The notes beneath the pieces were generated by a model. The model was given only the letters and a program-made list of their open reading frames with translations. It was not told the DNA's origin and did no database searches. From NCBI RefSeq assembly GCF_964204865.1, contig NC_135256.1, positions 2,852,001-2,916,000 on the forward strand: a stretch of 64,000 bases of DNA, written 5' to 3'. A program made the position numbers and the translations under genes. This DNA comes from Styela clava (Eukaryota). The stretch's first letter is position 1, and the number at the start of each line of letters is the position of its first letter. Below, piece by piece: positions 1 through 64,000 of this stretch.

Positions 1-138
1 ATGGACTTCACATCTTATTCTCACTCCTAATTAATATTATTAGAATCCTGCTATGATGCAAAAAAAATTGCAAGACACAGCGCGGAAATCCATTAAAGCT
101 GAGGAAGTTTCAAATCGATCAATTTTCTTTTGGTAGCT

Positions 139-579
139 GGGTCTCGTGTAGTCCCGTACCTAACGTACTTCTAGTGGACGTAGCATAACAATTTTTTGAT
201 ATGTCAATCCTAACCCCCATCTGACTACGCCATCGAAAAATTACGTCACAATCACGTCATAGAGCTTGCCAAATATACGTACAATCACCCGAAATGGCAT
301 TGGCGCCGATGATAAAGAACTGACTGGCATTATCGATCTCTCCCCTATTGGAATCGTTGCGACGAGAAAACGAGAGAAATAACTGTTCGATTTCGGGTGA
401 TCGTTTGCTCGTCTTGGATAGCAGTTCGTATAGTTTGAAGGGCTCTATTACGTCACTGCGACGTCGTGTTGACGTAATTTTTGTATGGTGTAGTCAAGTG
501 GGGGTTATGCTTGATACGTGAAAAAATTGTCATGCTACGCCCACTAGAAGTATGTTAAGTACGAAACTACATGAGACCC
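139..579. mobile_element. Non-autonomous DNA transposon (MITE), Merlin-like
   Basis: About 130-bp imperfect TIRs (GGGTCTCGTGTAG... / ...CTACATGAGACCC) and a perfect 8-bp TSD TGGTAGCT at 131-138 and 580-587. GG termini with an 8-bp TSD fit Merlin. A related copy lies at 53151-53429. Confidence 0.85.
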
Positions 580-2837
580 TGGTAGCTCTGGCATATAATA
601 ACAGCAACAAACTGTTAAAACCCCCAGCGCTAAACATAACGAGAGAAAACACAGATATGAAATCAACGTTTGCTCAAATTTGCTCACGACGAACGAACGA
701 CCGACGAACGAGTGACGTCGAGGTGAGTGACGCAATTTTGCGGTCGAAGTTGTTCAAACTTTAGGCGAGAGTCTCTGTATATAAATCATTTACTAATTGT
801 GAGAATTCATACTCCTTTTATCTTCAAACTGAATAATGAGTTGCAAAATTTATTTTTTTGTACTTGATCTTTTAATTTGAATATTTGCTATATCAAACAA
901 TAAACTTCTGTGAATTTTTATCATATATGTGCCCCAAAAGCATTTTTTAAATGTGCTATTTGCATGTGAATATTGAATAATAATAAGGATATTTCAGTTT
1001 TATCCGAAAAATTATACAATATAATACGTAACGCCATTAAAGTCTAATGAAATAGCGTAATTCGAGGGCAGAAACTCACAAGAAAAATTCGAATATTGGA
1101 TTCTTAATTTTTGACACAAAAATATGATATATTCTAAATAATCAAAAAATAACGATGTTATTATATAATATAACCTTCATCTATTCTGGTATTTTTTATC
1201 AATTTTTTATCAGACCAAAATGTTGCGTAATGTGAAAAATGTCATCTGTAAAATATTAAATGTTATTTTTTCAACGTCGTTATGCGCGACCGATTACTTC
1301 AGGTGAGTCGAATTTTTGTCTTGACGTCGCCATTAATTTCCAATTTCGTCACGAAGTCCGTTTTTCTAGTTCTATATTTGATCGGTAAGGTTTCCTAGAT
1401 TGAAAAAGGTATTTTATGAATATTTTAAACTTTGTTAATTGGTTAAATTTATGCCTATTGGTGCGTCATTGCGTCATCAAAATGGTGTGGGCTGGTACTA
1501 CCATCAGATATCGTTGATGACGTGATGCCACCTGCGTAAAAATAGCCTCAGTTAATGTTTGATAGAATCATGGCGCAACCCTTTGTCCTATGTTATTTGG
1601 TAAACACAGAGTTCTTCTCTTTTTCCTGTGACAAAAAGTAAGAACAAAGTTAAAGAAAGGATAAAGGCCAACGCTGAGGAATGCGAAGGCTTTTTTACTG
1701 TTTTCTGGTCTTAGGTTCAGTAGGTTACAGGGTGAGGCGGCCATTTACTGACACTACTCTGGTAATTTTGTAAAAAGGTTAGGTTACCGGTATTTGACAA
1801 TATTTTAGCGGCAGATTGGATTCTCGTATTCTCTGCAACATTCATATTGGTCATTCCCATAAACCACCGGCTGTGTGAATGTCAGAATGTGTAGATCGGA
1901 TTTTAGTACGATTCGTTAATATTTCACCAGAGTCTGTTACAAACGGTGAATTGTCATTTTGACACCTAATATTTCTCTGTGCGATTTGGCCTAAGGGATG
2001 TGTGGATATTTTCGATACCTATAAAATAGTCCGATTCTTCGCTCGCTCGGAATTAAAAAAATTGGTCTTGTCATGTGCCAATGCAGTACGGCACACGATA
2101 CAAATTCCAATAATGTCCTGTCATTTAGTTCAATAAAACAAACACCTCATGTGTCTCACAATTCACAAACAAGGGCCGCCTGACGTAACGGCAGAAACGT
2201 CATATTACGCCATGCTTCTCCCGGTAATATTCTAAATTAATCGTGCCGTCACATGACCAAAGTTGCAGTTCTTTGCTAAAACTCTCAAATGCCATGGTAG
2301 AAAAATTTTCCCTTTGGTAAATCGAATTATTTTTTCCAGAAGAATTCAATGATGACGTTTTTAAATTGTGTTATTTTGCAGTTTTTTGCTCAGCTTCATT
2401 TTACTGTATTTCTACCGATATTGAGGGACAACAATGTCCAGACATCCCCCAAGGAAGGGGTGTTTGTTCATCGGCAAATGGGATTCTTCGAAAGGAGACA
2501 ATGTCTCTAGATCTGTATAGTATGCCGTACTGCAATGTCTTTTTGCGAATAAAATTTATCACAATAATCTTGGAGACAATAAGTTTCGCATACTGCAGGG
2601 GTTATTGTAGGAAAAAACAAAATATTTGTCACGTTCATTTTCAAATCGCGGCAGCGGCGAAACTTTCATGCTTTCTCGCGCTTGCCCAGTCTCAAATACT
2701 GTATGCGAGTAATGTGTATTGTATTTTGTGCATGTACTGTACTGTACTCCTTCTGTTTTACACTGCACGCTCAAAACTGGTTCAAGGCAATTTTTTGGTC
2801 GATCGACGTCTTGGTCACCCTTGCTCTAACTTCAAAC

Positions 2838-3965
2838 CAGGGTTATGTAACCTTTTTAACAGGCGGGCCAAATACAAGTAACTGGGTGAAACCGCGGGCC
2901 GCACCTAGAAACTCTCTGGATACGAAAAACATTCGTACTTTTCATTCGGTATTTTTCTGTTATTTCTTCTTACCGTGTGTACCCTAAAGAATTCTATTTG
3001 CGAATGGGTTTCTGTAATTTATACGAAATTAATTTGTTCCAAGCCCCTTCGTAAGTACGGACGCTGTTTACCTGAAAGACATTAATCCTTCCCTCCACAA
3101 AACTCTGACATAATATTTGACTGGACTAAGCAAAGACTGTGGAGAGTGGGAGGACGGCGGTCGGGGGAGGCGTTAAAAGTTAATATCTGAAGGAGATCGT
3201 AATGTTCGAAAATAAGCACAAGTACATGAAATTTAAAATTTTATTTTATTCATTATAAGACTGCCTTCAATTACGATAAAAAATGAAATAATTGTGAAAT
3301 GTTTTAAATCCAAACGTTGGGGTCGGCGATATTCTGTATCCTTTCAAACTCGAAAACCGATAATCGAAGTTCGCGATATTGGAATGATAAATTCGAATTG
3401 AACATCCGTGCTTCAAGCACTGCATCAAAATAAGCAAATATCGCTACACTACACGCATTTTTTGTTTTCGGATGTGGAAAATCTTACATTAGTCCAGGCA
3501 AGTTTTACGAAAATAATTCCCGTAAGTTTAATTTTTCATATCCAGGGCCATTCGAAGGTAGAGTTTCTACTATATTATGCAAGAACAAAAAGTTGTTCCT
3601 TTTTGTAATTGATCTTACGGCATTGTTCGGGGTCCTAGCAGAAATCCTGAGTTGAATCGCAAAAAATTTTGAAGCAAACTGCTATTTAAATTTATTGTCA
3701 CACCGACTTTAAACGAATTCAGTGGGAAACGCTCTTTTATAACATTGCGTATTTTCCAACAGGATCTTTCTAGCTAGCTTCACTGATATGGCAGTGGCAC
3801 TCGGATACTGGTATATATGCTTCGCAACGCTCCAGATTAATTATTAATTAAACTAAAAACTCGTTTCGCGGGCACATTTTTCAAAATTGGGCTCTTCTTT
3901 GTGGGCTGCACAATTTTTCTTTGCGGGCCGCATTTGGCCCACGGGCTGCAATTCGTTCACCCCTG
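2838..3965. mobile_element. Non-autonomous hAT (Charlie-like) element
   Basis: CAGGG...CCCTG termini, subterminal GCGGGCC motifs, 8-bp TSD CTTCAAAC/CTTTAAAC (7/8). Confidence 0.75.
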
Positions 3966-4217
3966 CTTTAAACTACAGATTTTCGGCCATCTCCAGACAA
4001 TAGTCTTCACTTCCCTTTCTTTAGACATTTTTCTTCAGACAGTATTCAGTTGAAGTGTTTCTGTGTGTAGGACTGCTTGGGACTATAGTTCTTTTGTGTT
4101 ATTTTCCTCATTACAAGGTTTCACGGACATTTTAATCAAACCAAAATTGTTGAAAAATTTTAGCTCATGTAAATAAGAAGCCAAAATGTGTTTGTACCTA
4201 ATTTCATAGTCAGAAAT

Positions 4218-6518
4218 ATGAACAAGCGTTTCCCCGTTGTTTCTAATTTTGATGATTTTGTTGACAATTTTTTATCGGATGAAGAAAGTAGTGATTTCTC
4301 GGATTCTGACGAAATAGACAGTGACGTAGAATTTCATTTGTACAGCCAACTTCATTATGCTGCGGAAAACGAAGTTATATCTGATGCCATATCACTTCAT
4401 AATGAAGTAAGTGTCGTAGAAATATCTGGTATTTCTGCGGATCAGAATGAGAATGCTCGTAGCCAAAATAGGATTGAGCCAATAAACCCACTTGATGGCG
4501 ATAGACAAGATGAAACACCAATCGTAGAAACTTGTTTTTCTGCGGATCAAAATGCCTTTAAGAGTTTTCGTAACCAAAATAAAACTAAGACAATAAATCC
4601 ACTTGGTGGCGATAGACAAGATGAAACTGCAACCTTCTCTACCCAAGACAGCGATACAAGGTTTGGTCAAAATTTCGACAGTTCTATTGAAATCTCGGAC
4701 AGTCCTAGTTCAAAGAATAATCTCATAAATGTTACCCCAATTCTAAATGTCACAGAGGCCGAAGAAACAATTGAACCTTCAATTCCAAGTGAATACAATC
4801 CTGTTTCAGAATCGAAACAGTTCAGCTATGATTCTGACTCTCTTGAAACTGATTTGCTCGTTGAAAGGCCGAACGTTGAGCAAGCCGTTTTAGATGACAA
4901 TTCATCACATAGTTCTATCGATTATATCATAGAAAATGATTTTATTGTTACTGATGAAGTTTCAGGCGATGAAAGTAATTCTGGGCTTGATCGAATTTGT
5001 AGCGGTACTGCGACCCCCACTTTGCAAAAAATTGATGAAAAAAATGATGACAAAGTCTTTAATGAGGAAGATCTTTCTCGTTTACGAGAACATCTGGATT
5101 CGGAAACAAGCGATTTTGTTCCTGAAACTTGGGAAATAGTTGATAGTGTGGAAGATGGCTCTTCTGATAGCTGTGATGGGGGAATAGACCTTCACATCTC
5201 AGAAAAACAAGAGGAACCCGACATGGAAATGGGACAAGAACCAAACGATGCGTGGATTCCAGAAAAAGGCCCAAAGTCATGCTGGAAAATAGATATAGAA
5301 GATACCAAGCAATTTACTACTAATAATAATAATGCTGGCAGAGCAGGGAGGTATTTTGTTGGTAATTCTAAAAATTCAGGAATAAGATGCAGAAATTGTG
5401 ATGAAGTGGGCCACAAAGTGAAAGACTGTACTGTGGAAAAGAAGGGACCAGCATGCTTCATGTGCGGAAACAGGGGTCATGTTGGCCGTGACTGTCCTCA
5501 AAAGGAGGGTTTAAGATACCGGGGGCGACACATGGTATGTAATAGATGTTCTCAAGAAGGTCATATACAAATTGATTGTCCGGATTTATGGAGACAGTTT
5601 CATATAACTACAAAACCTGGTCCTATTCAAGTCCCAACTATACCAGTGCCGCTCAAAAGTGATCCCCAATGCTTTAATTGCGCAGGGATCGGCCACTTTG
5701 GTCATGAATGTGAATCTCCGAGAGCAAATCAATTTTACGCGATGCTAGCGCCTTACGTTCAACGATACGATAAAAAAGCTGTTTCTACGGTTCCACAGGA
5801 TTTAAGAAAGAAATTGAAAGGAAAGAGAAGTTCAGAGTCTCAAGGAAGTTCGCATTTTGAAAGATCTTATGGAGGCAATCGTGGTAACCATGGTGACTTC
5901 TCACAGGAGAAAGAGTCTAATAATAACTATGCAAGACGGAAAGAACGTCAACATATTATATTTGATTCACCTGAACGCCAACCTTCCAAATCCAGAAGAC
6001 ATGGTGTTAAAGTTCAAGTGCGAGAGAGTCGTCAACCGAGCACTGAAAGGCAGAGAATAGCTCATAATCAGCTACGTCCTGCTGACAAGGCGTTACGGAA
6101 AAAGAGCAATAAAAGATCTAAAACGAAGTTTGAAAAAGAAATCCCACAAGAAACAAGTTCATCCACTAGAAAAAAGCTTGACAGAACGTTCAAAAAGCAA
6201 ATTCCACAAGAATCAAGTTCTTCAGCTCTAAACTTTTTTGACAAAAGGGTTGTTTCTTATGAAGTGTCAAAAGATGATGTGCAATTTTCTAAAAATATGC
6301 GAAGCTCAAAGCGAAAAGTATCTTACAAAGAATCTAAATCTCAAAACAAACATTACAACCCAGAACCTAATTTACAAAACGATGAATTTTTTCGTTCAAA
6401 CAGTAAAAATCGAAAATCGAATAATCCTGGCCATTCTTTTGAAAGATCGAATAATAAAAAAAGGAAATTTATTGAACGAGGAAAACCTGATAGAGGTTTT
6501 CGTAGGCATTTTAATTAG
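4218..6518 (+). CDS. ZCCHC7: Zinc finger CCHC domain-containing protein 7 (Air1/Air2-like TRAMP subunit); single coding exon
   Basis: Four CX2CX4HX4C knuckles, the diagnostic WRQFHITTKPGP linker before the last knuckle, an acidic N-terminus and a basic C-terminus. The first ATG is at 4218, after an acceptor-like TTTCATAG ending at 4209. AATAAA at 6585. Confidence 0.9.
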   Translation: MNKRFPVVSNFDDFVDNFLSDEESSDFSDSDEIDSDVEFHLYSQLHYAAENEVISDAISLHNEVSVVEISGISADQNENARSQNRIEPINPLDGDRQDETPIVETCFSADQNAFKSFRNQNKTKTINPLGGDRQDETATFSTQDSDTRFGQNFDSSIEISDSPSSKNNLINVTPILNVTEAEETIEPSIPSEYNPVSESKQFSYDSDSLETDLLVERPNVEQAVLDDNSSHSSIDYIIENDFIVTDEVSGDESNSGLDRICSGTATPTLQKIDEKNDDKVFNEEDLSRLREHLDSETSDFVPETWEIVDSVEDGSSDSCDGGIDLHISEKQEEPDMEMGQEPNDAWIPEKGPKSCWKIDIEDTKQFTTNNNNAGRAGRYFVGNSKNSGIRCRNCDEVGHKVKDCTVEKKGPACFMCGNRGHVGRDCPQKEGLRYRGRHMVCNRCSQEGHIQIDCPDLWRQFHITTKPGPIQVPTIPVPLKSDPQCFNCAGIGHFGHECESPRANQFYAMLAPYVQRYDKKAVSTVPQDLRKKLKGKRSSESQGSSHFERSYGGNRGNHGDFSQEKESNNNYARRKERQHIIFDSPERQPSKSRRHGVKVQVRESRQPSTERQRIAHNQLRPADKALRKKSNKRSKTKFEKEIPQETSSSTRKKLDRTFKKQIPQESSSSALNFFDKRVVSYEVSKDDVQFSKNMRSSKRKVSYKESKSQNKHYNPEPNLQNDEFFRSNSKNRKSNNPGHSFERSNNKKRKFIERGKPDRGFRRHFN

Positions 6519-6616
6519 TTGGTTTAACTACGTTATGCTACGTATTATTTTCAACTGTGAACCTATTTCTTTATTTATATTAGGAATAAATCAGGAGTAG
6601 CAATGAAAGGGTAGAT

Positions 6617-6823
6617 CAGGGCTTCTCAAATCGAATGGGTGAACAACGAATTTTAGGGTTTGCAAAGATCACACCAAATTCACACAAAGTGCTATCGGCC
6701 TATCTATTAAACTTTTTTAGGCGTTCGATTCGAAACACAATTATCAAAACTGGTGCAAAACATAATTTACACTCACAATAGCGACGTTTTTGCGGCCAAA
6801 ATTTTGATAGTTAAGAAGCCCTG
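6617..6823. mobile_element. hAT-type MITE
   Basis: CAGGGCTTCT...AGAAGCCCTG TIRs; TSD GGGTAGAT/GGGTTAAT (6/8). Confidence 0.65.
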
Positions 6824-7537
6824 GGGTTAATGATACCACTGTAATGCCCTAAATTTGATGTGTGCTTTTATTTTATTTTTTTTTAAATTTGCTTAAAGCA
6901 TGTTCCCTCAGGAATATAGGAGGTTTATCTTATTTTTTGCATTAACTGCATTTACTACATTCTGGTTCATCTTGGTATGATTATCACCAGTAAAAATCAA
7001 TGAAGTGCGACTCGTCGGAATAATAATATTCTGTCTGGAATTCGGACTGTTTCTTTTTATGCTGCATTCATTTTAGAGAATGTGTGACATCAAATATATC
7101 CATGTTTTCGTTTTAATTTAGATTAGTGTTCCAAAGTGTGTTTTGATTATATTCTGCCTTATTTCTCTGATATGAACATGGTCAAATCACACCGAACTAG
7201 ACCAATTTATCTTTCTTAAAATCCTATCCAAGTTGCAAAACTTGGAATTAAAATTTTGTGATTTTGTTGTGTTCATTCAATAGCCAGAATATCCTTATTT
7301 AAACATTGCATTACCATTGCTGTCATTTTATGCTCCACTGATTCATAGGTTCGAATGAGTTCTTGAATTTCATTGCTGAGAAACTTCAAAATTTGTGCAA
7401 ATTTGAAGTTTTAATATGTTCATTCTTTACCTATGTACTCCAGTTTTAATTCAATTTACTCCCAGTTTTAATGCATTTCTGATCTAACTTATTTTATTTT
7501 TGATCTAGCTTTATGCTCGTAAACAAATTAAGTTTAA

Positions 7538-8512
<975 letters not shown>

Positions 8513-11500
8513 TTTTTTTCACTCAAGATTTCTGGAACTCAATTATTCCACTATCGGTTTTATCAAGCCACTTTGGATCATATATTTACTGGTGTTTTTC
8601 ACTTATTGTCGTGACTTGATCATCTTTGAGTTTTGAAAACCAAGCGGAACATTTTTAGAAAAACACTTATAATGAAATCTGCTATTTAAATAGAAACCGA
8701 ATTAATTTTTCTACAGATTAGGCCATTCAAAAATTGCTAGGACTATGTATCCATCCCTTTTTGTTACCTGCTATCTACATGGCAACCCGATAACCCTCTG
8801 AGGTCATTCAAATGCAGATTGAGACCCTTTATCTGTCTTTATTCTTAACCTTCTGTCTATACAACAGCCCAATAGCCCTCCATGGACACTTTGAATGCTA
8901 ATTGGTGCCATGTAACCATCCCTACTCTAAGAAAAAGGCCATTCAAAAAGTGCTGTCTATACGGTAACCATCAGTTCAATATGGAGGAGGCCATTAAAGT
9001 ATGAATGCCCTTTCTCAATTAGTCTATCCACATTATTATTGACAGGTTGCGAAAAATCCCCTCTATATGCCGGTAATTACATTTTAGTAAGGTTTGGTTC
9101 TTACCATGTTTCTGATGTATGTTCCGTTCACGGTTTCAAGTAAGAATATTCAAGGATTTCTTACTGTGAAAAAGCTGGGATAATTTAAACAGAATTTTGC
9201 AGTTTTTGTTTATGGATAACTCGCTTTGTGATGTTAATATTTTTATCATTGTTTGGTCTAATTGTCTTTTACTTTTCATCGTATATTTAATAGGATAATT
9301 TAAAATGTAACTCAGAACATGGCTAACCAAGTGGCCATTAACAAATAGAGGACTATGGGCTTATTAAGACCAGGCACTTGCGTCTTACAAGATGTCATAT
9401 TTGTTAAGTTTGAGAAGTCTATTTTGACAGCTCTAACGCTTGATAAATATAAGTGATATTGTTTTTTTATGCCATTTTTTTTTGGTTTGCTTGCAACTCA
9501 ATTCTACTTCTTGTGGCATAACTTTCATAATATTTTGCTGTTTTAAACTGTATGATTTCTTCGAAATGTTTCAATCTGAATCTAAATTTAGTCATGTACG
9601 GTACCATGTACAAATATTGAATTAAATCCAACATTCAAATTCAACAAATTGTCACAGAGGATATAAATGTGTGTTAAATAACTGTAATTTCTAATAATAT
9701 CATAGATCATTTTTTCTTATTTTGGCTTTTCATATTTTGTTAGACTTGAATACCTTAAAAGCATAATTTTCATTGATTGTAGCATTTAAAAATTCCACAA
9801 ATTATCCTTGCTGTTCTATTATCAAACTGTCAATTCCACTATTCTTGTTTACCACAGCTTTCCACACTTATTTTGTGCATATCATATTGTCAAATTATTC
9901 AATGCTAGTTTCAAGAAAGTGTTATTATTAACCGATGCTATATGTGGCAAAATTCAGAGCGTTTGCATTTTTTCTCACCTGGAAAAATGTAGTGTTCCCC
10001 ATTTATGCACATAATATTCTAATATTCATTTTATTGTTACATGAAGTGATATTTCAATATTTGACCGAATTCAAAGCCTTTTCAACTCTTTTTACATCTG
10101 GAAAAATGTAATGTTCCCCACTGATATTTTTCACATGAAGTTCAGATTAAACGGTTTCAAATACTTTCCTGGGCGTGTTCTAACGATTATCACTAGTACT
10201 TTTATTAATGAGATTTTTCATCCTAATTCTGTTGGGATCTAAACCATTAGCTCTAGTAATCTTGTGGTTTATTCAAATTAAATTGTCATCATTGATTTTA
10301 TATTACATAGTGGTTTCATCTGCTCTAGTAAATTCAAATTTTCTATGCCAATTATCGACAAGGCCATGGCTATTTAGGTAGTTTAACAAAGTGTACATAC
10401 CCCAGATTAATGGAATTCATTGCATTCGTATTTTTAAAAATTATCATGGATTGAAACTACAGTTTTATGAGTGAAAATACCCTTTTCAAAAATATCTTTG
10501 GCATTATGATGCTGTTATTGTCTGTATTTTTAGTTTGCTGGTCAGCTTGAATTCTTAAAATCCATATCTTATTGTATCATCATTTGTATTTCAGTGGGTA
10601 GATGATATGTTATATTCTCATAATCTAGATGAGTTGCAGAAAAATATTTTGAACAGGTATAGGTAGCTAAACTAATTTAATTTGCATAAAAAAGTATTTT
10701 CTGGTCCGGACTAGGGATATTTTAGAGATTTTAAATAATGTGAAAAAAATTCTTTCAGTAGGGTTTGATTTATAAAAATGACATGAGCTGATAATTGAAT
10801 AAATTCTTAGGTTTTTCCTAACAGCACTTTTTATAAGTATGGCATGTCATAAAAAAAGATAATACATTTTGTAGCAACAAGACAAATTTTTGCTAAACTA
10901 CCGTAATCTAAAATTTGGATTGAAACCAAATACCGAAAATTGAATTAGACTCTCTAACGCGCAATTTATACCATGTAATAGTATGTAATAACGCTTTGAT
11001 TGGCGTTTCTATAACCTAGCCAGCCCTTATGCTTTACTCAATAATATTTTGAATGTCAATACCTAATAATGAAACGATGTAATATTATGACAAGCTGTCT
11101 GGCTATGTTGTCATCTATACCTGACGTTGTTATCACAATGGTTTCGATTAACAAAATGTCATGCACATACAATATCATTTGATTATATCACAACCATAAA
11201 CAGTAACAGCAAAAACCTTGAATAGCCCTGCTTTTGAGGACACATTTTAATTTCTCATCTGACAAATACTACAAATTTTTTACCATTTGATTGTTTTGTT
11301 CTAATGATGAATAATTTAACATTATACATTTCTTCTGCAATTCATTTTGATTTGAGAACTCTAAATTTCATACACTTGTCGAGTGTCAAATAGATTAGTA
11401 GAACCATGCTTTGTCTGAAATTTTGTTTCTTGAAGTAAGCAATAAATGAATTTCAGACTTACGTAATCGCACCATTGTCAAGTTGATTTTACTCATTAGA

Positions 11501-14094
11501 TTGTATTTTGATTCAACATTTTTCAATTTTCAGTAAATTTTTGAAAACAGAATTCAGACTCTTCTTCTAATTATTTCTATCCCATCAAGATGAAACCATG
11601 GTATCACAAGTTCCCGCATTTTTTTTTAAATATTCAGAGAAAATATTTGAAAGAATGCTCTGAATAAATATATGAATGTAACATCACAAGTCCCCCCCCT
11701 CCCCCCAGTCATGCCCAGGCAAGCATGACCTATTTTCCTTGAATCACACACGGCCGCATATAATTTATGTATATTATTGATCGAAACAGCACTGTATAGT
11801 GTTTATAATTTGTAAATGAATGTGTCCTGATCATCCAACTACAATTATGACTAGTTCTATTGAGTGTTCCTCCCAATCTTTCATTTCTCTGAGTCCCAGT
11901 GTTCTCCTAGCTTAAAAGTTCTTCTATGATTAGAAACTATAGGGAATAATTTGAGGATATTAACTGCTATTAGAATGAATTAAATCCTAGTTTTCAACAA
12001 ATATTTTGCAGGAAGACTATACATTTGGGTCCTGTATTTCTCATATATCATATGACCAAAAAACTTAGTCCCCTTATTATGACTGTTGGCATTAGGTGTG
12101 AATAATGAAAGAGTATTTAACTGACTCTAAAAGAAAATTTTTGGAAGTTCTGATTGAAATTGAAATTATAGTTTTTGCCATCCATATGTAAAAGGCACTG
12201 GGGTACATTGTTCAAATTGAATTATAGATATTGCCTTCCAGTTGGTTGGCCTGCAACCATTATAACCGAAACTATTACAGTTTTAAGAGTTCATGTCAGA
12301 TTCGTAATATTGTTTAAAAATTGCTAGGGGAACACTGGAGTGTATAAGGAACTAGTTTGGGAACCTCTTGTCTAGCATAATTGCTTAATTTCAATTTGTA
12401 AATTTGATTGCATGTATTCTTGCGTATATTATATCTATCCTGTACTGGCGTATTATTATTTGATCTGAATCTTTCTCCGCAAAATGTGTTTTTATTTTGC
12501 TCCAAAATCTGTTTTCCTGCTCGCTGCATCACTTTGCTATTATGTATTGTTTCATTAGTAGCCGCATAAATTTTTTAGTCACTCCCAGGACCTCTGTGCT
12601 TTCTTTTTTCAATATGATAAAGAATTCCACTATTTCGTGTGTTTGTTTCCCTTTTCATGTTTTTTTTTTCAAGTATATTGTACTCAAAAAGCTCAAAAAT
12701 GTTGATTAAAATCAAAATTAGGTAAAATATTTTTCACTGAATATAATTTTACACTCTGAGTCCTAGAAAATGAAATATTTTTGGTTTTTGGAGTGATTGC
12801 TAATAATTATTAGTCCTTGTTACGAATTCATCAAATCAAAATGTTATTTTATTTGGCTCTTAGTACTTATTGCTAGTCTGATAGAGGGATCCCAGGTTTA
12901 TGTATGTCAATATAGTAAATTCTTGATTTTACAAACAATTTTCAATATGTTAGTTTGAATCTACTCAGATTATTTCTAAAGTTTAATTCTCTAATTCTTC
13001 TAATAGAAAATGTAAATTTGATATTCCAGAGTTAAAAGTCTCTTTTTGAAATATATCTAAAAATAGCAAATTTTTTTTTATATTTCTGGAAAATACTAAA
13101 ACCAAGCGTTTCTTATCCAAGCCATTATCTATGGGTTTGATAAATTACATCTCCGGCCCTTGCTCGATAAAATACAGAAATTGCACATACTAAAGCACCC
13201 TTGAACCTCTTGCCCTTATTTCAAATAATTAAAACTGCTAAAATTTATCTTCGGATTTAATATGGTTAAACTTCGACTACACCCGATCAAAGATAAAGGA
13301 ACTCATACTCCTTGCCCTGATATTGTATTATCTTCGACTTTAATCAAGTTTTTCTCTGGCCATACTTGATCAAATATGAAGTAGCATGCCCTGATTTTAA
13401 ACAATAAAAGCTGCCAAGTACTACAGTTGCTATAAGTGATAATTATTTATTGATTGGAGTTGAATGGTTGTTCCATATCATTACATTCTGGCTGTCTGGT
13501 GATGGCCATTGTGCTCAGTATGTGAAATAGTATTCAGAAATCAGGACTGAGTTGGAGCCGCTGGTGGTGTTTATATGTTAGAGTTGCTTTTTATATTATA
13601 ATTATAAATTGGTAAAAGATCTAAGGACTATCTAATAAGTGAGACAATTTAGTAATTTTGTTTAAAGTTTGTCATTTGAAATAGGTAATAATATAATCAG
13701 ACAAAAAGGCTATGTTTTGGAATCTCTGTCGTTGTGTTGTAACTTGTAAGTTTTAACTTCAATTTGCAATTTTCAAGTAGTATTCCTTCTAATAGGTATA
13801 TCATCAGATAAGTAAACATTTCAATTTGATTCCACTGCTAAGTTGAAACCAGATTTTCAAATGCTACGAACTTTTAACCATCATTCATGTAATAATATTA
13901 CAGTGTGACTCAGGTCATGCAAACGATTCCCGTTATTGCAGTAATGTTGTCATCAATTAAATCTCACTGCGCTTCCGTTGTATAGTTGTTGTTGCGACCA
14001 CAAACAGGAGCATATTCTCAAGGGTATATAATAGTTTGATGAGTAATGGGTTTGGAAAATGCTTAATAAAATGTTAGTTTATGCAAGTAAAACA

Positions 14095-14385
14095 GATTTA
14101 GATAGAATTTGTAGTAAGGATGTAAATTATGGCAGACCAGTTTAAACCGGAATAATCTGGATTAGGTGTTTGAGTCATATTGTACCTTTTTATTTTGCAA
14201 GAACAAATTCTCAAGGTATCTCCGTCTCTTATCGCCTGTGTGTTTGTGAACCCGCTTGAGATCGATTCTGTAGATAGGATGGAAATTGTGGCAGACTGGT
14301 TTAAACCGGAATAATCTAGATAATGAGAGGTTTCTGAATCATATTGTAACCTATAAATTGTCAAAAACAAATTGTCAAGACATTT
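14095..14385. repeat. Imperfect tandem duplication (period about 160 bp)
   Basis: Two copies of ...GGCAGAC(C/T)(A/G)GTTTAAACCGGAATAATCT...TCATATTGTA...AACAAATT. Confidence 0.7.
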
Positions 14386-16653
14386 AAAATCCAATTAAAC
14401 CTGATAATACTTTGTATATTCATTTTCAAATTGAAACCGACTCAAACGGGTTTAATCTGGTTCTCAGCAAACAGGTTTTCAGTTTTGGACCAAGCTTTAT
14501 TGAAGTTGTCTGATCTAGCACAAAAACAAACATAATTTGAATTGAAAAATAAAATTTCATGAAATTTTTGGATTTCAACGTCATAGAAATAAGAGTTTAT
14601 CAACTATTCGAAGAATAGTGACAATTTAGATAGGACATGAGTTGTTACTATTAATACTAGAATGCTGTATTCCCATGGGGTCACAGTGTGGTGCCAAATG
14701 TTTTGATATGGTTTGCAAATGAGAGAGTGATTGCCAAATGCTTGAAATATTCTGAGTGATCGCAGCATGGCAGTGTCTGCCGAAGGCAAGTGTACAGAAG
14801 TTAAAGCGAGTCGTCCAGAAATATATATTTTTAGATTTCTCGAATCTTTTCCTAACTTGGCAAAAAGGGATAAAGTACTATAAATATTATTTGACAGTGA
14901 ATTAAGGTGGGCTTGTAGTGGTATGGAACTGTAACCCAACCAAAAAGAAAAATGAATTTATCCCAAAAACTGAGTTTATTTTAACCCACTGGTCAGAGCA
15001 CCAAATAATGCAGTACACATAAAGTTAGCTTACTTGAGCCTTTAACTTGGCAAAAATAGATGAGTTAGACTAAATTTGAGCTTATTTTAACACCATTAGT
15101 TAGAGCACCTAATATAAATATTATAAAATTAATCAATATTCTCTGAATTAAATTAATTTCACTTTTCGTAAATCTGCGATTATTTATAAATTAAAATCTT
15201 AATTAATCTCTTTAATATTGATTAATTAATCCTCATTATATAACTGGTGTATTAGCAATATATTAGCCTACCATACAGCACAGGACGTCTTAGTTAACAT
15301 AGGGTTTTTGATGAGTTAATATATGCAGACAGTGATACTAATATGGGTTTTAAGATTAGATATTTAGAATATTTCACTGGCACTATTCTGAATACTGTGT
15401 GAAAATTATTTTTGAATTTTGATGATACAAAAAGTGGGCGGGCTGTAGTTATTGTTTGGATTGGTTTAGTATTCTATAAACTTATATTGAATTTTGTTTT
15501 CCATCAGCAAGTTTATGGAATCGTGGCGTGGCTTTACTTAATCAAGTTGAGTTGGATGATTTTTTTTTATGACTGACTGATATCCATTGCTCAAATTAGG
15601 TGTTTTGTAAACTGAAATATTTTGAATTATGACAAAATCAACAATTTGCTATATTGGATATACCGATGCCTAATTTTAGTTTCGAATTTCACTGATTTAC
15701 ATTATTGAATTTGTCTGGTGATTCAATTCAATATTTAAATAGGGCTAATCCTCTCCCAATTATATCTTGTATTGATTCTTATAATGAACTCAAGGGGAAA
15801 GGTGATATGTCTTATTAAGGCGCAAAATTCAAATTTTGTGAACCATACCCTGCATATTATGATCATTTTATGTATTGACATTTTTGAGCTTTTTTTGCGT
15901 TCGTATACTTGTTTTTTTGTTATCTTGTGGATTTGTAAGGCCTTTATTATGCTCATTTACAAAGAAGACAGTGGTCAAATATGGACGGGGCAAAGTTGAG
16001 CTAATGTTTTAACTGTTACCTTGAGTAGTACTGTTTTTTTTGTTCAATATTAGACAAAATCTTTATTATTCGGCCTATAATTATAGAAACTTATTAATAT
16101 TTGAGATTAGGTTGATTACTATATGTAGTCTACTTCATCAGATCTCAAAACAAGAGTCCCAAAAGTTTTAAGTCTTTTTCTAATTAAAAGTGAGGTCTGT
16201 CTGATCAGTACCATCAATTCCAACTTCATTTTTTGTTGTAAACTTATTAAAACAGTCCGAAATATGGATTTTTTGACCATAGATGCGGCACGCTTAATGG
16301 ATCATTTCATCAAGCAGTTTCGCTCTACTGGATATTTTAGAAAATTTTTTGCTGATTTGCAATATCTAACATAAAATGGCTATTGTCCTGTTTTAGGCAA
16401 TAAAAAAAACAAAAGTGTCATTTTTTAAATGTTTGTAAGATTTTTCCATGGCCGAGTATATTCCTTGTATGTTGTTTGCACTCGCACGACTCAGGTATAA
16501 AGTTATGATTGGAGCAGGCTTGGCCATGTATAAGCCAACGGTAAAATGTGACCGAAGGCTGATATTATAGTTGATTCAAGCATGGCCGAGTGTGTTTCAA
16601 ATTATATTTTTATGTCTGGGGTTCCATTTATCCAAATATTATTATCTAAAAAA

Positions 16654-17061
16654 CGAAGGCAGGAGAATTTCAGAAATTTGGTAATTTGAAATTTTGTGAA
16701 CTTACATCAGCGGTTCTCCATACTTTTTTACCCCCCCCGCTTTTTAATAAAAATCAATTAATATTGCTTTTGATGGGTCATTATCAGTTATTTAATGCGC
16801 CAGACTTAATATTACAAAAACCAACAAATGATAGCAAAAAAATTGATGTATTACAGCCAAAGAATTTTCCATTATTTCACTTGGCGCTTAGTAACTTTCC
16901 TCCTAACTTAGAGCTTTAAATAGGCATCCTGTTATAGTTTAATGAACCAGACTTTTTTAAAATTGGTGTAGCCTATTCTGTAAAACAGATTTCTCTATTT
17001 TGTCTCAAACCTTTGAAAAAGAAAATTTCAGTTTACCAAATTTTAAAATTCTCCTGCCTTC
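16654..17061. mobile_element. Old MITE (inverted repeat pair)
   Basis: GAAGGCAGGAGAATTTCAGAAATTTGGTAA... is mirrored by ...TTACCAAATTTTAAAATTCTCCTGCCTTC. No TSD resolved. Confidence 0.55.
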
Positions 17062-17685
17062 TTGTTACAGCGAATATGTTATGTTCCTTTTTGTATTTTG
17101 TGTATTCTAGTCTTTATCGAATAATTATTATGAAAAAAAAAATTAATTTCACCCTCCAATTTTTGAAATGTTAGTCATGTTGAAATTTTATTGCAAAAAA
17201 TGACTGTCATTTGCCCAGTTGTAAATTCATTTTTTCATGGATGTACTTCAAATATTTTGGGCTTTAAAAAGGTTAATTATAAATAACTGTGTAACTAATT
17301 ATAATTAGTGTAAAAAGACTGTATAAAAAATTATGAGTACATTCACAATTTGGAAGCGAATTTTTTATTTAGTTTATTCAAATAACAGGCTTAATTTAGA
17401 TTCTCTTAAAAAATTTGATAAAGATATTTTGTACTCCCCACAAAATATTCATTTTTGTCGTCTTTATCGAAAAATCCCATTTTGCAATAAAATTTCGACT
17501 GATGTAATGTGTTCTGCTTTTGTGTGTTTTGGATCAGTAAAAAAATTCATTTCAATGCCATTTTTTGTTTAATTTTTAGGACGAAAATGAACTTATAGCA
17601 TTAAATTTTGGTCCAAATTGGACTGATATTAGATAAAATTAATTAAAAGTTGGTTTCTGGGAAGATCAAATTTGAAATCTGCAAT

Positions 17686-17717
17686 ATGGGAGGTGCTGTA
17701 GTGTCTCGACTAATTGT
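17686..17717 (+). CDS. REEP: REEP coding exon 1 ([11 protein letters not shown])
   Basis: 32-nt exon ending GT|gtaagt, phase 2, which fits the next exon. Confidence 0.85.
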
Positions 17718-20700
17718 GTAAGTATTATACATATTATTTATTGCTAAAATGAAGAAGCCAATAAGCCTGAAATGAAACATTTCAGAATAATTAAAATGGG
17801 AAATGTTTGTTTTACATCTATGTCTAAATAATTTTAATAGTTCATAATTTGATGTGTTAAATTCTCAATTTTATAAAGTTTTGCTGTGGGTTTTTTTCAA
17901 TTTTATCGGTATAATAAGCAATTGAAATGCCACAGAAGCTTGAATTAAATGTTTCAGAATAATAATTAAAATAAGAAATGGCTATTTTGTATAGAAGTAC
18001 GAACTGTATAACAGTTCGAATATTTTAGTCGATTAGAATTTAAATATATCCATAAGTTGAATGTTTGATTTAAGAAAAGTTCCATTTAAAAAATTATTAT
18101 TTTTTAGACAGGCATAGTTACCGACTAATGTTTCTCACTAAATTTATATGGCTATACACTTGTCAAACATATTAATAAAGTGTCGGAATGAAAGGCCACA
18201 TAAATAAATAAACAATATCTGTTGAAACTTATAGTGTCATATTTTAATGACCCCTCATTGTCAAATTTTGATGCTACTGTTGTCAAATTTTCTTAATGCT
18301 GTTATTACTTCTTTGGACTGTTACAAAATTAGCCAAGTCAGTATTGTAGTAAACAAATAGCACGCCGAGCCCTCAGGTTTCTCTCACTTTCTATATTTGA
18401 AAATATGATTTTATACAGCATTTGGTTGACTTGAATATTCTGTTTTGGCTGTCAATCCTTGTGCGTTGTCCAATAAATTTTTCCATATTAAAATTATATT
18501 TCTCAGGCTCATAGGAGGAACCCTATACCCAGCATATGAATCTTACAAAGCTGTCAAGAGCGCAAATGTCAGACAATATGTAAGTAGATGACTATAAATA
18601 ACGAATAGGACATCTTTGCTAGTCAACCTTTAGATCAGTAATTCCCAAAACACGGCCTGCGGGTTGTTATAGGCGATTTAATATGGCCCGCCGGACTTGA
18701 AAGAAATAGTTTAACCCCTATGTTTTAACTTGCCCGGAACTGGTGGTATATTTACTGGTGCCGGCTGAATCGTTTCCTTCTCCCAGTCCATGAATATCCT
18801 TCCGCTTTCAATTTTTCCTCACGTACACGGTCAATCAACTTCAGTAACCACTGCTTTAGTATTTAGTTTAAAGCAGAGGTCGGCAACCTACGGCCGGATC
18901 CGGCCCGATGAGTAATATAATTCGGCCCGTGACGCTTCACTGAATTATAGTAATAAAACAGCCCTTTGGCGATTATATTCTTTAGACTAAATTATATTAT
19001 AACCTGACAAGTATATAATTCACAATTACTCGTTTAATAAGCCTATAATTTAATTATAATTAGAAAAATGGAAACAAAACGCAGAAAAGTTGATGATAAC
19101 TGCAAAGGGTTCAATGGCGCTGAAAATATATTCAAATTGAATTTTTTGAGATACAAGAACAAAATAAATCTATATTCTATTCGAGAGATGTTTCACTGCT
19201 TGATTTTAAATATAAAAAGTATCATTTGTTCGGTTTTCAAAAATAGGTGCGACCCGCCAATGACTTGCAACCCCTAATGTTGGCCCATGAGCGAGGAAAG
19301 GTTGCCGACCCCTGGTTTAGAGATTTGTAAAATCTATCCTTAATTTGAGAGACTGTTCTGATATTTGGAATTTGCTTCTTCTGAGCTGTTTGCGTTTCAT
19401 TTTTTTTTTCTTCACATATTTTGTTAAGCAGCATCTTGTGGTGCGCGTTGTTATTTGCTATTATCATAGTTATTTGTTCATCAGAGATTGCTTACAATTT
19501 TACTAATGTACGTGAGTTTTAAACAATTCATGGGCCGGTGTTTTCCAAACTTTTGTTATCATGACCTTCTTGGCACGATCAAATTTCTTTGCAACCTCCA
19601 GGACCTAAAATAAAAATTGAGGTGAAATTTAATATTACAGAGAATATTGAAAATATATAGTAATAAAATCCACAATACCTTATTATACGAGAATGATGTT
19701 GTAAGAAGATGCTTGCATATTGCATATGGTAGTGGGTCTCTGTACTGATTCCAAATCTTTCAAATTTAATCGATATTTTGTTTTAACATAATTTGGTGTC
19801 GAAAAATATTTTTTCACAATCCCCATTGAGACCTTTCGTACCTCACGGGCCGGCGGAACCCTCAGTCTGAAGAGCCCTGCCATAGAACTTAACTTCTTTT
19901 GTCAAATAACCATAGAATAGAAATTTCACAAAACCTCCTTTTTTCAGGTCCGCTGGATGATGTACTGGGTTATATTTGCACTTTTTATCACAGTCGAAAC
20001 GTTCACAGATATTCTGTTATCCTGGCTTCCTTTTTATTATGAAATCAAAGTTGGATTCCTTATCTGGCTTCTATCACCGTATACTAAAGGTGCAGCATTT
20101 TTATATAGAAAGTAAGTATTCTTATCTGTTGAATTTTATATTTTCATCTTATCAAATTGAATTTTTACTGATATGCATTTATTGGACTCCCGTAGTATAT
20201 GTACTGGGACAAATACAAATTAGGGTTAGGCCATAATTCTATCCTGATTTTCCTTAAGCTTTCCGTTTGAACTGAGAATATTTTAGTTTTCTTCAGAGTT
20301 TGGGGACTGTCTGTGTTAGCCAAGGGAAAATACCCTCTGCCCATAGTAAGTAAAGTAGGCGAACAAAATTAGTTACCTCCGTATTGGTAGTTGGTACTTC
20401 TGGAGTGCCGATTTATTTACCAGCGTTTACCAAGCTATGGGTCGTGAACCAAAACTGGGTCGCTTGTTTTTTCAACAAAAGCGCGAAAGTTATTGGGTTT
20501 ATTTCAGGATAAATTTTATTGTTTATTATATTTTCAGTCTTGAAGTGTTGCTTAATAGTAATTGTTATATGGGAAGTATCACAGCGTAAAATCTTGGAAG
20601 CATTCATTTTGGGACCTCCTGAAATATGCGCACCAAGATGACGCACAACCTGAACTCAGGTTGTGTACCAGGTTAGGGTTCAGGTTGTGCGACATCTTGG

Positions 20701-23700
20701 TGCGCATACTTCAGGAGTACCCTATTTTGAATACGCTATACATAATTGCCCAAAATTTTCAAAAACTCGCTGATTGCAAACAAGCAGACTTTTTTCACTA
20801 CGACAACTTTAAATTATTTCCTGTTGAAATAAAAATGACTGTTTTATATTAGTCATTTAATTTTGCTGCCATAAAAGTACTATTCTATCCAATTAAAAGA
20901 GTCCAGCTGCACACTAACACAAATGTATTTCTGTAACGTTTCATCCGACCAGAGTCAGACTTCCTCAGACAAGCAGTTTACAACAAGCGGTTGTTGTAAA
21001 CTATTCGCGTTCAGACTAAACACTATTTCCAACAAGCTGTTGTTGTAAACTGCTTGTCTGAGGAAGTCTGACTCTGGTCGGACGAAACATTACAGAAATA
21101 CATTTGTGTTAGTGTGCAGCTGGACTCTTTAATTGGATAGAATAGTCATGTTTATTCCAGCTACAGCATCCTTGCAGTATACGCATACGGATCCACTAGC
21201 ATAAAGGCATAGAGAAAAGATAGGAAGTTAGTCTCGCGCAACCTAACTCAAATTTATAAAAGTACTACGTGCCGTTTCGTGTGTGGGTATAAGAAGGTTG
21301 CAAACTGTCACTCTAATGAAATCCCAATGGATAGAAAATATTATAAGGCACCACCTAAAATCAAAATTAAAATATGACCAGCATTGAAGTCCAGACCATG
21401 GAATGTCCATTTCTATATAATGTGATATAAGCTATGGTGATATAATTAGGTGATGCATAATAACGTGAGGCTTATAATATTGAACAACACAGATTAAATT
21501 AAGCTGCATAATACTTCAGAAAAGACTAATTGATTCTATATATGCTCACTAGTAATCCTAATACGTAACATGCTACGTCTTATGATTTAATTGTCTCGTT
21601 ATTATACAACTAGAAACTATGTGGGAGTAGAATGATGCAATTTGTTCATCAATATAGTGTGTAGGTGATTAAAATTATTGGCTCATAACCATTCCCTATA
21701 TATGGCCTGTATATGGTATTGAATACCTGTACAGTGGGGGTGGGCAAGATTTTAGGACTAGAGGCCAATGCTTTTTCTTATGATACGTTTATTTTGTGCT
21801 GACGAATAAATGATGATTGATTGATTGATAGCCAGTTTTATGTCTAACAACCTGTTTTGCATATTCACAGATTTGTACATCCAACGCTATCACGTAGAGA
21901 GCCTGAAATCGACAGGTTTTTGACGTCAGCGAGAGAGCGAAGTTACGCTACGATGGTTGATGTTGGTACAAGAGGAATCAATGTCGCTGCCAATGCTGTT
22001 GTAACAGCTGCTGTGAAAGTAAGTTGAGATTGAAAAGTTTATTCGGTTTTCATTCTGAATAATAGTTCAGAATTATTCTACCATATTTTCTGAATTTACT
22101 GAAATTCGGTTTTCTGAAGTTTGGAGTACACAATTTTTGGCATTCTAGAAATGTGTGTACCAGGAAGGTAGGAGGTAGCTAATTTTGTTCACCTATTTTA
22201 TGTCAAGTTGTGTAAAGGGACTGAAACCTATTGGCAGGGGGTATATTCACTTGGCTTACACAGACAGTTCCCAAACTCATAATAGAACTAAAATGAGGAA
22301 AATTGGAATAAAATAATGTCTTAATCCTAACAGTACACACACTACGGTCTACGGCAGTACCCAATTTCCTCCAACCTTTCTCTAATCCAAATTTGAAGCC
22401 ATTAAAGCTGACTGAGAGTTTGGATTTTGCTGTAAATTTTTCTTCATTCCTATAATCATACATAAAACCGTTATATATATTTTGTATTGAAATCCACATT
22501 TTACTTTTCTCAGGGCCAAGCCGTCGTCTCAGACAGACTAAAAAGTTTTAGTGTCAATGACCTTTCAAGATTATCAGATGAAACGCCAATTCATTCAATG
22601 AATCCTACTAACTACAATCCACCTATGCAAAGGGAACATTTACACAGGTCTCCGTTAGATCCTCAAAGATTTGAAAGAAGCTCTCAACACCCGCAATCTC
22701 AAAGTGCAATGCAAACAGAAATTCAATACAGACATTCTGCTGAGCAGGGTAGGTATATGCAAGAATGTGTACTCCTGTAGTGTGTGTACTAGGTTAGGGT
22801 TAGGCCATAAGTTTATTCCGATTTTCCTTATTTTAGTTCCATTATAAGTTCGGGGACTGTCTGTGTTAGCCAAGTGACCCCCCTGCCCATAGGTTTCGGT
22901 CCCATTACACAACTTGATTGAAAATTAGGCGTACAAAATTAGTTACCTTCATATTGGTACACATACTTCTGGAGCGCCCAGGAATGTCCAAAAGCGAATA
23001 TCTCACTATTTCGAATACATTCTCAAATGGGATCATGTTCTTGTGAGAAATCATAAAGCCTCATCTTCAAGATCTCGTCTAAAACTGCACAAATCTAAAA
23101 TGTCATTGTTTTCTGAGTTGTTTCTTACCAGTTGAGATATCGTACGCTTTGATATCTTGTCTGACAGCTCAAATTCACTAATTTCTGTTAGATGAAAATG
23201 TTCTAAATTATTCTTAAATTCAAAATTTTACTTTGTGGAATATATTGAAGTTTGAATGTTTTCTATAATCTGCAATTCGTTTTCCACATCTCTGAGTATA
23301 GAGGGTAAAGTATTTCATGATTCATTTTGTGTGGGAGGAAATCTGAAGGCTTCATCGTATGGCCACAATGGATGTTTCCCCGACCCTTGACCTCAGAAGA
23401 TTCTTCCTATACTTCACTATGCAAAATTTTGTATGCTTATTTTAAAACTATTTTGGAGAGTTGGTGCTTATAAACTGGTGTACATGTTCAAAATCATTAT
23501 TCAAGTTTTTAAGCGCATGCCACTTGTAGGTACTGACAGCTAATTTTAGCCCAGTCCCGCAGCATTTGCGGGACAAATTTTGGGGCTCCCGAAGTATGCG
23601 AACCAAGATGGCGGACATCGGAACGTAACATGGGTAACAGGTTAGGGTTAGACGATAATTTTTTTCCAATTTTCCGTATTTTAGTCCTATTATCAGTTCG

Positions 23701-26700
23701 AAGACTAGCCAAGAGCCTCTCGTAGTATTTATACCTAAAATTATGGCCTAGCCCTAACCTAGTACACATATTACATTCCGATGTCCGCCATCTTGGTTCG
23801 CATACTTCGGGAGCCCCCAAATTTTAGATTATTGAAACTCAACTAAAGCAATCCGAGCAACATAAGGACAATTAAATTCCTTGATTCACAACTACTTTTT
23901 GAAAACTTAACTAAAAACTGGCAAATAATACGCAAAACAACAGAAAACATGTCAATGTCTACAACCATGCTTGATTTGTTACATCATTATTGACTTATTG
24001 CTGATCGACCATTGTTACGGAAGTAAACAAGAAAATGCTTGAGGAAACATCCATCACTTTTTCTTGTCAAGTTCATGGTCAATGTCAAGTATGGAAATTT
24101 CATAATATATAACTAAGAAAGCCGCGAGTAACATCCGCTGTGTGCACTCCAGGACAGCCAGCTGGATTTTAATGAAATAAGATTTTTATTGGTCCCAGAA
24201 GAGAGAATATAAAACAGTTTTATCATATTCTAGGGAATTGCGACTCCCAGCTTCGGGGCCCGCCAAGGGGGCCACAGAGCTGTCGAAGTGGGGCCACAAG
24301 CTCACAATGCTAGTCGCGGAACTGATTTCATCTTTTCCTTGACAAGAAAAATCTCCGTTCCTACTAGTTTCATTGCTTGATAAGGTTATTTCACAGAGTG
24401 TTTTCACATTGTTGAGCATAAATTGTTTGAGCATAATGGGCTTTGGAATCTATCAATCAAAATAACACTATAAATACCACTGGGATGTTAAACAGGGAGC
24501 CATAAGTGCCTCAAGAAGTAGGCCACGAGCCCTAAAAGGTTGGAACCACTTTTCAGGACAATACTATGAACCATCCCATGATGGTGAAAAGTCCAGCAAT
24601 ACTTTGAATTCATATATAATTATCCCTCACATTTCATCATAAAGGAATAATTCAATCCACACTAGTAAATTTGAAATTATTTTCGAATTTTTTTTTTCAA
24701 CTTCAGCCTCAGCCATGAATAATGAGCCATATCAGATGATTCATGCACCCACAGCACCATCTAGTGGCCTTTATCCTTCTGCTCCGTCCAGTGACGGGTA
24801 CATGGTGACGGCATCAGGTGACCATGGAGGCCATATTGGTGGCCAATTCAAGGCATACTCAATGATGAATCTCTCTCAAGCAAGAGGGGATCAAGGACAC
24901 AGTAAGTAATTTGTATTGTTCTGTTAGGATAGGATTTACATATTTATCTTGGGAATAGGAAAGACGATAAGGCAGCTTAATCATATGGCGATTCGTCCAG
25001 TTACCAGTCCATGACGGGTATGGGATTAGGTAATTATTAGTTATTAAGCATGGACTTGATGGTGGAGGTGTAACCGAACTGCAGAACCACCCTACGGGCC
25101 AGCAATCTTCTTGCACACCACTATCTTGGTCTATCGGCGGTGTGACGCATCGTGCTAAGCGTTAGGAGTACGCTCGCCACCGCACCTCTGATTACCCTTC
25201 ACGGGTTCGCAGGTTCGAATCCCATGCGGGGATGATCATGTGCGAGAGGATTGCTGGACTTCTCGCCGCCGTAGGGTGGTTCACGTGACAGCTGGTCGGT
25301 TACGGCTTCCTCCACCATCAAGTCCATGCTTTCGAAAACAAAATAAATGGCTAAATAATCCCATACCCGACTTGGAATGGTAACCGGTCGAGAGGCCGTG
25401 GTTCGCCATATGATTAAGCCGTCTTATCGACTTTCCTCTCCCCCAGGATAAATATGTAGATCCTATCCTATCTCCGCGTGGGATTCGAACCCACAGAGGG
25501 TAATCTCGAGGTTCGATGGCAAGCATATTCCTAATACTTAGCATGATATGCCAAATCGCCAAGCCTGCTCTACCTAATAATATATCTGAAACTGCTTAGT
25601 CAGGGTTGACATTCATGTAGATGAATTGGTAGAAAAATCTGATCATGAGAAAGTTTGCTAAAGCAGTAACATGCATGAGCTCATGAGTAAAAAGACTTCT
25701 CTGAGCAGAGTTTTGAGTGACCACTGGAGTCACAAGAGCTACTAAACTGTCGGTAATTAAAAGTTGTGGTTGTGCACCTGTAAATATGCATGATGTGATA
25801 TTTATACATTTTATAGCTGTTCAAGCTAATTCAGTAAACAGTCATAAGATATAATCCTAAGTATGCTTGCTCTCAGCACTTTTTGGAAGTACCAGAATTT
25901 CCCTGTGCGGATGTGCTACCAAGTTTATCACACCATGGGTGAGGTGGTGGCAGTGTTCCCTCTAAGGTGTGCGCGTGCACACAGCTTTCAGAGGCTGCGC
26001 ACACGCATAGATTTACTGCGCACAGACGTATTTCGATGTAATGTAACAATGTTCTTTTTCCACCCTTTATTTGAATTAAAATAAAACCATCTGCTACAAT
26101 CAATTTCATTTATTATTTTCCATGTATGTTCATTGTTATCTACTGATAACATATAGCCTTCACTAAAGCATTTACAATCTATAGAAAAACTTATTGAATA
26201 ACCAAAATTTTCTTAATAAGCCCACTTATTATCCGGTTAGAACGTCAAAATTTCTTCATTGGTTTTTGCACAAATATTAGTCATTTCCAAAAAAGTGCGC
26301 ACACACTGAAATTTCTGCGCACACATACTACAATAATTAGAGGGAACATTGGGTGGTTGGCATCAAATTTGAAATTTGGTCATGGAATTTGAATCCAAGA
26401 ATTTAGACTTGCAATCAGCAGTTGAGTCATATTGAATTAAACTGAGAAGTAATTTAATAATTCTTCCTTCACAGCTTTAATGACCCGAACAATAGAATTC
26501 ACATCAGCACCACCAGAAACTTCTGTGGACGACTCGATGCTTCCCGACCATCATGAATACAATGTATCAGGCGATGACAGACCTTACGATACATTGCCGA
26601 GGCAGAGAAGGAAAAAGAGCAGTAAAAAAGTGAGTAAAGCTCAGTTATCAGTAGAGTTTCCACGAGACTAAATTCCGATTTATTCTCAATGCCTTTACAT

Positions 26701-28457
26701 TAATGAAACCGTATGCTTATAATGCAAGGATGCTGTAGCAGGAATAAACATGACTATACTATGCAATTCAAGAGTCGTGCTGCACACTAACAAAAATATA
26801 TTTCTGTAACGTTTCTGACCAAAATCAGACATTGTTGTAAACTGCTTGTCTGAGGAAGTCTGATCTTGGTCAGACGAAACGTTACAAAAATACATTTGTG
26901 TTAGTGTGCAGCAGGACTCTAGAATTTTGAATTGCATAGAAAGTTCAGTTAATTTAAATAGCATGTTCCTAACTCTTGCTCCATTCCCTCTGCCTTTGTG
27001 TTAGTTAATCTGTACCTCAAACCATGCAAGTATTATGGTGCATTATGACATAGGTTCTCAAAGTGCTTCATACAGAGCCCAAAATTTCTGTGAGAGAAAC
27101 CTAGGGGCTCTGGGAGTTATTCATTTATTTGTTAAAATACTGACTTGGCTAATTTCGTAACTTTCCAAAGAAGAATAAACGACATAAATAAAATTTGACA
27201 ACGAGACGGTATTTCAAATATGACATCTATTTCAGGGGTTCCCAAATCATGGGTCGCGACCCCAAATTGAGTCGGAGTGATAAGTAGGTAGGGTCGCAAA
27301 CACGTCATGGGGTCGCTGAGGTATGGTAGAGGATAGATGTACAAAACATCTAAGATTCGACAAACCATGTTAAATTTAGCAGTTTGTACCATGGCTTACT
27401 GTAAAACAGGCCCATAAACATCGCTCTATGCTTATGCTATAGAAAATGTAGGTGCTTATTGTGACATCACTGTTTGGTTTTAGCTTATTTTAGTTAATAC
27501 CACCACATGACCAAACTCAAAAGTCCAGTGAAAGTAGCTCTATATCTCTGATCTATATCTATATGTTCCAATATACGGGCCAAATTTCAATTACAGACTT
27601 ATTGCGACAGTATGAATTTTTTTGAATACAAAGCAGTATATACACACGAGTCACTAAATAAATTAATTTCAATTTAGGAACATTAATTAGTAACTAACGA
27701 TGTGCTGTTTTTTCTGTATAATAAGACAATGTATTACATCACAATGTAAACTTCAACTATTTAATTTTTTGTGCCCGCTTGCTCCAGCTTGGACTATGGA
27801 AAAGAAGAAAGGTTTCACTATTATTACTTTTTATGCTTTTTGATTTTCATTGTTTAAATAACATTCAAATCACTTTTCATCCAAAATAAATTTGTTAAAG
27901 TTGTAAAATTGAAATAATGCATGATACTCTTCCCAAACCATTGACCAATTATGGACCGCATAACAATTTTCGCCGAATTTAGGTGACATAGTTTCACACT
28001 TCATGTTTTTACCTTTTTTTGTTCTAAATATCGCCAATTGTGGCACCCGTAGTGTGTGTACCAGGTTAGGCCATAACTTTATTCCGATTTCTTTTATTTT
28101 AGTTCTATTACGAATTTGAGGACTGTCGCTGTAAGCCAAGTGAATATACCCCCTGCTCATAGGCTTCAGTCCCTTTACACAACTTGATGTAAAGTAGGCG
28201 AACAAAATTATTTACCTCCGTATTGATACACACACTTCTGAAGCGCCGAACTCTTAATGCAAATGATTGTAAAAGGGTCTCGCAATTGGACCAGTGGACT
28301 GTGTAGTGACTTATTCAATTTCAAACATATCTCAATGCTTATCTAACCAATCCCTCTCATCCAGGACAAAGAATCAACATCAGTTCGAAGATCAAAGCGA
28401 CATTCAAAAGCACAATCATATCATGAAGGAAGTTTAGATGAGAGGGATAGAGAATGA
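17686..28457 (+). CDS. REEP: Receptor expression-enhancing protein, REEP1-4 subfamily (TB2/DP1/HVA22); 8 coding exons, 364 aa
   Basis: Exons 17686-17717, 18507-18579, 19948-20111, 21871-22018, 22514-22748, 24707-24901, 26475-26629 and 28365-28457. All introns are GT-AG with compatible phases, and the total is 1095 nt. Translation includes [28 protein letters not shown]...[13 protein letters not shown]...WLPFYYEIK...LSPYTKGA...FVHPTL...[17 protein letters not shown]. Confidence 0.9.
18507..18579 (+). CDS. REEP: REEP coding exon 2
   Basis: tctcag| [24 protein letters not shown] |gtaagt. Confidence 0.92.
18636..18853. mobile_element. hAT MITE in REEP intron 2
   Basis: CAGT...CACTG ends; TSD CTTTAGAT/CTTTAGTA (6/8). 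Confidence 0.6.
18874..19314 (+). mobile_element. Internally deleted hAT (Charlie/SPIN/Buster-like) element
   Basis: CAGAGGTCGGCAACCT...AGGTTGCCGACCCCTG TIRs, TSD GTTTAAAG/GTTTAGAG. It retains [16 protein letters not shown], resembling the transposase N-terminus. A second copy is inverted at about 39122-39450. Confidence 0.75.
19948..20111 (+). CDS. REEP: REEP coding exon 3
   Basis: tttcag| [13 protein letters not shown]...[10 protein letters not shown](K) |gtaagt. Confidence 0.93.
20184..20409 (+). mobile_element. Merlin-like MITE (TTAGGG-bearing family)
   Basis: GG...CC termini, TSD CATTTATT/GATTTATT, internal TTAGGGTTAGG. Confidence 0.75.
20612..20721. mobile_element. Short palindromic Merlin-like MITE
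   Basis: Near-complete hairpin with CAAGATG and GGTTAGGGTT motifs. Similar copies at 40343-40452 and 63581-63690. Confidence 0.7.
20931..20972 (-). ncRNA. Minimal type I hammerhead ribozyme motif (antisense arm)
   Basis: The reverse strand reads TTGT CTGAGGA A GTCTGAC-TCTG-GTCGGAT GAAA CGTT ACAG. Confidence 0.7.
21054..21095 (+). ncRNA. Minimal type I hammerhead ribozyme motif (stem III variant)
   Basis: TTGT CTGAGGA A GTCTGAC-TCTG-GTCGGAC GAAA CATT ACAG: core, 7-bp stem II and stem I TTGT/ACAG. The stem-III palindrome is broken by G>A. Confidence 0.7.
21871..22018 (+). CDS. REEP: REEP coding exon 4
   Basis: tcacag| [14 protein letters not shown]...AAVK |gtaagt. Confidence 0.92.
22139..22361 (-). 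mobile_element. Merlin-like MITE (TTAGGG family)
   Basis: Inverted family copy; TSD CAATTTTT/CAATTTCC. Confidence 0.65.
22514..22748 (+). CDS. REEP: REEP coding exon 5
   Basis: tctcag| [17 protein letters not shown]...AEQ |gtaggt. It contains the RSFS-like motif of REEP1-4. Confidence 0.85.
22768..22978 (+). mobile_element. Merlin-like MITE (TTAGGG family)
   Basis: TSD CAAGAATG/CAGGAATG; GGTTAGGGTTAGG. Confidence 0.7.
23582..23817. mobile_element. Merlin-like MITE (CAAGATGGCGG + TTAGGG subfamily)
   Basis: TIRs GGGGCTCCCGAAGTATGCGAACCAAGATGGCGGACATCGGAA; perfect 8-bp TSD CAAATTTT. Confidence 0.85.
24707..24901 (+). CDS. REEP: REEP coding exon 6
   Basis: cttcag|...|gtaagt, phase 1 at both ends, open frame. 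An alternative in-frame acceptor lies 6 nt downstream. Confidence 0.75.
24925..25560 (-). mobile_element. tRNA-derived SINE (host copy, split by a nested SINE)
   Basis: 3' part at 24925-25120 and 5' tRNA-like head at 25474-25560 (B box GGTTCGAATCCC on the minus strand). Confidence 0.75.
25136..25470 (+). mobile_element. tRNA-derived SINE (full length)
   Basis: A-box-like head, B box GGTTCGAATCCC, body with CTTCCTCCACCA and an (ATCCT)n tail. Multiple copies occur in the window. Confidence 0.85.
25951..26351. mobile_element. hAT MITE
   Basis: CAGTGTTCCCTCT...AGAGGGAACATTG; TSD GGTGGTGG/GGTGGTTG. Confidence 0.75.
26475..26629 (+). CDS. REEP: REEP coding exon 7
   Basis: tcacag|...RRKKSSKK|gtgagt; phases compatible. 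Confidence 0.75.
26648..26939. mobile_element. Second Penelope-like hammerhead fold-back element (opposite orientation)
   Basis: Homologous to 20883-21255 including the tail; inverted arms; flanking repeat AAAGCTCAGTTA/AAAGTTCAGTTA (11/12). Confidence 0.7.
26846..26887 (+). ncRNA. Minimal type I hammerhead ribozyme motif (intact)
   Basis: TTGT CTGAGGA A GTCTGAT-CTTG-GTCAGAC GAAA CGTT ACAA: intact core, 7-bp stem II, palindromic ACGT stem III, GUU triplet and stem I TTGT/ACAA. Confidence 0.75.
28042..28247 (+). mobile_element. Merlin-like MITE (TTAGGG family)
   Basis: High similarity to the other copies; TSD degraded. Confidence 0.65.
28365..28457 (+). CDS. REEP: REEP terminal coding exon
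   Basis: atccag| [15 protein letters not shown]...RDRE* in phase 0. Confidence 0.7.
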   Translation, partial: DKESTSVRRSKRHSKAQSYHEGSLDERDRE

Positions 28458-28670
28458 GGTTACTATGAGTCATTGACCTGGAGTTATGACCTTAGGGGTA
28501 ACTCTGGGTCATTGACCCTTGCTATTGGTCAATGATTTGATACAATTTATAAGACTATCAGTGAACAACCAAGGATGGCTTTTGGTTACTTTTTGGGGTT
28601 ACTGTGGTTCAAAGATGAAGGTTACTATGGGTCAATGACCCAAACCACTGTCCTTAAAGGTCAGTGAACT
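28457..28670. promoter_or_regulatory. Cluster of nuclear-receptor-like DR4 and IR1 half-site repeats in the REEP 3' UTR
   Basis: AGGTTActatGAGTCAtTGACCT, GGGTAActctGGGTCAtTGACCC, GGGTTActgtGGTTCA, AGGTTActatGGGTCAaTGACCC and AGGTCAgTGAACT within 215 bp. Function is inferred only. Confidence 0.4.
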
Positions 28671-28956
28671 TTAAAAGTACTGTGATTGATGTTGCAAAGA
28701 AATGTCAATGGAAGCTTTTGATTGGTTAGCTCAGTTACTTTTATATATTGCTTTTATTGCCATTCTCTGCTGGTTATTATGAAGGGTTTGAAATGAACTA
28801 TTTTTTGATACGAATAGCTTTATAGGAAATGCTTTATGAATGTTGCTTAAAAAATCTGCTGAATAGTTTGGGTGTTTTCTGCGTTTTTGGTACAATTTTG
28901 CTGAGTAAGCGTATTTTTATAGTATTTGAGCTTCATAGCTTTGATGAATGCTATGC

Positions 28957-29102
28957 AGGGTGTCCATAAAGTTGCAATTTGAAGTCGGTTCTTGATACAT
29001 TCTCAACCAGGTTGGCTTTATTTTAATCAGTTGTGGGACTATATATCATATAGACAAATTCCTTTTGCAATTGGACAATTCTAAGACTTTATGAACACAC
29101 TG
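28957..29102. mobile_element. Tc1/mariner-type MITE
   Basis: CAGGGTGTCCATAAAG...CTTTATGAACACACTG followed by TA. Confidence 0.55.
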
Positions 29103-29236
29103 TATATGCTAGACCAGGGTTGAATACTTTTTGATATTTCAGATACAAAATAGTTATAAATCTGGTTTTAAAGTTAAGTCTGGGTTGAAAATCCTCGATC
29201 AGGCTTATTTCATATTCAAATCATAGCACATTTTTT

Positions 29237-29668
29237 GGTACTTCCTAAGTATGTGAACCAAGATGTCGAACACCGGAACGTAGTATGTGTACCAGGTAAG
29301 GGTTAGGCCATAATTTCAGGTACAAATACTACGGGAGTCACTTGGATAGCCCCTTAACTTGTAATCTAACTAAAACTAGAGCTGCGTGCAGCTTTAACAG
29401 GCTTCCCGCGTAAAAAAAAATTTGCATTTCATTGCTAGCTGAGAACTTCTGCACATTTGAGGTGAATTTCAAGTTTGTAGGACCAATTTGAAAAAATAAT
29501 AATAATAAATAAATAATAATAATAATAAAACACAGGAATACAATAGGTTCCCTGCTGACAAGCAGCGGGAAGCCTAATAAGAGAAATTGGAATAAAATTA
29601 TGGCCTAACCCTAACCTGATACACATGCTACCATACTGCCATCTTGGTTCACATACTTTGGGATTACC
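29237..29668. mobile_element. Merlin-like MITE interrupted by a Helentron-like insertion
   Basis: TSD CATTTTTT/CATGTTTT; family TIRs. Confidence 0.7.
29374..29578 (-). mobile_element. DINE-1/HINE-like non-autonomous Helentron
   Basis: subTIRs AGGCTTCCCGC/GCGGGAAGCCT, an (AAT)n microsatellite, terminal hairpin AGCTGC-GT-GCAGCT, a CTAGTT end, and insertion into a T run with no TSD. Confidence 0.7.
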
Positions 29669-31322
29669 CATGTTTTTTGCTGATTTTATTGCTTAAATTT
29701 TCGTCTGACAAAAGACACTGACACTGACACTTGTGAACTGCTTGTTTGACAGCGTCTGACTTTGGTCAAACATAACATCACAGAATAAAATGTAATAAGG
29801 TATTCAAAATACTTGAGCCATTCAATTATGGACATTTCAATGATTGCTCGTTAGATCCTATTTTCAATGTTAGACAATACTACTACCTAGTCAGCCCATA
29901 ATTTTCTTTATTTATATATACGTAATGGGAAAAATTTAAGTGCAATATTGGACTTGGATGTTTTTCTGAAACTATGAGTTTGTTTTGAGCACTGCTTTTG
30001 AATTCAGCAAACAAAACACCTTTATCAGAAACAAAGTAATCCTATACCCGACATCAACTGGTAACCAGATAAGAGCCGGTAGTTTCATATGATTAGACTG
30101 TCTTATGGGCTTTCAACTCGTCCGGGTAGATATGAAAATCCTATCCAAGAGTGACTAAAATTGAATAATGACAATTCGAATTACGTCTTGAAATAAAGAT
30201 GCCGAATATGGAATATATACATTATAAATTATGCCATGTTTAACAGAGGTAACATTGAATTTACTGTGTTTACAACACACAGTCCATGCATCTGAAACAT
30301 CTAACTGGCCAACTAATCCCATACCCGACATAGATGGTAACCGGACGAGAGGCATGTTTCGCAATATGATTAAGCCTCTTATTGACTTTATTCTCCACTC
30401 CACCATGGGTAAATATGTAAAAATCCCAACACAACCCTCCCGCAAGCCTCTACAGACCCCATGGAATATCATATTTGCAGGAGAACGATTTGCATATGCA
30501 TATTTTAAATGTCTTTTAATTATTGCAACACAGCTAGTAACATTGCACACAAAATTAGCCTTGTTTTTTGCGTTCACTCTGCCTTTGCAGGGTGTCGGTT
30601 TTTGACTGTTTATCTTCACCAAATTTCTCTTGTATAGTTTGCTGACCTATCTTCAATTAGGAATACGGTTTAGTTTTAAAATAATTTGAAATTAATTCTC
30701 CTTAGATCTATTTTAAATTACCGTCAAAATTTTTTTTCTGTAAAGATTTGCCAATTTAAAAAAAATATTTTTGTAAAGTTCCAATCAATAGTGAGTAAAA
30801 ATATATTAAGAGTGTCCCTGTTGTGTCAAAACTGTTTTTTCTGTAAGGATTGTGAATTTTAAAAAGAAATTTTATTGACTGAAATTTAGCATATATCAAG
30901 GGTGTCACTGCTTGATAACCATTTGGTTTGAATATGGACATCACTATCTGTAACATATCCAAAAATTTTAACGACTTTTTTTTTTTACAAACATTTGTCA
31001 AGTTTTTCTCTCTGGTTCAAATTATCCAATTCACTGAGGCAGCTTAGTTTGAGAAGCATTATATAGATTGCCATTATCCTATTGCTTTTTGCATTATTTT
31101 TTTTTCTATTTCACAGGCCTGCTTGTAATAAGCTACCTTTCATTTTTTAATGTTCATTCTTTCACACATCAAGTGCTGCTTCTAGTTCATTGTACAGGGG
31201 TGTATACCGGCTTAAAGTCATTCAAAATAAGCGCATTGTTGATGAATTGGGTTAATTAGTATCAAGGATATTCAAAACTGAATAAGTTGTTATTCTGAAC
31301 ACATTCCAGAATAAAATTTTTG

Positions 31323-31568
31323 GGTACTCCCGAAGTATGTGATCCAAGATGGCAGACACCGGAACGTAGTATGTGTACCAGATTATGGTAGGGCCATAAT
31401 TTTATTCCAATTTTGCTTATTTTAGTTCTATTAAGGGTTCGAGGACTAGCCAAGTGACTCCCGTAGTATTTGTACCTAAAATTATAGCCTATTCTTAACT
31501 TGGTAGTTGGTACACATACCACCACGTTCCAGTGTCCGCCATCTTGATTCAAATACTTTGAGAGTACC
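31323..31568. mobile_element. Merlin-like MITE
   Basis: Family TIRs; TSD AATTTTTG/AATTTTCA. Confidence 0.7.
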
Positions 31569-34525
31569 AATTTTCAAGTATGTTCTGTTGAATATGTTTA
31601 AACATTCCACACCATATTAATCAATGTCATGGTGTTTGTTAGTAGCATAGTTCAATTTAGAGTACTGGTATATTTCATTTCTTTGACTTTGAAACATTTC
31701 TTGGAATGCATTCAGAACAGTGAATTGATAAGTTTTGTTAGTTTCATTTGCTCTGAATCAACTTTGAATCTATCTCATGACCATCTTTGCTATGGATTCA
31801 AATTTATTCTCTTGCCACACACTTCATATAGCTCTCCATAGTAATCATTACACCATGACATCCACAATAAACAATCATTTTTGGGTAATCCCGTAGTTCC
31901 CGTAGTATGTGTACCAGATTAGGACATATTTTATTTCGATTTCCTGTATTATAGTTTTATTACGAGTTCAGGGACTGCCCGTGTTAGTCAATTGAAATAC
32001 CACATGCCCATAGTTTTGAGTCCCTTTACACAACTTGATGTAAAGTAGGCGAACCAAATTAGTTACCTCCATATTGGTACTAATGGTACATGCACTTTTG
32101 GAGCGCTCTTTTTTGTATTTCAATGTTGGGTACACTTGTCTCATATCAAACTAATCTAAAAAACTGGCTTATGTTCATCGGATGTATTCAGAGCCCTGCT
32201 CTGAACAAAGCTCCAGACAGGTTTACATTCTATTTTGGCATATTATAGCCCCATCTGATTTTTCATTCATAACAACTTTATGATTAGCTTTGCATATATG
32301 ATTTTTGGGTATTTGAAAAGATAATTTAAACTTAAATTTTGATGAATGTATGATTTTGATACTGAGCTTTGTAACTTTTTATCTGAAAGTATCATATTTT
32401 CAGTCAATTATGTTATGACTTCTTATCCTGCATGCAAAGCAATTAGAGTTTTGTGCCAAATATATGTGACGTTGATTTTAGGAATTATGGTCATTACTTG
32501 TGAAACATACAATGTTTGTAGTTTGTAGATCACAAACATTGGAATTGATGAAATCTTTATTAAAACTAACAAAGTTTTTATCAAATTTGCGAACATTTGT
32601 TACTTTGTCATATTTTTCACATGTATCTCGTGTGTTTTTCTCAAGTGGCTATCAAAATGAGTACATATATCCTCTCATAAAAACCGACCTCCTAAGAATG
32701 GCCCTAAAACGGTGAATTTGCCAACCCTACAAATCCTAACACGCTGCACGCACATATCACAGCAAATGGTTGCAGAAGAGATTTAATGAAAATTATAGCC
32801 ATTATTGTTGTTTTACTTTCATCAATAATGTAGGAGAGTCAAAAAATCCTTCAAATTCATCCTCACTACAACTGTCAATCCATTTAGTGCGAAAAGAGTT
32901 ATGTGCGTTGCGTATAAGGGAACCCCTGTAGTTTGGCAACTTTTAGCTTTAAACTCTGCTTATATGCAAGATACATACTTTGACTTATCATTAAAATTAC
33001 TCTCAATCCGGCTACACATTGGAGAAAAAAATGAATCAATTCCGGGCTCAAATTAATCAGCAAACTAAAACACTGCTTTTCTGCTCTTCACCAAAGTAGT
33101 AGCTTTCCTATCAAAATGACTATATTTGCCATCAAAATTTACATAATCTTTTTTTCAAGTTTATTAGCCCATTTCTTGTGTCTATTGAAAATACTGGTTG
33201 TTTTATCATCCAAATTACTCTTTCTCTATAAACAAACGAGTTTTTAATGTACCGGGGTATAACTGATTTGATTTAACAAAGGCCATAATTGGGGGGGGGA
33301 CCACTGTTTCGGTGAAATGGTGTCCTATAAATCCGGTTATCTCAAACTCAGAAGAAAATAGGTCATCTGGGGAAAATGCTTTATCTAACCTTATTCTATA
33401 GAAGAGATGTACCGCCAAAGGTGGTATCTGTTAAACTCTAATTAATGTTCTTATTTCTGCCCAGAGTTTATTCAAAACCCAAGTTTTTTCTGAAAACTAA
33501 TTTAAAAATAATTTTGAGATATATTTGAGATATGAGCGATACGACTGAAATAATATTTTTTTACAACCATGATTTGTTTTTTCAAGGTATTTTGACTTTT
33601 ATTCAACATGTTCAGTTCATTTATCACAATGTCAAAGGTATTTAGCAACTTCATATACCCCCCTATGAGAGAACTATTCATTTGGTTAATAGGACCAGGC
33701 CAGCAATCTTATTTCCAGCTTAGGACTCACAAGATATTTTAATTAAGCAAGTTTATTTTGCTTGTTGCTTCCTTGAAGCAAACAATCTGTTGCACTTCTG
33801 TTTATAATATTTCGCCTGTGATATTTTTGCCTTTATATATTTTGCTTATTATGGGTGATGATGTAGTAATACATGGTTGTGGTGCGAAATGATTCTTTCT
33901 GCTTGAAATGGGATTAAAGATAGAAATTTCACATACCGGTACTTATCCCAAGGATATGAAAGTCTCTTGTCTGTTTACCAGGCCATGTCTGGTATGGAAT
34001 TAGTAGGCCAATTATTTGATTTGTTTCGATTTCATGGTGTAGGCTAGCAGTTACAGTCCTTACATGGGCACACTACGGCCCAAATCCGGCCCGTTTGGTA
34101 ATTCAATCAGGCCCGCCTGGTGCTTCAACAACATAAGTGAAAACAAATGTTTTAGCTAAAAATAACTCGAAGAATTTGTTGAGATTGCGGTTAAATTTAG
34201 TTTCGGAACGAGGCTTACTGTTTTCCACTTTTGTAACACTGTGGATAAAATTCTGTTTATAAGTGTAACTCTTTACGTCACACTTACATGGCCCGACAGT
34301 CTAGGGGGGGGGGGGGGGGGGATTTTTTGGCCCCTGGTCTTAAAACCTTGCTCACCCCTGGGTTACACGAACCACTTTATATGAGAGCGAGGAGTTTAGC
34401 ATTCCTCACATGATTCGAACCCACGCAAGGTAATCAGAAGTGCAATGACAAGCGTATTCCTGACGCTTATGGGTGGCATATGGTGACTAGCGACTCTGCT
34501 GATAGTTTGCGTAGGAGGCTATGCG

Positions 34526-34817
34526 GGTACTCACTCCCGAAGTGTGCGAACCAAGATGGCGGACACCATAACGTAGTATGTGTACCAGGTTAGGCCAAAA
34601 TTTCAGGTACAAATACTACAAGAGCCACTTGGCTAGTGCCCGAACTAAAAACCAGGTTAGGGTTAGGCCATAATTCCAGGTACAAATACTACGGGAGCCA
34701 CTTGGCTAGTCCCCGAACTAAAATAAGGAAAGTTGGTATAAAATCATGTCCTAATACTAACCGGGTACACATACCACGTTCCGGTGACGCCATTGGTTCT
34801 CATACTTCGCGAGTACC
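34526..34817. mobile_element. Merlin-like MITE with internal duplication
   Basis: Perfect 8-bp TSD GCTATGCG; internal segment duplicated. Confidence 0.8.
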
Positions 34818-36248
34818 GCTATGCGTGGGTGGTTGGATGACACAACAGAGCTATAATAGCTGGGGTGCATTACCCCGGTGAGCGTGGAGACATGCGACCA
34901 AACGGAGAGTTTGGTTATGGTCAAGCTTCGGTTATTGGTGACACGTTGTTACTTGTAATTGAAACTTTGTACTGGTGTTTTAGGCCCTCCAGAAGTATGT
35001 GTACCAATATAGAGGTCACTAATTTTGTTTGTATATTTAAATAAGGAAAATCTGAATACAATTATGACCTAAACCTGGTACACATACTATGTGAGTACCT
35101 TTTTTATACAGGGCTACTACTTCGTGCCTTTTACTCAGAAAAAATCCTCATAAACGGCCACTTTTATTTAACAATATGTTAGTCGCTGCTATTTTTAAAA
35201 TGAAGTATAAATTCTCTCTCTCAGGGCAAACCTACCAAAATCCACCACTGGTCCTTGGTATATTTTAAACCTCATTAGAATCCACCAACATAAAATTATG
35301 AAGATGCAGTTTTTGTGCAAATTTTATTTGAATATAGATGTACATAATACATATGTATATAAAATCACAATCTGACCCAATAACAAGGTGCAGGATAAAG
35401 GCATAGTAAGCTAACTGTCCTCTAAGCCAAATTTGCTCTCTAACGATATTTGTTTCTTACAGTGAATGGTCTATTTTACCATATAAAAAATACAGGCATA
35501 TGTATACGTCATACAAATTAGTAAAAAGACGAATTCGCACAATTGATATGCTGCATGATATCTCATTGAGGACTAATAATGATTGAAACACAATTAGAAA
35601 AGTAATTTTATTTGTCAAATGACCAGAGTCAGTTTTTATGAAGAATAAAAATAAATATATTATATGCTCCAGAAGTATGTGTACCAATATGAAGATAATT
35701 AAATTTGATCGTCCATTTTACATCAAGTTGTGCAAAGGGACTGAAAGCTATGGGCAGGGGTATATTCACTTGGCTAACACGGACAGTCTCAGAACTCGTA
35801 ATAGAATAATAAGTTAAATCGGGATAAAACTATTTCTTAACCCCAACCTGGTACACATACTTCGGGAGTATCATATATTCTATTAATATTTCATTTACTG
35901 GGGGTGAATTTATTTGTCATGTTTAATAATAAAAATACATCAACGAAAGCAAGAGAATAAATGCATTATGGTAAAAGAATTAAACAAATCACAGTTGAAT
36001 AACTTTAAATCAGGGGTACCTTTAATACAAGAGGGCCAAATATAAATAACTGAATAAGACGCAAGGTAATTGGAATTATTCGCACATACTTTCTTAAAGT
36101 CGCGGGCCACACACCATTCAAAATTGACTCTTCTCCGCGGAACGCACAAAATTTCCTTGTGGACCGCGGGCCGCACTTTGCACACCCCCGCTTCAAATTA
36201 TGTAATTTCCCCTAGTAACTAAATGCTGATTAAAGAACCTTGGTTTAG

Positions 36249-37479
36249 TTAGACAGGTGAGCATGCTTGATCGATCGATGGCGACTTAGGAGCATTTCTA
36301 CCTGTTTTATTTATCGTGTTAAAATTATTCATATGGATGTCCTGAGACTTCTGACTACAAGGGATTTTGACGGGACCGTATCGGGTGTACGCAAAAAAAA
36401 TCCCGCCAAAACAAGGCCCGCCCCATTCAGAGCAAAGTTTATAGACACTTTGATTCAGAGATAAATGGATAGCTAGTACGTTGCCATAGAGACAATATTC
36501 ATCGTCGTAAACATTCACATTATATGAAATAGCTAGAGCGATTAAATTTTCAACAGAAAAAAGGATTGAAAATATGACATCGGCAATGTCGTCACTATCA
36601 ACAGAAGTCCAACTGAACAGAAATACACTGCTCCATATTAAGTGACGTGCAGCGTTTATACAACGCCTTCCCCCCTTCGGTTGGTTGCGAATGAACCCAA
36701 TCCCAATCAATACCCAGTGAATTCCCATAAAAAAGGCCGTCCACCACCCAGATATAAAACAAAACAAAAGAGCTATGCTCAAATATATGGACACGCAGCG
36801 CCACCCAGTGGCAATAATTTTGATGACGTTATAGCGAAAAAAAAGTAATAGCCTTCTGGAGAAAAATTTTATCTTTAACCACTGAAAATATCAAAGCAAT
36901 TGGTCCAGTATTCGAAGAGAAAAGCGATTTTTTTAAAATGGAGACGGAGACAAATAACAATAACAACAAAATTTTGAAACGATCGTTATGGCCACTAAAC
37001 GTGTCCAATAAACGAGAGAAAGAATTCGAGCCGACAGACAGACAGTTTTAATTACGGAAAGCAGAACAAATTTATACAGATCTTTGTTTGAGGGTTCACG
37101 TTCTTCATCTTCTTTCATAGTTTTTTCGGCTGATGATATAAAAGATATAGCAGCGGAAACATACAACTGTACATAAATATTCTCTCCACAAAATGAAAAA
37201 AGTAAGATTAATCTAAAGATCTGTGATGGATTTGACAGAAATTCCAATGCACTTGATGACTGATAAAATTTTCTCACCGGGGTCATCTCTGCCCCCTGAT
37301 TTCTTAATGATGATAAAGCCATACCAGATGAACACGATCCCACCCAAAACAAGCGACACCGTTGCCAGAATTGCTACAGTCTTACTTTCCGATTCCCAGT
37401 CGACAATCACCGAAAGAATATCAGTGTTATATCGCAAGAAAAGGCACTTTGCCACATTTATATTGCACTCCCAAAACAA
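36249..37479 (-). pseudogene. XK-related protein (XKR-like) copy 1, disrupted
   Basis: Multi-transmembrane fragments paralogous to 50678-51683 (ARIL, GIHWVL, ENLIA). Disruptions: in-frame TAG at 37213-37215, frameshifts, and a 218-bp TIR insertion at 36789-37006. Confidence 0.7.
36789..37006. mobile_element. Short TIR insertion within XKR copy 1
   Basis: GGACACG...CGTGTCC termini; absent at the aligned position of copy 2. Confidence 0.6.
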
Positions 37480-37489
37480 TACATCGTCA

Positions 37490-38301
37490 CGCTAATAACC
37501 GAATTGCGTAAGTCATTTTTGGCGATTTTGAGTTTTTCATAAAATAGGTATTTATGTAATGCTGCGAACCTGTCTGTTAACTCAGATTTTATTTCAAGAA
37601 TTCCGAAACCCATAAAAATGGAGATTTAGTTTGACATGCACATTTGTGCAATTGTTTCGTCAAAATGAATTATCATTGTTACCGCGGGACTATTGTGACG
37701 TCACAAAGGCAATATAACCTCGGCGAAGTATTTTCGAGTTTTTGCATCCCGGATTCTGGCTTAGCGCGTATTAATTTGAATTTATACTACAGTATAGGAA
37801 GGCGTGCACTTGTGATATTCACTGTCCGAGTCCAATTCACCTTGGTTGGCTTTTATATTGGGATCATTGCTGTTTTATTCTTTATATTTATCATTAGTCT
37901 TTTTTCGGTGGGTGTGCAGAACGTGTTATATTATTGAAATATATATTTTTAAACATAAAAAATAATGTAATTGAAACTGATTAGCTATTTTGGGGATTAA
38001 ACATTGTAGATACTGAAAATTACATTAGTTTTTGAAATGTTTAGTTTTCAGGACTGGTGCATATAGTAAAGTTGCAAAATTGCGTATGTCCCCAAGTCAT
38101 AGACACATTTCTGCCTAAGTCACAGTGCGCCATTATGACGTCACTTAACTGCGTCATACAAATTAATCTAAATCCGGCTACGATCAAAAAATTGATCCAT
38201 GGCAAATTATTGACTCTCAATGGCATAACAATATCATTAAGAAGTTATTTACGTTTTTCTCAAAACTGCTAAAAATGACCTACGCAATTCGGTTATTAGC
38301 G
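37490..38301. mobile_element. Non-autonomous TIR element (about 810 bp)
   Basis: TIRs of about 50 bp, CGCTAATAACCGAATTGCGTA.../...TACGCAATTCGGTTATTAGCG; TSD not found. Confidence 0.65.
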
Positions 38302-38628
38302 ATTTACATATTTATCCCGGGGGAGAGGAAAGCCGATAATACGGCTTAACCATATGGCGAACCACGGCCGCTCGTCCGGTTACCAGTCCATGTCGGGTAC
38401 TGTATTGGATTAGTTAGTTGTTTGTTTTTCGGAAGCATGGACTTGATGGTGGAGGAAGCCGTAACCGAACAGCGAATACGTGAACCACCCTACGGCGGCG
38501 AGGAGTCCAGCAATCCTCTCGCACCTAACCCTCGCTGCATGGGATTCGAACCTGCGAACCCATGCATGGTAATCAGAGGTGCGGTGGCGAGCGTATTCCA
38601 AACGCTTAGCACGATGAGCCACACCGCC
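38302..38628 (-). mobile_element. tRNA-derived SINE (full length)
   Basis: Reverse-complement copy of 25136-25470 with a B box. Fragments also at about 30040-30147, 30280-30425, 34360-34470, 57450-57635 and 60325-60520. Confidence 0.85.
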
Positions 38629-39121
38629 GCGCCGCGTGTGGTATTTTAGTCGACCATGAATCAAAAAAGTTGCCGCCTTAGATTAAGACAGTAAATAATA
38701 TCCATTCTAACTATCGCGGGGCATTACACAACACGTATTGGGTGGCGCCCAAGTCTTACAGGTTGATATATATATATCGTTAAAGATCAAGATTTGTAAT
38801 AGAAAATGAATCTTCTGATGTCACAAGATACAAAATCATGATTAATACGGTAACTTTATTTTACGAGTCTTGCTCGCACAGAATAAACGCGCTGGTCCAT
38901 AGTTGATTGTAATGGTTAAATTTAATAATTTACACCAATAATTAACGCCAGCTTCACGGAGAGCTGTATCCGCTACGGTCGCAAAGGTTGCTTCGGCATT
39001 TCATGGATAATCTTGTTTTTTGATGAAATTCCACTGTTGTTTTTTAAATTAATAATATTAAGCGGAGTAGGCTTTGTCAAACCAGAGATATCAGAGATAC
39101 ACCACATTAAAAATTATTATT

Positions 39122-39450
39122 TTAGGGTCGGCAACTTTTCGTCGCTCGCGGGCCAAAATTAGGCGTTACAAGTCATTGGCGGGCCACACATTTTAAAAAG
39201 TTGAAAACTGAACGGATGGTATTTTTTATATTAAAAATCAAGCAGTGATACATCTCTCGAATAGAATATAAATTTATTTCCTCATTGCATTTCAAATAAT
39301 TTCAGCGTCATTGAACCCTTTGCACTTAGCATCAACTTTTCTGCGTTTTGTTGCCATTTGTCTCACTATAATTCAGTGAAGCGTCGCGGGCCGGATTATA
39401 TTACTCCGCGGGCCGGATCCGGCTCGTTGGCCGTAGGTTGTCGACCCCTG
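39122..39450 (-). mobile_element. Deleted hAT (Charlie/SPIN-like) element
   Basis: Inverted homologue of 18874-19314. Confidence 0.7.
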
Positions 39451-39556
39451 TTTTAGGATATATTCAGAATAATAAATTATTATCATTGACTGTTCCTGAT
39501 GTCACACATAATGGTTAACTTTCTCTTTTGTTCGAAAAATGTTTGTAAATGCACTT

Positions 39557-39810
39557 CCGTGTTTCCTCGAAAATAAGCCCCATAGCTTAAATTTTATAAA
39601 TGATTTTAATATATAAGCCCTCTGCTTATTATAAAATCAAATAGCGCAAAATTTGTATTTGCTCTACATGTATAAGCAGATGGATATTGGTTTTCATATT
39701 TTGTATATTTGAAAATTTCGTAATTTTCTACTTTGTAATTTTGTTTTTGATGAATGAAAATAAAAGATCCCCCGAAAATAAGACCCCGCCTTATTTTGGG
39801 GGAAACGCGG
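39557..39810. mobile_element. pogo/Tigger-type MITE
   Basis: CCGTGTTTCCTCGAAAATAAG...CTTATTTTGGGGGAAACGCGG followed by TA. Confidence 0.6.
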
Positions 39811-40279
39811 TAATTTATTTTGAAAATCTCGTCATAATTGATAGGGGGGAGCTTTAGTATCGAACATACAGACAACAGTTTCGCCCTTTTCACGCGCCTG
39901 TACCAGTTTAGGGTATATTTATTCCGATTTTCCTTATTTTAGTTCTATTATGAGTTCGGGGACTGTTTGTGTTAGCCAAGTGAATATACCTCCTGCCCAT
40001 AGGTTTCAGTGCCTTTATACAACTCGATGTATAGTGGGCGAACAAAATCAGTTACCTCCATATTGGTACACACACTTCTGGAGCGCCTATTTTTACCCAT
40101 TCAAACCTTATTCAACATAAAATTACAGAAGTTATATTTTTGTGCAACTTTTATTTGGATATAGATCTGCAAAAACAAGCATTAAATCACAACATGACTC
40201 AATTATTAAATGTCGAATAAAAACAAATACCCCTATACAGAAGTAAGCTAGCTAAATGATCACAATACTCGATTACAAC

Positions 40280-40811
40280 CAGTGCTACCTCTAAGACAAT
40301 GTTACACTGAGCAAATGTTTGTTTAACTGAGCATCAAAATTTGGTGCTCCCAAAGTATGTTCACAAAAATGTCACACAACCTGAACTTAGCATGTGTAGC
40401 AGGTTAGAGTTCAGGTTATGCGCCATCTTGGTGCACTCACTTCAGAAGCTCCGAATATTTTAAGGCTGAGCAAAGTCCTAAAGATTTACAAACTTTGTGA
40501 AATGTTACAATAATAAAATATATCATAAGAATGCAAATTAAAGAGCAATGTAGGCTTGGCTAAACTAGCCCGTTCCAAATCATTTCAGAGAATTCAAGGT
40601 AATTGGATGAAACAGACACCTATATGATACAACTATGAACAGTGGCAATCAAACTACATGGAACGTAGAACGGGATTTTTAGCTAGGCGTTGGAAAATAT
40701 TAGTCGGAGCCACGATTTGAAAGCGTAATGTTGCAAGTGCGCGAGAATGAAAATTTAACTGCGCAAATGGTCTGGTGGCAATGCGCAATGGCGCACCTAG
40801 AGGGAACCTTG
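40280..40811. mobile_element. hAT MITE with nested Merlin-like MITE
   Basis: TSD ATTACAAC/ATTACAAG; same family as 25951-26351. Confidence 0.65.
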
Positions 40812-40918
40812 ATTACAAGCCAGGTGTTCTCTACATAAGCTAAACGAAATTAGTTCTTACAATAATATGAAATATGATGCTTACAATGATTGGCAAATAA
40901 AAAATATTGGTAAAAAAT

Positions 40919-41132
40919 AGTGCTCCGGTAGTGTGTGTACCAGGCTAGGGTTAGGCCATAATTTTATTCCGATTTTCCTTATTTTAGTTATATTACGAGT
41001 TTGGGGACTGTCTGTGTTAGCCAAGTGAATATACGCCCTGCCCATAGTAATCAGTCCCTTTGCACAACTTGATGTAAAGTAGGCAAACAAAATTAGTTTC
41101 CTCCATATTGATACACACACTTCTGCAGCGCC
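40919..41132 (+). mobile_element. Merlin-like MITE (TTAGGG family)
   Basis: Family consensus. Further copies at about 31883-32107, 34983-35099, 35664-35872, 39891-40087, 54433-54645 and 60055-60268. Confidence 0.7.
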
Positions 41133-41163
41133 AACAAATCACAGTCAATTTACTTATGACAAT

Positions 41164-43116
41164 AGACCTTATTCATTAAAAACCCATCCTACGCGCAAAA
41201 AAAAAAGTGATGTAAAAAAATATTTTTTAACATTAGCTCTTATGGGGAATGTGATCACCAGAGCAGAAATTTGCATTTTATGTAATTTTCTAGATATCTT
41301 TCATTGTATACGTGAGCAGTTTTGAGGATAGAATATTTTTTAAATCTTTTTTGATATTTTTAATATGATAAACATGGTCAAGATTTTTAATAATCGTTCA
41401 TTGGAATTTTAATGAGCGCGGTGTTTCCGATGACGTCATTCTCACTAGACCATGAGATTCTGCCAACGCGCCGTGCTCTGTGGGATATGTGCTCCAACTG
41501 CTTGTGATAACAGAATACTGGAATACCGGTACCGGGAACACAACTGGCGTTCAACGAAAGACCTATTTTGGTTTTAATTGGATGTTATATATTTCATGAA
41601 TTCCATGTACATTTCTGGTACACCTTTCAAAATCCAATTGTACATACCATGTACAGTACCTATCCCAAAATTGGTGATGTTCAGGGCTGGATTTAGACCA
41701 TGAGAGGCCCCTTCATATTTTTGAGCTCAGAATTTCTCTCTAAACAACACCCCATTTAATTGCTTAAAATGTAAAAATATGAAAGCATTAAACTTTTCAT
41801 TCTCCCCATTCATGGGTGTGAATTTTTAATTAAAAGAATGATAATTTACTTGAGGCAGTTTTGCTTACAATTTCTTTGATCAAACAACCGCTACAGCCAT
41901 ACTTTAACATAGAAACTTCCAGCAGAATGCGCATAATAATAATTTCCCTTATTATGATGCAAACGACGCAATAATGGCTGTTTACAATGTGGTTGAAACT
42001 TGTTGTATACAGAATTTTCTACTAGCTTGATATATATATAAATACTTTTTGTAGGGTTTAAACTTGTCAAGTTTTCAAAAGAATTACAAACTTTGAAATC
42101 GAATTTCGAGGCTCTAGGTTTCAGCCTGCCTCGCCTATTGGTAAATCCAGCCCTGGTGATGGTCCCTACAGCTAATTTCTGGCCCTAATCACTCAGCAGA
42201 TTAAAATAAATGGTTTTCAGCATTTATTAGCAAAGATAGATATTTTAATTAAACATATAGTTTAACTTAAACCTGTATAATGATATTATAAATATATGTC
42301 CCATTATTACTGCATTGTGAGAAGGCTTTCCACACTATCAAGTCTATAAGGTTTTAGCGTCTTCCAATGTCTCAGATGGAAACTTCAGTCTTCATTTCGC
42401 ATATTCTTTTCATTAATGCCATTAGCATTTGAAGCTTGACTGATTCCAATGTACGTTTTCCATTGTTGTTTAATGTAATATCCTAAACGTGACTTCAAAT
42501 TTTTTTCTCACTTCAACCATCACATGTTTGCATACCCCAGCTGACTTCTACTGATTTGTTATTAATTTACAATTTTTTTTATAAATTAACTGTCGTACTT
42601 GCTAAGTGTCCACTAAGTGAAAATCTACAAAAAAAAGCAGTGTTTAATAATGGACGACATTTTTAACCAAATCCAAAAATATTCCCTAACTTAGTCAACC
42701 TTAGTTAGGGTTATAGATTGTCAATGTTAAACGCTTCCAGTACCGGACGGACACGGACCCAAAGCGACATTAGCGCTGCATTTGCAGCGCATATCCCACA
42801 GAGCACGGCGCGTTGGCAGAATCTCATGGTCTAGTGAGAATGACGTCATCGGAAACACCGCGCTCATTAAAATTTTAATGAACGATTATCAAAAATCTTG
42901 ACCATGTTTATCATGATAAAAATATCAAAAAAGATGTGAAAAATATTCTATCCTCAAAACTGCTCACGTATACAATGAAAGATATCTAGAAAATTATGAA
43001 AAATGCAAATTTCTGCTCTGGTGATCACATTTCCCATAAGAGCTAATGTTAAAAAAAATCTTTTTACATCACTTTTATTTTTTACGCGTAGGATGGGTTT
43101 TTAATGAATAAGGTCT
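41164..43116. mobile_element. Non-autonomous DNA transposon with about 330-bp TIRs
   Basis: Near-identical inverted arms (about 41164-41490 vs 42790-43116) starting AGACCTTATTCATTAAAAACCC. Possible 3-bp TSD AAT; superfamily uncertain. Confidence 0.8.
41682..42155. mobile_element. hAT MITE nested in the long-TIR element
   Basis: CAGGGCTGGATTTA...TAAATCCAGCCCTG; TSD GTGATGTT/GTGATGGT. Confidence 0.8.
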
Positions 43117-43142
43117 AATATGTAATCACGACAAGTAGTGAT

Positions 43143-43764
43143 TGTCAGATTTAGGCACACAGATGTTCCATGTCATACGCGTTTATTGTAAAACGGTTGA
43201 CTGTAAATAAAGTGAAATAATCAATAAACAATCACAAGATGAGGGCGGAACGAAAATGCATAACCAGAAAGTTAATAGAAAATAAACTTACATATGATAA
43301 CGCTCCAATCGACAAGAAACTGACAGGTAACGTGAACGATCACGTTATTAGACTATAATAGAAACTAAATTTAGAAAGCAGTTATGAAAATGAAAGCAGA
43401 ATGAAATATAAAAATACATGAACAATTAAAGCAATAAATGACGACGATGGTCATATGGGGCCCCGGTTACGATACCCTCACCACAGTTCTACCTAACGAG
43501 ACCAAATGCCACCCACACGCTAAGTCAGTAAAGCGGATAATGCGAAACCACACCACCGACACCATAACAAGATTAAACATGAACGTCCTACTACGCGTAA
43601 AGTCGAGATGCAAGAGCCACGCGCGACACGTCAGGTGCAGTAAAGCCCGCGAAATTCGCGTCAAAACAGAAAAGCAATTATCGATAAAAATTAGCCGGTC
43701 GGAACACAAGGAAGAACAGCGTTCAAAATAATATTCAACTGAAAAGAAACTTCTATCGCCGACA
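43143..43764 (-). repeat. 3' LTR
   Basis: Direct repeat of 49474-50095 with 4 differences noticed by eye. Confidence 0.95.
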
Positions 43765-43979
43765 CAGCCGCCCCCAATAACCCTTCAAGGGGTTATTCAT
43801 TTTCCAGGAGGCATAGTTTTGTCACAGGTCTGGTTATTTCCCCATTTGTTGTTTTAACGGTTGCGACACGCACCCGGTTATCTTTTCCAGGGAAAACTTT
43901 GATAACTCTTCCTAGTAGCCAACTTCCTCTTGGCGCGCCGTCATCTACAACAATTATGATATCATCTATCGATAAATTC

Positions 43980-46900
43980 CTATGATCTTTCAGCCACTTT
44001 GTTCGAGTCATCACTCATCAGCATTGGTAGATACTCTCGCCGCCATCGCTTCCAGAACTGATTCGAGATTGCTTCGGTTTGTCTCCATCTTCTCCGATGC
44101 GCTGTTGATGTACAATCCGTATCCAAAGGTGTATTTGCGTCAGTATGCCCACGTATAAGACAATTGGGCGTGAGGGGTGCTGGATCACGTACGTTGTCCC
44201 CAATATGAGTTAAAGGACGGCTGTTCATAATATCGGAAATTTCAGCGAACGCAGTCGTTAATACTTCGTCCGTTACACATAGGTTACCAAGGACTGCCTT
44301 CAAAGTACGCTTTGCACTCTTGACGAGCCGCTCCCAGATGCCCCCGAAATGAGGGGCATAAGGTGGCGAAAAATTCCAATCAATGCCTTTCTTCAAACAT
44401 TCGTTGGTAATGCGAGTTTGATCCAGATCAGAAATTAATTGCCGTAATTCTCTTAAAGCGCCAACGAAATTGGACCCGTTGTCACTCCATATTCCTTTCA
44501 CGGGGCCTCGGATTGCTGTAAACCTTCTAAGAGCGCATATGAAAGAATCAGTTTCCATTGACCAGGCCAATTCCAAATGCACTGCTCTACACGATAAACA
44601 AGTAAAAATACATCCCCATCTCCTTTCAGTGGACCGTCCTCGTTTCACGTACAGTGGACCAAAGTAATCTATCCCACTGTTCAAAAATGGCCTCGCCTCC
44701 GTCAGACGAACCTCGGGCAAGTTTGCCATAAGGGGCGGTTGAGGGCGAGCTGAGCGTTTCCGACACGGCCAACAATTCTTTACTGCGCGACTGGCAAGTT
44801 TGCGACCCTTCAATGGCCAGAATATTTGTCGGATCGACGCTAACATTGCATCTGGGCCAGAATGCGCTAATCGACAATGAGCTGCACACATCAGAAGCCA
44901 AGACACACGACAAGAACAATTATCTTTACACTTAGTGCTACTGTATGGCAATATTATTGGATGCCTCGTTTCAAGCGGCTCAGGTGACTCTTGTAAACGA
45001 CCATTTGCACGCAAGAAGACTCCATCGAAAAAAGGTGTCAACGACAATAACGGTGACCTGCACGAGAGTAATTTATTCGATTTCAAAGCATTTATTTCTT
45101 CTATAAAATGCTCTCGCTGGGCCGCTATTATCCACATCATGCCACTCAGTTCTAAAAGTTTCGGACGAAGCTCTAAGATTTTGGTCTTTCTTCGAAACAC
45201 ATCCGCGACTGCAATTACCATAGCTGTCCGCTTGCATAACGAGTACCATGTGGAAAACATTTCCACCCTGATTAAGTTGTCGATGCGGATTTTGTCATTC
45301 AAAAATTCGTATTTATGGATTTCCGGCCACGTAACTGTAAAACAGACCTTTCCGCGAACTTCGCAATCACGATTGGTAATTGCTCCTAATACCGGCTGTT
45401 GGGGCCACGATGATTCAGGCAACAATAAAAACTTTGGTCCGTTTATCCACACGTTATCGCTTTCGATGAATTTGTTCATGGGCATGACTCTCGTACAACA
45501 ATTCGCTGGATTATTTTGGGTATTGACATAACGCCACTGCGCAGGTTCAGTGCAGTCAAGAATTTCACGCAGTCTATTTGCAACAAATGTTTTGAATCTT
45601 ATTTTAGTGTTTCTGAGATATCTCAGAACACACGTAGAATCTGACCACAACATTTCGCATGTGATGGGCAGGGTTAAAGACTTGCGCAGAAATTTCAGCA
45701 GACGCGCGGATAATAAGACACTTTGCAGCTCTAGTCTGGGAACGGACATATGTTTCATCGGGGAGACTCTTGATTTGGCCATCAAAAAACTACAATTCAC
45801 ACACTGGCCTTTCTTGGCACGCAAGTAAGCCACGGTACCATAAGCTTGTTCAGACGCGTCGCAAAACAAGTGGAGCTCATAAGTGGCGTCGGTTTTCGAG
45901 ACTCCTAAATATTGTCTAGGCACACGAAAATTAGTCAATTGTTTTAACGATTCGGTCCAGTCGCCCCAAGTATTCTTCCTACGGTCATCAAAATTTTCGT
46001 CCCATTTCAAGTCATCTCTCCAGCACTCCCGTATAAGTAGTTTTGCAGTTAAAATAATAAGGGCTAAAATTCCGAGAGGATCAAAAACCGATGCCGTCGC
46101 GCTTAGCGCCTCTCTTTTTGTAACAGGTTTTGCCAACGAATTGTAAATAAAGAAGAAATCATCGTCATTAGTGTTCCAGTGAAGTCCCAACGCCTTAGAA
46201 ACGGGCAAACAATCAAAATCTAGATCAACATCAGGATTAAGACGATCCTCTGTGTTAAATTTCGACAATAATGTTTTGGAATTTGAAAGCCATTTTGTCA
46301 ATCGAAAACCCCTACTTGCTAACATATTAGAAACTTCTTGTGCGACGGAGAAATCGGAGTCATCATTCCATTTTGATGAAAGCAGATCATCTACGTAAAA
46401 ATCCCTGAGAACAGTTTCTACTGCTTCCGTTGAGAATTGGCTGGTATTATCAAGCGCGGTTTGTTTAAGGCAGTAATTTGCAACATATGGCGAGTCGACC
46501 GCACCGAAAATCCTTACTAAAAACTGATATACATCAGGTGGGGATGTTGATCTTAGATCTTCTTGCCAGAGAAATCTAACTGAATCGGTGTCTGACTGCG
46601 GTAGACGCACCATATGATACATGGCTTCAATATCAGCGTTCAATGCAACGGGTCTTTCTCTGAATCGCAGTAAAACACCAATTAAATTATTAATAAGATC
46701 TGGTCCCGAATATATCTGATTATTTAAACTAATTCCACAATATGTTGCAGCGGCGTCAAAAACTATTCTTATCTTGCCGGGTTTATTCGGATTCTGAACT
46801 CTATGATGGGGCAGGTACCAAGTTCGAGGACCCAAAGTATCCCGTTCTTTATCGGTCAGTTTTCGCACCCAGCCACGTTCGATATTTTTCCTCATAGACG

Positions 46901-48221
46901 TGCAGTACATGTCTCTCAGGCAGTTATTTTTCAAAAGTCGATATTTCAGATTTTTAAATCTAGTGCGGGCAATAAGACTGTTCTCCGGCATAATGGAAGC
47001 ATCGTGACGCCACAAAAAGCCAACTTGATAATGCCCATCAACAATGGACGTTTTAGCTCTAATCATATCCGCAGCCACGCGATCTTCCACTGATTCGGCT
47101 CGCTTCATGTTGTAAACCATTCCTATCGCGTCCGTACTCCAAAACTGCATAACTTGTTCTTGCAAGATATTGTAATCGTCGTGTAATAAATGACAGTTGG
47201 CCTGAATTAGGTCGACTTCACCAGCGCGTTTGTTTGCACCTAGCAAAGTCCACCCGAGTGGCGTTCTAATAGCAATAGGCTCGTTATCCCCCCCTACACG
47301 TCTTTCTAGTTGAAAGTGGGCAAACGGATGGTCCGCACCTATGAGCAACATAACTTCGTTTTCTTTAATATCTGGGAGTGGTATTCCGCGTAAATGATGG
47401 AAAGTTTCAAAATCCGTTTGACGTCTTTCAGGGTGGGGAATTCTATTGTCACATACGAAAACTGATTTTAGAGCTAGTTCTTTGCCATCGGGATTTAATT
47501 TGTCACGTACAAAACATCCAACCGCTTCTGAATCATATGAAATCCCAGTTCCCGCCAGGGTGGTTAACATAAGCTTTTTACGACATCCACGCAAATCCAA
47601 TTTAGTTTTAAGTTTAGGATGAATGAGAGAAACCTGACTTGCCGAATCGAGCAAAGCAACGGTATATTCGGAGCGTCCATTAGCTCTAACCAATACAGGT
47701 AGCAACTGAAATTGAACCCTAGTGGTTACCGACATCGCATTGTTTACACCCTGTCGGTTTGTTGGTCTTGGGACGCTTTCAAACATGCGAATTCCATGAA
47801 TACATTTATGATGTTTCCCACTGCATATACTACACTTGACATCACATCTACACATAAATGCACGATGGCCCGGTTCAAGACATTTAAAGCAAAGTCTGTA
47901 CTCTACAACAAAATTACCTTTTACGTCATCGGTTGCACCGTAAAACACATCACAACTTCTTAAAGAATGGCCAGCATTGCAGAATTGACAACGTAGTGCG
48001 TCACTGCATGAGGCATTAACGGATTCCGAATTTGTTAACGTTGAAAATGGTGACGTAATTAACTGGCGACGACCGGTTTTGGGCCTCTCATTGTCAACTC
48101 TATTGGTGACATTGCAAGTAACATCAGGAGAAAAAGGATTGGCAATTTCCTCAGTTCTTTCCCACAACCATTGCTCAAAGTCTATTAATGTCGGATTAGA
48201 GTTCTCGTGAATAAAACCCAC
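43980..48221 (-). CDS. BEL/Pao Gag-Pol polyprotein (main ORF)
   Basis: Triple Cys/His knuckles, protease LLDSAS, RT FYVDD, RNase [12 protein letters not shown], and integrase GIDYFGP, SDNGSNF and GGIWERLV. The C-terminus continues in another frame at 43793-44014. Confidence 0.9.
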
Positions 48222-48277
48222 AACAAATTTATTCCAACTTGAATTCAGTTCTTGAGGAATCCTGTTTGAAACTCTCC

Positions 48278-49464
48278 TTACATTCTCGACACTACAGACT
48301 GTCCGTAGCGGCGTTTCAATTCTTTCAAAACCAGTATGTAATGACTGCCGGCGGTACCTAATCCCTCAACGCGACGCTTCGCCGAACCCGACAAATATGA
48401 GGACAATCTCACCATGCGTTGACCATCGTCGTCCAATCGTGAATGCACATTTTCATAAAACAATTCAATGAAATTAGGCTAATTTATAGCACTACCATCA
48501 AACGGACTTATTTGGACCGGCGGCAAATGATGTTCAGCCCACATTTTAGAATTTAAACTCAAAGATAAACACGTTTGCTCAGCTAGAGAAAATTTATCTT
48601 TTACCGTTCTAGATTCTTCTTGATTTGGTTGGAGAATATCGTCTATCTCTACCGACTGGTCTGGCAATGGCATCTGGTTTGCTGGTGAAGGATTTTGATA
48701 ATTTCTTGAAGTGTAAGAAATCGTATATTCACGACGTGTATCTGTCGTAGTGAAAGTCTCTGGTTCAAAGCGGGCACTTTTTCTTCGAGTTGATTCTAAC
48801 ATATCGCGTTCGTCAAAGTCATTGAACCTGGTGTTCATAAAGCTACTCTTTGGGAGAGATGGTGTCTCTCGACGATCATCGTGTTCTCGTCTTTGTGGTT
48901 CGTGGGTTACGTTCCCCGCCAAGCTAGACTCTCGAAGTTGGTCAATCGCCGCCCCCATTTCACCTTTCGGCTGTTGGGCCAGAGCTGGCTGATTGTTATC
49001 TTTCAGACTTCCGCTTGAAACGAGTTCTTTTCGTCAGGTGCCACGCACGATGCTTCAGGTTCGCGGTCGATGTAACTATCAATTTCATCGATCATACCTT
49101 CAACTTCAGATATCACGCTCCGAACGCATTCTTCGAAAGCAGCTTTTGACTCTGCATTGCGAATTTGAGGTAATATGTTCGATATAATTTGATTATAAGC
49201 GGCCAGTTTAAAATATAACTCTGCTTTAGGGCATGCAAGTTGCGATCTTCGAGCCTTTTCGTTTATCAAATTCCGACTATTGGTCAACAATGATTTAAGC
49301 TCGGTCTCTATGTTGACACGCTTTTGTCTGGGTGTGGTTAAGGATGGCAAGCTCTCAATTATATTATCGGTTACGGATTTACTTTCTTCCATACTCGTCG
49401 ACGATGAAGCCACTGTTGCTTCAGATTCTTCAGTATTTGGCGACTTCTTCAACAAATGCGTCAT
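48278..49464 (-). pseudogene. Fragmented N-terminal gag of the BEL element
   Basis: Three ORF pieces (49003-49491, 48479-48958, 48278-48463), including the FDG...YLSGSA gag motif. They are separated by a frameshift and an in-frame TAG, with another frameshift before the main ORF. Confidence 0.75.
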
Positions 49465-49473
49465 ATTCAACTT

Positions 49474-50095
49474 TGTCAGATTTAGGCACACAGATGTTCC
49501 ATGTCATACGCGTTTATTGTAAAACGGTTGACTGTAAATAAAGTGAAATAATCAATAAACAATCACAAGATGAGGGCGGAACGAAAATGCATAACCAGAA
49601 AGTTAATAGAAAATAAACTTACATATGATAACGCTCCAATCGACAAGAAACTGACAGGTAACGTGAACGATCACGTTATTAGACTATAATAGAAACTAAA
49701 TTTAGAAAGCAGTTATGAAAATGAAAGCAGAATGAAATATAAAAATACATGAACAATTAAAGCAATAAATGACGACGATGGTCATATGGGGCCCCGGTTA
49801 CGATACCCTCACCACAGTTCTACCTAACGAGACCAAATGCCACCCACACGCTAAGTCAGTAAAGCGGATAATGCGAAACCACACCACCGACACCATAACA
49901 AGATTAAACAAGAACGTCCTACGACGCGTAAAGTCGAGATGCAAGAGCCACGCGCGACACGTCAGGTGCAGTAAAGCCCGCGAAATTCGCGTCAAAACAG
50001 AAAAGCAATTATCGATAAAAATTAGCCGGTCGGAACACAAGGAAGAACAGCGTTCAGAATAATAATCAACTGAAAAGAAACTTCTATCGCCGACA
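49474..50095 (-). repeat. 5' LTR
   Basis: Direct repeat of 43143-43764. Confidence 0.95.
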
Positions 50096-50163
50096 GTGAT
50101 AGCCTTCCCTCGCGGGACAAAAAGAATCGCCTTCTCCCAGTGTGAGGACCCCTGCTTTATATA

Positions 50164-50369
50164 AGGGTGTTAAAAAAGTTACGCAAAATGATAGTAAAAT
50201 TTTTCGTCATGGCAACGTTAAAAAAGTAACTATCAAAAGCGTCAGTCGTGAAATGTTTAAATGACATTTCACCGTAATTCAATACTGTTAAAAGGTGTCA
50301 GTCGTTAAATGTTTTAAGTGGCATTTCATCTTGACCTCTGTTAATTTTGCGTTACTTTTTAAAACCCTG
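50164..50369. mobile_element. Tc1/mariner-type MITE
   Basis: AGGGTGTTAAAAAAGTTACGCAAAAT...ATTTTGCGTTACTTTTTAAAACCCTG flanked by TA. Confidence 0.6.
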
Positions 50370-50379
50370 TAGTTTCCAT

Positions 50380-50540
50380 TGCTTGGTCAAGTAAGTAAGT
50401 AATATTTATGTATTATTTAAGTATTATTTAAGTATTATTTATTATTTAAGTATTATGTATTATTTAAGTATATATTTATATATTTCTTGCTTGGTCAAGT
50501 AAGTAAGTATTATTTATGTATTATTTAAGTATTATTTATG
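50380..50540. repeat. AT-rich minisatellite (TAAGTATTATT)n with a duplicated flank
   Basis: Repeated 11-mers and two copies of TTGCTTGGTCAAGTAAGTAAGT. Confidence 0.75.
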
Positions 50541-50677
50541 GAGTCACAAAACAACTCAAGAGGTTATCTAGCTGTGACACCCTGTGAAGTATTACAAACT
50601 GTTATTAAAAGAAGAACAATAAAAAAAATACATAAGTCAATTGTTAATAGTGGAGCATTGTTTTTATATTTCGAATG

Positions 50678-51683
50678 TTACAAGGCTGATGGTACCAGTA
50701 ACTGAAGATTTTTGGGTTTTTCCGACCCTTCATTTCTCATGTTTTCATAAATCATATTGCTCTCGTCTTCGGTAGACTGAGGCGAATAATATCTCATGTA
50801 CGAGAATAAAATTCTCGGTAAAACAAAACACAAAATATTCAGAGACATATGAACTGCCAGTACGTTGCCATAGAGACAATGATCTTGGTCGTAGACATGC
50901 ACATTATATGAAATGACTTGAGCGATTAAATTTTCCCCAGTATAAAAGACGGCGAATGAGGCATCAAACTTTACCGGATCGTCAATATTATCAACGGGAG
51001 TTGTCCAACTAAACAGAAGAAAAAAGATTTTTATTGGGAATGATAGAACTTTATCCATCCAATGGCCATCCTCTTTCATGTGATGGCGAATAATATAGAT
51101 ACCAATTAATACATAGTGAATTCCCATAAACAAAGCCGTCTACCATCCCAGATAAAAAGCAAAATAAACGAGAATGAGAATTCGAGCCGCCAGTGCTGCA
51201 GTTTTAATTATGGAAACCAAAATAAAATAAGACAAACTTTTGTTAATCGGATCATCGTCATCAGCTTCTTCAGAAAATCTTTCAAACTTAAAAATAACGT
51301 AGACCGAGGATATGGAAGAGATAGTAGCTGAAACATATAACTCAACATGAATATTTTCTCCACAATAGAAAAGAAAGATTAATCCAAAGCTGCGGAATTG
51401 ATTCGACAGCAATTTCAATGTTCCTGAACGCTGATATATAGAAGTCACTTTCATCAGTGTCAAATTCGTCATTGCACGTTATGTCCCAGATGATACAGAC
51501 AGCCAGTAAGATGAACATGAGACCACCTAAGACAATTGACACGGTTGCCAAAGCTGCAATAGTCACACTCTCTGATTTCCAGTAAATAGTCAATACAAGA
51601 ATGTCGGTTATGAGATCTGCTAGTGCAAGGATAAATGTTGCCAATATATCCACTTTTTTCCAGAAATCGCTCGATAGACACAT
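50678..51683 (-). pseudogene. XK-related protein (XKR-like) copy 2; intronless, with a frameshift and an in-frame TAG
   Basis: DLITDIL, ESIPQL (XK family ES.PQL motif), SATISSIS, AARIL and GENLI. Frameshift at about 51365-51374 and TAG at 51140-51142. Confidence 0.75.
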
Positions 51684-53150
51684 TTTAAACTTAGATTAGA
51701 TCTGATCGTACGAAAAAATACAAAGTCATATAAATATATAAGAGGTTGCGGTCATTGGGGGTAAAACAGTACACGCGACTCATCGATTTTACAATTGCAT
51801 TATATATGTTCATTACCATTGGCACCTAAGCTTTTTGCAACTCGTCTATATCATTCAAATATGCCCACCATGCAGAAAGGAACTGTGTTTCACTATTAAG
51901 AATTGAATACATAAATAAAGCAGTAATATAGGATCAAATGAAACATAGTTATTACATTTTTAGTTAAATCCCAGGAAAATAAAATCCTCTAGTCGATTAA
52001 ACAATTTTTACCCTAATAATGCTATTACTATATGAAGCTATCTTTATACGCAATAAATTTCACGAGTACATATATATATTTATTACGTTTTATGAACCTT
52101 CAGCTTCTAAATTTGCTTTTGAAGTCAACTTGTTATCCGATATACTTTTGCGATTAGCACTTCATAATTCAGTTAGGCCGTGCTTATGCTTGCCTGCTTT
52201 ACATAAAGTTGTGTGAAGGAACTGAAACTTATGGGCACGGATTTCGGACATTTGAGCATTTTTAAATTCTTCCACTACACTAGCCAGCTTTGCCCGTTGT
52301 GAACATGAGTTACCTTTAGTGTTTGGGAACACTGCTCAGCTTTGGCAGTTGGTGACATAAGCTAAATGTCAGTAAGAGCTTTTACTATCATAACAAATAC
52401 AGATGTTAAATTTTTGAGGCAAACAAACATACATACATATTTTTTGAAACTTTTTATTTGAACACAGATAAATAGAAAATCATAGCAAATCGCAATTTCC
52501 CTCAATCATAAGACTCAGTGATGAAGCAAACAATCAACCTAACGGAAATGATGCCTCATGGCTTCTACATAAGTCAAACACAAAATTATTCTCTAAGTAT
52601 CCAAATTCGAGGTTTATTCTGGTATAATTTGGGAGATCAAAAATGTGTGGTGGGGTGCTAACAGCATAATTTCGAAATTATTGTGCGTTGATCAGGTGAA
52701 TATATATAAATAAAAGTTTATTATAGAGTAATATTAATGATTGCTTTAAGCATTGCACGACAAAAAGGGAAAAATACCAGCGATTGCATAATATCATGGT
52801 TACCATGATTAGTTTGTTTTAACATTTCAAAAAATATTGGCAGAGTTGAATTATGAAAGGTATAAGGTTATATCACGAATGGGGAACAATAACTTAACAA
52901 GGAGTAAGATATAATGTATTACTATTCATAATTTAATAAAAAAACTGCTTTAATGCTATTCCAAATCATCCAAACAAGAAATCATTGGAGCGTAACCTGT
53001 TAGAACAATTTTTTAGTATATGACAGCTGCCAATTCTGTCATTTTTCGCTTTATTGTATTTTTGAAATAGGGTGAGATTGAATTGTACCTAAGTAAACTA
53101 GAATAAAAAATATAAACGAAACAGTTTCTCTCCAATAAGGATTAAATACT

Positions 53151-53429
53151 GGGACTAGTATAGTACCACAAGTACTTCCAATGGACGTAGCATAACCAAT
53201 AGTGTTATACCTAACCTCCATCTGACTACGTCATCCAGTAATCACGTCACAAACACATTACAGAGCTTGCCATAGTATAGCTACGATCGCCTGTAACTTT
53301 TGGCGTGACTAAGTACGTCACTGTGACACCGTAGTGACGTTATTTTTCGATGACGTAGTCAGGTGAGGGTTAGGAATGACATATGCAAAAATTGTTGAAG
53401 TACCTCTGGTACTGTACTATACCAGACCC
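53151..53429. mobile_element. Merlin-like MITE related to 139-579
   Basis: GGG...CCC ends, shared CATCTGACTACG/GACGTAGCATAAC motifs, degraded TSD TAAATACT/TAAAACAT. Confidence 0.65.
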
Positions 53430-53439
53430 TAAAACATAA

Positions 53440-53715
53440 TTAGACTGATGAACTTGCTTGCTCGACCGAGGGTAACTGAACATATTTATCCATCTTCAAA
53501 ACCTCATTATTCGTGTTTTCACTTTTATCAGGTTTAAACAAGTCATAACTTATGCTAGGAGAATAGTATTTCAGATACGCGAGTAAAATTCCCATTAGAA
53601 CAAGACCCGCCACATTCAGCGATAAATGGATAGCCAGTACGTTGTCATAGAGACAATATTCATCATCGTAAACATGCACATTGTATGAAAGTACTAGAGC
53701 GATACAAATTTCCAT
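53440..53715 (-). pseudogene. XK-related copy 3, 3' fragment
   Basis: SYNVHVYDDEYCLYDNVLAIHLSLN matches copies 1 and 2; no 5' part is visible. Confidence 0.7.
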
Positions 53716-54164
53716 AGTAAAATTGAGCAGACAGATACAAGTATAGGCTTTGCAATGCAGAGAGATTAAAAATACTCGTATGTGCCAGATTAAACTAAAT
53801 TAAAAACTGGTATAGCGGGCCGAATTTCATTCCAAATTGAAACTTCTTCGCGGGGCACACAATTTTTTCTCGCGGGCCACAGGTCGCACACCCCTGTACT
53901 AAGCTAAGTACTTTGCTGTCTGTATTCATTTACTTCTCGAGTTTATGACTTAAACCGCTTTTGCCTTTTATTAATGAGTAAGCAGCGAAATTGTTGAAGC
54001 CGCCTATTTGAAAAATGTAGGTCAAGTGTTCTGACAAGTAGATTTACCTTGGAGTATTTGCCATGGAGCATGCAACATTGCTAAACCGAAATAAAAGTAA
54101 AAATAGAATTTATATTCGTGATCTAAAAGTTCCCTGAAATGGGTACTTGCTTGTATTTTCGGAT

Positions 54165-55010
54165 ATTGAAGTCGGAACCGGTCATTTTCGACGTTCCAGG
54201 GGTCGAATGGGAGTGAGAAATCCCCCACAATATTCTGACAAAAAAAACGGTAAAATATCTCTGAAATGAGCTACGAGAAGGCATACTTCGTCTATAAGTG
54301 AGATATAGCGTGTTCGAAGCTTGATAAATTAATCCATAAGTGGGAAATTCTCCCAAAATATTTTGACAAAAAAGTTAAAATAGCTATAAATTAGCTACGT
54401 GAAGCCATACTTCGTCCAAAGGTGAGATTTATTGCGCTCCAGATCTGTGTGTACCAATATGGAAATAACTAATTTTGTTCGCCTACTTTACATCAAGTTG
54501 TATAAAGGGATTGAAACCCATGGCAGGGGGTGTTTTCACATGGCTGACACAGGTAGTCCCCGAACACGTAACAAAATCAAAATGAGAATAATTGAAATAA
54601 AATTATGGCCTAACCCTAACCTGGTACATACGCTTTGGGAGTCCCCCAAAACATGTAAACTTTTACGGTTTGTGATCGGTAAAAATATGAATTCCACTCA
54701 ATATTTGTCATCAAGCATGCAACGGCCATCATTGCTAAAGCTTTATAAAAGTCAAAATCAGAGTTATATTTGTGATCGAACAGTATATTTGCTTTAATTT
54801 ATCAGGTATGGAAGTCGGAAGCAGTCCCTATTTCAATCCCCCAAATATTTCAACAAAAAAAGTCGTATTTATAAAATGTGTTAATTTAGATCCGAAGCCT
54901 GATGAATTGGTCCATAAGTAAGTGGGGAATCCCTAAAAACATTTTGACAAAAAAGTTCGGCAAAATATCCATAACATAAACTACGAGAGGCCATACTTCG
55001 TTCATAAGTT
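54165..55010. repeat. Degenerate repeat array of about 120-bp units interrupted by a MITE
   Basis: Recurring TTGACAAAAAA...AGCTACG.GAAG.CATACTTCGT units and two GAAGTCGGAA motifs. Confidence 0.55.
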
Positions 55011-55333
55011 CATGTCGTCAAATGATTAATTAGTAGGGCTGGGCATTTCAAATCGAATATTTGAATAGAACAGTATATTATATCGGTTGAAACGGAAATT
55101 TCGAATCGACGCCGTATTGTATTTTGACATATGACCCTTTTTTTTGTGAGTTATTTATGAAACATGTTTCTTGTTGTGTGTGAACGCTCAGCAAACTTTT
55201 AGAGTGATGAATTCTATGTTTTGAGGAACTTATGTGCTTGGACGACTCATCACAATAAAAAAGTAACATACATTGGAATATAATTTAAATCTTTTAGATT
55301 TTGATTCTGAAAACATCATAGGGTAATTAATTC

Positions 55334-55630
55334 GTGTTCGGAAATTTCGCCGTAGGAAATCTCGCCACAAAAATTTCGCGCATAAAAAATCACCGCAAGA
55401 GCATTTTGCTGTAAATCAATTATTTGTGATAGCATGAAAAAAAGCCGCAAGAGCATTTTGCTGCAAAAGAAGTATTTGTGATATAAACAGTTTCGATTTA
55501 TAGTGTTAGGGTATGCTTTTAAATAACGAATTCTTCTAGGTACTTCTAAAACTGTTTTTATCACAAATACTTTTTTACAGCGAAATGCTCTTGCGGCGAT
55601 TTTGTCTATGCGGCGAATTTTCCTAGAACC
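55334..55630. mobile_element. MITE with internal tandem repeats
   Basis: Inverted GCAAGAGCATTT/AAATGCTCTTGC and ATTTGTGATA/TATCACAAAT arms; AAATTTCGCC repeats. Confidence 0.55.
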
Positions 55631-55633
55631 ATT

Positions 55634-57191
55634 TTAATTAGTAGCATTACGAGCACACATAACTCCGAGAAGAGATACAAATCCAGGTGTCACTTCCATA
55701 TATCTCCAGTTGTTATTCATGTAGCGAGAAACGAACAAAAATATGTTGACTTTATCAGGGCTTGGTACTCTTGGTGCGCCGTTTGGTGGTCAATCGACAA
55801 ATCCTCCATTTGGAGTTACGCTGCCATCCTGAGTGGAAATAAAACATTTATTGGGTAATACATGTAACTAAAATACCAGTGCCCTAAGTCGTATAGAACT
55901 GTGGTTCCCAAAGTTGATTAACCGGGGGTCAAAGGGGAGGAAAGCGCCCGCAAGGAGCCGATACCCTTACCGGTGCGTAGAATGAAAATACCGGTGGTAT
56001 ATAATTGTATAAAATGTTAAACTATTTCAGTTCGACGTGCCCTATTAAATTGTTGTTACGGTCCGCGAACCATTACCTAGCCGATGAGAACTTAGACTTA
56101 CTGCGTCAGCATCACAGATTATACAATTTGGGTTCAAATCCTATGCCCATCTAACTCAGGGTGTAATACGGGTTTTGCAAATAAAAGTAGCTCCTTACAT
56201 AATGCTAGATATCGATGACCACTTGTATAGGACCATGTTCTCATCGAAAAGCGTGTATAAGCGTAAAATATACATGTAACTAAGATACCGCTGTTTAGGG
56301 CAATGTTAGGAGGGTATAGGTGTTTGTGAGTCGTCGAAATGGAACTACAGGTAATGGGAGTTTGAGAAACACTGGTCTGGGATGTAGATTAAAAGTTGAG
56401 AATGCATAGTATTGCCATTAGCGTGTTGAAGGGGCACGTTGGTGCGTCACATCGTAAAACTGAAATAGAAACTTAGCCGTGAATGAAAAAATTTGGAAAA
56501 TGTAAGCGTTACATACCTGTGGGTCTATTTCTGTTCCGATCCAAAAATTCAATACTCGTAAATTTGCTCCCCAGATTGTCATATTCGCTCGGTAGTATTC
56601 AGTAATGTTAACATAGGCATCTCTGTCATAGATGATAGCGATAGTCGCATTGCGATTTATACAAAATGCCTTTGCTTGTCCAAAATCAAATTTATTCGGT
56701 GACACTTAGCATGTGCCGCCGATCACTAAGTCGCAACCTGAAAGATTATTACAGTCGTTCAATGTAAAGTTGTGTAAAATGAGCAAATTTGTTGAGTTCA
56801 TAGTAATATTATATTAAGAAGACCTTGATGTTGATGTTTTCACTTTGTCGAGCATGAATTGTTTGAACATAGCGGTTTTAGACTTATTAGGACCATGTCA
56901 ACTGTCAATATTATGACAAACAGTAATATAACAAAAACGTAAATTTTAGATTAGGAGCCACAATTTCGTACCTGCAGTTTGGTCTTTTGTTGGCAACTCG
57001 GTGGCTTCGGTAGTGGATGACATCATTTCATGTTTCATTGTTGTTACGTCATACTTAGCAACTTCTGTTTTGTGATCGTCATAAATTGTTGTTGATATAG
57101 TGACGCCATAACCAGGATTAGTCACTAAGGCTTCCTCAAGCATTTCAGTCAGCTGTTCTCTTAATTCTGAGAACGATGTAACAGGAATCAT
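55634..57191 (-). pseudogene. C-type lectin-like gene with in-frame stops
   Basis: Exons about 57191-56972, 56737-56517 and 55828-55634 with GT-AG boundaries: GCDLVIGGTC*..AKAFC..FWIG..GVMCA. TAA at 56706-56708 and TGA at 55790-55792. Confidence 0.65.
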
Positions 57192-57970
57192 ATATTAATC
57201 TAATATTGGCTCGCAATTAATTCTTCAATTTGATTTAAAGTAAGTCAGGATTTAAGTAAAGCGTGTGGTGTTAGAGTAGCTTACGTAGTGACGTCCATAA
57301 ATATGTAAATCCTATACTAAAATGAAGGTACATGTCGTTAGTACAATACAACATAGAACCTGTGTTTAAAATTTTGAATTTCATCACTTCAAAAGTTAGG
57401 TTATTGCGCCACCATCTTGCTTACAGTAATCCAACATCAGATAAATATCAGATGTAGCGCATCGTGCAAGGAGTTAGTAATACCCTTGCCACCACACCTC
57501 TGCGTTAGTTTGCGCACCTCTTTAACCTGCGTTAGTTTGATCGTAGGTTCGAATTCCATGCGGGGATAATTGCGCGCGAGAAGATCGCTGGACTTCTTGC
57601 CGCTGTAGCGTGGTTCACGTAACCGCTGGTGGTTGAAGATAAAATAATAAATTTGTGGGCAACTTTGTTTTTATCAATTATAAGTAGAGCAGTTTGAGGG
57701 CCACAAAAATTTGGTTGCGGGCCGCATTTGGCCTCTCAGTTTGCCGACCACAGCTCTAGTATAAAAATTAGACCTTTTTCGTAGTTTGGTGTTGGAGTAG
57801 GAGTCAATTTTTATAACTCGCAACCGGGAGTTGGAACCAGAATTTTATTTAACCCGAAGAATTTTTTCAGTCGATTGTAAATTTACCACTATATCACGGC
57901 CCAGTTCTTTAATTACGACCCCGCTTATGTCCTCGCTAAAACTTCAAACACACATTCCACAGGTATATGT

Positions 57971-58173
57971 GGATCTTTCGTAAAATCCTTAGCCAAAAAA
58001 TAATTAGTAATTATATATCCAGTTAGGATCAGGGTTAGGAACGCATATTGCGCTGGAAATTCAAATCATTCCTAACCCGAACTGCATAATTACTAATTTT
58101 TTTTTAAAACGTGGCTTGGGTGTTATTTCTCAAATCTCATATTTTTGCATTAGTGGCTTTGTACAAAAAATCT
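57971..58173. mobile_element. Merlin-like MITE (second TTAGG-bearing family)
   Basis: GGATCTTTCGTAAAA...TTTGTACAAAAAATCT; homologous to 61575-62052. Confidence 0.55.
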
Positions 58174-58451
58174 GTTTGTGTGACAGATTGACAAATTATA
58201 AATGTGCAGTTGTTGTGAAAATATGTTGGTTAAATCCCAACTTACCGTCTTCGCTTGTAGCCTGTAGAAAAAGAAAAATAGGATTCTTAGCTTGTCACTA
58301 ACATATCCAAAAGAAATCATCAGCACCCTTTTTTCACTCGGGTAAGAGAAATGGGGTGGGCGGGAACAGTTTCGTTCTTTTTTGTCGAGTTTGGTTAGAA
58401 TTTCATAAAAATACAAAATGTGCTAGAGCGGCGACGAGGGTTCAATAAAAA

Positions 58452-58560
58452 TTCAGGTTGGGATTATTAGACAAGAGAGAAATTTTGTACATACTGTAAA
58501 TAAACACTTGGTTAGGATTATTAGACAAGAGAGAAATTTTGTACATACGGTAAATAAACC
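58452..58560. repeat. Tandem duplication of about 54 bp
   Basis: Two copies of GGATTATTAGACAAGAGAGAAATTTTGTACATAC.GTAAATAAAC. Confidence 0.8.
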
Positions 58561-59792
58561 CAAGTGATTTAAGAGTCTTGCTGCACAATAACTCGAATTT
58601 GTGTTAAGCATAGTAATCTTCACTTATGCTACAGCATCCTTGCGTTATATTTACATTTCAATTGAGTTTAACTATAGTTAATAATTTTCCCCATTCTTCA
58701 CGACCGCTATTTTACTCTAATTCTCCTTAGTAAAATTCGACTCACCGCGAATATAAGTGTTTTCTCATATTGCCACGATGTTGAGCCTCCTTCCAGAGAA
58801 TATTTATGTGAATTTCGACTGTGAAGTAAAATCAGCATATCAAATATAATGATAGTCGCATTTGCTTTGGTATAACCCCGTTCGCATTACACGAGAACGC
58901 TACGCTGCACATTTCTTTAAAAATTGATTACTCTTACATATAGCCTTATGCTATGCTAAATCACGAAAAATCGGACAGCAAATTCAAAGGTCATTATGAC
59001 GTAGTTTTCTTCATTATGAGATCATAATTTATGCTATGAATTCACGGCGTAGGGAATGAAATAAGTACTTTTGGCGAAATACTTGTGCACTGATAGTGTA
59101 GTACATGCAGTGTAGTACGTGAATAAATTTTACGATACATCCTGAAATATATAGTGATATTTTAGCAAGAATTTTGAGTAGGCTTCAAAAGCGGGATGCA
59201 TAAAATATGTGATTTACGCAAAAAAATTTCTCGTAACCGTTTTTGGTGGAATTAAATATTCTTAGAACGGGTTCTCTTTTGTGTTGAACTCGCTAAGAAT
59301 AGGTTCCTTCGGATCAAAAAATAAATTTATGTCACTAGGTAAGCTACACATGACGCGCCATACATAAATCAAATACACAACTTTTTAAAAATGTAACATT
59401 AGTTTTCAGCTGCGGCGAACGTTACCTATTTGTTGAAGTCGTCCAACGCAGTGGTACCTTTTTTTGAGTGACCCAATTTTTTTTTCAAATGAATTCTTTG
59501 AATTTCTGAATCTCGTGACCCAAGGACATACTCAAATACTGAACGGCAAGTAGTACTTTTATGGACGCAAAATTGAAGAACTAATATAAACCAATAGTTT
59601 TTACATAACATTTATTCCCCCAGAATCTACCCCAAAGCGAGAATGCACAGCTTGTTGGCCGGCAGCGAATTTTCGAACAGCGAACAGTAGACTTTGCTTA
59701 GCAAAATGAATGCTGCCAAGTTTTTACGAATTGATACCTCCCACATGTACAATTACAACTGAGCAACACCAAATATATATTAAACAATTAAG

Positions 59793-60011
59793 GGTGCTCC
59801 CGAAGTATGCGAACCAAGATGGCGGACATCGGAACGTAACATGGGTAACAGGTTAGGTCATAATTTTCCTTATTTTAGTCCTATTATCAGTTCGAAGACT
59901 AGCCAAGAGCCTCCCGTAGTATTTATACCTAAAATTAAGGCCTAACCCTAACCTAGTATACATATTACATTCCGATGTCCGCCATCTTGGTTCGCATACT
60001 TCGGGAGCCCC
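59793..60011. mobile_element. Merlin-like MITE
   Basis: Nearly identical to 23582-23817; TSD CAATTAAG/CAATTAGG. Confidence 0.8.
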
Positions 60012-61574
60012 CAATTAGGTTTTCATCAAAAAACAAGCGACCAGTTAAAATTCAAGTACTCTCGTAGTATTTGTACCCGGTTAGGGTTAGGCCATAATTT
60101 TATTCTGGTTTTCCTTATCTTAGTTCTATTACGAGTTCGGGGACTGTCAGTGTTATCCACGTGAATATACTCCCTGCCCACATGCTTCCATTCTTTTAGA
60201 CAACTTGTAAAGCAGGCGAACAAAATTAGTTACCTAGTATTAGTTGGTACACATACTTCTGGAGCGCCAAAATTTGCAGGCGACCCATAAGTTAGTTGGA
60301 AAGCACTAGTTTTGCATAAGACCCGGTGTCTGCGCATCGTGCCAATGAGGCTCGAAATCGCGCTTCTGCTTGCCCTGCGTGGGTTCGCATCTCGTGGGGA
60401 AATTATGTGCGAGAGGATTGCTCGACGTGTTAGGGTCTTTCACGCAATCGCTGGTCGGTTACCGTCACGACTTCCTCCACTAGTAAATTCATGCATCTAA
60501 AACCAGTAACTAACAACTCTATATACTTAGACAGCTTCTAACCACTGATTATAGAAGTATTGGATATTCTTGCACAAACAATATTACCCGTGCACACCGA
60601 TTTGACTACTAGTGTCATTTCGGCTATGACTTCCGATCCAAGTTTAAAATTTCGACCCGAGAAGCTCGAATGATACGGCCAAACACTTTAAGTGATTAAA
60701 ACCACAATCCTGGTCTGTATACAAAAAATCCCTCACCTGCATTAACGTCCATATTCCACTGAGATAACACGAAAAACCAAAGAATAATTTTAGAATACAT
60801 ATTGAACAGCAATGTACCTGAACTGCATTCAGAAATAAAACGGCGATGAAACTATGTAACAGCTTTTTATGATATTAAAAAAATAAGTAATTTTTACTTG
60901 AATAGCAATCAGTTCAAATAAACCTGCGTGGAAATATACTACTAGGATCCTTTAGATGAGGTATATTCGATTAAAATAGGCGTCTTCTTATTTATAACAT
61001 GTTTTTCTACATAAGAAATCATTAATTTTCAAGGAAAACATACTAACTTCACTTATATTTTATTACAGCCTAATATTATTGCATTACAATGAGGTTGGCA
61101 GTTTTCATAAGCTATTGTGAATACGAGATCCGGAAATTATAAGTCACAAATCATCACAATGGAAGTATGGAAATTTTTACGATGCGATTTCAATACGTAA
61201 ATTTTGAGTGATGAATATAATGAGTTACAATATATAGTATACCAAGTTTGCTAAAACTTCTTCAAATGCATAATAGTTAGCATTCTGAAGCCACCAATCA
61301 ACGTTTGACGCAACAAATTAGATCACGAGAAAATTTACATTCTTTCTTAGAAATAAGATATTTCCATATTCCTCATATACTGCTTGGCCGCAATCCATTA
61401 CAAGACCATACTTTCGAATGTCTGATATAACGAGGGTTTCTTCTAGTTTTCTACCATCATAGTTTGTCGTATGACACTTCCATATTAGATCTTAGGTGTC
61501 AAAATATGCTGAGTTGAGATGATTTCAAAATCTTCTATTCCGCCTCAAAGTTTATGTATGGTGGAAAAATAAAC

Positions 61575-62052
61575 GAATATTTTGTACAAAGCTCCCGACA
61601 CTAATGTAAAAATGCGAAATTCGAAAAATAATACCCACGCCACGGTTTAAAATAAAAAATTAGTAATTATCCACTTCGGGTTAGGAATCATTCGAAAATT
61701 TGAATTCCCCGCGCAATCTGTAGTCCTTGCCCCTTAACTGAATATCTACTATTTTTTTTATCTGTGACAGTTTTTTTTTTGGTACTCCCGAAGTATCTGA
61801 ACCAAGATGGCGGACACCGGAACGTAGTATGTGTACCAGGTTAGGATTAGGCCATAATTTTTTTCCGATTTTCTTATTTTAGTTATATTACAAGTTCGGG
61901 GATTAGCCAAGTGACTCCGGTTGTATTTGTACCGGAAATTATGGCCCAACCCTAACCTGGTACACATACCACGTTCTGTTGTCCACCATCTTGGTTCACA
62001 TACTTCGGGAGTAGCCTACCTTTTTTTGGCGGGGCTTTTGTACAAAAGATCT
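61575..62052. mobile_element. Merlin-like MITE with nested MITE (61781-62020)
   Basis: TSD AAATAAAC/AAATAAAG; the nested copy belongs to the CAAGATGGCGG family. Confidence 0.7.
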
Positions 62053-62495
62053 AAATAAAGTACTGGTTTGTTCAAAGCGTTTGCACTTTAGACAGCGTTG
62101 ATTCACTGCATCCTCTTGTTTTAAAATCCCACATGGTTTTGTAAATGGAATTATTTTAATGACGCGCGCATCATTGAACTACTTCCGTGATGAATATATC
62201 ATTTCCCGAGCATGGGTCAATCACAAAGCGCGCCTGAAGTGTTCATTACATTTTGCCCGGCCTTGGTAGTATATATTTCATATCTTACGATCTGTATTCT
62301 TTTAAACTTGGTTTGATATGGAATATGCGTGGTTAAAAGTTAATTGATTCTGTTTATACTGTTTGATGGTATCCATGCAAATGATATGACGTATATTCGC
62401 TGAATGACTTTTAATCACACAGGGAAATAACATTGTAATTTGCCCCACTGCAAACTGGTAGTGTCGATTTTAGAGCCACCACGATAGCATCAATA

Positions 62496-62553
62496 ATGTT
62501 TTCTGCTGCGGTGGTATTCCTGTGTGTTTTTGGATTTACTACTGTGACATCGG
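62496..62553 (+). CDS. Probable first coding exon (signal peptide) of a secreted or membrane protein continuing beyond the window
   Basis: MFSAAVVFLCVFGFTTVTS-G|gtaagt, phase 1, preceded by an acceptor-like TTTTAG ending at 62473. Confidence 0.55.
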
Positions 62554-64000
62554 GTAAGTCGGATATTTCATTTTAACAGGATTATAGCTGTAAGTTCCGT
62601 TTCAAGTACTGTTCAAGTCACATTTTCTAGAGGTACTTTGTGACCCTCATAAAAGAAAATACACGAAAATTTGTTTAACACTATATGTACTTTGGTATAT
62701 ATATGTTGACAATAGTAGTTTTGGTGGTTGCTGGTGACGTCACACTACGTTTTCCCAGTTCTAAAGATTTCCAGGAAAATTCAATTTCGCACTTATTGTT
62801 ATCAGAATATCTCTGCCCAAAGTATTAGTAATATTGGACGCTTTGCACGAAAGTTAGGTTCCCTTCACCGTCTGAAGAATATGTTTCAAATGCCATGTTT
62901 TTTGTTTGGGGGTTACCCTGTGTGTTATTAAAGTGACATGTAATTTGAGACTTATTTTTCTTCGAGGCTTGCAATTTTGGGAGCGCAGGGCGATTTCATT
63001 CATAAAGTTTATCATGTTTCTGCGAATTGTTATATTACTTTGCTCAAAGCGAAGGTGCACAACAAACAACTACTGGTGTCTAAAAAGTCTTTTATGATTT
63101 TTGGTTTAGTTTGTTCTACTTACAAACAGTAATGATTATGCATAATTAACGTTTATAAAATTCAAAATATTTTAAGTATGACATGCGTTAGCGTTGCATA
63201 TTTTGAGATTAGCTACATAATAGAGATTTTTGAAGATATCACTCAACTCAAATATTGCAATGATTTTGGCCAAGAGCGTAGCCCAGTCCAGCATGTGGTG
63301 TGAGGAGGGAAGAGATTTTTCTATATTGACCTAATGCATTTTGCTCGGATCAAAGCAAAGTAAAAACAGCCACTGATATCTTACCTGTCTGTCGAAGTTT
63401 TTCGAATATAACAGATATTGAATAAAAACACCACTGCGTCGGACCTTTTTTGCATTCTTTACCTGAGAAACTTCTTTCGTCATAAATGTGTTTTTTAGCT
63501 GTCAAACTTGATTGGTCGAGAGCTCTAACTTGTTTACTATCAGAATTATCCCAAGTTTTTTTGACGCCATAATTTTTCACGGCGCTCCGGAAGTATTTGT
63601 ACCAAGATGACGCACAACCTGAACCTTAACCTGGTACACATACTATGTTAAGGTTGTGCGCCATCTTGGTACATATACTCTGGGAGCACCCTTGGCTGGG
63701 GCTAGGAAAAGAGTTAACCGGTTAACCTATTTAAAATGGTTAACGGTTACAATTTTTTTTCAACCATCAACTGATATCTCAGGTACAAATCACCGTTATA
63801 CTATACAATTTCTTTAAAAATGATTAGTTGATCACAAATTTATCTCCCGTGACGTTTAATTCAAAATAATAACTGTATTAATAAGCATCTGAAAATGTAA
63901 AAATTATTTAAAGTACTGGTTTTGCTGATCATGAAAATTTGACAATGATAAGTTTAGAAACGGTTTCCGGTCAGAATATATTGTTTACCACCATGGAAGT

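What the first reader, a model, noticed from the sequence alone, without database searches (positions are those of the whole stretch)
20871..21267. Short fold-back mobile element carrying two oppositely oriented hammerhead ribozymes (Penelope-like, non-coding)
Seen: a 370-bp insert in REEP intron 3 with a 12-bp TSD (ATAAAAGTACTA), inverted arms of about 105 bp and a unique tail. Each arm has a complete hammerhead core: CUGAGGA, one extra A, a 7-bp stem II, then GAAA. Stem III is a loop-less palindrome (AACGUU, intact in the minus arm), the cleavage triplet is GUU, and stem I is bulged (UUGU/ACAG plus UGUA/UACA). Established: minimal type I hammerheads with palindromic stem III occur in pseudo-LTRs of Penelope-like elements and act as dimers, and PLE insertions often have inverted pLTRs. 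Inference: this is a non-autonomous, ribozyme-bearing retroelement family (retrozyme-like) mobilised by a PLE, possibly unannotated in this lineage.
Basis: partly seen in the sequence, partly recalled or inferred. Interest (0 to 1): 0.85.

Follow-up and report, generated by a model that had tools for sequence, protein, structure and literature searches.

The report
Truncated Penelope-like retroelement insertion with hammerheads
The 373-bp insert is a real but ordinary by-product of a Penelope-like retrotransposon: the element's terminal repeat joined head-to-head to a shorter inverted copy of itself, each arm carrying the minimal hammerhead ribozyme motif already described for these elements.

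Summary
A 373-bp insert (20883-21255) sits between perfect 12-bp duplications. It has about 105-nt inverted arms, a 109-nt one-sided tail and a minimal type-I hammerhead motif in each arm.

The right arm plus tail is 97-98% identical to the pseudo-LTR of an autonomous Penelope-like element (PLE) found elsewhere in this 377-Mb genome. That element has a 3.7-kb unit and a 938-aa ORF with RT, a CX4CxxC linker and GIY-YIG.

In 21 independent head-to-head insertions, one outer end always lies at unit position ~100-116 and the other at ~211-229. Target duplications are 10-15 bp, mostly 12. Every centre junction is different.

So the fold-back is made afresh at each integration, by two cDNAs primed from the two nicked DNA strands at two RT start sites. 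It is not copied from a fold-back master, and I found no self-propagating retrozyme-like family.

The hammerhead matches the published PLE "min-HHR" point by point, although Rfam models do not detect it. Both ribozymes in this copy carry a CpG transition at a functionally important position, so the copy is decaying.

First readers noted similar cassettes elsewhere in this genome. This is a new member of a known kind and of modest interest.

The parts
20871..20882 (.). Left copy of the 12-bp target-site duplication. Its last 4 nt (ACTA) are also complementary to the RNA just beyond the arm (microhomology at the junction).
20883..20986 (-). Inverted partial pseudo-LTR copy (unit positions ~104 to 1), without the tail. 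Its outer end lies at the upstream ('no-tail') RT start site.
   Evidence: 20879-20986 matches u107-1 at 97%
20931..20972 (-). Minus-arm minimal hammerhead, from stem I 5' strand to stem I 3' strand. Core CUGAGGA at 20968-20962; predicted cleavage between 20935 and 20934. Helix III palindrome is intact, but C to U at 20943 makes pair 10.1-11.1 a G.U.
20987..21039 (.). Centre junction, unique to this copy. A 10-12-bp mini-hairpin sits at the inner end of each arm, with 23 nt of filler of unknown origin between them.
   Evidence: (D1, I3)
21040..21146 (+). Right arm: pseudo-LTR unit positions 1-107, in the sense orientation of the PLE.
21054..21095 (+). Plus-arm minimal hammerhead. Core CUGAGGA at 21058-21064; predicted cleavage between 21091 and 21092. 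G to A at 21089 breaks the helix III palindrome.
21147..21255 (+). PLE 'tail' (unit positions 108-216), present at one end only. It ends at the downstream RT start site. In full-length copies the ORF start codon follows 34 nt later.
21256..21267 (.). Right copy of the 12-bp target-site duplication.

Best explanation
The insert is the minimal product of one integration event of an autonomous, endonuclease-bearing Penelope-like element. The element is Neptune/Nematis-type, judged by its CX4CxxC linker.

**Proposed mechanism**
1. The element's GIY-YIG endonuclease nicks both DNA strands about 12 bp apart, at a loosely palindromic site (CAAC-N12-RTTG).
2. Each 3'-OH primes reverse transcription of PLE RNA at an internal start site. 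One strand starts at unit position ~217 and yields the arm plus tail. The other starts at ~103 and yields the arm without the tail.
3. Both cDNAs run to the 5' end of a unit-length transcript, at unit position ~1 (window 21040).
4. The two cDNAs are joined head-to-head with filler.

This gives TSD - inverted arm - unique centre - arm - tail - TSD.

**Ribozymes**
- Each arm carries the PLE minimal hammerhead only because that motif lies at unit positions 15-56 of the pseudo-LTR.
- In the parent element the hammerhead block is under constraint. It presumably trims read-through or multimeric PLE RNA as a dimer or with protein help.
- In this copy it is a passenger. It lacks ORF and partner, and both ribozymes have already taken CpG-transition hits.

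**Shown:** homology to the PLE, the architecture, the TSDs, the start-site asymmetry and the unique centres.

**Inferred:** the nick geometry, double priming, a transcript 5' end at unit position 1, and any ribozyme activity.
For: **Link to an autonomous PLE**
- Window 21040-21255 matches the flanking repeats of 3713-bp units at 97-98%.
- These units carry a 938-aa ORF with RVT_1, GIY-YIG, YIDD and CNRKACTTC. The ORF resembles animal PLE protein clusters.

**Census of 70 loci**
- 21 independent head-to-head insertions have TSDs of 10-15 bp (mode 12).
- In all 21, one outer end lies at u96-116 and the other at u211-229.
- Simple insertions also end at either u~100-105 or u~215-218.

**Junctions**
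- Inner ends are often unequal, for example u119 against u1, or 3'UTR against u104. This rules out simple snap-back copying.
- 14 independent centres are all different.

**Target site**
- AAC precedes the TSD in 10 of 22 sites (P about 2e-12). RTTG follows it.

**Hammerhead**
- The motif has helix II of 7 bp, helix I of 4 bp, an unpaired nucleotide between 9 and 10.1, G10.1-C11.1 and a palindromic 15.2/16.2. This matches the min-HHR of Cervera and de la Pena 2014 (PMC4209133).
- That paper also reports dual min-HHRs 100-700 bp apart on opposite strands, read as truncated PLEs.
- Between two PLE subfamilies, u1-80 is 94% identical, against 49-76% for adjacent segments.

**Published mechanism**
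- Frangieh et al. 2024 (PMC11167929): a purified PLE protein nicks and extends both strands. It starts RT at two internal sites, and the tail lies between them. It does not need hammerhead cleavage.
- Craig et al. 2021 (PMC8557442): an inverted 5'-truncated copy is typical, and the tail often sits at one end only.
Against: - The transcript 5' end at u1, the two RT start sites and ribozyme cleavage in vivo are therefore inferred from DNA copies only.
- In vitro, Frangieh et al. saw no difference in start site between the two strands. Here the asymmetry is strict.
- The tail is ~113 bp here, against the 30-40 bp usually described.
- For this particular copy both arms end at the same template position, each with a mini-hairpin. 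A snap-back contribution at its centre cannot be excluded.
- Helix covariation is only one-sided and not significant against shuffles.
- No Rfam hammerhead model matches.
Confidence: 0.85

Rival explanations
1. One reading: a distinct non-autonomous, retrozyme-like fold-back family that carries two ribozymes, is transcribed as a unit and is mobilised in trans by the PLE.
For: - About a dozen loci match the whole 373-bp query end to end at 83-91%.
- The outer ends of the arms are nearly fixed.
- A recent preprint argues that animal non-LTR retrozymes derive from PLE pLTRs (10.64898/2026.07.22.740005).
Against: - Every independent copy has its own centre junction, and inner arm ends are often unequal.
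- Copies that share a centre also share flanks, so they are segmental duplicates: L005 and L007-L009, L048/L049, L086/L087.
- The arms are 97-98% identical to the pLTR of full-length copies and do not form a diverged lineage.
- The copies are not tandem.
- The copies lack the sequence downstream of the tail. In the one PLE studied in vitro, that region holds the protein-binding part of the template.
- The two ribozymes lie on opposite strands. A read-through transcript folds into a -202 kcal/mol hairpin.
Confidence: 0.07
2. A single cDNA snap-back: one target-primed cDNA reaches the RNA 5' end, folds back on itself and copies itself to make the inverted arm. The second DNA strand does not prime.
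For: - In the window copy both arms end at the same template position.
- Each inner end carries a 10-12-bp mini-hairpin (D1, I3).
- Several other centres are near-perfect palindromes.
Against: - Snap-back predicts symmetric inner ends, and no reason to stop at u~103.
- Many insertions have unequal inner ends (L048, L065, L081, L084).
- The short arm's outer end coincides with the 3' end used by simple no-tail insertions (L051, L052, L061, L068).
- A PLE protein extends both strands in vitro.
Confidence: 0.07
3. A fold-back DNA transposon or MITE with terminal inverted repeats, in which the hammerhead-like strings are fortuitous.
For: It has inverted repeats flanked by a direct duplication.
Against: - The arms are homologous to the repeat of an RT+GIY-YIG element.
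- The structure is asymmetric, with a tail at one end.
- TSD length varies from 10 to 15 bp.
- The descriptor gave 0 hits in 200 simulated windows.
Confidence: 0.01

Closest known systems
Minimal hammerhead ribozymes (min-HHR) of metazoan Penelope-like elements (Cervera and de la Pena 2014, PMC4209133; small dimeric variants, Lunse et al. 2017, the latter from my own knowledge)
   Same: - CUGANGA...GAAA core, with an unpaired nucleotide between A9 and 10.1.
- G10.1-C11.1 pair, long helix II (7 bp) and short helix I (4 bp).
- No helix III hairpin, but a palindromic 15.2/16.2.
- Sense orientation inside the pLTR.
- Hundreds of dispersed copies, few of them in full-length elements.
- Pairs on opposite strands 100-700 bp apart.
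   Different: - This sequence family is specific to this genome; no paper in the library holds its core strings.
- The two ribozymes of the window copy each carry a disabling-looking CpG transition.
- Activity is untested.
[quoted passage not shown] 2021, PMC8557442) and the in-vitro mechanism of the Anolis Poseidon element (Frangieh et al. 2024, PMC11167929)
   Same: - pLTRs formed by partial tandems.
- An inverted 5'-truncated copy next to the upstream pLTR.
- A tail at one end only.
- Variable TSDs and AT-rich targets with an xTT motif at the nick.
- Both strands extended, two internal RT start sites, and uncleaved RNA used as template.
   Different: - The tail is ~113 bp rather than 30-40 bp.
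- Both start sites lie upstream of the ORF, not 111-118 nt inside it.
- Start-site use is strictly asymmetric between the two ends (21 of 21). In vitro no strand difference was seen.
- The target looks palindromic (CAAC-N12-RTTG).
Animal non-LTR retrozymes (Cervera and de la Pena 2020, PMC7229834; Li et al. 2026 preprint)
   Same: Short, non-coding, hammerhead-bearing and derived from PLE pLTR sequence.
   Different: - Retrozymes are head-to-tail tandem units that give unit-length circular RNAs.
- The window element is a single head-to-head pair with ribozymes on opposite strands.
- Only one locus of this family (C3:14331569-14332661; 360-bp unit, 3 copies) has the retrozyme layout.
L1 twin priming (5' inversions of LINE-1 insertions; from my own knowledge)
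   Same: The second nicked strand also primes cDNA synthesis, which gives an inverted 5' segment joined to the 3' segment by microhomology.
   Different: - In L1 the two segments are different parts of one RNA.
- Here the two arms copy the same region, from two defined internal start sites, so two templates or two passes are needed.

Membership tests
PLE minimal hammerhead (min-HHR, Cervera and de la Pena 2014) | Catalytic boxes CUGANGA and GAAA, and a cleavable UH site | tested here: met
   Both arms and all family copies aligned. The boxes are invariant between two subfamilies.
PLE minimal hammerhead (min-HHR, Cervera and de la Pena 2014) | [quoted passage not shown] | tested here: met
   The extra A is present in all copies. 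G-C is present in the family and in the plus arm; the minus arm has G.U after a CpG transition at 20943.
PLE minimal hammerhead (min-HHR, Cervera and de la Pena 2014) | Long helix II (6-8 bp), short helix I (4-5 bp), no helix III hairpin, palindromic 15.2/16.2 | tested here: met
   Helix II is 7 bp, and helix I is 4 bp with a distal 4 bp. 100% of 120 cells are paired. The ACGU palindrome is present in the family and the minus arm; the plus arm has ACAU.
PLE minimal hammerhead (min-HHR, Cervera and de la Pena 2014) | Lies in the sense strand of the pLTR of an RT+GIY-YIG element | tested here: met
PLE minimal hammerhead (min-HHR, Cervera and de la Pena 2014) | Helices supported by compensatory changes | tested here: inconclusive
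   There are 7 one-sided changes that keep pairing and no double changes. 385 of 500 shuffles reach the observed score.
PLE minimal hammerhead (min-HHR, Cervera and de la Pena 2014) | Mg-dependent self-cleavage, as a dimer or with protein | not testable with these tools
   Needs a bench assay. The monomer hammerhead fold is not the minimum-energy fold.
Rfam hammerhead families (RF00163 and relatives) | Covariance-model score at or above the gathering threshold | tested here: not met
   No hammerhead match even at E up to 10, on the window arms or on an intact full-length pLTR. The genome-wide RF00163 search found nothing, but its control rang nowhere, so it is uninformative. This is expected for a motif without a closed helix III.
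EN+ Penelope-like element insertion | Source element encodes RT plus a C-terminal GIY-YIG endonuclease | tested here: met
   The 938-aa ORF has RVT_1 at 2.3e-10 and GIY-YIG at 4.8e-05, both above the Pfam cut-offs. The CX4CxxC linker indicates Neptune/Nematis type. The ORF is not inside the window.
EN+ Penelope-like element insertion | pLTR, adjacent inverted 5'-truncated copy, tail at one end, variable TSD | tested here: met
Animal non-LTR retrozyme | Head-to-tail tandem repeats of a short unit, each with a sense hammerhead | tested here: not met
   The window element is one head-to-head pair. The only tandem array of the family is at another locus.
Animal non-LTR retrozyme | Unit-length circular RNA | not testable with these tools
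Fold-back DNA transposon / MITE | Symmetric terminal inverted repeats, fixed TSD length, link to a transposase | tested here: not met
   One end is asymmetric (tail), TSDs are 10-15 bp, and the link is to an RT+EN element.

The most novel reading that the evidence does not exclude
The strict rule seen here is one end at the upstream RT start site and the other at the downstream one, in 21 of 21 insertions. Together with a palindromic CAAC-N12-RTTG target, unique head-to-head centres and frequent arm ends at the transcript 5' end, this would mean two things.

- PLE integration in vivo would be a concerted double target-primed reaction by an asymmetric, probably dimeric, RNP that assigns a different initiation site to each DNA strand.
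- Hammerhead-bearing fold-back solo pLTRs would be its default product whenever the template is a unit-length mRNA.

This would explain why min-HHRs vastly outnumber full-length PLEs in animal genomes.

A more speculative extension is that the palindromic helix III pairs two PLE RNAs to supply the two templates.
Probability: 0.35. Interest if true: 0.55.

Novelty: new member of a known kind. Interest (0 to 1): 0.3.

Why it matters
For genome annotation, this is a plain PLE fragment in an intron and should be masked as such. It is not a new ribozyme gene or a new element class.

For PLE biology, the family is young and clean, with about 410 hammerhead copies and many intact junctions. It gives in-vivo support for the two-strand, two-start-site mechanism so far seen only in vitro. 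It also offers a simple reason why dispersed and paired min-HHRs far outnumber full-length PLEs.

Two more features are of note. The hammerhead block is the best-conserved non-coding part of the element, and it sits at the inferred 5' end of the transcript. Both points are relevant to the still open question of what PLE hammerheads do.

Tried and rejected
- **Rfam scans.** Scans at E up to 10 on the region, on the arms alone and on an intact full-length pLTR gave only spurious miRNA-type hairpin matches and no hammerhead. The genome-wide RF00163 search found nothing, but its control rang nowhere, so it says nothing.
- **Long gapped patterns.** A shorter pattern within the rule was used instead.
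- It was redone from coordinates only.
- **Literature string search.** A search for the family's core strings found no paper.
- **Templates cleaved by the hammerhead.** Inner arm ends at u46-50 in three loci looked at first like ends at the cleavage site (u52/53). However, those arms include u48-52, so they are not cleavage-product ends.
- **Possible third fragment.** A 12-mer match at window 16233 suggested another PLE fragment. The sequence there shows nothing hammerhead-like.
- **Organism identity.** The organism could not be established. The protein atlas only shows animal PLE-like clusters.
- **Intron number.** The number of the host-gene intron was not verified.

Full report
**What is there**

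A perfect 12-bp direct repeat (20871-20882 and 21256-21267) brackets 373 bp. Inside lie inverted arms, 20896-21000 and 21026-21130, of 105 nt and 94% complementarity. A further perfect 19-nt inverted repeat sits at the outer ends and overlaps the last 4 nt of the left duplication. The stretch 21147-21255 has no inverted partner.

Each arm contains CUGAGGA, one unpaired A, a 7-bp helix II closed by a 4-nt loop, and GAAA. Each also has a short helix I of 4 bp, plus a distal 4 bp across an internal loop.

In the minus arm the helix III position is the loop-less palindrome followed by the GUU site. In the plus arm a G to A change at 21089 breaks that palindrome.

A strict descriptor asks for the core, helix II of at least 5 bp, helix I of 4 bp and paired 15.2/16.2. 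It finds two hits in the window, both in PLE-derived arms. It finds none in 200 simulated windows.

**What it derives from**

A search of the window's own 377-Mb genome with the insert returned many matches. The right arm plus tail (window 21040-21255, here called unit positions u1-u216) is 97-98% identical to a repeat that flanks 3713-bp units.

These units hold a 938-aa ORF that scores above the Pfam cut-offs for RVT_1 and GIY-YIG. The ORF has a YIDD box and a CX4CxxC motif in the RT-EN linker. According to the literature read, that linker motif marks the Neptune and Nematis clades of Penelope-like elements. A feature search in the protein atlas lands on animal RT/GIY-YIG clusters.

In full-length copies the ORF start codon follows 34 nt after u216, and the hammerhead lies in the sense strand at u15-u56. 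The element in the window is therefore the terminal 216 bp of a PLE unit plus an inverted copy of its first ~105 nt.

**Is it a family of its own?**

I classified 70 loci against the unit. Twenty-one independent head-to-head insertions have recognisable target duplications of 10-15 bp, most often 12. In all 21, one outer end lies at u96-116 and the other at u211-229.

Simple, one-armed insertions end at one or other of the same two positions. Inner ends are frequently unequal between the two arms. Roughly half of all inner ends fall at u1 plus or minus a few nucleotides, and the rest continue into the 3'UTR of an upstream unit.

A pattern search for exact head-to-head cores within 30-160 nt found 15 loci. 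These hold 14 independent centres, and all 14 differ. Many show short templated duplications or filler. Copies that share a centre also share flanks, so they are segmental duplicates.

This is what one expects if the fold-back is built anew at each integration. It is not what one expects if a fold-back master were being copied. The window copy's two arms share a private variant (G at u93), which fits a single source.

**Mechanism**

Three papers bear on this.
- Frangieh et al. 2024 showed that a purified PLE protein nicks and extends both strands of the target. It initiates reverse transcription at two internal sites of the RNA, and the PLE tail lies between them. It does not need hammerhead cleavage.
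- Craig et al. 2021 describe the inverted 5'-truncated copy, and a tail often present at one end only, as typical of PLE insertions.
- Cervera and de la Pena 2014 already reported dual min-HHRs 100-700 bp apart on opposite strands and took them for truncated PLEs.

The data here fit these accounts and add detail.
- The two ends of an insertion use different start sites without exception in my sample.
- The tail is ~113 bp.
- Oriented with the tail to the right, the target shows CAAC just before the duplication (AAC in 10 of 22 sites, P about 2e-12) and RTTG just after it. This is a loose palindrome, consistent with symmetric nicks 12 bp apart.

I infer that both 3'-OH ends prime on PLE RNA, run to the transcript 5' end near u1, and are joined in the middle. 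Short fold-back products arise when the template is a unit-length mRNA. Full-length copies need initiation at the downstream repeat of a longer-than-unit transcript.

The inferred steps are the nick geometry, the position of the transcript 5' end, and the use of two templates.

**The ribozyme**

The motif matches the published min-HHR feature by feature. These features are the unpaired nucleotide between 9 and 10.1, G10.1-C11.1, the long helix II, the short helix I, and the palindromic 15.2/16.2 without loop 3.

Rfam hammerhead models do not detect it, even on an intact full-length repeat. This is expected for a motif without a closed helix III.

A second, diverged PLE subfamily allows a comparison:

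| Segment | Identity between subfamilies |
|---|---|
| u1-80 | 94% |
| 3'UTR end | 49% |
| u81-105 | 68% |
| Tail | 76% |
| 5'UTR | 73% |
| ORF start | 61% |

The block that holds the hammerhead is therefore the best-conserved non-coding part, and its core boxes are invariant. All helix changes keep pairing, but they are one-sided, and the shuffle control is not significant. Covariation therefore neither proves nor disproves the fold.

The hammerhead fold is not the minimum-energy fold of the monomer. A transcript across the whole window insert forms a -202 kcal/mol hairpin that buries it. The two ribozymes of the insert lie on opposite strands, so they cannot form the dimer within one RNA. 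No inner arm ends coincide with the cleavage site, so the templates were uncleaved, as in vitro. Cleavage itself could not be tested.

**Context and copy number**

The family's 38-nt hammerhead occurs 410 times in the genome at up to 3 mismatches, about 94 of them perfect; the reversed control gives 0. Only about six loci keep the repeat-ORF junction at 96% identity or more.

A TB2/DP1/HVA22 (REEP-type) exon lies at 19945-20118 on the + strand. An intronic position is therefore plausible, though I did not verify the intron number.

The window holds a second insertion of the same kind at about 26669-26920, in the opposite orientation. It follows the same rule.

First-reader notes record similar cassettes elsewhere in this genome. 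I used the one in this window as a comparator and did not test the others.

**Limits**

The organism is unknown to me, so I cannot say whether the family is annotated in its lineage. 

**Verdict**

The finding is real, well explained and of a known kind. It is a minimal PLE insertion product carrying two decaying copies of the PLE minimal hammerhead.

Noticed in passing
window 26669-26920 (TSD about 26636-26647 and 26936-26947): A second PLE-derived head-to-head insertion, in the opposite orientation. The tail side is on the left (u191-27) and the no-tail arm on the right (u1-89). Its 12-bp TSD has one mismatch. The plus-arm hammerhead is intact and carries structure-preserving changes in helix II and helix I. 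It follows the same tail / no-tail rule. This is the subject of another first-reader note.
   Followed up: partly
L034 2070-3162 (G000:C3:14331569-14332661): A tandem array of 3.03 units of 360 bp, 100% identical to each other. Each unit is an internal-deletion derivative of the PLE (u1-322 joined to u3671-3713). The array starts at u90 and ends at u102, the no-tail RT start site. No other copy of this deletion junction exists in the genome. The layout is retrozyme-like and hints at rolling-circle or repeated template-jump reverse transcription in a single event.
   Followed up: partly
22 oriented insertion sites, e.g. L002, L003, L004, L025, L053, L079: The target-site preference is a loose palindrome: CAAC immediately before the duplication and RTTG immediately after it (AAC in 10 of 22 sites, P about 2e-12). 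The window's own site is a weak match, with only C at position -1.
   Followed up: yes
L090, L093-L097 (e.g. G000:C10:17636707-17661713, C14:16120388, C13:2024974): A diverged PLE subfamily carries a 7-nt duplication inside the hammerhead 5' box, which separates C3 from the rest of the core. Sister copies L091 and L092 lack it. Several carriers are spaced about 8.3 kb apart on C10 and may be segmental duplicates. The ribozyme is probably dead in these copies.
   Followed up: partly
window 20622-20711: A roughly 90-nt near-perfect hairpin lies just upstream of the insert. It scores as spurious plant-miRNA-type matches in Rfam (MIR8562, 47.7 bits against a gathering score of 211). It is probably another inverted-repeat element.
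   Followed up: no
L003 versus L005, L007-L009 (C6:1852183 and four sites on C19): Head-to-head PLE insertions sit at the same position of a repeated host sequence with near-identical TSDs, but the centre differs between L003 and the C19 copies. Either the same target in a repeat was hit twice, or the palindromic centre was remodelled after duplication.
   Followed up: no

What the first reader, a model, noticed from the sequence alone, without database searches (positions are those of the whole stretch)
26636..26951. Second hammerhead element with structure-preserving changes; two sense-strand ribozymes in one pre-mRNA
Seen: an independent, oppositely oriented insertion about 20 nt after the REEP exon 7 donor, with an 11/12 TSD. 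Its sense-strand hammerhead is intact. Stem II differs from copy 1 only by pairing-compatible changes (U-G vs U-A, C-G vs U-G) and loop changes, while the antisense arm has lost its core. Inference: REEP pre-mRNA carries two sense hammerheads (21054 and 26846) that could in principle form the double-hammerhead needed for cleavage. The fold-back arms and the G>A change in copy 1 may act as a safety lock that lets the element persist in introns.
Basis: partly seen in the sequence, partly recalled or inferred. Interest (0 to 1): 0.7.

Follow-up and report, generated by a model that had tools for sequence, protein, structure and literature searches.

The report
Folded-back Penelope transposon scrap in intron
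A 316-base leftover of a common jumping-gene family sits in an intron with a self-cutting RNA motif that is predicted to be trapped in its own hairpin, likely as a by-product of how these elements insert, so it looks ordinary.

Summary
In detail: 11/12 target-site duplication, insertion 19 nt into the intron after REEP coding exon 7, intact sense minimal hammerhead, truncated antisense arm. The interpretation mostly does not. Both REEP copies are terminal-repeat (pLTR) fragments of a Penelope-like retrotransposon family with uninterrupted RT plus GIY-YIG parents and at least 453 exact cores in this genome. The stem II differences are inherited subfamily marks (138 and 97 exact cores), not local compensation. 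Freeing the two cores is predicted to cost about 25 and 66 kcal/mol, and copy 1 lacks the dimer palindrome, so a cross-intron double hammerhead is very unlikely. The fold-back is the family's insertion signature (28 of 28 close pairs head to head); copy 1's G>A is a CpG hotspot. A lock is not required: 41 of 68 intact cores have no adjacent arm, and unpaired intronic cores ran 3 sense:6 antisense (strict) or 8:8 (relaxed). One lead survives: 0 of 4 intronic same-strand pairs were both sense and unpaired.

The parts
26636..26647 (+). left target-site duplication of copy 2
   Evidence: 11 of 12 identical to right copy
26648..26830 (-). long pLTR arm (antisense to REEP), 5'-truncated inside stem II, 3-nt deletion next to GAAA; 86% to subfamily A
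26830..26939 (+). short pLTR arm (sense to REEP), starts at the family's usual 5' boundary; 96% to subfamily A over 26830-26926
26846..26887 (+). minimal type I hammerhead of copy 2; predicted cut after U17 at 26883; predicted to be paired with the long arm
26940..26951 (+). right target-site duplication of copy 2
26475..26629 (+). REEP coding exon 7; spliced at its normal donor in contigs of three studies
20871..21267 (+). copy 1 in intron 3: 12-nt TSDs 20871-20882 and 21256-21267, short antisense arm to 20986, 53-nt filler, long sense arm 21040-21255; subfamily B, 96-97% to the pLTR of a full-length element
21054..21095 (+). copy 1 sense hammerhead with G16.2>A at 21089 (CpG transition; breaks the ACGU palindrome)
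20931..20972 (-). copy 1 antisense-arm hammerhead with C11.1>U at 20943 (also a CpG transition)
17686..28458 (+). host gene REEP/DP1 family, 8 coding exons (17686, 18507, 19948, 21871, 22514, 24707, 26475, 28365)

Best explanation
This is a fragment of the terminal repeat of a Penelope-like retrotransposon family, inserted as two head-to-head arms between 12-base target duplications, and its hammerhead is predicted to be folded shut and is likely an inert passenger that is spliced out with the intron. Shown: family membership, uninterrupted RT + GIY-YIG parents, two preferred RNA-sense 3' ends (about +40..60 and +150..170 from the cut site), a preferred 5' end near -51, head-to-head geometry, normal splicing of the host exon. 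Inferred: the element's protein nicks both target strands about 12 nt apart and primes reverse transcription at two internal sites near the 5' end of the element RNA; the two short cDNAs are joined, one usually truncated, which gives a long arm, a short arm and an automatic fold-back whichever strand the host transcribes. Selection on the ribozyme likely acted on the source elements (subfamily stem II variants keep pairing); inserted copies then likely decay neutrally, fastest at CpG.
For: Copy 1 arms 96-97% to the pLTR of L083; uninterrupted 960/940-aa RVT_1 + GIY-YIG frames between the same cores in L296, L299, L302, L304, L306 (Pfam on 3 of these 5). 453 exact cores, control 0; subfamilies A 138, B 97, C 153; copy 2 stem II equals A but for one loop base. 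End clustering. 28 of 28 opposite-strand core pairs within 1 kb among the 297 listed cores are head to head (counted by eye). TSD of 9 nt or more in 18 of 29 relatives, mostly 10-14. Cost to free the core 24.8 (copy 2) and 65.8 (copy 1) kcal/mol; ACAU/ACGU duplex +0.9 vs ACGU/ACGU -1.7. In 116 arms not chosen for an intact core: CpG sites 48 of 478 changed vs 185 of 4182 (p 1e-6); catalytic core 54 of 1145 vs non-core 69 of 1825 (p 0.22). Both arms of copy 2 are about equally decayed in their shared span. Unpaired intact sense cores in predicted introns L145, L173, L164, L181 with no other arm in 8 kb. Literature passages: inverted truncated pLTR, tail and 8-10 bp TSD typical (PMC3846280; PMC8557442); single min-HHR inactive, dimers weak, opposite-strand pairs 100-700 bp apart known (PMC4209133); both target strands cleaved and extended from internal RT starts, no reads ending at the cut site (PMC11167929).
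Against: No cleavage assay or raw RNA reads were available. The orientation test is small and rests on my own exon predictor (17 or 25 of 64 loci called); strict count 3:6 leans antisense and cannot exclude a modest bias. All 4 intronic same-strand multi-core insertions I could place were antisense (L084, L296, L304) or sense but mostly paired (L031). The core changes slightly more than non-core sites (4.7% vs 3.8%, not significant). No autonomous subfamily A parent was found; copy 2's long arm is only 86% to its best relative held. The gap between the two 3' end classes (about 110 nt) is longer than the 30-40 nt tail in the papers. Nearest-neighbour folding ignores tertiary contacts and proteins.
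Confidence: 0.88

Rival explanations
1. Filter version of the lock: fold-backs arise mechanically, but the host purges insertions that put two or more free sense cores in one pre-mRNA, so tandem arrays would survive in introns only antisense or folded back. This could hold for the family without giving this copy a role.
For: 0 of 4 placeable intronic multi-core insertions are sense and free: CYP intron L084 three cores antisense, FN3-gene intron L296 pair antisense with the one sense core in the inverted arm, L304 pair antisense, L031 three sense cores of which two are predicted fully paired. A preprint reports retrozymes under-represented in Xenopus introns, with no strand analysis in the passages seen (10.64898/2026.07.22.740005).
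Against: n = 4; seven other multi-core loci could not be placed in a gene or lay between genes (L076, L079, L080-82, L299, L302, L305, L306), as did L083. Antisense bias of full-length elements can come from promoter, splice or poly(A) signals (general knowledge). L031's and L304's host genes were not confirmed by Pfam. Monomers show no clear bias.
Confidence: 0.17
2. One reading: the sense cores at 21054 and 26846 meet in REEP pre-mRNA and cleave as a double hammerhead, held back by the arms and the G>A.
For: Both cores are on the REEP sense strand within one transcription unit; minimal hammerheads need a partner (PMC4209133).
Against: About 91 kcal/mol of hairpin must melt; the modelled 1+2 double hammerhead (-13.3) is weaker than the free 46-nt monomers (-22.8); co-folding both elements pairs the distal arms and leaves both cores shut; 5.8 kb and four exons apart in different introns; spliced contigs span exons 5-8.
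Confidence: 0.02
3. The pair matters as double-stranded RNA, not as ribozyme: the free distal arms of copy 1 (intron 3) and copy 2 (intron 7) would pair around exons 4-7 and favour back-splicing or editing.
For: Distal arms form a predicted -106 kcal/mol duplex vs -28 +/- 5 for shuffles, starting 19 nt from the exon 7 donor (pair I4).
Against: Other repeat pairs in the same introns pair more strongly (-200, -156); the contigs shown are linear splices (tables were cut).
Confidence: 0.06

Closest known systems
Minimal hammerheads (min-HHR) in pLTRs of metazoan Penelope-like elements (Cervera and de la Pena 2014, PMC4209133)
   Same: Type I core, 7-bp helix II, 4-bp helix I, extra base between 9 and 10.1, G10.1-C11.1, palindromic 15.2-16.2, mostly solo copies, opposite-strand pairs close together
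   Different: Nothing of kind; a new host family. My one search for ascidian + hammerhead ribozyme + Penelope found 0 papers
EN+ Penelope-like elements with C-terminal GIY-YIG, Neptune-like by linker motif (PMC8557442, PMC3846280)
   Same: Single RT + GIY-YIG frame, pLTRs, partial tandems, inverted 5'-truncated copy, optional extension at one end, TSD
   Different: This copy has no coding sequence; extension about 110 nt rather than 30-40; clade not tested by a tree
PAc Poseidon element of Anolis (Frangieh 2024, PMC11167929)
   Same: Two internal 3' end classes near the 5' end of the RNA, AT-rich targets, hammerhead upstream of those ends
   Different: Here the ORF starts about 200 nt downstream of the cut site rather than inside stem II
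Non-LTR retrozymes (bioRxiv 10.64898/2026.07.22.740005)
   Same: Subfamily A also exists as a 588-nt non-coding tandem unit with one core per unit (L031)
   Different: Copy 2 is an inverted monomer fragment, not a tandem array

Membership tests
EN+ Penelope-like element (family of origin) | Single ORF with RT and C-terminal GIY-YIG | tested here: met
   in parents of subfamilies B and C; not in this fragment; no A parent found
EN+ Penelope-like element (family of origin) | Direct pLTRs flanking the ORF | tested here: met
   L083 208-nt repeats 98% alike; same in L296, L299, L302
EN+ Penelope-like element (family of origin) | Inverted 5'-truncated copy, head to head | tested here: met
   copy 2 itself; 28 of 28 close pairs
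EN+ Penelope-like element (family of origin) | Optional 30-40 nt tail at one end | tested here: inconclusive
   two 3' end classes present, but about 110 nt apart
EN+ Penelope-like element (family of origin) | Target-site duplication | tested here: met
   11/12 and 12/12 here; 18 of 29 relatives 9 nt or more
Neptune clade | CX2-5CxxC linker and CCHH motif at the endonuclease | tested here: met
   read by eye in the L083 translation against the description
Neptune clade | RT phylogenetic placement | not tested
   no reference RT set was fetched
Minimal type I hammerhead | Core CUGANGA / GAAA / UH with G10.1-C11.1 | tested here: met
   26850-26883
Minimal type I hammerhead | Helix II 7-8 bp, helix I 4-5 bp, extra base after A9 | tested here: met
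   7 bp, 4 bp, A26857
Minimal type I hammerhead | Palindromic helix III seed for dimers | tested here: met
   ACGU in copy 2; broken (ACAU) in copy 1
Minimal type I hammerhead | Self-cleavage as a dimer | not testable with these tools
   only contigs, no raw reads
Active double hammerhead in REEP pre-mRNA | Two free cores with complementary helix III | tested here: not met
   folding and duplex energies; prediction only
Non-LTR retrozyme | Tandem units each with a complete hammerhead | tested here: not met
   copy 2 is a single inverted insertion; relative L031 meets it

The most novel reading that the evidence does not exclude
Penelope's head-to-head insertion silences its own ribozyme on either strand, and the host purges only insertions with two free sense cores in one pre-mRNA. 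The strand and pairing state of tandem versus single intronic copies would then be a genomic read-out that these minimal hammerheads really cut RNA in vivo.
Probability: 0.17. Interest if true: 0.5.

Novelty: new member of a known kind. Interest (0 to 1): 0.14.

Why it matters
As it stands it does not: one of hundreds of pLTR scraps. It would matter if the family-level filter were real, because in vivo cleavage by Penelope minimal hammerheads is undemonstrated in the papers read (PMC4209133, PMC11167929), and this genome has young uninterrupted parents, three subfamilies and both single and tandem copies, which makes the test cheap once gene annotation is at hand.

Tried and rejected
Rfam scan of the window: 0 matches. 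Fossil evidence of cleavage: if cleaved RNA were copied, arms should start at +1; truncated arms were 9 of 30 at +1 (38 matches), 9 of 30 at +3 (40 matches) and 7 of 30 at -1 (48 matches), so no peak (automatic classes, a few borderline, two duplicated flanks). The apparent excess near the cut site (11 of 63 arm ends at -5..+2) was spread over several positions on inspection. Giant-element idea for pLTRs 8-21 kb apart: no element frame between them. Autonomous subfamily A parent: none in the loci fetched. No RNA holder listed on record; four runs guessed as RNA gave spliced contigs but contigs cannot show ends. The 15-kb read laying was swamped by repeats. Presence/absence polymorphism could not be scored; the one DNA sample has a 26412-26658 contig at about double depth, which fits both haplotypes carrying the left junction, and it may be the assembled sample. 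Lunse et al. on dimer cleavage was not held; only its title was seen in a reference list. Supplements of the papers were not opened and may list related families.

Full report
Observation. The element spans 26636-26951 with TSDs matching at 11 of 12. It lies in the intron after coding exon 7 of a REEP/DP1 gene (Pfam PF03134; exons). Contigs from three studies, guessed to be RNA, cover 26475-26630 and stop there; one 1975-nt contig places 22514-22747 and 28365 onward 351 nt apart, which fits exons 6 and 7 spliced in.

What it is. A search of the own genome (377 Mb) gave 82 matches among 40 scored candidates of 2903. The 34-nt core pattern has 453 exact matches, control 0, of which three exact variants make up 138 (A), 97 (B) and 153 (C). 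Copy 1 is B; copy 2 is A with one loop change. So the 'structure-preserving changes' between the REEP copies were inherited from different source elements. Same-strand cores 3.4-3.9 kb apart enclose full-length elements: L083 (frameshifted; RVT_1 and GIY-YIG pieces) and uninterrupted 960-aa (L296, L299, L302) and 940-aa (L304, L306) frames (Pfam for three). Copy 1's arms are 96-97% identical to the L083 pLTR. Subfamily A also forms a 588-nt non-coding tandem unit with an inversion and a 12-nt TSD (L031). The motif fits the minimal hammerhead of Penelope-like elements point by point (PMC4209133, parts 1-2 of 4 read).

How it likely arose. Across fetched loci, arm 3' ends (RNA sense) cluster at +40..60 and +150..170 from the cut site and 5' ends near -51, with a spread of truncations through the ribozyme. 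Copy 2 is the common outcome: long arm truncated at -25, short arm starting at -53. All 28 opposite-strand core pairs within 1 kb among the 297 cores listed are head to head (by eye), so the antisense arm is transcribed first whichever strand is read. Inverted truncated pLTRs, an optional tail and TSDs are described as typical (passages of PMC3846280 and PMC8557442), and a purified Penelope-like protein cleaves and extends both target strands from internal start sites (PMC11167929, parts 1-2 of 4). The twin-priming model for this family is my inference from these.

Double hammerhead. Freeing the core costs a predicted 24.8 kcal/mol in copy 2 and 65.8 in copy 1; native stem II probability is 0.0004 and about 0; ACAU/ACGU gives +0.9 against -1.7 for ACGU/ACGU; the modelled heterodimer (-13.3) is weaker than the monomers (-22.8). 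No transcription prefix of copy 2 forms stem II, and even without its arm the probability is only 0.026; co-folded, the two elements pair through their distal arms and both cores stay shut. These are model energies without tertiary contacts or proteins.

Safety lock. G16.2 is a CpG site: 48 arms genome-wide have another base there, and 14 of the first 30 are G>A point changes, copy 1 among them. In 116 arms not selected for an intact core, CpG sites changed in 48 of 478 cells against 185 of 4182 elsewhere, while catalytic non-CpG positions (54 of 1145) did not differ significantly from non-core ones (69 of 1825, p 0.22). CpG o/e is 0.50-0.79 over 8-36 kb of the window and mostly 0.9-1.2 outside, which fits gene-body methylation (established knowledge). 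Of 68 intact-core insertions taken in order (contigs C1-C3; four late C3 loci and the tandem or full-length loci left out), 41 had no arm within 120 nt, 17 had the core paired, 7 had a non-overlapping opposite arm and 3 an arm that misses the core. With my own exon predictor (partly checked by Pfam), 17 of 64 loci were called intronic under the strict rule and 25 of 64 under the relaxed one; after dropping L144 (between paralogues) and L168 (LINE), unpaired cores were 3 sense:6 antisense (p 0.25) and 8:8. L145, L173, L164 and L181 carry an intact sense core with no other arm in 8 kb; L146 has a diverged opposite arm 2.9 kb away. So single cores need no lock, as expected if monomers are inactive.

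What remains open. Among insertions with two or more same-strand cores, four could be placed in introns: three antisense (L084, L296, L304) and one sense with two of three cores predicted fully paired (L031); eight others were intergenic or unplaced. That is compatible with a filter on dimer-competent arrays but is too few to count as evidence, and has other explanations. A test for arms starting at the cut site found no peak. A preprint (10.64898/2026.07.22.740005; part 1 and passages) reports intronic under-representation of retrozymes in Xenopus. Searches listed no paper on strand bias of intronic Penelope hammerheads or on ascidian ones; the library lacks most subscription papers. The label 'sea squirt' comes only from an earlier AI note and was not tested.

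Verdict. Real feature, new member of a known kind, most likely inert. Interest 0.14.

Noticed in passing
L296 3283-6162, L299 5339-8218, L302 5917-8796, L304 3450-6269, L306 5244-8063: Uninterrupted 940-960 aa RT + GIY-YIG frames of two Penelope-like subfamilies, some in partial tandem and inverted arrangements; suggests recent activity.
   Followed up: partly
L031 4280-6850 (G000:C1:6694280-6696850): 588-nt retrozyme-like tandem unit (pLTR, about 80 codons related to the ORF start, 3' end) with an inversion and 12-nt TSD; many 95-99% relatives. Candidate circular RNA.
   Followed up: partly
L080-L082 (G000:C2:27104776-27129566): Array of nine same-strand cores at 1.9 and 4.9 kb spacing ending in one inverted core.
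   Followed up: partly
L084 5570-6662: 360-nt tandem of three subfamily B cores antisense in a cytochrome P450 intron.
   Followed up: yes
window 21150-21250 and 26648-26755: Free distal arms of the two copies can pair around exons 4-7 (predicted -106 kcal/mol).
   Followed up: partly
window 43142-49772: BEL/Pao-type LTR retrotransposon with identical 300-nt LTRs (Pfam Peptidase_A17); a young insertion.
   Followed up: no
window 7538-8512: Intronless PP2A-like catalytic subunit gene (Metallophos), next to a single-frame 781-aa zinc-knuckle gene at 4173-6518.
   Followed up: no
window 36249-37373 and 50678-53799: Several XK-related gene copies or fragments on the minus strand, on both sides of the LTR element.
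   Followed up: no
window 29731-29785 and 58567-58649: Two more decayed fragments of the same pLTR family.
   Followed up: no
window 8000-36000: CpG depletion confined to this stretch (o/e 0.50-0.79), consistent with mosaic gene-body methylation.
   Followed up: partly
window 20220-63700: Abundant short inverted-repeat family (TTAGGGTTAGG-containing) with more than ten copies in the window.
   Followed up: no
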